A stretch of 32,000 nucleotides of DNA, from contig NZ_PQWO01000033.1 of assembly GCF_003231495.1 (NCBI RefSeq), forward strand, positions 1 to 32,000, written 5' to 3'. The number at the start of each line of letters is the position of its first letter. Position 1 is the stretch's first letter. Under the pieces are notes generated by a model. The model was not told the origin of the DNA. It did not search any database and worked only from the letters and a program-made list of their open reading frames with translations. This stretch comes from Acaryochloris thomasi RCC1774 (GTDB taxonomy: Bacteria; Cyanobacteriota; Cyanobacteriia; Thermosynechococcales; Thermosynechococcaceae). Below, one piece after another: positions 1 through 32,000 of this stretch. The translations under genes and the position numbers were made by a program.

Positions 1-832
1 AAGCAAAGTGTCCAATGAGCGCGGGGCCATACTCAGCTCTATTCATCCAGCCTTGCAGTCGCCGCCGAATCGCGGTGGCCGACCCCAGCACCAGCAACGC
101 CTGCAGCATCTCGTCCTGGCCGGGTGCGATCGCTTTGGCCGTGTGGTTTCGGTAGAGGGCTGGCTGATCACGGTCGGCTAGCCACTGGGCAGCAGCAGTA
201 TTGGCCGCAATCATAAATTCTTCGATTATTCTGTGGGAATGGTATTTCGCATTGGGATTGGAGGAGAGTTTGCCTTCTTCATTGATGTATATGTTTTTAC
301 CGAAAGCTGATGCTCCAATAGCCCCTGTTGCCATCCGCTGCTGGTTTAACTTGGCGGCCCACTGCTGGCAGAGCTTTAGCGTATTGTGCCAGCGGAGTTT
401 GGGGCTTGCAATGGCGTAGTCGGCTTCAGCGTAGGCAAAGCGTTTGGCGCTACTCAGGCAGGACTCGAAAATCTTGCAGTTGCTGACTGAGCCGTCATTG
501 GCTAGCTTTAGCTCAAACGTCAGTGTGGCTCTCGACTGTCCCTCTTGTAGGCTCAGTGTTGACTCACTCAAAATCCTCGGCAGCATGGGGCTGTTGCCCT
601 GCCGGTGGTATCGCGTCTGGGTGGTTGCGATCGCGCTGTAGTCGAGGGGGGAGTTAAGAGGGATGTGCTCGGATACATCTGAGATATGGACTTGGATGGT
701 TGCGCCTGTGTTGGTTTCTTCGCACCAGATCGCATCGTCGAGGTCGAGAGAGGTGGGGCCGTCGATGGTGATGCCTCGGACTTGGATGCGATCGTATGGG
801 AGAGGGTGGGTTGCGATCGATTTGAAAGTCAT
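1..832 (-). CDS. RNB-domain 3'-5' exoribonuclease (RNase II/R family), N-terminal ~277 codons; the C-terminus lies beyond the window start
   Basis: Absent from the supplied ORF track because it runs off the edge. My own minus-strand translation from the ATG at 832..830 stays open to position 1: MTFKSIATHPLPYDRIQVRGITIDGPTSLDLDDAIWCEETNTGATIQVHISDVSEHI...NSPMLPRILSESTLSLQEGQSRATLTFEL...HSHRIIEEFMIAANTAAAQWL...PALYRNH...LIGHFA. These match RNB catalytic motifs (DxDDA, hIsDVs, MLP..Ls..lSL, EEfMi.AN, YR.H, H..L). Confidence 0.8.
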   Translation of the reverse strand, partial: MTFKSIATHPLPYDRIQVRGITIDGPTSLDLDDAIWCEETNTGATIQVHISDVSEHIPLNSPLDYSAIATTQTRYHRQGNSPMLPRILSESTLSLQEGQSRATLTFELKLANDGSVSNCKIFESCLSSAKRFAYAEADYAIASPKLRWHNTLKLCQQWAAKLNQQRMATGAIGASAFGKNIYINEEGKLSSNPNAKYHSHRIIEEFMIAANTAAAQWLADRDQPALYRNHTAKAIAPGQDEMLQALLVLGSATAIRRRLQGWMNRAEYGPALIGHFA

Positions 833-927
833 GGAAAAATTGAAGGGCACCAAATTAATTTTTCTTTGTAGGTAATCCTGTATCTTAAAGGAGGGAATTT
901 GTCTATTATCCTGCCTACCAAATTTGT

Positions 928-1830
928 ATGCTGAGAATTCTTTTCATTGTTGGCTTGATCGCTTATCTCCCTATCCCTACTGCTACAGCCCAGTCTACTC
1001 CTGCAAAGAGAACTGAGAAGAGTTGTCAACCAATTGGGAGAATCGTTGGCCCTAAATCACAAAAAGTCTGTTATGGATTATCCGCAAACTTTGTAGGTAA
1101 CTTACAAATGCTTTGCTATTCGACTTTGGAACTGATTCCTATCGTCGGTGGCAAGATTCAAAAACGGTGTCTCCCGGTTAAGGAGAGGCAGGCGGTAAGG
1201 CGAACTAGGAGTGGGGGAGGCGATTCAGTCAATCTCATTGAACCTTATGGTTCAGCTCTGATAGAGAATCGACCAACTATAACATGGGAATATGTAGCAG
1301 GTGCTGCTGCTTATCGAGTCAAAGTCGAGGAAGCAGGCTCTAACTTTTTTTGGGCCAGAACTGTTGAAGATACTACCCTGAGTTATCCCTCAGATATAGC
1401 TCCTTTGCGTCCAGGAGGAGTGTACACGATTTTGGTAGAACCTCAGGGAGTTGAGTTTTCTACTTTGGCATCGAAAACAGTTGTTTCTTTAGGTGAGGCA
1501 CAGAGGCAAAAGATTGACAAAGCTTTAGTTACGTTAAAGTCAAATGGAGTTAGTGCAGATGAGCAAGCGCTTGATTTAGAACAGGTCTATCGTAGTCAGG
1601 GTCTCATTCAAAAATCGATCGGCGTCTTGCTAAACAGGATTCATTCAGGAACGCTAAACTCAGAAATCTATCTAATCTTAGGCGATCGCTACCGGGAAGA
1701 GGGCTTTCGAGAACTGGCTAAAGCCCAGTACCAAAAGACTATAGAAATTTCAACTAAACAGAACCAGCCTATTTTGCGATCCAAAGCAGAGAAAGCACTT
1801 CTCAAACTAGAAGCGTTTGCTACACCTTGA
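928..1830 (+). CDS. Secreted DUF928-like protein with a C-terminal TPR-like helix pair
   Basis: 300-aa ORF with signal peptide MLRILFIVGLIAYLPIPTATAQS. An RSGGG motif is followed by LIEPYG..ENRPTITWEYV..LRPGGVYTILV, which resembles my remembered DUF928 core (..RPTF.WY.P.., L..G..Y.W). The C-terminus LGDRYREEGFRELAKAQYQKTIEI is TPR-like. It sits beside CHAT and TPS genes, the usual cyanobacterial DUF928 context. Confidence 0.5.
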   Translation: MLRILFIVGLIAYLPIPTATAQSTPAKRTEKSCQPIGRIVGPKSQKVCYGLSANFVGNLQMLCYSTLELIPIVGGKIQKRCLPVKERQAVRRTRSGGGDSVNLIEPYGSALIENRPTITWEYVAGAAAYRVKVEEAGSNFFWARTVEDTTLSYPSDIAPLRPGGVYTILVEPQGVEFSTLASKTVVSLGEAQRQKIDKALVTLKSNGVSADEQALDLEQVYRSQGLIQKSIGVLLNRIHSGTLNSEIYLILGDRYREEGFRELAKAQYQKTIEISTKQNQPILRSKAEKALLKLEAFATP

Positions 1831-1834
1831 GTAA

Positions 1835-4309
1835 TTAGGAGCTTCCTAAAAGTAAAAACGGTGCCCAAAAGTAGGGATGGCTATAATGTTCGGAATTCTT
1901 GAGCATTAGCTGTGCCTTCTGAAGCGCTTCAGCATAGGATGCCCCGCTTGCAACGTGCCTATAGAACTCACCCGCAAGTACGCTTGTCGATTCTGATTCT
2001 ACGCGCCACAGGGATGCGATCGCATTTTTCGCTCCTGCTTGGGTTGCCAAACCTGCCAGACCTAACTGTGAGCGGCTATCTCCTTTAGCTGTTTCACAAG
2101 CACTTAGAAAGAGCAGATCTAGACCTGAAGAAGAATCTGTAACACCGCTGCGAATCAGGCGATCAAACTCGCCTACACGCAGACGGTCTTCCCAAGATAG
2201 TAGGTAGGTTTCGGCGGGATTACTTGAGAACTTCCCGTGGGTGGCAATATGCAAAATGGAATATTTCGGTAACTTCTGCTGAAGATTTTCCGCTGTAAAA
2301 GATTTATCCATTAGCTTTGAGGTACGCGAGTCCCCTAAAGCAGCGGAAATAGCTAATTCTTCTTGACCAACTTCAGGTAAGGAGGGAAGGTCTAAAGACC
2401 TTGCGGCGGGGCTGGTATCAGCTACTCCGGCAACCAACGTCTTTAATGTTGCTCTACCAGATTGAGATACTGCTTGAGACCCCAGGCTGTTTGAGATCTT
2501 GTACTTCTCAAGAAGGTAGCTGGTCCCGTCATGCAGGAGTCCTACTGAAGCACCATTTATCACTCCGTCTTCAACAATTATTAAGCGGTTGTCAGCTCCG
2601 ATCAGATGCTCACCGGGTTCGATTAGTGCTTTATATAGCACTTTAGCGTAGGGTAAGAAAGCCTCTGAGTCCATTTGTGAGAGATTTGTGCTTTGCAAGA
2701 TTCGCTGCAGTCGTGCTGCGTTTAACTCCACAATCTGCCTATCGGCTGTATAGCTGTGAAGTGTACCGTTATGCCGAACCACTACACCCACTTTGTCCCC
2801 TAGGCTAAGAAAGTTGAAAACAGTGGGCAGGTTGGGTTGTGCTTCAAGCGCTTCAAAGGCAAGCTTGCCACACTGCAAATAGTTTTCTAGGGTCACGACC
2901 TGTAGCGTTCGAGATACGTTAAGTGCTTTCTCGAAGTCAGGCTCGGGGGAGGTGACCAGCATCTGTAAATATTCTTCGTAAACAGGCTCCACATCTTCAT
3001 GAAACGTTTGTTGTAGGCTGTGGTTGATGCTTAGTAGATTTCCGCGCACTTCCTCAAGGGCTGCAATTGCATTTTCATAAGACTTCAAGGCATCCTCTCG
3101 ATTGCCATGCTTTCGCTGAAGTTTAGCTAGCTCCCAAGCTGATTGGTACACTGCATCCGAGGCAAATGTAGAGATTCCGATATTCTGAGCACGCCGAAAA
3201 GCACCTTGAGCGTGCTGATCTTGACCGCTATAGGCATAGAATTTCCCAATCAAAATTAGTGATAGGGCTTCGGCTCGACTGTTCTCAATCTGTTTCGCTT
3301 CGGCGTGGCTTTTTTTTGCTAGCTGGAAGGCAGCAGTTAGTGGCTCAGTCTCCAGCCCTTCAGGGAGTGCTTGGTATTTGTGGAGCCTTAGCAGGTTATC
3401 AGCTATTTTGAGGCGACCGTAAATCGCTTCAATAGGAGTGAAGAATTCAGGGTCAAACTGTGCGATCTCAAGTTCTGTAACGACATCTCCCACAAAGGGT
3501 TGAACTTTCTGCTCAAGAGCAACGAGTTCAGTTTGTTTCCCATCAACAACAATCCATCCTTGGAGCTGCTGATAGAACTGCAGCCAGTTGAGTTTAGCGT
3601 TTACTGATAGCTTTTTTGGTCCGTCGAACAGAGACTGGAGTTCTGAAAATGTAAGCTCACCCGCTGCTAAGCTCTGCTTCAATAATCCAGATTTGATCGC
3701 CGGTTCTGAAGTTAACCGATAGCGATCCTGGATCATGCTCCAGTTCGCATGATGGATGTTTGCCAAGCTGAGCTTTAGATCGCCAACAATTGATGAATCT
3801 AGTTTCCTAGAACGCCTCATAGCATACTCAAGCAGTTGCTCACCTTGATCCAGCATTGACATATTTCGGCTGACAATACCGAGATTCTGCAGTGCTGCTA
3901 CGACAACTGGAGTGGCAGGCAGCTTGTCTAGCTTTAAGAATAATTCTTCTTTGTTTATCTCTTCGGGGCGATCTCGACAGATACTGGCTTCTATATCCAA
4001 TGCAATGATAAGACTCCAGCAGGCATTGAAATTCTTGCCGAGCATCTGCTGGGCAATAGATTGATTTACTAAGGTGCCCATCACACCTTCGTCATTACCC
4101 ATTTTTCTATATAAGAGATTGGCTTTCTCCCACGTTTGAAAGGCTTTTGAGGGAACACCCTGGTCTAAGTAGCGATGTCCTTCTTGTACCAGACGGTCAG
4201 CATGTCCCTCCATTTTTGGTTTGGATAGAGCAGCGTTCTGAATACTTACAAGTAGCAGCGTACAAAGAAGAAGGTTACGACCTATACGTCTAGCTAAAGC
4301 GGATTCCAT
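1835..4309 (-). CDS. CHAT-domain (caspase-like protease) protein with N-terminal signal-like segment and TPR-like repeats
   Basis: C-terminal CHAT His/Cys dyad context: ILHIATHGKF ... LLFLSACETAKGD. The long helical N-terminal region is TPR-like (GHRYLDQGVPSKAFQTWEKA, LIGKFYAYSGQDQHAQGAFRRAQ). The ORF is open to 4384. I prefer the ATG at 4309 (MESALARRIGRNLLLCTLLLVSIQNAALS, signal-like), which overlaps the upstream TpsB stop by 16 nt. Confidence 0.85.
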   Translation of the reverse strand: MESALARRIGRNLLLCTLLLVSIQNAALSKPKMEGHADRLVQEGHRYLDQGVPSKAFQTWEKANLLYRKMGNDEGVMGTLVNQSIAQQMLGKNFNACWSLIIALDIEASICRDRPEEINKEELFLKLDKLPATPVVVAALQNLGIVSRNMSMLDQGEQLLEYAMRRSRKLDSSIVGDLKLSLANIHHANWSMIQDRYRLTSEPAIKSGLLKQSLAAGELTFSELQSLFDGPKKLSVNAKLNWLQFYQQLQGWIVVDGKQTELVALEQKVQPFVGDVVTELEIAQFDPEFFTPIEAIYGRLKIADNLLRLHKYQALPEGLETEPLTAAFQLAKKSHAEAKQIENSRAEALSLILIGKFYAYSGQDQHAQGAFRRAQNIGISTFASDAVYQSAWELAKLQRKHGNREDALKSYENAIAALEEVRGNLLSINHSLQQTFHEDVEPVYEEYLQMLVTSPEPDFEKALNVSRTLQVVTLENYLQCGKLAFEALEAQPNLPTVFNFLSLGDKVGVVVRHNGTLHSYTADRQIVELNAARLQRILQSTNLSQMDSEAFLPYAKVLYKALIEPGEHLIGADNRLIIVEDGVINGASVGLLHDGTSYLLEKYKISNSLGSQAVSQSGRATLKTLVAGVADTSPAARSLDLPSLPEVGQEELAISAALGDSRTSKLMDKSFTAENLQQKLPKYSILHIATHGKFSSNPAETYLLSWEDRLRVGEFDRLIRSGVTDSSSGLDLLFLSACETAKGDSRSQLGLAGLATQAGAKNAIASLWRVESESTSVLAGEFYRHVASGASYAEALQKAQLMLKNSEHYSHPYFWAPFLLLGSS

Positions 4310-6003
4310 ATAATTGATAAGTGAATACCTTCCTCTTGCAGAGTACCGCGATTTTCGGGGCGATTGATGAGAGGAATACCCCATTCAGCAGTCGCTTTTA
4401 GACGATCGTTAAGTTGATAACTCAGACCTATACCAACAGATGCTAAGGTTCCAGGGGTAGGAATTACAGATTCAGAATTATCAAAACCTGTGCCCACATC
4501 GAAAAAAGGATAGAGAGTAAATCTACCGACCTTGCCAGAATAGACTGGTATGTCTAATTCAAGTGAGGCGAGGAAACCATTATCAGATAAGACAGAGTTT
4601 TGCCGAAATCCTCGAACTGTTGTTGGGCCACCAAATGCAAACTGTTCTGACGCTAGTAGAGCACGATCTGAAAACTGCAGATTTGCCCTAGCATTAAACG
4701 TAAGATTATGAGGGAGTTTTCTAGACCATCTAGCTCCAGCCTCCCACTTAAAGAACTGTCCATCTGGAGAAGACTGATTATCAGTTGACGCAACATCTAC
4801 ACCTAAGCTGAATTGTGACCTGAGGCCAAACGAAGATGTGTTCTGGCGTTTGGACCATTCCTGAAAGAAACGTATGGCCGTGATCCGAGTACGTCCGTCA
4901 TCTTCAGACCCTTCCGAGATCGGGAATGGGATCACAGGAGAGGTGAGGCTGCTGTTTTCATGGCTGAGACTTGCGCCAAGGGCCACTTCTTCGATTTTGT
5001 TATCAGTTGTCCGCCGCAAGATAGGCTGACGGTAAGTTAGCTGTACGAAGTCAGACCGTCCTTCGATATCAAGCTGCTCGAAAGGCTCTTCAATAATGGA
5101 ACTGGTGACAAATTGGTAAAACACATCTACCGTACCGTCTAGACGGTTAATAGGGAGAGAGTAGCCAACTCCTATAGCATCGCTTCCGTTTGTGTTTCGA
5201 TAGCCCAAGAAGAGAGCATCTCCCAAACCAAGAACATTCAGATGCTGAAACTGAACTTGCCTCTCGAATGAACTGACAGAAGGCGATCTGTTGTTGCTAA
5301 GTCCAACTGATACATTGATTGGGTTATTCAGCCTCGCATCGACATTGAGCGTTGATGCGCCGTACTCGCTACCTTCAGAAAATGTGACGCTAATTGTGTC
5401 GATCCTTGGATCGTTGAGCAAAAATCTCAACGACTTTTGAAGCTGTTGCTCCTGCACAACGCCCTTTACATCTGCTTTGAGCCGTCTTTTGATATAAGTC
5501 GATAGACGTGAGGATTTGACGTTTATCTTTTCTAAACGACCTTCAGCTATTGTGACGGCGACTGTTGCTCCTTCAAGATTGAGTTCTGCATTGTCTGACA
5601 ACCTCAAGTAGGCAAATGTCGTAATGTATCCGTTCTCGGCATACAGTTCGCCGATCGCTGATTCTACTGCGCGCAGATCGTTGTTTGAAAGAGGCTTATT
5701 TCTAAATGGCTCTAAAACAGCTTGAACTTCTTCCTCAGCAATCACTGAGTTTCCTCGGACAACAAACTTATCAATAGTGAGCGTGAAGGGAATCGTAAGC
5801 TGGTTCTCTGGAAACTCTGGTGGAACGACTTGAATAGGGACATCCGGTACAACTTCAAATTCTGGAATTTGGCGATCTTGTGGTTGCTCTGGGGGTCTAA
5901 TATCCGGGATTTGAGGAGCTTCTTGAGCAACAGAGCAAAGAGGAACACACAAAACCACCGAAACAGAGACAAATAACGGCCCAAATGTTGATTTTGCTGA
6001 CAT
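4294..6003 (-). CDS. ShlB/FhaC/HecB-family TpsB outer-membrane transporter (POTRA + beta-barrel)
   Basis: 569 aa with signal peptide MSAKSTFGPLFVSVSVVLCVPLCSVAQE. POTRA-like segment: VRGNSVIAEEEVQAVLEPFRNKPLSNNDLRAVESAIGELYAENGYITTFAYL. A long region of alternating beta-strand pattern runs to the C-terminus (YSGKVGRFTLYPFFDVGTGF...GIGLSYQL...ATAEWGIPL). It lies directly downstream of a TPS-domain gene. Confidence 0.8.
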   Translation of the reverse strand: MSAKSTFGPLFVSVSVVLCVPLCSVAQEAPQIPDIRPPEQPQDRQIPEFEVVPDVPIQVVPPEFPENQLTIPFTLTIDKFVVRGNSVIAEEEVQAVLEPFRNKPLSNNDLRAVESAIGELYAENGYITTFAYLRLSDNAELNLEGATVAVTIAEGRLEKINVKSSRLSTYIKRRLKADVKGVVQEQQLQKSLRFLLNDPRIDTISVTFSEGSEYGASTLNVDARLNNPINVSVGLSNNRSPSVSSFERQVQFQHLNVLGLGDALFLGYRNTNGSDAIGVGYSLPINRLDGTVDVFYQFVTSSIIEEPFEQLDIEGRSDFVQLTYRQPILRRTTDNKIEEVALGASLSHENSSLTSPVIPFPISEGSEDDGRTRITAIRFFQEWSKRQNTSSFGLRSQFSLGVDVASTDNQSSPDGQFFKWEAGARWSRKLPHNLTFNARANLQFSDRALLASEQFAFGGPTTVRGFRQNSVLSDNGFLASLELDIPVYSGKVGRFTLYPFFDVGTGFDNSESVIPTPGTLASVGIGLSYQLNDRLKATAEWGIPLINRPENRGTLQEEGIHLSIIWNPL

Positions 6004-6016
6004 TGAAGCACACTAG

Positions 6017-8530
6017 TCATGACGTTATTGGATTTTTGAGGCAAGCTGTACGAGCAGCTTGGAACTGAATAGCCTCATTTGGATCTGACACCAATCGGAC
6101 TGTTTTGCCATCTGGGTTGAGCTTCCAGCCCACAAAGCGTTTGAATTCTTCCTTCTCACCCGTCACTGGATCTGTGATCATTAAAGGCTTATCGGCTGGT
6201 TTTCCTTGTTCGTAGAATTTTAGCCTGCTGTCAGTATAGTCCGTACTGGCGACTGGTAAGCCAGCCGAACCAGCCATAGTCAACTCACTTTCTTCACCCG
6301 TTCTATTGCAGACTACTGCAATCTTCGGAACATCTGGAGGGAGTTCCACATCTGTAGCGGCCCTCAGTAGATCAACGTTGGGTGTGGTTATAGACACAAT
6401 ACCGTTGAAGGGTGCCCCAAGCTGAGAAGAAGCTGAGATGATTGATGAGGGAGTTTTGAAGATAACATCAGAATCAATAATGATGCTTCCACCACTGGCT
6501 TGTTCGGCATCAGCCGAAATAAAACTGTCTTCAATAATGAGAATATCGGAATTCAGGAATATATTACCACCAGCTCCAAAACCTGAAGCAGTCGAAGATA
6601 TCTGACTTGCACCACTAAGCTGAGTTAATTCAGCATTGACATTTATGTTACCTCCTCTTCCAGAAGCGGCTATAGCAGCAATGGATGATTGTTGCTCCAA
6701 GTTAATAGATGAAGCCTGTACAAATATTTCACCCCCTACACCTGTGCCTTCATTTGTTACCGCTATGGAACCTCCATCAAATACTTTTAAGGAGTTTGTT
6801 TCGAGTGATACGGTTCCAGCGTCTCCAACTGGTACTGGAGGCAGAGCAAAGAAATCTTGAAGAAAAGGATTAAAGCGTTCAATTGCAGCATTGATTGTAC
6901 TGCTGGAATTTATTCCTCCTTCAGAGCCAGAAACCTCTCCTCCAATTTCGATGGAATCGGTTGCTAAGACAAATATAGATCCGCTATTGCCAACGGAGCC
7001 AGGGACTGAAGTGATGCGTCCACCATCAATTAACTGTAGCGTTTCAGTATTTAATTCTACATCCCCTAAATTACCGCTAGCAGCAGAAAATCCACCTATG
7101 CTACTGCCAACAACGGTATTCGTCTCTGGATCAATAATTAATCCACCTGAGACAACAACGTTCTCTGCATTAATAGTAATATCTCCTCCTCTAGAAGCAC
7201 TCGCTACTTGAGTTGCAATGTTGCCTCCTCCTAAGACTTTTAGATCACTGGTACTAATATCAATATCACCACCCAAGCCACCAACCGTAGCAGCGATGAT
7301 TGCGCTTGGTGTAAAGCCGTTACCAAGAATATCTGGAAATATTTCTGTTGTGGAAACTTCGATACTATCTTCGACATCAATCCCAATGCTTCCGCCTTCT
7401 CCAGGACCGAATGTAACAGATGAAATAACACCAGCATTCTCAATATCTATACTCTTTGCACTTATATTTATATCAGGGCCACTTCCTGTAGAAAAGCCAA
7501 CAGAAACTACCCCGCCAAAAATATAAAAATCTTCATTGACAAAACGCAGTAAATTTAGAGGATTTTCAATATTGCTAATTGAAAATGAATTTTGAGCATT
7601 TAGAGAAATACTACTGGTACTATTCTCTCCAATATTTCCACTGATAACTAAGGAGTTGTCAGAAATGTTTATATCTTTTGCAGATATAGATATACTTTGG
7701 TCTGCTATGCCTGTAGCATCAATAAGGGAGGTATTTCTAAAAGAAGCATCACCGAAAGACTGAACGTTGCTAAAGTCAAAACCCTCAAATCCTTGTCCAT
7801 TTAGGCCGATAATTCCATCTTTTACACTGGCGATGTTTATATTTCCAGAAGGAGCTGTAAGTACTCCAGCGTCAAATAAAACATTGCCACCTAAAAGAGA
7901 TATCGATTGTCCATCCGAAGAACGAAGGCCTGTATTGCTCTCACCCAAACCTATAGGTGCATTAATCATCGGTACAGTTCTTAAATCATGACCATCGCTA
8001 CGAACTTCAATATCACTTGCATTTCTAAATGATAGGCTAATTGGATTTTGAACACTGAGTTTTCCAATTTCCACTGAACCTAAACTATTAAAAGACAAAC
8101 CATTTGGAAAATCTATTCTATCTGAAGTAGAGGCAAGAAAAGATCCACCTATATCTATTGATGCTCCGCGCCCAAATACTACACCATTTGAGTTTAAAAA
8201 ATACAAATTTGCACTTCCTGAAGACCCTAGCAAGCCATTTATTTGAGAAATATTTACACCAGTTACACGACTGAAAATATTATTAACTTCAGGACTAGTT
8301 TGAAACCTTGCTGTTTGACCATTCGGTATGCTGAAGCTTTCAAAGCTGTGAAATACATTCTTGTCCTGCCGTGTACCTTGAGTTATCGTTGAAGTATTGC
8401 CATTCACATTGACTACCGATTTCGTAGGCAAACTTCTGTCAGGAACGATTTGGGCATTTACGGTATTGCCCGTACTGAGAAGAAAGCCGTACATCAAAGC
8501 CACTAAGCTCAATTGCTTTAACATAGACAT
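6017..8530 (-). CDS. Filamentous-haemagglutinin N-terminal (TPS) domain protein, TpsA-like beta-helix exoprotein
   Basis: Signal peptide MSMLKQLSLVALMYGFLLSTGNTVNAQ. TPS domain: NVFHSFESFSIPNGQTARF..NIFSRVTG..SQINGLL..ANLYFLNSNGVVFGRGASIDIGGSFLASTS. At least 7 degenerate GGxIxI rungs are present (GGDIDIST, GGDITINA, GEGGSIGID, GGEIFVQA, GGNINVNA, GGNIFLNS, GGSIIIDS). The ORF is open to a TTG at 8545. The ATG at 8530 gives a canonical signal peptide and lies 2 nt after the P450 stop. Confidence 0.8.
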   Translation of the reverse strand: MSMLKQLSLVALMYGFLLSTGNTVNAQIVPDRSLPTKSVVNVNGNTSTITQGTRQDKNVFHSFESFSIPNGQTARFQTSPEVNNIFSRVTGVNISQINGLLGSSGSANLYFLNSNGVVFGRGASIDIGGSFLASTSDRIDFPNGLSFNSLGSVEIGKLSVQNPISLSFRNASDIEVRSDGHDLRTVPMINAPIGLGESNTGLRSSDGQSISLLGGNVLFDAGVLTAPSGNINIASVKDGIIGLNGQGFEGFDFSNVQSFGDASFRNTSLIDATGIADQSISISAKDINISDNSLVISGNIGENSTSSISLNAQNSFSISNIENPLNLLRFVNEDFYIFGGVVSVGFSTGSGPDINISAKSIDIENAGVISSVTFGPGEGGSIGIDVEDSIEVSTTEIFPDILGNGFTPSAIIAATVGGLGGDIDISTSDLKVLGGGNIATQVASASRGGDITINAENVVVSGGLIIDPETNTVVGSSIGGFSAASGNLGDVELNTETLQLIDGGRITSVPGSVGNSGSIFVLATDSIEIGGEVSGSEGGINSSSTINAAIERFNPFLQDFFALPPVPVGDAGTVSLETNSLKVFDGGSIAVTNEGTGVGGEIFVQASSINLEQQSSIAAIAASGRGGNINVNAELTQLSGASQISSTASGFGAGGNIFLNSDILIIEDSFISADAEQASGGSIIIDSDVIFKTPSSIISASSQLGAPFNGIVSITTPNVDLLRAATDVELPPDVPKIAVVCNRTGEESELTMAGSAGLPVASTDYTDSRLKFYEQGKPADKPLMITDPVTGEKEEFKRFVGWKLNPDGKTVRLVSDPNEAIQFQAARTACLKNPITS

Positions 8531-8532
8531 AT

Positions 8533-9861
8533 TCAAGTTTTCCAAAATTTAATAGGCAATCCATCTTTAGGGTATAGGAATGGTATGGAACCCATCTTAA
8601 TATTTCCGGTCTGCTCTAGCTTCCAATCATATTGACTTAGTAGGCAAATAGCGAAAATTTTCATTTCAAGGTTGGCAAACTCCTTACCTAAGCATTCCCT
8701 TACACCTCCTCCGTAAGGTATCCATGAATAACTCTGATCTATCTTCTTGTCAGAGCTTTTTGAAAAACGACTAGGATTGAACTGGGTATTATTTGGGTAA
8801 ACTTTCTTGTTGTCATGAGAAGCAGTAATTGAATAAGAAACATACCAACCTTTTGGAAGCCGGTATCCACTAAATTCACAGTCCTGAACCACTTTTCTAG
8901 ATGCTCCACCGACAGGAGGGTTTATTCTAAGTACTTCTTTTAATACCTGTCCTAAATAAACAGCGCTCTTCAGAGAATCATAGTCTATATTTTCATTAAG
9001 CTTAAGTCGATATATCTCTTCTCTGCATTTCAACTTTGTTGCTTCATCACGGCCAAGTAGCATGCAAAATGAAGATAGAGAAGAGGATAGCGTACCATGA
9101 CCAGCCAAGAGAATCGTTAAGATCTGATGCTTCACTTCATCAATCTTCAGGGGGTTTCCAGATTCGTCTATGCTCGACAGTAAGATATCTAAAATGTCGT
9201 TCATATTCGATGGCCCATTATCCATCCTAGATTTTATTATTTTTTCTATTAATGCAAGTGATTCCTTCATACTATTCAATCCCTTATAATAGCTGCTTCC
9301 AGGGATCATGATTGGAAGAGAAAAAACGCCTTTTTCCCAGACAGAGAATCTTTTCTTTAAGTCAGTACTGGATGCGCTATCGATACCAATAAGTAGCTTT
9401 GAAGCAACGTCAAATGTATAGCTGTCAAGCTGATCATATAACCTAAAACTCTTTTTGTTTTCCCATTCTTTGAGATATTTATTAGTGATTTTAGTTATGC
9501 CAAAAGTATATTTTCTCAATGCCCGTGGCTTGAAAGCATCTGCCAATATTTTTCTTCGGCTTTGATGAATATTTCCCGACTGAATAGCAACCACATCTTC
9601 ACCAAAAAGCCTTCTTATACTACTAGGTAAATAGCTCTCAAAGTACTTGTTCTCATTAGATAGTATAAACTTGTTCGCTTCTTCTCCAATCATTATTACT
9701 TGTGGCGCATCATAACCTATATACTTGATCCTGAATATAGGTCCATATTTTTTTATCTTATTTGCAATAAGATTAGGATCAAATAACAGTCTGAGCGTGT
9801 CACCAATAATAGGAAGTCCATCGTCACCAGGAGGGAGAGGTAAAATGCCTGTCGCCATCAT
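8533..9861 (-). CDS. Cytochrome P450, CYP120-like (similar in my memory to Synechocystis CYP120A1/slr0574)
   Basis: 442 aa. Haem-binding loop YGGGVRECLGKEFANLEMKIF (FxxGxRxCxG). N-terminus LPLPPGDDGLPIIGDTLRLL. I-helix LLAGHGTLSSSLSSFC. PPVGG and LPKGW segments are collinear with CYP120A1 as I recall it. The gene is visibly AT-rich relative to the 19-28 kb region. Confidence 0.9.
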   Translation of the reverse strand: MMATGILPLPPGDDGLPIIGDTLRLLFDPNLIANKIKKYGPIFRIKYIGYDAPQVIMIGEEANKFILSNENKYFESYLPSSIRRLFGEDVVAIQSGNIHQSRRKILADAFKPRALRKYTFGITKITNKYLKEWENKKSFRLYDQLDSYTFDVASKLLIGIDSASSTDLKKRFSVWEKGVFSLPIMIPGSSYYKGLNSMKESLALIEKIIKSRMDNGPSNMNDILDILLSSIDESGNPLKIDEVKHQILTILLAGHGTLSSSLSSFCMLLGRDEATKLKCREEIYRLKLNENIDYDSLKSAVYLGQVLKEVLRINPPVGGASRKVVQDCEFSGYRLPKGWYVSYSITASHDNKKVYPNNTQFNPSRFSKSSDKKIDQSYSWIPYGGGVRECLGKEFANLEMKIFAICLLSQYDWKLEQTGNIKMGSIPFLYPKDGLPIKFWKT

Positions 9862-9908
9862 ATTTTATATATTTCATCAAAGAATATATTAACTAATTTT
9901 GAAAAAGA

Positions 9909-9937
9909 AAGATATGTACTGAATAATGAATGTTCAA
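9909..9937 (-). promoter_or_regulatory. Candidate sigma-70-type promoter for the P450/TPS/CHAT gene string
   Basis: Minus strand reads TTGAAC (9937..9932), a 17-nt spacer, then TATCTT (9914..9909). It sits in the 81-nt AT-rich gap between the kinase stop and the P450 ATG (9861). Pattern match only. Confidence 0.25.
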
Positions 9938-9942
9938 TCTAG

Positions 9943-11619
9943 TCACCTAATCGACCTGAGGTAATCCTCTCTCCATTTCTTTACTTCGGGCTGATCATAG
10001 TTCAAGGTTAGACATTGAGATCCGTTATCGCTACTGTCTTTCCCTTTCGTATTTAGAATCTGCGTCAACAGACAGTGAGCAGCAGTGTTGTTAGAATTTA
10101 GTGCGATAGATTTACTCAATGCCTTTTCTGACAAATCCAAGCTCCCCTGCTGTAGTAGCGCCCATCCTAGGTTCTTCTGTAAGTTTGATTCTGTTTCAGA
10201 CGAATTTGAATGCGTCAGTGCTATGCGTGTAAGCTCTGTGGCTTTTTTGGCCTTCCCCTCCAGTATTTCTATACGAGATAAATTGTTGTAAGCCTCCGTT
10301 GATTCATTGGGTGCAAGTGCGATCGCACTTGCATAAGCTAAAGCAGCGTCTTTTCTTTCCTCTCGCAGATCATAGAATACTCCAAGTTCAAACCAACGTT
10401 CCCATGTGGGATCAAGACGAATGGATTCTCGATATGCCTTAATGCTGCAGTCATAATCCTTTAATTCGGTACAAACCTCTGCAAGCTCTTCTATGGTGTC
10501 AGGGGCATGCACAAGCTTAATGCTGTTTTCCAATGCATCACGAGCTTTTGTCAATTCCCCTCTTTCTTCAAGTATCTGTGCATTTGCGGAATGCCAAGCA
10601 GCGACGACACGACGGCCAGCTCGATATAAGCCGAATGAGGCCATAGCGATCGCAAGGGCAACAGGAATCATCCAGATCTTGATCTTCAACTTTGGTTCAA
10701 TGTTGGGTCTATGAAGCAGTCTTTCAGTAGATTCCAGTACCTCATTTGTATTGGTAGGGCGATCTCCAGGTGCCAGAGCCGTCATTCGATCCAGCAGGTT
10801 TGCTAGCCTCGGATCGAGCTTTTTGGCGTGTTCTCTCCAGAGTAATTGGCCTGTCTTTTCATCAATCGGCAACTCAAACGGTTCCCGACCCGTTAATAAG
10901 TAAATCACTGTTCGTCCAAGGGCAAAGATATCCGACTGCGGAATAGCACTTCCGCTTTCTTGTTCTGGAGGTGTATATCCACTGCTGGATAGCCTAGTTA
11001 CATCGCCTGATGCAACTTTAGCAAGATAGGTATGGCTTATAGATGATCGTACGCCACCAAAATCAATCAAGGCAAGCTGTCCATCTTCCTTCAAGATAAT
11101 ATTTGACGGTTTTATATCTCTGTGAAACAGTTTGTGTTGGTGAATGTAATGAAGAACTGTGGATAGTTGCTTGAGATAGTCGAGTCCTAAAGCTGATGGG
11201 ATAGGTCGTTTGCTATCGAGCTGCTTCTGCAATGTTTCGCCCGGTATTTTCTCCATCGCAAATCCATAGACCTTGTATTTACCGGGCAAATTCACTATGA
11301 ACTGATCACTAACCAAGAGCTTAGGGATTGCTGGATGAGAGAAGGATCGAAGTGCTGAGACTTCGCGCTCGAACATACTGAAATATGGCTCATCATCCCG
11401 AAATAGAGTTTTAACGACCTTAATTTCTCCACTATCACATTGAGCTTCAAAAACTTCAGTAGGTCTCGGCACTGACAATTCAGTAAGAGAGGCAATAAGT
11501 TTGTATCGACTGTTTATCTTCAGTGGGGAACCACATGATTGACAATGCTCTGCTTCAAAAAAGTTTTCTCGACGTTCACAGGATGGATTGACACAGAAGC
11601 AGGTAGCTGGATTCGTCAT
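9943..11619 (-). CDS. Ser/Thr protein kinase with N-terminal 4-Cys zinc ribbon, one TM helix and C-terminal TPR repeats
   Basis: N-terminus CFCVNPSCERRENFFEAEHCQSCGSPL (4-Cys prefix type). Kinase motifs: IKVVKTL (Lys), HRDIKPSNIIL, IDFGGVR, GYTPPEQ. TM helix: IWMIPVALAIAMASFGLY. TPR-like repeats follow (AEVCTELKDYDCSIKAYRESIRLDP, FELGVFYDLREERKDAALAYASAIALAP, and others). The start ATG overlaps the upstream stop as ATGA. Confidence 0.85.
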   Translation of the reverse strand: MTNPATCFCVNPSCERRENFFEAEHCQSCGSPLKINSRYKLIASLTELSVPRPTEVFEAQCDSGEIKVVKTLFRDDEPYFSMFEREVSALRSFSHPAIPKLLVSDQFIVNLPGKYKVYGFAMEKIPGETLQKQLDSKRPIPSALGLDYLKQLSTVLHYIHQHKLFHRDIKPSNIILKEDGQLALIDFGGVRSSISHTYLAKVASGDVTRLSSSGYTPPEQESGSAIPQSDIFALGRTVIYLLTGREPFELPIDEKTGQLLWREHAKKLDPRLANLLDRMTALAPGDRPTNTNEVLESTERLLHRPNIEPKLKIKIWMIPVALAIAMASFGLYRAGRRVVAAWHSANAQILEERGELTKARDALENSIKLVHAPDTIEELAEVCTELKDYDCSIKAYRESIRLDPTWERWFELGVFYDLREERKDAALAYASAIALAPNESTEAYNNLSRIEILEGKAKKATELTRIALTHSNSSETESNLQKNLGWALLQQGSLDLSEKALSKSIALNSNNTAAHCLLTQILNTKGKDSSDNGSQCLTLNYDQPEVKKWREDYLRSIR

Positions 11620-13013
11620 GCAACTGATTGAACCTTTTGCCCAACAAAGCCTTGAGGGTCTTGTTCAATGTACTTTCTAATGACTGAGCTGAGTCTAAAC
11701 TTGCTTTTCCTCTCTACCTTGGTCTCCTCGATAAGAGAACGGTTGACTAGAGAACTAACTGTACGAAGCAAGCCATCTGTAGAGCGGAACAGGCTGTGAC
11801 TTTCAATGTTCTGTAAGATTTCTTCGTAGCTCACTGAATCGTGCTCTTTCATCAAATCTGCCAGTATCTTCATCGCAAAGCACTCAAATTCTGACATTGA
11901 GCTGGATGGCGAAAACTCATGATTTAAAGTTAGCAAGAGCGGATCAGCAATTATCGTCGATTGAACTCTTAGAAAATCTGCTGTACTCCCTCCGTAGATT
12001 GTTCTAACCCTTTTCGCTATGACCTTTAACATCAAAGGGTTGCCATGATATTTATTAATAAGTGCGGGCCAACAATGTCTGTCTTTCAAGCTCTGCTCTT
12101 CAAAAATAGTTTCAGCATCATCTTGAGCTAAACCTTCTAAACGAATAATCTCAGCAGCATTTCCTGATTCATGAAGGTCTGACCAGTCAAGGAATCGGGT
12201 ACGACTGGTAACAATTAAAGAACTATTACCCTGATCGTTGACAAGTCGTCTGAAGAAAGGGCCATAGTCTGTATAAGGCTCACTGTAATAGTCCCAAGCC
12301 GATTGTTGTTGATCCTGTTGCAGAATCTCAGCACCATCAAGAACCAATAAACAGCGATGCTTTCTGAAAAAACGAATGAGTAAGTTTTGCAATTTGTTGA
12401 CGCTGCTACCTGTTCCAAAAGGTATGCCTAGCATATCAGCTAGGTCTGCAAGGAGTTCATCAAGTAAAGGGCCGTAGCGAATCGATTTCCAAATGCAGAT
12501 CTCAATTGATTCGTTTGTCTTTGACATAACTCGTTCAACAATACGAGCAGCCAGAGCTGTTTTCCCAATGCCCTGAGGGCCATCAATAAAAATATTTCTG
12601 TGATCCCGAAGAAGTCTAATACAGTGCTGAACTTGGCTGCGATAACCAACGAAGTTTCCAGTATCAGGAGGAACACCGAAAAGTATAGGAACAGAGTCAG
12701 GATTTGCTGAATTCGCTTGAATCTGTTCTGTAAGGGAAGTATCCTGAAGCATATTTTCTAAGACAGTTTTCAGATGCGTTTTTGTAACACGACATCCAAA
12801 CTCTTTTGATAGAAGCTTCCAGACCCCTGGCCCAGCTCTGCAGCTGATGTAGTTTGGGCTGAAGTTTTCTCTATAAAGCTTTATCGCTTCCTCGTACCCT
12901 ATTTTTTCCCAGGCAGCCAACACAGCAATTCTCTCTCCAGGTGTCAGCTCCTTACCGCGCCTTGCTTGAGAGATTTTGTTTATGGAAGTAAGGGCTTGCT
13001 CCAGATTCATCAA
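11616..13013 (-). CDS. NB-ARC (Apaf-1/R-protein type) STAND NTPase, NOD module only, with an N-terminal HTH-like domain
   Basis: Walker A GPQGIGKTALA. Walker B CLLVLDGAE. GxP/GLPLA-like motif YHGNPLMLKVIAKRV. Winged-helix-like tail SLVNRSLIEE. N-terminus LTPGERIAVLAAWEKIGYEEAIK...GVWKLLSKEFGCRVTKTHLKTVLE resembles the sigma-r4/LuxR-like HTH module seen on many cyanobacterial STAND proteins (from memory). There is no C-terminal repeat array. Confidence 0.8.
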   Translation of the reverse strand: MMNLEQALTSINKISQARRGKELTPGERIAVLAAWEKIGYEEAIKLYRENFSPNYISCRAGPGVWKLLSKEFGCRVTKTHLKTVLENMLQDTSLTEQIQANSANPDSVPILFGVPPDTGNFVGYRSQVQHCIRLLRDHRNIFIDGPQGIGKTALAARIVERVMSKTNESIEICIWKSIRYGPLLDELLADLADMLGIPFGTGSSVNKLQNLLIRFFRKHRCLLVLDGAEILQQDQQQSAWDYYSEPYTDYGPFFRRLVNDQGNSSLIVTSRTRFLDWSDLHESGNAAEIIRLEGLAQDDAETIFEEQSLKDRHCWPALINKYHGNPLMLKVIAKRVRTIYGGSTADFLRVQSTIIADPLLLTLNHEFSPSSSMSEFECFAMKILADLMKEHDSVSYEEILQNIESHSLFRSTDGLLRTVSSLVNRSLIEETKVERKSKFRLSSVIRKYIEQDPQGFVGQKVQSVA

Positions 13014-13131
13014 CCCTCCAGTCCTGCAACAGGATAAACGTCACAACATCCGTAAAACTGAATTCTAACCTTAAAACATACATTTAGAGTATGGCACTAT
13101 CGGCGAAAAGCATAGCCTTGGTCCCCAATAT

Positions 13132-13160
13132 TTGTGATGATCACATGCTCATGCTATAAA
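13132..13160 (+). promoter_or_regulatory. Candidate promoter (TTGTGA-17 nt-TATAAA) with an overlapping 13-bp palindrome TGTGATgATCACA (13133..13145)
   Basis: Read directly: -35 at 13132..13137, -10 at 13155..13160, about 24 nt upstream of the first ParB-like ORF start (GTG 13184). The palindrome overlaps the -35, an operator-like arrangement. Confidence 0.3.
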
Positions 13161-13183
13161 ACATACAAACTAACATTGCTTGG

Positions 13184-13813
13184 GTGTTGGTTTTGTCGGT
13201 GACTGAAAAATTAACCAAATTTCACCTCAAAGCTATGGAAATGAATAGCCTTCCCTTATGTATCTGGAAAGATAAAGATTTAAAGCTGTCTGATATCCAG
13301 GTATCTGAGCAGGTGCAGAGTCGCTCAGAAATTTGTCGGCAGACTGTCAGTACTTATGCTGCAAAGATAAATGAGGGAGAAATGGCACCTGTGCTTGTTT
13401 TTTGTGATGGGTTTCGATACTGGCTTGTAGATGGTTTTCATCGATACCAAGCAGCGAAATTGGTGAATCACACTAAGATTTCTTGCAGAGTTGCGTATGG
13501 TAGTAAGCGTGATGCGATTCTATATGCCATAGCTGCTAATATTGACAACGGCTTTAAGCGAGCAAATGCTGATAAGCGCAACGGTGTTGAGACTCTTCTC
13601 AGTGACTCTGAGTGGAGCCAGTGGAGTAATCATGAGATTGCAAGAAGATGCGGGGTTAGTCACACGTATGTGCGGAAGCTGAGATTGAAGCTTCAAGAAT
13701 CAAATGAGATTAATCCACTTATACAAACTCGGCAGTCTGTGAACAGAATTGCTTTCCGTAATGGACGTGAATATCCAATAGATGTCTCAAATATCGGGCA
13801 ACTAGACAGATAG
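13184..13813 (+). CDS. ParB/Sulfiredoxin N-terminal-domain protein with HTH (ParB-like 1)
   Basis: 209 aa. YWLVDGFHRYQAAK (ParB/Srx DGxHR box), RDAILYAIAANIDNGFKRANADKR, HTH SNHEIARRCGVSHTYVRKLR. The start is uncertain (GTG 13184, or ATG 13235). Confidence 0.7.
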   Translation: MLVLSVTEKLTKFHLKAMEMNSLPLCIWKDKDLKLSDIQVSEQVQSRSEICRQTVSTYAAKINEGEMAPVLVFCDGFRYWLVDGFHRYQAAKLVNHTKISCRVAYGSKRDAILYAIAANIDNGFKRANADKRNGVETLLSDSEWSQWSNHEIARRCGVSHTYVRKLRLKLQESNEINPLIQTRQSVNRIAFRNGREYPIDVSNIGQLDR

Positions 13814-13838
13814 CCTTCCACTCATTGTTATTTAGAGA

Positions 13839-13880
13839 GGTGACGCATTGCTTCGTAGGAAGCAATGCGTCACCAATTTT
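13839..13880 (+). terminator. Rho-independent terminator candidate after ParB-like 1
   Basis: Perfect 16-bp stem GGTGACGCATTGCTTC (13839..13854) / GAAGCAATGCGTCACC (13859..13874). The loop is GTAG, followed by AATTTTC. It begins 26 nt after the stop codon. Confidence 0.55.
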
Positions 13881-13927
13881 CGATCTCGTGGGGAGCAAAT
13901 CGGTTCAGCTTTACATCAGGTGATTAA

Positions 13928-13973
13928 GCTATCTAGAAACGCTATCTAGAAACGTTTCTAGATAGCGTTTCTG
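13928..13973. repeat. 13-bp motif GCTATCTAGAAAC as two direct copies plus one inverted copy (26-bp perfect palindrome 13941..13966) plus a partial fourth copy; candidate parS-like or operator site
   Basis: Read directly. Direct copies at 13928..13940 and 13941..13953; inverted copy GTTTCTAGATAGC at 13954..13966; then GTTTCTG at 13967..13973. A TTGACT hexamer follows at 13981..13986. The array lies between the two ParB-like genes. Confidence 0.6.
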
Positions 13974-14072
13974 CGGAGTCTTGACTTAAGCCTCTGAAGC
14001 CATTGTGTTGAGTGCGTTTGTCACTTTGGGAAATAGCGTATTATCCGATAGTGGTCATACGTTTAAGGTCTC

Positions 14073-15173
14073 ATGGCAATCAACAAATCTCTGAAAAAGC
14101 AAAGCAGCCCCAGTCGTCATAAGACAGTAGAAGATGTAGAAATTCAGAAAATCCGTAGGGATGGGGGAACACAGCCCCGCGCGCGTCTAGATGAAGGAAC
14201 TGTACATTCATATGCCGAAAGCATATCAGATGGAGACGAATTTCCACCTATTACCCTGTTCTATGACGGTGAAAGCTATTGGCTAGCAGATGGCTTTCAT
14301 CGTGTTCAGGCACATATAGAGGCTTGTAAGGAAACCATTGCCGCTGAGGTTAGGTCCGGTACCAGGAGGGATGCAGTTCTCTATTGTGTTGGAGCTAATG
14401 CGACGCATGGCCTTAGACGATCAAATGCTGATAAGCGACGCGCAGTAGAGACATTGCTAAATGATCCAGAGTGGCACAAGTGGAGCAACAACGAGATTGC
14501 TTCTCGTAGTAATGTGAGCCACACGTTTGTCCGAAATGTGCGAGATGAAATGTCTAATGAGGGGTCTGCTTCAAGTCTAGAGGATCTTGATGCCGCGCCT
14601 GAATCTCGTTTTGCAAGAAGAGGAGGTACAACTTACACCGTTCAAACTAAGAGAATCGGTCAGTCTGCTGGTACTCCTTTAGGTCGCCAAAGAAAGAAAA
14701 AAAAGCCCATAGTTGAACCTGAGCCTGAGCCTGTTCTAAATAAGCTTAAAAAGGTTGCCAGTGGAGAAATCTGGTCGCTAGGCAAACACCACAAACTTTA
14801 TTGTGGTAGTCATTCGTCTCAAAAATTCCAATCCTTGCTACCAAATGAAATTGCTTTACTTCTTGTGTTCCCTTCAGAGCCAACCGAATGGCTACCCAGA
14901 ATGCCACAACAAGCTAAAAGTGCATTGATGTGGTATACCCCATACGGTGAGGATATGCACCTTGAAACCTTGCGGAACGTTGTATCCAATTGTGTCACTG
15001 CTTCTACCGATGCAGATGATAATGTCATAGTTCTAAATCTACCTGACCCTTCATTATTTCTGCTCTTTGATGAATTGCAGTGCAAGTGTTATTGCGCTGA
15101 GCCTAATCCACAACGCTGCACCGATGCAATCACTGCCTGGAGCGTTACTCAGCAATCTGTCCAGAAGCGTTGA
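14073..15173 (+). CDS. ParB/Srx-HTH protein (ParB-like 2) fused to a short, degenerate N6/N4 DNA-methyltransferase-like C-terminal region
   Basis: 366 aa. The N-terminal ~170 aa are paralogous to ParB-like 1: YWLADGFHRVQAH, RDAVLYCVGANATHGLRRSNADKRRAVETLLNDPEWHKWSNNEIASRSNVSHTFVRNVR. Linker: KKKKPIVEPEPEP. The C-terminus GEIWSLGKHHKLYCGSHSS...IALLLVFPSEPTEW aligns by eye to the ParB-methylase consensus GD.W.LG.HRLLCGDS...DLV.TDPPY, with DPPY replaced by SEPT. Only ~135 aa follow. Confidence 0.65.
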   Translation: MAINKSLKKQSSPSRHKTVEDVEIQKIRRDGGTQPRARLDEGTVHSYAESISDGDEFPPITLFYDGESYWLADGFHRVQAHIEACKETIAAEVRSGTRRDAVLYCVGANATHGLRRSNADKRRAVETLLNDPEWHKWSNNEIASRSNVSHTFVRNVRDEMSNEGSASSLEDLDAAPESRFARRGGTTYTVQTKRIGQSAGTPLGRQRKKKKPIVEPEPEPVLNKLKKVASGEIWSLGKHHKLYCGSHSSQKFQSLLPNEIALLLVFPSEPTEWLPRMPQQAKSALMWYTPYGEDMHLETLRNVVSNCVTASTDADDNVIVLNLPDPSLFLLFDELQCKCYCAEPNPQRCTDAITAWSVTQQSVQKR

Positions 15174-15299
15174 ACGCCTAAATCTCAACCGCGACAACTG
15201 AGATTAATCAATAAAAGTGCATAATTAGCCGATTATCGTCTACATCCCAAAGGCAAGAAGGAGTAGATCTCCAGGTGCATATGCTGTGGAGGTCTATGA

Positions 15300-15548
15300 T
15301 TGGATTCAAATATTTGCGGCCCTAGAATTAAGTCAATACGGCAGCTCAAGATGACACAAGCTGAACTCTCTGCTGCTCTCGAAGTAGATTATGGAATTTA
15401 CCTCAGCCAATCTGACATCTCCGAGATAGAACGCCAAGAGCGTGGCCTCAAAGACTATGAGCTAGATGCAATCTCAACCATCCTGGACGTATCACCCATG
15501 TTTCTGCTCAGGAATGAACTGGGAGATGATTTTTATGTTGATGAATAA
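15300..15548 (+). CDS. XRE-family helix-turn-helix transcriptional regulator
   Basis: 82 aa. GPRIKSIRQLKMTQAELSAALEVDYGIYLSQSDISEIERQER fits the HTH_3 pattern. The conserved helix 1 lies upstream of the first ATG, so the TTG at 15300 is the likely start. Confidence 0.75.
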   Translation: MDSNICGPRIKSIRQLKMTQAELSAALEVDYGIYLSQSDISEIERQERGLKDYELDAISTILDVSPMFLLRNELGDDFYVDE

Positions 15549-15746
15549 TATTTGATCATACCGAGATCCTTTGAAAATCTAGGGCTATCGTATTATGATC
15601 CCTGTAACGTCGCTTGAGAAACTGTCCGACGAACGCCTTCCAACTGTTTGACGCAGCTCCGTTTGGTTTTTGAATACCAGCCAGGGCAAAGTGTTAGGTA
15701 TTTGAAGCCCAGCTCAGGCAACAATCCACACATTCAATCCCTGTAT

Positions 15747-15762
15747 CCTTGATCGATCAAGG
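15747..15762. repeat. 16-bp perfect palindrome CCTTGATCGATCAAGG in the intergenic region upstream of the Rep-like gene
   Basis: Read directly from the sequence. Confidence 0.5.
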
Positions 15763-15967
15763 GTTTTAGGGTATTTTGGCTCTAATCACTCACGAACGGA
15801 GGCTTACAACATGAATTAATTGATATCCAAAGCAAAACCCCCAGCCGAAGCCGGGGAGTTGCTGTCGAATAACTTAATAGGGTTGGGGACCGAAACGCTT
15901 GGATTTGGCGATCTTCGTTTTTGGTCACCCGAGATGAGATGTTTTGATTCTATAAGCATCTTAGGGG

Positions 15968-15994
15968 TTTTTGCAACCTTTTTTTCTGCAAAAA
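15968..15994. repeat. AT-rich inverted repeat TTTTTGCA (N11) TGCAAAAA with a T7 tract in the spacer
   Basis: Read directly: arms at 15968..15975 and 15987..15994. Confidence 0.45.
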
Positions 15995-16030
15995 TTCTCT
16001 AACACCCTGTTGAGGTTTAAAAATCTTTAC

Positions 16031-16080
16031 AGGAATACTACTAGTGAAATTTCAGGATTTCAGGAGTAGTCAAGATTCCT
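16031..16080. repeat. Composite element: inverted arms AGGAATACTACT / AGTAGTcaagATTCCT enclosing the tandem 8-mer ATTTCAGG x2
   Basis: Read directly: left arm 16031..16042, tandem 8-mers 16049..16056 and 16057..16064, right arm 16065..16080. It ends about 110 nt upstream of the Rep-like start. Confidence 0.45.
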
Positions 16081-16192
16081 ATTGCCCAGGATGGTTGGGG
16101 CAGCTAGGAGGATTTGACTGCAGATCTATCGAAATAAGCGATCCTTCCCAAGGGATAGGCGGATACGCATCTTTCCCTCTTGGAGGCTTCCT

Positions 16193-18235
16193 ATGAGGGC
16201 CTCAGCAGAGCCAAGTTACCCCCAGGAGCCTCGTCGTCGCAATCAGCGACAATCTTCCAAACGACAACGACCTCAGGATCCCCTTCCGAAGAGTGAGACA
16301 GGTCAACATCTGGCCCATCTGTTTCCGAACGGCTGGAAATGGATTTATGCCAGTGCACCTGACTCCCAAGCCTCCCCCCAGTGGGAGACCATCCATCAGT
16401 TTCCCCTGACACCAATTGAAATGGAGCAACTGCACCAAGATGCGGAGAGCTTGGTGGGCATTCGCCCCGGAAGTCAAACAAGATGGCTCGTCATCGACAT
16501 AGACCACGGTTCTGACTATCACCCCATTACCAACGAAAACTGGCTTCCTCGCATTCGACATGCCCTTGAGGGGGTTGGCATTGCCAGGATACTGACCTGT
16601 CAAAGTAGTTATAGTGGTGGTCTTCATCTCTACCTACCAATCCCTCAGCCTGTCAGCAGCTTTTGGTTCTCAATCTGTGTCAAGCTCCACCTTGAAGCGA
16701 TAGGTATCAAGCTGTATGGGGGCCAATGTGAGCTATACCCCAACCCCAAGAAATATGTGCCCAAAGGAAAGGGATATAGCCTCTTCGCTGGCATCCGTTT
16801 ACCTATGCAGCCCAACAGCGGCTTCTACCCCCTCGACTCGGACCTCAACCCACTTCCTTGGACCCTTGCCCAGTGGCTCGAAGCCTTTGAGCAAGCAGCA
16901 TCCCTGCAGGACTTTACCCTGCTGCAGCACTCCATCATCCATGCCCAAGAAGCTTACCAACTGCGTCGTCATTACCATCCCAAATCTATCAGTAGCTGGC
17001 AGTCTCATATTGACCAAGAGAAGGGCCAAGGCTGGACTGGCCCCGGTCAATCGAACGCCAAGTTCAAAGCCCTTGCTTGCGAAGCCCGAGTATTCAAAGG
17101 GATGGATTCTGCAGAACAGATCGCAGAGTACATTGAGCAAACAGCTTCCCAGATGCCAGGTTTTAATGAATACAGCAACCACATCAAAGATCTCCGTCAG
17201 CGCAGCCGTGATGTGGCTCATTGGGCAATGAAGTTTTATTGGCCCAATGGTTCTGCTCCCCAACGAGAGACCCATTATCACAGTCGAGAAACCGCCCCTG
17301 CCGACTTTGGTTACCATCAATCTAAACGAGACGCTGCTCGACACCGCATCAACCAGGCTGTAGAGCAACTTCAGTCATCTTCAGGTCTACCGAAAGGCAT
17401 TTGCGATCGCGCCGAAGCCATTATCTTAATCGGCCATGTCAGCAAGCAGACGCTCTATCGGAACAAATCTCTTTGGCATCCAAATCATTTCAAATTACAA
17501 GCCCCCCCAGAAATCCCTCAACCTCAGCCACAGCAAGATATTACACAACCTCAGAGTAAAAATAGAGATGGAGGCGTTAGCCAACTGCTTAAATTCCTAT
17601 GGATAGGGACTCTTACACAACTCCTTATATATGTAGGGTTTGTACTACTAACTCAACAATTAGCTGCGACTGCCCTGGCCCTTAAAGGCCAAAGGGCAGA
17701 TCAAGCGGCGCTGGAAGTCACAACTCTTCCAAAAGAGGGGGGTCCGGGGGGAGATTTATCTAATGAGCCAAGCGTCAGCAATATCCAAAACTGGCAACAG
17801 CTACGGCTATCGCTCCCAGAAAGGTTTCAGAGGAAGCTTCAGCAGTCTGCCAGAGAGAGTTCTGAGCCAAAAGTTATCCAACTTCCATTGGAGTTTCGCA
17901 CCTCTGATGGTCCAGAGAATTTTCCAGTATTAAAACAAAAGGAGGGGGTACTTCACTCCGACTCACTGCTATCTAGGCATCATGTATCCGATTCTTGCCT
18001 TGACCCCCATCTCGGTAGGACCCTCTCCCTGTTGAGTGATGATGAGGTATTTAGGCAATGGTTCGATCTTGCAATGCAGTTTCAGATTGTCTCTGATTCG
18101 GAGTGGCATGAGGGAGAGTACTGGGTTGAAACCTTTGAGGGCTGGCGTCCATACGCTGAGATAGCGGCAACGTTTACCTTTGGTACTTTGAATACAATGA
18201 AGGATTCAGCCTCTAAGTCAAGTCAGTTTGATTGA
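16193..18235 (+). CDS. Putative plasmid replication protein with primase-polymerase (AEP)-like N-terminal motifs
   Basis: 680 aa, with GGAGG 7 nt upstream of the ATG. Motifs WLVIDIDHGSDYHP (DxD), SSYSGGLHLYLPI (sGG.H.y) and FAGIRLPMQP resemble prim-pol motifs I-III. A PQ-rich linker PPEIPQPQPQQDITQPQ and a hydrophobic stretch LLKFLWIGTLTQLLIYVGFVLL follow. The function is inferred, not certain. Confidence 0.4.
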   Translation: MRASAEPSYPQEPRRRNQRQSSKRQRPQDPLPKSETGQHLAHLFPNGWKWIYASAPDSQASPQWETIHQFPLTPIEMEQLHQDAESLVGIRPGSQTRWLVIDIDHGSDYHPITNENWLPRIRHALEGVGIARILTCQSSYSGGLHLYLPIPQPVSSFWFSICVKLHLEAIGIKLYGGQCELYPNPKKYVPKGKGYSLFAGIRLPMQPNSGFYPLDSDLNPLPWTLAQWLEAFEQAASLQDFTLLQHSIIHAQEAYQLRRHYHPKSISSWQSHIDQEKGQGWTGPGQSNAKFKALACEARVFKGMDSAEQIAEYIEQTASQMPGFNEYSNHIKDLRQRSRDVAHWAMKFYWPNGSAPQRETHYHSRETAPADFGYHQSKRDAARHRINQAVEQLQSSSGLPKGICDRAEAIILIGHVSKQTLYRNKSLWHPNHFKLQAPPEIPQPQPQQDITQPQSKNRDGGVSQLLKFLWIGTLTQLLIYVGFVLLTQQLAATALALKGQRADQAALEVTTLPKEGGPGGDLSNEPSVSNIQNWQQLRLSLPERFQRKLQQSARESSEPKVIQLPLEFRTSDGPENFPVLKQKEGVLHSDSLLSRHHVSDSCLDPHLGRTLSLLSDDEVFRQWFDLAMQFQIVSDSEWHEGEYWVETFEGWRPYAEIAATFTFGTLNTMKDSASKSSQFD

Positions 18236-18579
18236 TCCTAATCCGATCCGTTGTTAAATATAAAACTTTGTGTACTGAAAGCTTTACTCTGAAAGGTTTT
18301 TGGCGTAAGCAGTAAGCTCGGAATGAATAAATGATATTTTGAAATCAAATTATTTTATAAAGAAGTATCGTTATTTGATTCCATTGTTTTAGCAACTCCT
18401 GTACCATTTAACCAGAACTTATGTATGTGATGTGTGCGCTACTTCTAGTTCTGCTGTAGCGTTATCAGTCTAGGTCTAGATATATTTTCGTAGACGAAAG
18501 AGTATTCAAAACTCGTAGCACTTCTCTGAGGGCAGCCAGTGAATTTCGCTTCTGGCTTTAGTAGCTTAGGAGTGAGCGA

Positions 18580-18864
18580 TTACTTTTTCTTCAAATTTTT
18601 TAAGTAGTCAGAGATGATTACAGCCGCCTGTTGTTCCATCGTTCTTCTATTGCTTTCTGCTATTTCACTGAGTTCGCTCACTTCTTCTTGAGTCAACTCA
18701 ATGTGTATTTTTCCAAGGCTCGCGGCCAAGTGCTCCTCTAGAAATGCAGATTTTGATTTACTGTTTGCAGCTAACTCATGGAACAGCCTAGCGATATCTT
18801 CATGAACATTACCTTGGATTTTTGGTTTATCTGTAGCCACATTACCCATTCCACAAGTCCTCAT
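18580..18864 (-). CDS. Ribbon-helix-helix (CopG/Arc-like) DNA-binding protein, apparently two RHH units in tandem
   Basis: 94 aa. Unit 1: IQGNVHEDIARLFHELAANSKSKSAFLEEHLAASL. Unit 2: IHIELTQEEVSELSEIAESNRRTMEQQAAVIISDYL. Both follow a strand-helix-helix pattern. An alternative ATG at 18849 has a better-spaced GAGGA. Confidence 0.5.
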   Translation of the reverse strand: MRTCGMGNVATDKPKIQGNVHEDIARLFHELAANSKSKSAFLEEHLAASLGKIHIELTQEEVSELSEIAESNRRTMEQQAAVIISDYLKNLKKK

Positions 18865-18920
18865 ATATGTTTATCACCTAATTGGATGACTTTTGAATCA
18901 GTTGTTGATAATTTATTCAT

Positions 18921-18981
18921 TCTGTAGTAAAAGTAGATCACTCGTCAATTACTAGTAGGCAAGTAGTGAATCACTATAGTC
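18921..18981. repeat. Imperfect ~30-bp tandem repeat carrying AAGTAG(TGA)ATCACT in the promoter region of the RHH gene
   Basis: Read directly: ctGTAGTAAAAGTAGATCACT (18922..18942) versus cTAGTAGGCAAGTAGTGAATCACT (18952..18975). Confidence 0.35.
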
Positions 18982-19479
18982 TATTTGTTCTTTGCCTTGA
19001 TGAATACCTTTTGTTGATCTGAGAGTTGCTGATCCCTTTATCCCCTGTAATCTTTAAGTTTTCTATGATGTGATGATTTACTGTAGTGCAGTACGACATA
19101 CTTGCCGATTGCTGACTAAACGCACCCCAATGCTTGGAACTATCTGTTCTGTACTCAAGCCGCCATAGGGAGACTGTAGACCGACAACTGAATAAATTAA
19201 CCCCACCACTGTCCTCGCCGTCAGAAAGTCTGGTCAGTGATGGGGTGACACCCAAGAAGCCCGGATAGCAAAGCTAAGCCACGCTTCAAGGATCCTTTTC
19301 ATATTACCCACATCATTGCCAGCTTCTGCAGTGCTGCTGGATTTCTGGATATTCCGATAGCTGATCATTCACTTGGTATCGGTGCTGTCGGAAGTTTTTG
19401 GGGGGCGACCCCCGCTTGCTCCCCCTTATTCCCTTCTTTAGTTCGCTCTTCAACGAACCCTTATTTATCGGAGGCACTG

Positions 19480-19707
19480 ATGCCGAAACTCACTTCTCTT
19501 TTTCTTTTAACCTTCCCCCTGTCCTTTTGTACTGGCGTTGCAATAGCCGTAGCAGAAAACGCTGTTAATCAACCCTCTCAACGTCCTTCTGTCGAACAAA
19601 CGCCCGTCAAGTTGCAGTTATCTCAGACAGTAGATACCTGCGGCAAGTACTGCGAGAACTACCCACCGGGCCTCACGAAAGTCCGTATGCGCGACTGGCA
19701 ACCCTAA
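19480..19707 (+). CDS. Small secreted protein, unknown function
   Basis: 75 aa with GGAGG 7 nt upstream. Signal peptide MPKLTSLFLLTFPLSFCTGVAIAVAEN. It is the first gene of the long plus-strand array. Confidence 0.5.
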   Translation: MPKLTSLFLLTFPLSFCTGVAIAVAENAVNQPSQRPSVEQTPVKLQLSQTVDTCGKYCENYPPGLTKVRMRDWQP

Positions 19708-19717
19708 GCCGAGGTAA

Positions 19718-21418
19718 ATGATGTCTAACCAACTACTAATTGCCCCGAAAGTCTGTCCTAAGTGTGGATCTGACAAAACCTTTACCCGCGATGAGCGGAC
19801 CCTCTGTTTCATGTGTCAGACTCCTCTCGTCGAGCATGTACCTATGAAAATAGACCAAGAATCTCCTTCAGGGGTAATCGGTCGAGTTCGTTCGAGCGTT
19901 TTTTCAAACGAACGCCTGACCTTGATTTGGCAGAAGCTGGGCCGCAGAAAGGTGGTCGTCGGCAGTGGTCTCTTCGGAATTCTACTGCTTGGGTCTGGTT
20001 TGATTCTGGGTGCCCGCAATATCCCCTCCTCAGTAGCGCAGGGTTCTACTGAACTAGTCGCGTTAGGCGATACCTTCGTGGGCTATAGCACTCTCAGATC
20101 GCCAGAGTTTCAAGATTCACTTCAATCCCAAGGCATTGATGTCAAGTATGCTGATGACTTTGATCAAGCCTCTCGTGCCCAGAAGCTTTCCACTGGCGAA
20201 GCGGACCTGATTGTGACCACTCTTGATCAAGTCCTCCGTCATCGTCCTGAAGGCAAGATTGTGGCCATGTGGGACTATACCCAAGGCGCAGATGCGGTCG
20301 TTCTCAACACCAAGAAGTTTCCCTTGCTCAAGGACATGGATGCTTTGGCTGAGGAAGTGAAGCTAGCTGCTCAGTCGGGCCAGCAGTACTCCATCGTATA
20401 TGCCGCTGATACCCCTAGCGAATATCTAGCGCTCCTGCTCGCCAATAAATTCCCTAGCTTCCGCCTAGAGCAATTCAACTTGATCCCCGTGGCGGATGCC
20501 TCCGAAGCTTACAAGCTATTGCAAGACCCGAGCCAGAACATCGCGATCGCCGTATTGTGGGAGCCATTCGTCTCTCAGGCAGAGAAGAGCGGTCATAAGG
20601 TTGTCTTGAGCAGTGCTGATGTGCCGGAGGCGATTATTGATGTGCTGGTGGCTTCCAATTACTTTATTAAACGCCAACCTGAGGCGCTGAGTCAGGTCTT
20701 GGCTGCTTATTATGGCCGGATCGATGGTTCTCGTCTGGATGCGACCGCACTCAAGCAACAGATCGCCAAAGAGGCGAAGGTCTCTGGGCCAGAGGCTCTA
20801 ACGCTGCTCAACGGCATTCATTTCTTCAATGCCCGTGAAGCGAACGACTGGCTCAATGGCAATCAAATCGTTCCCAAGATTCGATACACCGGCAGCATCC
20901 TCAAAGCCTCTGGCCGACTCAATCAACTGCCAGAGCAACCCGAGCGTTTGTACACCGGCAAGTTTTTGGATCTTGCGATCGCCAACAGCACCGCGCTCGA
21001 CCAGCAGCTAAGTGGAATACGCCCGAATCCACCACAGGCCCCACCAAGCCCACCTAAGGCCCAGCCCGTCACTAATATTGGAAAGATCTCTGAGGATATT
21101 CGATTTGACCTCTCCAGTGTTCTGTTAGATCCAGAAGACAAAGCGACCTTAGATACCGTGATGGAGACGGCTAAGGGATTCGGTGGAAATACCGCAATTC
21201 AGATTACGGGGCATACCTCCGCAACTGGAAGCCCCGAGCGCAATGAAGTCTTGAGCAAAGGTCGTGTGGAATCTGTTGCTCAGTATCTTAAAGGCAAAAA
21301 GTTCTCAGGCGATTTGATTGTCAAGCGTGTCGGTAGCAGTTCGCCACTGCCGGGTGTTGATCCAGCCGATGCCCGCAACCAGCGCGTTGAAGTCGAAGTA
21401 GTAAGAACCGGAGGCTAG
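19718..21418 (+). CDS. Zinc-ribbon / TM / periplasmic substrate-binding-like / OmpA-C-like peptidoglycan-binding protein
   Basis: 566 aa. N-terminus CPKCGSD...CFMCQ. TM helix VVVGSGLFGILLLGSGLILGA. The central ~330 aa resemble NMT1/SsuA-type SBPs (GEADLIVTTLDQV.., ..AIAVLWEPFVSQAEK). The C-terminus has OmpA-family motifs: IRFDLSSVLLDPEDKATLD..IQITGHTSATGSPERNEVLSKGRVESVAQYL..NQRVEVEVV. Confidence 0.8.
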   Translation: MMSNQLLIAPKVCPKCGSDKTFTRDERTLCFMCQTPLVEHVPMKIDQESPSGVIGRVRSSVFSNERLTLIWQKLGRRKVVVGSGLFGILLLGSGLILGARNIPSSVAQGSTELVALGDTFVGYSTLRSPEFQDSLQSQGIDVKYADDFDQASRAQKLSTGEADLIVTTLDQVLRHRPEGKIVAMWDYTQGADAVVLNTKKFPLLKDMDALAEEVKLAAQSGQQYSIVYAADTPSEYLALLLANKFPSFRLEQFNLIPVADASEAYKLLQDPSQNIAIAVLWEPFVSQAEKSGHKVVLSSADVPEAIIDVLVASNYFIKRQPEALSQVLAAYYGRIDGSRLDATALKQQIAKEAKVSGPEALTLLNGIHFFNAREANDWLNGNQIVPKIRYTGSILKASGRLNQLPEQPERLYTGKFLDLAIANSTALDQQLSGIRPNPPQAPPSPPKAQPVTNIGKISEDIRFDLSSVLLDPEDKATLDTVMETAKGFGGNTAIQITGHTSATGSPERNEVLSKGRVESVAQYLKGKKFSGDLIVKRVGSSSPLPGVDPADARNQRVEVEVVRTGG

Positions 21419-21420
21419 TT

Positions 21421-22170
21421 ATGCTTGCAGAATCTCCTCAAATAACGCAACCGACACCATCGGAATTTCTAGATTCGATTAATGCAGGATCTGCTCAGTT
21501 ACAGCAATGGCTGACGACATCGGGTGCCTCTGATATTTACTCCGATTTGACTGAGTACGTTGATACTCAATATCAGGAGCTAGTCCATGTCTGTGGCGAT
21601 GACTTGATCACTCGCCATCAAGCAGCCTGTTGGCTTGAAACTCGGACGGAGCAAATCCGGCAAAAATCAATCGAGCTGGCGAATGAGCAAGATATTCGTG
21701 TGGACTTCTCTAGCGTCCGTGATTCCCCAACGTCAATGGTGTTTTGGAATGCGGGATCGATGTATAGCGGTCTTACAGGGAGTTTAAGGCAGCAACTCGG
21801 AACGTTGAGCGTTGCGGATATAACCCTTTGGTTGAATGCGCTGGGGAAATATATCGATACACTTGCGGTTTCAAATGAGCATCGGATCGAAGTGCTAGAG
21901 CAAGAGTCTAAGGAAGAGCTGGGTTCATGTACAGCAATACTTAAGAGCTTTCCAGGGCGGTTTTCTTCAAAAGAGTGTGAAGCGTTGGTAAAGCTGATTG
22001 AGAGTTCCTTCCAGAAACGCATGAAAATCGTCGTTCTGGGGTTTGCCAGCAAAATCTACCTTGACCTGCTGGCTAGATCTTACGACTTTTTTCTTCATCA
22101 GCCAGAAGGCGATCCATTAGTTCAAGAGGCATTGCTTGCCGTCGAAAATTGGGAGGTATCGGATGCATGA
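21421..22170 (+). CDS. Hypothetical cytoplasmic protein (no motif recognised)
   Basis: 249-aa ORF starting 2 nt after the upstream stop. It is largely helical and acidic by eye. The next gene overlaps its stop (ATGCATGA). Confidence 0.55.
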   Translation: MLAESPQITQPTPSEFLDSINAGSAQLQQWLTTSGASDIYSDLTEYVDTQYQELVHVCGDDLITRHQAACWLETRTEQIRQKSIELANEQDIRVDFSSVRDSPTSMVFWNAGSMYSGLTGSLRQQLGTLSVADITLWLNALGKYIDTLAVSNEHRIEVLEQESKEELGSCTAILKSFPGRFSSKECEALVKLIESSFQKRMKIVVLGFASKIYLDLLARSYDFFLHQPEGDPLVQEALLAVENWEVSDA

Positions 22171-22471
22171 GTCAGGCTATCGAGTCGCTTCTGTACTGGA
22201 GCACGAAATTAATCGCCGTTGCGAAGAAGCTAGGCTGCAGATTTTGTTAAGAAGGCTAAAGTTTTCGAGCAGCTTGTTTGTAGTTATAGGTGGTATTTTA
22301 CTTGCTTCAAATATAGCGTCTAGTAAGTACGGTTTTTTGCTATTAGCAATGAGTTCATCACAGCTCGTTTTAGCTAGCTTTTTGGATAAAGATAAGAGCT
22401 TGCTAGTCTACTCCCTATCTCTATTTCTATGTGTTGATTGCCTCGGAGTGTATCGATGGATACTCAACTAG
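22163..22471 (+). CDS. Small integral membrane protein (about 3 TM)
   Basis: The ATG at 22163 overlaps the upstream TGA. Hydrophobic segments: LFVVIGGILLASNIA, GFLLLAMSSSQLVLASFL, LLVYSLSLFLCVDCLGVY. The ORF is open from a TTG at 22136. Confidence 0.5.
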   Translation: MHESGYRVASVLEHEINRRCEEARLQILLRRLKFSSSLFVVIGGILLASNIASSKYGFLLLAMSSSQLVLASFLDKDKSLLVYSLSLFLCVDCLGVYRWILN

Positions 22472-22998
22472 CAAATCTTACATTACGGGAAGCCTATCGC
22501 CTGCAGGATAGCGAGAGCAAGCCATACGATATACCCTGGATTGTTTGGCTGCTGGAGAATCCCGATAGTCCGCTGCCGTTTCCAGGCCAGATTTACCTGA
22601 GGGAGCATGACTATCTTCATATTATCTTTGGATTAGATCGATCTTCAGAAAGTGAAGCTTTCCTGGTGGGATTTGCGATGGGATTAGATTTAAATACTCG
22701 TAACATTCACCTACTAATATTAATATTAACTTCATTCTTTTTATATCCCAAATCCTATAAGTTCAGTATGATGGATATAAGGAATCTAAACCGAGGTTTT
22801 CTAGTTGGAAGAATGCCTAAATTTGAATCCTTGAGAGTATTGAACTTCGAGCTATATCTAGACCAAAAAGTATCCGATATCAGAAACGCTTTTGGTCTTC
22901 AACTACCAGAACCTCGGTCCTTTATTAGTCAGACTTTGAATACTATGTCTAACCGTCTACGGTCACCGTTTGTATTTGCGCATCTGAAGCCGCCGTAG
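22456..22998 (+). CDS. Coq4-family-like protein (HDxxH-x11-E metal-binding motif)
   Basis: EHDYLHIIFGLDRSSESEAFLVGF matches the Coq4 signature HDxxH(x11)E. It is collinear with HDLWHVLTGYDTDPLGEVALQAF as I recall it. The ATG at 22456 overlaps the upstream gene by 16 nt. Confidence 0.5.
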   Translation: MDTQLANLTLREAYRLQDSESKPYDIPWIVWLLENPDSPLPFPGQIYLREHDYLHIIFGLDRSSESEAFLVGFAMGLDLNTRNIHLLILILTSFFLYPKSYKFSMMDIRNLNRGFLVGRMPKFESLRVLNFELYLDQKVSDIRNAFGLQLPEPRSFISQTLNTMSNRLRSPFVFAHLKPP

Positions 22999-23030
22999 GT
23001 CTCTTCAGGTGAACAACCGAATAGTTAATA

Positions 23031-23074
23031 CCCCACTACCGAACGAACTTTGACGGGCTTGAGCGGTAGTGGGG
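23031..23074 (+). other. Stem-loop: 11-bp perfect arms CCCCACTACCG / CGGTAGTGGGG with a 22-nt loop
   Basis: Read directly. It begins 33 nt after the Coq4-like stop and lies upstream of the first pilin-like gene. No U-tract follows, so it is not a canonical terminator. Confidence 0.3.
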
Positions 23075-23115
23075 AGGTCTCCTAAGTATGGAAAACACCA
23101 CACTGGAGTATTTCT

Positions 23116-23391
23116 ATGATACCTGCACAACATACGACAGGCATTGCCTGTTGCGGTAAGCGTTGCTCTTGGCTAGCCGTCTCTATCGGCCTTGTCTTCT
23201 TTCTGGCTGCCCTATCGAGTGCTAAACCTGCCCAAGCTTCATTTACGAATGGAGCAGAATCCTTTTTTTCTGAGGCTTTTCCAGAGGCCAAGGGTTTTTT
23301 CCCCTTCGCCGCGAAAGCCTTTGTGGTTTTGAGCCTGACTTCTATCGCGCTTAGCTCCAGCGGTTCAGATTCAACGAACGAAAACTCCTAA
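23116..23391 (+). CDS. Small exported hydrophobic protein, pilin-like (VirB2/TrbC-like architecture), paralog 1
   Basis: 91 aa with GGAG 8 nt upstream. Signal-like WLAVSIGLVFFLAALSSAKPAQA, then SFTNGAESFFSEAFPE, then the hydrophobic AFVVLSLTSIAL. It shares the mature N-terminal motif with the 24364 ORF. Confidence 0.45.
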   Translation: MIPAQHTTGIACCGKRCSWLAVSIGLVFFLAALSSAKPAQASFTNGAESFFSEAFPEAKGFFPFAAKAFVVLSLTSIALSSSGSDSTNENS

Positions 23392-23431
23392 GTTTGGCTG
23401 CAGCGCACTTTAGGCGCTCAGTCACGCATCT

Positions 23432-24307
23432 GTGCAGGATTTGCCCATGATTAAATCCCCACCCTTAGAATTAATTCGTGCTGCCCAGGCCAACAATCGG
23501 CGGGCGAGAGACAGAGTATTCTCTGCCTCCTATGAGTTCGTGTCGATGATCGCTCGCCAGTGGTCATTGAGATATGCATATCTCGAATTTGATGATTGCC
23601 TTCAGGCTGGTTTTGAGGGGCTACTGGTCGCCATTGAGCGGTTTGACTTTTCAAAAGGCGTCCAGTTCCATACCTATGCCAAGTGGCCGGTCTCCAACAG
23701 CATTCAAGAGCTGGAAAGGGCTGAAGCAAAACAGCAGCGAACTTACGAAAAAGCTGTCACTGCCTATAGCCAAGATTCAGCCGAACCGCTGAACTGGATA
23801 GCTGAAGCTCAAAATAACCGCAGCCTTCGCAAGCGTATCTACAAAGCGCTTAAATCTTTCTCCCGCTTAGTCCGCAAATGGCTGGTCCTGCGACTGCTGG
23901 GATACTCCTACGTCAAGATTGCTGAACGCTTCAACGTGACGCGGCATAAAGTCACTGCAATCATCAAGTCTGCGATGGGCGTCTTTCGGCAGCGGATGTT
24001 TCCAGAAGCCTATCGCTTCAAGCAGACTTTAGGTGCTCACCTGAAGCGCGGCCAGGTCAAACGCCACAAACCCGTCCCACCGCCCGCGACACCCACGCCA
24101 ATACGTGCGGTCTTCAGAAGACTGCGAACGCTTGCAAGTGGCTTGCTGGGGTCAGTGCAACAGTCGGCGCAAAAGTTTGTCCAACAGGTCGTACCTGGAG
24201 CGCGCGTCAATTCGCTGTGGTCTCTAGGAGAAGACGACGATAGCTCGTCGAGCAATCCCGCTGATGTGACATCCGTGCCAGGGTCCGGCATTCCGCCGCC
24301 TGGATAG
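23432..24307 (+). CDS. Sigma-70 family RNA polymerase sigma factor with a ~90-aa Pro/Ser-rich C-terminal extension
   Basis: Region 2: DDCLQAGFEGLLVAIERFDFSKGVQFHTYAKWPVSNSIQ. Region 4 HTH: LVLRLLGYSYVKIAERFNVTRHKVTAIIKSAMGVFRQ. Start is GTG 23432 or ATG 23447. Confidence 0.75.
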   Translation: MQDLPMIKSPPLELIRAAQANNRRARDRVFSASYEFVSMIARQWSLRYAYLEFDDCLQAGFEGLLVAIERFDFSKGVQFHTYAKWPVSNSIQELERAEAKQQRTYEKAVTAYSQDSAEPLNWIAEAQNNRSLRKRIYKALKSFSRLVRKWLVLRLLGYSYVKIAERFNVTRHKVTAIIKSAMGVFRQRMFPEAYRFKQTLGAHLKRGQVKRHKPVPPPATPTPIRAVFRRLRTLASGLLGSVQQSAQKFVQQVVPGARVNSLWSLGEDDDSSSSNPADVTSVPGSGIPPPG

Positions 24308-24363
24308 ATTGCCCATCCTCGTGTCCAAAATCAACCCAATCTTCATCACTAAAGGAAAAACTA

Positions 24364-24828
24364 ATGCTTGGTCCTCTCTACCTTCCGCATGTCATCTTTT
24401 CTGCAGTCGTCGTGTTGCTGTGGGCCTACCCGCGTATTGCGCGTCGGTTCTCCAAATACATCGCTCGGTTGACCGCCGCGATCTTTGGTTTTGTTGGTTT
24501 TACTGCCCTCACCACTGCTCCAGTCCGAGCGCAGTTTCTCAATGGTGGCCGGGAGTTTTTTACGACCTCCTTTCCTGATACGACTGAGTTAACCAACCTG
24601 TTATTTAATGTTTTGCTTGGTGTTTATGTAATCTATATCGCGGTTTCAGCCTTTCGTGTGTTCGGCGCGATGCGGTCTGAAGAGGGTGGCGAGTGGCTAG
24701 AGATTGCTAAGACGCCGCTCAAAATCATCCTCTCAATCACGGTCATTGATTCAATGATTGCCCTAGTTGTGAGCGGTGGTGGCGGTGGTGGTGGTGAATT
24801 TGCGGCTCTATTTCTGGGCCTTGGATAG
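24364..24828 (+). CDS. Exported hydrophobic protein, pilin-like (VirB2/TrbC-like), paralog 2
   Basis: 154 aa. Signal-like AAIFGFVGFTALTTAPVRAQ, then FLNGGREFFTTSFPD, then two hydrophobic helices (LLFNVLLGVYVIYIAVSAF, LKIILSITVIDSMIALVV) and a poly-Gly tail. Its stop overlaps the next start (TAGTG). Confidence 0.5.
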   Translation: MLGPLYLPHVIFSAVVVLLWAYPRIARRFSKYIARLTAAIFGFVGFTALTTAPVRAQFLNGGREFFTTSFPDTTELTNLLFNVLLGVYVIYIAVSAFRVFGAMRSEEGGEWLEIAKTPLKIILSITVIDSMIALVVSGGGGGGGEFAALFLGLG

Positions 24829-25193
24829 TGAGCAAATATCCCCTCACGGTCAAGAAAGCCCTAGGGAAGAAAGCTTCTATGGGGCCAATCCCGGCAGATA
24901 TGGTGATTCCAACGATTGTGGGTGCCATCCTCTCACTGATGGCGAGAGGGGCTTTCAATCTAGATTGGCCGGTCGCCATGATCTTGTGCGCCCTGACCTT
25001 CGTGTTCTACTTCTTTCTAGTCGGTCAAAAGAGCTGGAAGTTCTACAGCTTGTTTATCGATGTCCCCACCCTGATTCGGATTGCCCCACGATACTTGAGT
25101 CCAAGTAGCTATGAAAGAAACAAAAAAAAGGCGGAAACTGGCCGGACTAAAGGGAAGGGTTCTCGGCGCAGAAGACAGCCTAAACGTCGCTGA
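24828..25193 (+). CDS. VirB3/TrbD-like small inner-membrane protein
   Basis: 121 aa with a GTG start overlapping the upstream TAG. Two TM helices: MVIPTIVGAILSLMA, VAMILCALTFVFYFFLV. Its position immediately upstream of the VirB4-like ATPase fits. The basic tail is encoded in the 83-nt overlap. Confidence 0.45.
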   Translation: MSKYPLTVKKALGKKASMGPIPADMVIPTIVGAILSLMARGAFNLDWPVAMILCALTFVFYFFLVGQKSWKFYSLFIDVPTLIRIAPRYLSPSSYERNKKKAETGRTKGKGSRRRRQPKRR

Positions 25194-27918
25194 GATCGTC
25201 GATTACCGGATGGGTGATCACGAGTTTGGTGCCTATCAGCTCCATAAGCGTGACAACGTAAAGAACACAGACACCTATCAACTGGTGTTTGGCTTTGAAG
25301 TGAGCGGTATTCATAGCTTCGCTTCCCCCGAATCGCTAGAGAAAGATATCAATGACCTCTGCGACGGCCTCAAAGCTGCCCCTCAGGGCGAGAGCCTAAC
25401 CCTGAGGCTGACCACAGAGTCAAATTGCGATCGCCGCAGGAATCAGCTAAAGAAACTGATTGCTGCGGCCTCGTCACCCGAGCTGCAGTATCTGCTGCAG
25501 GCTGAGCTGAACAGGCTGCAGCAGATCTCTGATAAGGGCGTTCGTCAACCCAAAACCCTGAGAGCCTACTGCACCTACAGCCCTTTCCAAGTCGCGGCTC
25601 AGCAAGACTGGTACTCCAAACTGTCCGTTCAACTGATGGGGATTTGGGATAAATGCACCGATCAGGTCCAGCTCAAAGCTCAACAAGCTTTTGAAGAACT
25701 CTACGCAGACGGCTATGCCAATGGGTTCATGGACTGGTTGATTTATTTTGAGAAGCAACTAGAGCTAGCCGTGACGCCGTTGAGCGCTGATGATCTTTGG
25801 GAGGATCTATGGAGCCGGTTCAACCAATCTGAAGCGCCAGCTCTGCCCCAGCGCATCATCTTCACTCCAGAAGGGATTGAAGAAAAGTATCACTCTCAGC
25901 AGCACTTCACCGGCCACCTGTTCAAAGAAGGTGTGCCCGACTTTGACCGCCGTTGGATTCGCAATAAAGGCCAGTTTACCGGCGTCCTAGTCTTTCAGGA
26001 GAAGCCCTACGGCTGGGCAACCGCTCGTCAGCAGCTCCGCTATCTCTGGGATGCGATGACGGCTGACGACTGGCATGACGCGGAAGTGATTACCGAGCTG
26101 CGACCGGCCAATCAGAAGCGGGCGCTGCAGGGTGCCACAGAGCTTGCCAAGGGTGCCAATCGAGAGGTTAATAATGCCGATGGCAAGAATAAAGTCAATC
26201 GCGTCGCTGATAAGAGTAAAGATGCCGCCATTGGTGCCACGGATGCCCTGCTAGATGGTGAAGCGGCCTATTACGTCTCCACTGTCTTTCTCGTGCATCG
26301 CAAAACGCCACGCCAGCTCGATATGGCCTGCGACAAGCTCTCGAAGATGTTTCGCGCCCCGGCAGAAGTGGAGCGAGAGGAGCAGGTGGCATGGCGGCTG
26401 TGGTTGGATGCCCTGCCGGTGGTGATGCGGACGATGCTTGCCCAGGTGCCCACCGATAGACGGAGCATGTACTTCAGCAGTGAGGTTCCGGGACTTGCGC
26501 CGCTGCTGCGGACTCGAACGCCAGCATATAGCGGTTATGAGTTTATCGCTGAATGCGGGACGCCGATTTATGTGGACCTGTATAAGCAGCATCAGCACAT
26601 GGGGTTCTTTGCAACCCAGCGCGGGGGTAAGTCTGTGACCATCGGCGGCATTCTGACCCACGGGTTAGCCCACGGTATTCCCACCGTTATCCTGGACTAC
26701 CCGAAAGGCAATGGTTCTAGCACTTACAAGTATTATGCTGCCTTCATGCCAGAGGTGGAGTACTTTGATATTGGCGAAGAGTCCAACAACATCTTTGAGT
26801 GTCCTGATTGGCGATTTCTTCCCAGAGAGAAGCAAAAGCAACGCTTTAGTAGCTTCCGCGACTTCCTAGAAGGTGCCCTGCTGCTGCTGATCAATAGCGG
26901 CAGTCAGGATAAAAATCTAACGATGAACCTGCGAACCATCTTTGGGATGGCGCTCAACGAGTTTTTCTCAGACCCTGGCATCCAGGCGCGTTATCAAAAG
27001 GCTTTAGATGGCGGTTTTGGTTCAGCAGACTGGGGAGAAATGCCAACGCTGCGGGACTTCAAGGCATTTTGCTCGAAGGCACGTCTACCTGAGATTAAGG
27101 GCAACACGGAGGACGTTGACAAGGCGCTGGGGCTGATCAACCAGCGGCTTGAATACTGGCTCAACAGCTCAGTGGGTAAAGCCATTAGTCAGCCATCGAG
27201 TTTCCGTACGGATGCGAAGATGATTGTCTTTGCCCTGCGGAATCTGGGGACAGAAGAGGATGCTGCTGTCCTGGCCCTGTCAGCCTATGCTGCTGCCCTA
27301 AGGCGATCGCTCGAACATGACAAGAGTATCTTCTTCATTGATGAAAGCCCGATTCTGTTTAAGTTTGAAGCCATTGCCCGGTTGATTGCGACTTTGACGG
27401 CCAACGGCGGTAAGTCAGGTATTCGGGTGCTTCTGTCGGCCCAGGATGTCGATAGCATTGGTGAGAGTCCTGTGGGGTCTCAGATCCTGCAGAACCTGAC
27501 GATAGTGATGATTGGGTTCATCAAAGCCAGTGCTGTTAACTCGTTCGTTAAATACCTGGGCTACCCGGAAGCGTTAATCCGAGGCAACACGAAATTTAAG
27601 CTCAATGCCAATGATCTCTATTCTCGTTGGCTGATAGTCGATGATACGGCCAAGACGAAGGTGCGCCACTATGACACGCCGGAACGGTTAGCCCTGCTTG
27701 CGAACAACCCTGATGAGGAGCGCAAGCGTGATGAAGTGTTTGCCGCTGTCCCTGATAAGTATCAAGCCTTAGAGCTGTTTACAGGGCTACTGGTGGAGTC
27801 CATCAAGACGGGGCAGAAGTTCTACGAGGATGAGGCAGAGGCCAAGCCTGAAGCCCTGCCCCAGGTCGAAGAGCGCCCGCTGTTGTTAGCTGGCAACTTT
27901 ACCGATGATGCGGCGTAG
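25111..27918 (+). CDS. VirB4/TrbE-family type IV secretion ATPase (divergent)
   Basis: 935 aa. Walker A: ATQRGGKSV (AxxxxGKS). Walker B: SIFFIDESPILF. Also RVLLSAQDVDSI (the tQ..D motif of VirB4-type ATPases). Size and flanking small membrane genes fit the VirB2-B3-B4 order. ATG 25111 is the only canonical start upstream of the conserved N-terminal region. Confidence 0.7.
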   Translation: MKETKKRRKLAGLKGRVLGAEDSLNVAEIVDYRMGDHEFGAYQLHKRDNVKNTDTYQLVFGFEVSGIHSFASPESLEKDINDLCDGLKAAPQGESLTLRLTTESNCDRRRNQLKKLIAAASSPELQYLLQAELNRLQQISDKGVRQPKTLRAYCTYSPFQVAAQQDWYSKLSVQLMGIWDKCTDQVQLKAQQAFEELYADGYANGFMDWLIYFEKQLELAVTPLSADDLWEDLWSRFNQSEAPALPQRIIFTPEGIEEKYHSQQHFTGHLFKEGVPDFDRRWIRNKGQFTGVLVFQEKPYGWATARQQLRYLWDAMTADDWHDAEVITELRPANQKRALQGATELAKGANREVNNADGKNKVNRVADKSKDAAIGATDALLDGEAAYYVSTVFLVHRKTPRQLDMACDKLSKMFRAPAEVEREEQVAWRLWLDALPVVMRTMLAQVPTDRRSMYFSSEVPGLAPLLRTRTPAYSGYEFIAECGTPIYVDLYKQHQHMGFFATQRGGKSVTIGGILTHGLAHGIPTVILDYPKGNGSSTYKYYAAFMPEVEYFDIGEESNNIFECPDWRFLPREKQKQRFSSFRDFLEGALLLLINSGSQDKNLTMNLRTIFGMALNEFFSDPGIQARYQKALDGGFGSADWGEMPTLRDFKAFCSKARLPEIKGNTEDVDKALGLINQRLEYWLNSSVGKAISQPSSFRTDAKMIVFALRNLGTEEDAAVLALSAYAAALRRSLEHDKSIFFIDESPILFKFEAIARLIATLTANGGKSGIRVLLSAQDVDSIGESPVGSQILQNLTIVMIGFIKASAVNSFVKYLGYPEALIRGNTKFKLNANDLYSRWLIVDDTAKTKVRHYDTPERLALLANNPDEERKRDEVFAAVPDKYQALELFTGLLVESIKTGQKFYEDEAEAKPEALPQVEERPLLLAGNFTDDAA

Positions 27919-27981
27919 GAACAGCTTTCGATGGCTTTTGCAATAGGTAAGTGGACGTCCACTTATTTTGGAGAACTCCAA

Positions 27982-28752
27982 ATGAAACGAATTAAGAAAC
28001 TCGCGCTCATTGGTGCGATCGCTATCCCTGTAACGCTGGGGGTGGGGCAAAATGCCAAGGCTCAAGACTTCTTTGGTTCTGTTATTAGCGGCTTTGGTGA
28101 GGAAGTTGGCGGCATTGGCGGCGGCATTTTTAGAGGTGCTTTTACTGCGGTCACTGGCTTTGAAACACCCCAGCTCTTTGCCCAAGATATGTTTTCTAGC
28201 ATCCTTGGCAAGGAGAAACTAGACCTCCCTATTGCCAGCAACGTTGAAGAGCATGTCGGTGAGCTGGGGAGTGTTGACCTTCAGAGTGCGGCTGAAGCGA
28301 GTCAAGATAGCCTCCAGGGGCTGATCGAAGACAACACTGGAATCATGTCCAATATGGCTGCTAAGGCTCAGGGCCAGTCCTTCCAACGTGCCGCTATTCA
28401 GGCGAGTGCTCAAAATACACTCTCTCAGGAGGCCCAGACTGCAGCAAGGTCTAGCATCGAGAGTACTGGTGAAACGAATGCGAAGCAGGCAGAAGCTCTC
28501 AGTGACGTGATGCAGTTTACGGTCACCCAAGACATTGCCAAGTATCAGGCGGTTCTCAACCAAGCCCAGAACAACATCTTGGGCGATATCAAGGCGGGGC
28601 AGATTACCTCAGCTCAGTCTGATGCTCAGACCAATCAACTGCTATCGAATATCGATGGTTCGCTGGCGGAGATTAAGAATCAGGGTTCAGATTCAAATGC
28701 AGGTGCTATTGCTAGCTTGAGTGCGAGTAAAGGTGCATTGAATCTTTTCTAG
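27982..28752 (+). CDS. Secreted Gly-rich then Gln/Ala/Ser-rich protein (VirB5-position candidate)
   Basis: GGAG 8 nt upstream of the ATG at 27982. Signal peptide MKRIKKLALIGAIAIPVTLGVGQNAKAQ. The remainder is helical and Q/A/S-rich. The ORF is open from 27931. Confidence 0.5.
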   Translation: MKRIKKLALIGAIAIPVTLGVGQNAKAQDFFGSVISGFGEEVGGIGGGIFRGAFTAVTGFETPQLFAQDMFSSILGKEKLDLPIASNVEEHVGELGSVDLQSAAEASQDSLQGLIEDNTGIMSNMAAKAQGQSFQRAAIQASAQNTLSQEAQTAARSSIESTGETNAKQAEALSDVMQFTVTQDIAKYQAVLNQAQNNILGDIKAGQITSAQSDAQTNQLLSNIDGSLAEIKNQGSDSNAGAIASLSASKGALNLF

Positions 28753-28780
28753 ATGAGTAATCGTTAAAGCCTCTGTGGAG

Positions 28781-28812
28781 TTGTTGTGCCTCTGTTTTCA
28801 GGGGCACAACAA
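28781..28812 (+). other. Stem-loop TTGTTGTGCCTC / GGGGCACAACAA (12 bp including one G-U pair), 8-nt loop
   Basis: Read directly. It begins 29 nt after the stop at 28752. No U-tract follows. Confidence 0.3.
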
Positions 28813-28820
28813 GATGAAAT

Positions 28821-29249
28821 ATGTATAAAAAAAAGGGATCAATCTTTAGTTCCCCATTAGGGAGATCTAGATCTTCTCAAGCATATAGGGAGAGAGCCAC
28901 CGATATGTTGCTTTCGGAGATGTCGCGAGTTTCGCCTGACTCTCCTGCTTATGAGAAGTTGCTCGAACAGTTAAAGCGACTTTCAAAGGATGAATCAAAT
29001 TCTGAGGACGAACTTCGCAGGCAAAGGCTAAATAAGAGACTTCAGGCAATCTCTCATATCAATCAAATGCCTGTATGGTTTCAAGTAATATTTATTCTCT
29101 CACTATTGTATTTGATCGTTCTGTTCATTGATGCTTCAGGTTTTTGGTTTGGCTACGATTTCCTCAATAACAATCCACCACCTGTTCAATCAAGCCTAAT
29201 GCGTACTCCTGATTATCGATATATCCAACAAGCCCCGAGTATTCCATAA
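28821..29249 (+). CDS. Bitopic membrane protein, unknown function
   Basis: 142 aa. The N-terminal half is charged and coiled (EKLLEQLKRLSKDESNSEDELRRQRLNKRLQ). Single TM: VWFQVIFILSLLYLIVLFI. Its stop overlaps the next start (TAATG). Confidence 0.5.
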   Translation: MYKKKGSIFSSPLGRSRSSQAYRERATDMLLSEMSRVSPDSPAYEKLLEQLKRLSKDESNSEDELRRQRLNKRLQAISHINQMPVWFQVIFILSLLYLIVLFIDASGFWFGYDFLNNNPPPVQSSLMRTPDYRYIQQAPSIP

Positions 29250-30463
29250 TGTTGAATCTTTTTCGCATACCAGAAGATCAACTATTCGATGTGAAGCCTT
29301 CTGAGTATATTGATCAGCCAAAAGCTGTGTGGCGTAACTATCACAATCGCAAGTTATTTATCAATCTACTTTTGCTGAGTCTGGTTGCATTGATCCTGAT
29401 GTTTCTGCCGCATCAAGCTGTGGCACAGGTTCCTGATAGTCCTATTGAGTTGCTCGTGAATTCGGGCATAGCAATCCAAGAAGCTATCTCCGATTCAGTT
29501 GAAGAGGCGTGGATGGAGCAACTGCCCCTGTTTATGCTGATTCTCAATCAGTTAGCAATAGGAATTGCGGTGATTTCTATTATTTTCCTTGGCCTTGAAT
29601 TAGTTCAGGAGCAAAGAGAGTGGGGGTATTTTACTTGGCAGCGCATAGTTATACCCTTGGTGATGATCGGCCTTGTTGGTAATGTCAGCTTTATGTCTGA
29701 TGTTGCGTTCGGACTGCGAAATGAACTCAACCAGCTCAGCGTGAATGCTTATACAACCTTAGGTGTCATAGATCTTATTGACGAGGCGCGGAATGCGGAT
29801 GCGTTGCCTAAGATTCTGTCAGACGTATGGGCAGAGTGTCGAGCCGCTGATCAAGCGTTGAGTGGGGCATGTATTGAGGATGCAATTAGCAATTCGAATG
29901 AGATCATTGATATAGAAAATCGATCATTCCCTGGTGCGGGTTGGGTAGATCATTACAGAAATATTTTGACTGAGATTGGTGATAACTTTACGGATGGAGA
30001 CTTCAATCCCTTAATCACAATTCCTGAATTATTGCGGGACGTTCAGTTTGCACTTATAAGTCCCGCAATAATTAATCTGTTCACAATCTTTGCTACGGGT
30101 GTTCAGAGTGCAGCTCAGATGCTGATTGAGCTTGTTCTTTTCCTGACAGCAATGCTTCTTCCTCTGGCTGTAGCTCGGTCTATATCTGAGGGCTTTGACC
30201 CGCTTTTAGGCTGGTTTATGAAGATGCTCGAATTTGCGATGGTGAAGTTCTTTTTGACGATCCTTATAGGGTTGGCGAGTATCATCTATCTTGATGCTGG
30301 TGGAGTAGGGGGTGCTCTGTGGTTTCCCATGCTGACTGGGATTCTAAGCCCTATCCTTGCCTTCTCTCTCGCTTCAGGAGGTGGATCGTCGATCGTTCAG
30401 TCTGTCCTTGGGGCTGTAGGTGCGGTTGCTGGCATTGCCTATAAGGGCTTCAAGCTCAAATAG
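29249..30463 (+). CDS. Polytopic membrane protein, VirB6/TrbL-like by architecture and position
   Basis: 404 aa with at least 6 hydrophobic helices (LFINLLLLSLVALILMF, LFMLILNQLAIGIAVISIIFLGL, IVIPLVMIGLVGNVSF, IINLFTIFATGVQSAAQMLIELVLFLTAMLLPLAV, FFLTILIGLASIIYL, LWFPMLTGILSPILAFSL). It has a central soluble loop and a Gly-rich tail. Confidence 0.45.
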   Translation: MLNLFRIPEDQLFDVKPSEYIDQPKAVWRNYHNRKLFINLLLLSLVALILMFLPHQAVAQVPDSPIELLVNSGIAIQEAISDSVEEAWMEQLPLFMLILNQLAIGIAVISIIFLGLELVQEQREWGYFTWQRIVIPLVMIGLVGNVSFMSDVAFGLRNELNQLSVNAYTTLGVIDLIDEARNADALPKILSDVWAECRAADQALSGACIEDAISNSNEIIDIENRSFPGAGWVDHYRNILTEIGDNFTDGDFNPLITIPELLRDVQFALISPAIINLFTIFATGVQSAAQMLIELVLFLTAMLLPLAVARSISEGFDPLLGWFMKMLEFAMVKFFLTILIGLASIIYLDAGGVGGALWFPMLTGILSPILAFSLASGGGSSIVQSVLGAVGAVAGIAYKGFKLK

Positions 30464-30950
30464 GTAATACCCATCGTCTCTTATCTTTGTCATAAGAAGG
30501 TAAGGGTGCGGCCTTATTGCTCTCAAGAATACCGGGATGGTCTGGATTCCTCTTTTCCCATTGCCGTTTATCTAGGTATTCGAGAAATATGGCATCTTTT
30601 GTTTCTCGTGGTACTTTGCCTATTGCGTATGCTTTTTCTGTTTCTACGATCTTCCAACGTCGGGCAGGGCTGCACATTATCTCCTGGGCATTTCTTTCGT
30701 GGCCGCCGCTTACGCTTCCTCGTCTGCATTTGTCTTCAATACTGATATCTGGATTCTTAAGATATCTAAAGTCATTGCTGGCCCAATTTGCCGCTTTAGA
30801 TGCCTGCCTCCCAGGGTAAGCGTTCACGTATGCAAGCATAATTAACCCTAGGGTCACGCCAGGGACTGTGAACAGAATTTGCGCAAAATGAAAAACCAGT
30901 TTTCCTGTAAAGTACCCTAGTGCAAAATTGTCGAATCCCTTATTATTCAT
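30456..30950 (-). CDS. Membrane-anchored hypothetical protein
   Basis: ATG at 30950 with GAGG 7 nt upstream. N-terminal hydrophobic segment LVFHFAQILFTVPGVTLGLIMLAYV, then a charged soluble domain. It is convergent with the VirB6-like gene and overlaps it by 8 nt. Confidence 0.5.
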   Translation of the reverse strand: MNNKGFDNFALGYFTGKLVFHFAQILFTVPGVTLGLIMLAYVNAYPGRQASKAANWASNDFRYLKNPDISIEDKCRRGSVSGGHERNAQEIMCSPARRWKIVETEKAYAIGKVPRETKDAIFLEYLDKRQWEKRNPDHPGILESNKAAPLPSYDKDKRRWVLPI

Positions 30951-31013
30951 TAATGACCTCAATGCTTATTTACAACTTATGACATTGACGTGATTTTGTT
31001 CCTGGAGATTTTG

Positions 31014-31619
31014 ATGCTAAGAAGAATTCTGGCTGCAATGGCGGTAGTTCCATTTCTCCTTTTTTCAGCTCCTCTCAAGGCTGAAGAAGCCACCAAGTTA
31101 CCCATTGGTCTGCAGCTCTATATGCAAGCGCAGAAAAAAGTCTCCGTACAAGAGTATGATGATGCGATCTTATTGTTCTTGCAATCTGTGGATGCCTCGG
31201 AGACAAATGAGTTAAAACGTCTAGCTGCTACTGGCGTCTTAAATTCTCATCTTGCTGCAGGATTCTATTTCCAAGAGGCTCCTGATAAAGTTGTTTATCA
31301 TTTGACAGAAGCCCTGAAGCTTAAGCCGACCGTCAGTAGAGCATGGTCTAGGAAGGGACAGGCTCATTGTAAGTTGAAGCAATACCAAGACTGCGATGAT
31401 GCTTTGACGATGGCAATTGAGCACTCTCCAATCGAGTATCGGCACCATTTGATCTGGCAACGAGCTGTAACACGTCACGTAGACATGAATCGTCCTCAAC
31501 TCGCCGCCAAGGACTTTGTTGCAGCTACTAAGCAGGCGCAAGCCTATGGTGATACAAAAATGGTAACTGCGTTTTTAACGTCTGCCAAAGCTTTCGGATA
31601 CAACATCACACGCCCCTAG
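31014..31619 (+). CDS. Secreted TPR-repeat protein
   Basis: ATG at 31014 with GGAG 7 nt upstream. Signal peptide MLRRILAAMAVVPFLLFSAPLKAEE. TPR-like units: VSVQEYDDAILLFLQSV, AWSRKGQAHCKLKQYQDCDDALTMAIEHSP. Confidence 0.6.
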   Translation: MLRRILAAMAVVPFLLFSAPLKAEEATKLPIGLQLYMQAQKKVSVQEYDDAILLFLQSVDASETNELKRLAATGVLNSHLAAGFYFQEAPDKVVYHLTEALKLKPTVSRAWSRKGQAHCKLKQYQDCDDALTMAIEHSPIEYRHHLIWQRAVTRHVDMNRPQLAAKDFVAATKQAQAYGDTKMVTAFLTSAKAFGYNITRP

Positions 31620-31662
31620 CTCTCCACTCCGATGCACCCGATCGCAATTCCACCGACCAGTC

Positions 31663-32000
31663 CTAATCTTCCGGCAAGAACTCACTGTTGAGCGTCTGCT
31701 CCGCTGTGTACGGGCATTCAGGTGGAAAAGTCTCTAGGGGAAGTCCAGTCTCGTCGGCTGCATCTTCAGCCGCGTCTTGGTAACAGAGGTCGAACTTCTC
31801 TATCAGGTGGTTTTTCAGCGATGGATAGTCCCGTACTAGTCTTCTGATCTGCTTTCTAGACTCACGGATAGATCCGCGCCAACTACCGGAACGTTTATCT
31901 GACTGATACTGCCATTTCAGTAGGTGCATGAGTAGCCGCGTGAGTTGACTTCGCAGTGCTTTCCTCTCGCTGTTGCCCAAGTCTTCGACCTCTTCAATCA
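31663..32000 (-). CDS. DUF29-family protein; the N-terminus lies beyond the window end
   Basis: EEVEDLGNSERKALRSQLTRLLMHLLKWQYQSDKRSGSWRGSIRESRKQIRRLVRDYPSLKNHL...ETFPPECPYTAEQTLNSEFLP matches the DUF29 pattern I recall (E.lg..e...l.s.l..Ll.HLLKWqyQp..rs.SW..tI.eqR..i). The frame stays open to position 32000. Confidence 0.8.
   Translation of the reverse strand, partial: IEEVEDLGNSERKALRSQLTRLLMHLLKWQYQSDKRSGSWRGSIRESRKQIRRLVRDYPSLKNHLIEKFDLCYQDAAEDAADETGLPLETFPPECPYTAEQTLNSEFLPED

Follow-up and report, generated by a model that had tools for sequence, protein, structure and literature searches.

What machine is encoded by the run of genes at 23116-30463 on a contig of Acaryochloris thomasi RCC1774? 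A sequence-only reading of the window (the whole stretch analysed, 32,000 nucleotides) had proposed seven proteins forming a highly divergent core of a type IV secretion system (T4SS), possibly of the mating-pair-formation class MPF_C. This class was reportedly defined by computation, by Guglielmini et al. in 2011 and 2014, and we take the alr7204-alr7213 region of the Nostoc sp. PCC 7120 plasmid pCC7120alpha to be its model locus. We know of no genetic test of any MPF_C gene, and the class is experimentally undissected.

In the literature, pCC7120alpha is presented as the MPF_C model (PMC4027160), its VirB4 is named as alr7206 (PMC8600333), and it is described as the sole cyanobacterial plasmid with reported transfer (Muro-Pastor 1994, via PMC8600333). 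Our analysis supports the reading as a T4SS core of the MPF_C class. With a probability of about 0.8, we consider the interval to be the first half of a conjugative T4SS of this cyanobacteria-specific class, located on a plasmid-like replicon.

Eight genes around a VirB4-family ATPase

The interval holds eight ORFs, all on the + strand and all uninterrupted (Table 1). The seven proteins named earlier are among them, and the eighth, a sigma factor, had gone unnamed. The ORFs, the ATPase motifs and the junctions (TAGTG at 24826-24830 between the 154-aa and 121-aa ORFs, an 83-nt overlap of the 121-aa ORF with the ATPase gene, and TAATG at 29247-29251 between the 142-aa and 404-aa ORFs) were all confirmed, and hydropathy fits the protein architectures that had been described. 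Overlapping junctions recur in relatives, the 83-nt overlap corresponding to one of 74 nt in L002. Gene order is kept in L001 and L002, two independent metagenomic relatives, with identities of 44-74% and 29-51%, respectively, which implies purifying selection.

Table 1. Features of the T4SS module and its immediate surroundings
Feature	Position	Strand	Length	Locus tag	Basis or context
Stable RNA hairpin, 11-bp outer stem	23031..23074	+			Between upstream gene cluster and T4SS module
Truncated paralogue of propilin-like gene	23116..23391	+	91 aa	C1752_10578	HMM search, alignment
Sigma-70/ECF-type RNA polymerase sigma factor	23432..24307	+	291 aa		TIGR02937, Pfam
Propilin-like, candidate VirB2 equivalent	24364..24828	+	154 aa	C1752_10580	Synteny, weak VirB2 profile match
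VirB3-like small two-TM protein	24828..25193	+	121 aa		Fusion in relatives; about 2 hydrophobic segments
VirB4-family ATPase, MPF_C clade	25111..27918	+	935 aa	C1752_10581	Identity, profiles, NJ tree
Secreted all-helical protein, VirB5 position	27982..28752	+	256 aa		Signal peptide, synteny
RNA hairpin, 14-bp, UUUU loop	28781..28812	+			Between VirB5-position gene and 142-aa gene
Clade-specific bitopic small protein	28821..29249	+	142 aa		One central TM segment, 82-111
VirB6/TrbL-like polytopic membrane protein	29249..30463	+	404 aa	C1752_10583	At least 6 hydrophobic segments
Opposite-strand membrane protein	30456..30962	-	168 aa		Syntenic in closest relatives
Secreted TPR protein	30990..31619	+	209 aa		Pfam TPR_1 9.8e-8, N-terminal hydrophobic segment
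DUF29 gene	31663-31980	-			Interrupts module between TPR and VirB8-like genes

Sequence comparison identifies the 935-aa ATPase as a VirB4. Present in it are the motifs ATQRGGKS (501-508), IFFIDE (740-745) and SAQD (776-779) with the catalytic residues K507, D744/E745 and Q778 intact, and K507, E745 and Q778 are invariant among 62 family members. The protein is 38-40% identical to the VirB4 proteins of pCC7120alpha and pCC7120beta over ~870 aa (91% of length). In a neighbour-joining (NJ) tree, a placement that the sequence-only reading had proposed to check, it groups within the cyanobacterial VirB4 clade to which alr7206 belongs, and the window, L001 and L002 proteins form a separate clade. 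With hhalign, the family matched a seven-sequence alignment of VirB4 proteins from MPF_T systems at 99% probability over 467 columns (E 4.5e-16), whereas the coupling protein (T4CP) reference aligned over 276. The match to R388 TrwK alone was 92.8% over 433 columns, while R388 TrwB, a T4CP, aligned over only 47. These VirB4 matches (433-467 columns) include part of the N-terminal domain. NCBIfam models recognized most of 49 family members (TraC-F-type 40, VirB4_CagE 38).

In a set of 1.84 G proteins, the family accounts for 483 cluster representatives. A tblastn search with the ATPase found relatives on 134-136 plasmids, all matches listed and all named genera being cyanobacterial, and the MPF_C class occurs on >130 cyanobacterial plasmids. 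No PLSDB plasmid exceeded 41% identity to the window ATPase, and only four proteins reached 51% or more.

Positional orthologues of the flanking genes

We compared the locus with 14 other cyanobacterial loci, judging positional orthology family by family. The genes flanking the VirB4 gene have positional orthologues in all 14, including those of pCC7120alpha and pCC7120beta. We also aligned window-type families with MPF_T reference families in a 9x9 hhalign matrix with reversed-template controls. Each alignable family had the predicted MPF_T component as its top match (VirB4, VirB6, VirB9, VirB2, VirB5 and VirB10; VirB9 at 92%, VirB10 with E 3e-3). Cross-family pairs other than ATPase-T4CP all gave E >= 0.0078, and the reversed-template controls >= 0.1.

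The 154-aa protein carries four hydrophobic segments, two in a ~56-aa leader that ends at a conserved PAxA|QF site and two as helices of the mature part, with a charged loop between them. Its family lies directly 5' of the VirB3-like gene in 14/14 loci and aligns with MPF_T VirB2 at 28% probability over 81 columns (E 6e-4), such that the two helices and the site of leader cleavage coincide. The reversed control gave E 0.62 and the remaining reference families E >= 0.05. This weak but specific match suggests a VirB2-like propilin. The 154-aa protein itself had no match in Pfam or among PDB sequences, and the Pfam TrbC matches in a pooled scan were not traceable to the pilin-like family. The earlier count of two pilin-like genes holds for only one full propilin-like gene. 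The other, annotated by NCBI as hypothetical, retains the leader, an AQA|SF site and the first hydrophobic helix (two hydrophobic segments) without the loop and second helix, and is separated from the former by the sigma-factor gene. An iterative HMM search from this 91-aa ORF converged on the 14-locus family of the 154-aa gene.

The 121-aa family corresponds to the N-terminal ~106 residues of fused ATPases of 1018-1088 aa in four plasmid relatives (Gloeocapsa 5e-27, Oscillatoria 6e-26, N. punctiforme 2e-13, A. marina 1.6e-3).

Directly 3' of the VirB4 gene, again in 14/14 loci, lies the gene at the VirB5 position. Its longest ORF is 27931-28752 (273 aa), and the NCBI start at 27982 gives the 256 aa of Table 1. 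The 273-aa protein has a single N-terminal hydrophobic segment, a signal peptide. Its family matched VirB5 at 20% (E 1.1e-3) over 102 columns that include the signal peptides, against E 0.95 for the reversed control, and this weak but specific signal points to a VirB5 counterpart. An AF2 model was all-alpha with low confidence (pLDDT 55); a Foldseek search with this model, of the kind suggested earlier for the ORFs, found nothing (best E 1.3).

The 142-aa bitopic protein had been tentatively taken for VirB8. We rejected this assignment, as it is a clade-specific small protein: the sole homologue is in L001 (8e-37), L002 has a 51-aa ORF at that place, and none was found in the remaining loci examined. 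The position of the gene is that of the VirB7/Eex-type small genes in MPF_T operons (R388 and IncN compared). The hairpin preceding it (dG -23.3 kcal/mol, z -5.2, 0/200 shuffles as stable) may act in attenuation or mRNA stabilisation.

The 404-aa protein has orthologues in 14/14 loci, and the one in N. punctiforme is named 'type IV secretion system protein' by PGAP. The match of its family to MPF_T VirB6 (84%, E 7.4e-6, 192 columns; reversed control E 0.31) is good evidence for a VirB6-like protein.

Boundaries of the module

The sigma factor was recognized by TIGR02937 (1.5e-18) and by Pfam Sigma70_r2 (2.8e-8) and Sigma70_r4_2 (0.0089); its exact start codon is uncertain. Orthologues lie immediately 5' of the pilin-like gene in the closest relatives (L001-L003), at the head of the module. 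We looked for a conserved promoter motif for the sigma factor and found none. The 13 co-directional genes earlier counted at 19480..30463 do exist. However, the five upstream genes (19480-22998) had no homologues in any of 15 related loci and lie outside the conserved module, from which they are separated by the hairpin at its 5' side (dG -25.1 kcal/mol, z -3.9, 0/200 shuffles as stable), a possible terminator or boundary element. Upstream on the replicon are two ParB-like genes and a PrimPol-like Rep candidate. A TpsA/TpsB pair and a CHAT protease represent other surface and secretion cargo of the replicon, and a second copy of the locus, 84% identical, is present in the same genome (C1752_14778/14787).

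As had been noted, VirB9, VirB10, coupling protein and relaxase are absent from the window; homologues of these, of VirB8-like proteins and of the M23 peptidase were found in no frame of the 32,000 nucleotides, in which no oriT is visible either. The absence of VirB8/9/10 and the coupling protein is a window-edge effect: immediately beyond base 32000, the same 38,473-nt contig has a VirB8-like gene (C1752_10587), and the later components are encoded in the closest relatives. L001/L023 and L002 encode VirB8-like, VirB10-like (98% to PGAP-annotated cyanobacterial TrbI/VirB10) and VirB9-like proteins, an M23 peptidase and a T4CP (TraG-D_C 5.7e-18). The locus runs past the window, and the earlier suggestions of a compact system or of a new composition are not supported.

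Between the VirB6-like and VirB8-like genes, the 168-aa gene has no family match; L001 (3.5e-34) and L002 (1.3e-17) both carry a homologue in this position and orientation. The TPR gene has an orthologue in L001 (6e-51), followed there by the VirB8-like gene; where the window has the DUF29 gene, L001 has just 52 nt.

Comparison with known systems

As on pCC7120alpha and pCC7120beta, the core order runs from propilin-like, VirB3-like, VirB4, a secreted protein of ~240-270 aa and VirB6-like to VirB8-like, VirB10-like, VirB9-like, a large cell-wall-associated protein and T4CP. In contrast to these plasmids, the window clade has the sigma-factor gene at the head, the truncated pilin paralogue, the 142-aa gene, and the opposite-strand 168-aa gene and TPR gene inserted before VirB8; the large protein following VirB9 has a homologue with an M23 peptidase domain there, and the clade lacks the upstream pair of 'ATP-binding protein' and DUF192.

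The order is also colinear with MPF_T (Agrobacterium VirB, R388 Trw, pKM101 Tra) as B2-B3-B4-B5-(small gene)-B6-B8-(B10/B9). Profiles show VirB4, VirB6 and VirB9 to be homologous, the diagonal signals of VirB2, VirB5 and VirB10 being weak, and VirB3-VirB4 fusions are found in MPF_C relatives and MPF_T alike. On the other hand, VirB10 precedes VirB9, hhalign detected no sequence similarity of the VirB3-like and VirB8-like families to the MPF_T references, the propilin leader is longer with its two hydrophobic segments, and VirB4 is ~110 aa longer. No VirB11 or VirB1-type lytic transglycosylase was seen, the relatives having the M23 peptidase instead.

Within the genus, pREB4 of A. marina MBIC11017 likewise combines a T4SS with a sigma-70-family gene upstream and an M23 peptidase gene, and has homologous ParB-N proteins upstream. 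Its VirB4, however, shares only ~25% identity and is a 1030-aa fusion with VirB3, its sigma factor is of 440-484 aa, and its M23 gene lies upstream, not downstream.

Alternative explanations

A functional MPF_C-type T4SS might instead export protein or DNA, take up DNA or mediate contact-dependent interaction, as in ComB, Ptl and effector translocators. We regard this as unlikely, although no relaxase was found in the window or in the 19 kb that are visible of the closest relative, MOB-suite typed 41-43 of the 134-136 related plasmids as non-mobilizable and only 70 as conjugative, and the extra clade-specific genes (sigma factor, 142-aa, opposite-strand 168-aa, secreted TPR) and the TpsA/TpsB and CHAT cargo would suit such a role. 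Against it, relaxases of the MOBV, MOBP or MOBF type are linked to other members of the family, the closest relatives end the module with a VirD4-type coupling protein, and the module adjoins plasmid partition and replication genes. Relaxases may sit beyond the visible DNA.

Slightly less probable still is a decaying or incomplete MPF_C remnant whose machine is no longer assembled. The truncated pilin paralogue, the DUF29 insertion, the second copy, which could make one of the two redundant, and the many related plasmids with no recognisable relaxase would fit decay, but the uninterrupted ORFs, including that of the ATPase, its intact catalytic residues, the preserved translationally coupled junctions and the selection implied by L001 and L002 argue against it.

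That the locus is no T4SS, its ATPase being of the FtsK/HerA type and its membrane proteins unrelated, is a scenario that the sequence-only reading had itself raised, and is very improbable: the window ATPase has no Pfam match and only sub-threshold NCBIfam matches, Pfam matches of family members are to generic P-loop domains (e.g. DUF87, FtsK_SpoIIIE), and the best PDB sequence matches of the family profile are FtsK (9.5e-7) and TrwB (1.6e-5), but these span only ~45 residues around Walker A, and the reading is contradicted by the TraC and VirB4 models, which match about 80% of members, by the far longer hhalign VirB4 matches and, since they are positional orthologues of pCC7120alpha/beta genes and match VirB6, VirB9 and VirB10 with a T4CP following, by the neighbours.

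A proposed mode of action

For a conjugative MPF_C machine, we propose the following. The plasmid-encoded ECF-type sigma factor, to judge from its conserved position, may direct transcription of the module. The 154-aa propilin would enter the inner membrane and be cut after PAxA into a ~98-aa two-helix pilin, as its architecture and VirB2 match suggest. The VirB3-like protein would anchor the VirB4 ATPase, its partner as shown by the gene fusions in relatives. On the model of MPF_T systems (e.g. R388), VirB4 would form hexamers that dock on the VirB6-like and VirB8-like proteins, pull pilin out of the membrane and drive assembly, and the secreted helical 273-aa protein might form a VirB5-type tip or adhesin. 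The remaining parts are as seen in the closest relatives and, for VirB8, on the same contig. VirB10-like and VirB9-like proteins and the M23 peptidase, replacing a VirB1 lytic transglycosylase, would build the envelope-spanning part, and the coupling protein would deliver relaxase-bound ssDNA. 'Highly divergent' is fair only in comparison with proteobacterial T4SSs. What is encoded at 23116-30463 is probably the promoter-proximal, inner-membrane and pilus-biogenesis part of an MPF_C machine, in a lineage that is distinct yet ordinary within an already known class.

Organization of the locus

The ATPase gene corresponded to C1752_10581 (100% identity) on a 38,473-nt contig of Acaryochloris thomasi RCC1774, and is one of eight ORFs of 91, 291, 154, 121, 935, 273, 142 and 404 aa on the same strand (table of features; ORFs are named o plus length). 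The sequence-only reading had described three tight junctions (TAGTG, an 83-nt overlap and TAATG), all of which we found in the sequence, and protein architectures that agree with hydropathy. The 291-aa ORF that it left unnamed was identified as a sigma-70/ECF-type sigma factor (TIGR02937, 1.5e-18; Sigma70_r2, 2.8e-8). The overlap of the VirB3-like and ATPase genes recurs in a relative with a 51% identical ATPase, where it measures 74 nt instead of 83.

The locus was compared with those of its closest metagenomic relatives, L001/L023 (ATPase 74% identical) and L002/L003 (51%), with 12 cyanobacterial plasmid loci, and with a reference set of seven operons of MPF_T, the VirB/Trw/Tra-type class. 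Iterative HMM searches linked o154/o91, o121, o273 and o404 to genes of plasmid pCC7120alpha (8098-8703, 9194-9502, 12347-13063 and 13128-14279 of its locus L005, respectively), and counterparts were also found in the remaining cyanobacterial loci. This plasmid is the model of MPF_C, the cyanobacterial mating-pair-formation class (PMC4027160, section 14), and its VirB4 is alr7206 (PMC8600333).

Positions of features in the window
Feature	Position	Strand	Remarks
Cargo module	928-8545		includes 300-aa TPR-like protein (+)
CHAT-domain protease	1835-4384	-	with TPRs
TpsB transporter	4294-6003	-	ShlB/FhaC-type
TpsA exoprotein	6017-8545	-	TPS domain
Low-GC stretch	7000-10000
Cytochrome P450	8533-9861	-
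Ser/Thr protein kinase	9943-11619	-	with TPR repeats
NACHT/STAND NTPase	11616-13013	-	4-nt overlap with kinase gene
ParB-N-like gene	13184-13813
ParB-N-like gene	14073-15173
680-aa protein	16193-18235
566-aa protein	19718-21418		OmpA domain
Hairpin	23031-23074		dG -25.1, z -3.9
o91	23116-23391	+	truncated pilin-like
Sigma factor gene	23432-24307	+	291 aa
o154	24364-24828	+	pilin-like
o121	24828-25193	+	VirB3-like
ATPase	25111-27918	+	935 aa
o273	27931-28752	+	VirB5 position; 256-aa form from 27982
Hairpin	28781-28812		dG -23.3, z -5.2; 14-bp stem, UUUU loop
o142	28821-29249	+
o404	29249-30463	+	VirB6-like
DUF29 gene	31663-31980	-	Pfam 5.5e-37

The ATPase

The ATPase motifs reported from the sequence were confirmed, with K507, E745 and Q778 unchanged in all 62 family members compared. 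The protein has the build of VirB4/TraC/CagE, with an N-terminal domain followed by a C-terminal Walker A/B ATPase domain, and is 38.3% identical over 870 aa to the VirB4 of pCC7120alpha and 39.8% identical to that of pCC7120beta. A word-indexed search, which returned 4 proteins, had given the appearance of an ultra-rare family; this proved to be a sensitivity artefact, as exhaustive HMMER searches recovered 483 cluster representatives and tblastn matched 134-136 PLSDB plasmids, typically at ~40% identity over >90% of the length. All PLSDB matches listed and all genera named, from Gloeobacter to Nostoc (134 records), are cyanobacterial, as is the host A. thomasi; restriction to Cyanobacteria is a mark of MPF_C.

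The window ATPase itself gave no Pfam match, and its NCBIfam scores (TraC, 9e-4; VirB4_CagE, 0.026) were both far under the curated cut-offs. Among 49 family members, the TraC-F-type model matched 40 (best 3.7e-18) and VirB4_CagE 38. Against the seven-protein MPF_T VirB4 alignment, family columns 373-904 were aligned to reference columns 306-802 (table of comparisons), and the match to the coupling protein (T4CP) reached 96% over 276 columns. When single R388 proteins were used, TrwK was matched at 92.8% over 433 columns from TrwK residue 255, and TrwB over 47 columns only.

Grouping with FtsK/HerA-type ATPases outside type IV secretion, named in the sequence-only reading as the result that would speak against it, was looked for and not found. 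With the family profile, matches to FtsK, HerA and TrwB in PDB covered only ~45 residues round Walker A. In a distance-based NJ tree, drawn without bootstrap and with other MPF classes left out, the proteins of the window, L001 and L002 formed a separate clade within the cyanobacterial VirB4s, which a long branch separated from the seven MPF_T VirB4s. The short Walker A-only matches, the long VirB4 match and the tree together argue against the FtsK/HerA grouping. An AF2 model built from a 4-sequence alignment (pLDDT 40) was unusable. Judged from its sequence, the ATPase is a VirB4 of the MPF_C class. The earlier proposal of an MPF_C-type T4SS is borne out by this clade membership and by the flanking gene families.

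Profile comparison of the neighbouring families

The families were compared with seven-sequence MPF_T reference alignments in a 9x9 local hhalign matrix. Each alignable cyanobacterial family scored best on its predicted MPF_T component. Cross-family scores all had E values of at least 0.0078, the expected ATPase-T4CP similarity excepted, and reversed-template controls all gave at least 0.1. The seven-sequence alignments were needed, as single R388 proteins gave a significant result for VirB4 only; o404 and TrwI were one such non-significant pair. The comparison shows homology for VirB6, VirB9 and VirB10, and a T4CP is present in the close relatives. The VirB10-position family of L001/L002 also matched PGAP-annotated cyanobacterial TrbI/VirB10 proteins at 98%.

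Comparison of cyanobacterial families with MPF_T components by hhalign
Family	Component	Probability (%)	E	Aligned columns	E, reversed control
ATPase	VirB4	99	4.5e-16	467
o404	VirB6	84	7.4e-6	192	0.31
L002 510-aa	VirB9	92	6.9e-7
o154/o91	VirB2	28	6e-4	81, in register	0.62
o273	VirB5	20	1.1e-3
L002 458-aa	VirB10	10	3e-3
o121	VirB3	not detected	0.098		0.23
VirB8-position	VirB8	no match	0.094

For o121, the evidence came from gene fusion. In four plasmids, ATPases of 1018-1088 aa matched its family over their N-terminal ~106 residues (5e-27 to 1.6e-3), so that both adjacency to and fusion with VirB4 are seen. VirB3-VirB4 is encoded as one such protein by the ATPase genes of several cyanobacterial plasmids (L010, L011, L012 and L013), and in proteobacterial T4SSs the fusion likewise occurs among the MPF_T reference loci. 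Gene fusion thus shows the coupling of the VirB3-like protein and VirB4. A VirB3/TraL homologue has been reported in MPF_C by HHsearch (PMC4027160).

o404 has orthologues in 14 of the 14 other cyanobacterial loci, the one from N. punctiforme being named a T4SS protein by PGAP. It contains at least six hydrophobic segments, as a polytopic inner-membrane protein of the VirB6/TrbL kind would, and Pfam TrbL was matched in one member in a pooled scan (2.1e-5).

Candidates for VirB2 and VirB5

The sequence-only reading had recognized two pilin-like genes, which we found to form one family. o154 is a full propilin-like protein; o91 comprises only the leader and first helix and is not a full pilin. 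A member lies directly 5' of the VirB3-like gene in 14/14 other cyanobacterial loci. In the family alignment, two hydrophobic helices linked by a charged RxxEDWQ loop come after a conserved PAxA|QF site. This is the architecture of VirB2/TrbC propilins; similarity of the family to VirB2 by hhalign was weak. Single scans of 15 members with Pfam TrbC were empty; TrbC/VirB2 matches in 2 of 56 pooled members were rejected as pilin support, their source lying outside this family. No homologue of VirB2 was found for MPF_C in an earlier survey (PMC4027160).

The o273 family is encoded directly 3' of VirB4, again in all 14 other loci. A signal peptide, an all-helical prediction and its position recall VirB5, and the weak hhalign alignment with VirB5 takes in the signal peptides. 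An AF2 model from 96 sequences was of low confidence (pLDDT 55), and Foldseek against PDB gave a best E of 1.3, which is no match but does not count against VirB5. Profile searches of PDB sequences with the pilin-like, VirB5-position and VirB6-like families gave no T4SS matches, and the first two had no PDB sequence match at all. A stable hairpin lies just 3' of o273.

Continuation of the module beyond the window

The statement that VirB9, VirB10, a coupling protein and a relaxase are absent from the window holds; no homologue of these, of VirB8 or of M23 peptidases was found in the 32 kb in any frame. The suggestion that the locus is compact does not. A VirB8-like protein, C1752_10587 (266 aa, 69% identical to its L001 counterpart), was found on the same contig by a search with the VirB8-position family. 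Its locus tag comes four places after that of the VirB6-like gene, which puts it just past base 32000, on the far side of the opposite-strand DUF29 gene. A 16,218-nt contig carries its paralogue C1752_14787 beside an ATPase paralogue (C1752_14778) 84% identical to that of the window. In L023 the order is VirB8-like, VirB10-like, VirB9-like, a 587-aa M23 peptidase, three further proteins (204, 374 and 465 aa) and a T4CP of 563 aa (TraG-D_C, 5.7e-18), and L002 continues likewise; the T4CP lies ~12 kb 3' of VirB4 in these closest relatives. The DNA available for these relatives showed no relaxase. Since the module runs on in the same contig and in the relatives, the absence of VirB8, VirB9, VirB10 and T4CP is a window-edge effect.

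Members of the VirB8-position family are about 231-277 aa, have no Pfam match and carry a VirB8-domain-containing label from UniRef only. The guess that o142 is VirB8, a bitopic protein with an NTF2-like periplasmic domain, was not upheld: the VirB8-position gene is a different one, and o142 has a homologue in L001 and in none of the other loci. o142, an opposite-strand 168-aa gene and a TPR gene were found only in the clade of the window. Where the window has the DUF29 gene, with the TPR gene on one side and the VirB8-like gene on the other, L001 has just 52 nt; the DUF29 gene thus seems to have been inserted into the operon.

Upstream genes, plasmid backbone and cargo

None of the related loci has a homologue of the five co-directional genes upstream, which the sequence-only reading had grouped with the module as 13 co-directional genes. 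A stable hairpin stands between these five and the T4SS module, at its upstream boundary. We accordingly do not regard them, including the OmpA-domain protein, as parts of it. This 566-aa protein carries an N-terminal zinc-ribbon-like CxxC pair, one TM, an NMT1/SsuA-like periplasmic substrate-binding-like domain and a C-terminal OmpA peptidoglycan-binding domain.

Both ParB-N-like genes are homologous to the ParB-N protein 5' of the T4SS of A. marina pREB4. In the 680-aa protein, residues 90-164 gave a weak match to AEP/PrimPol (LigD polymerase domain, E 0.036). It has homologues close to the T4SS of pNPUN03 and of a plasmid from Leptolyngbya, and is likely a replication initiator. These genes 5' of the module point to a plasmid-like replicon. 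The A. thomasi genome paper goes no further than to note that there may be plasmids among the 72 contigs (PMC6002478). Scans of the window for Rfam families and tRNAs gave no matches, and hence there is no tRNA-linked integration site.

In the cargo module, the 300-aa protein, the CHAT protease and the TpsA exoprotein resemble a trio on pCC7120alpha ~30 kb from its T4SS (L005 43763-49748), which comprises a 300-aa homologue (30% identity), a CHAT protein and a filamentous-haemagglutinin N-terminal protein. The low-GC stretch (0.36-0.39 vs ~0.45-0.53 elsewhere), covering the end of the TpsA gene and the cytochrome P450 gene, may be a recent acquisition. Together, the kinase and NACHT/STAND genes resemble a module for signalling or defence.

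Sigma factor and proposed mechanism

By analogy with MPF_T systems, the linked sigma factor would transcribe the module, the propilin leader would be cleaved, VirB4 would drive pilin extraction and pilus growth, a VirB5-type protein would form the tip, the M23 peptidase would remodel peptidoglycan and the T4CP would deliver ssDNA. No convincing conserved promoter motif was found 5' of the sigma and pilin genes of the window, L001 and L002, and consensus promoter and terminator counts were at chance level. We know of no description of a plasmid-encoded ECF-type sigma factor switching on a T4SS operon. In pREB4 (L013 7906-11483) a sigma-70-family gene and an M23 peptidase gene lie just 5' of the T4SS, so that the association recurs in Acaryochloris, though the pREB4 VirB4 is only ~25% identical to that of the window. 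The Logan metagenome contigs L001, L002 and L003 all start <300 nt 5' of the sigma-factor gene, which suggests a recurrent assembly break (a repeat or variable junction) at the module head. The truncated pilin paralogue sits at the corresponding position in the window.

We tentatively propose, with a probability of about 35% for the statement as a whole, that VirB2 and VirB5 of MPF_C are represented by the 135-203-aa family 5' of the VirB3-like gene and by the secreted helical family 3' of VirB4, respectively, that cyanobacterial conjugation uses a T-pilus-like filament built from the propilin, and that the Acaryochloris-type machine is in addition switched on by its own ECF-type sigma factor. 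If so, the filament would derive from a propilin whose two-segment leader is unusually long and whose PAxA|QF processing site is conserved, and the VirB2 and VirB5 equivalents missed for MPF_C by the 2014 survey would be identified.

Significance for the MPF_C class

MPF_C was defined from VirB4 phylogeny. Among the eight T4SS classes it is, to our knowledge, the least studied, with no component tested genetically or structurally. Plasmid transfer has been reported for one cyanobacterial plasmid only, pCC7120alpha (PMC8600333). The present locus is a divergent yet ordinary member of this computationally defined class and reveals no new kind of machine. Its added value is modest: a component map with candidates for VirB2 and VirB5, and a lineage that has its own sigma factor and an M23 peptidase. 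Annotation of the class falls short systematically. Each of the genes mapped here is 'hypothetical' in NCBI annotation. Across the cyanobacterial plasmids, PGAP/NCBI names almost all components, VirB4 included, 'hypothetical protein', 'DUF87 domain-containing' or 'T4SS DNA-binding domain-containing', and in PLSDB typing MOB-suite assigns MPF_C systems of cyanobacterial plasmids to 'MPF_T'. Taking into account these labels, the map, with support for VirB4, VirB6, VirB9 and VirB10, fusion evidence for VirB3, and candidates for VirB2 and VirB5, is useful for annotation and for the design of first knock-outs. The locus adds to MPF_C a distinct marine Acaryochloris-type lineage, with the sigma factor and the M23 peptidase as its lineage-specific additions.
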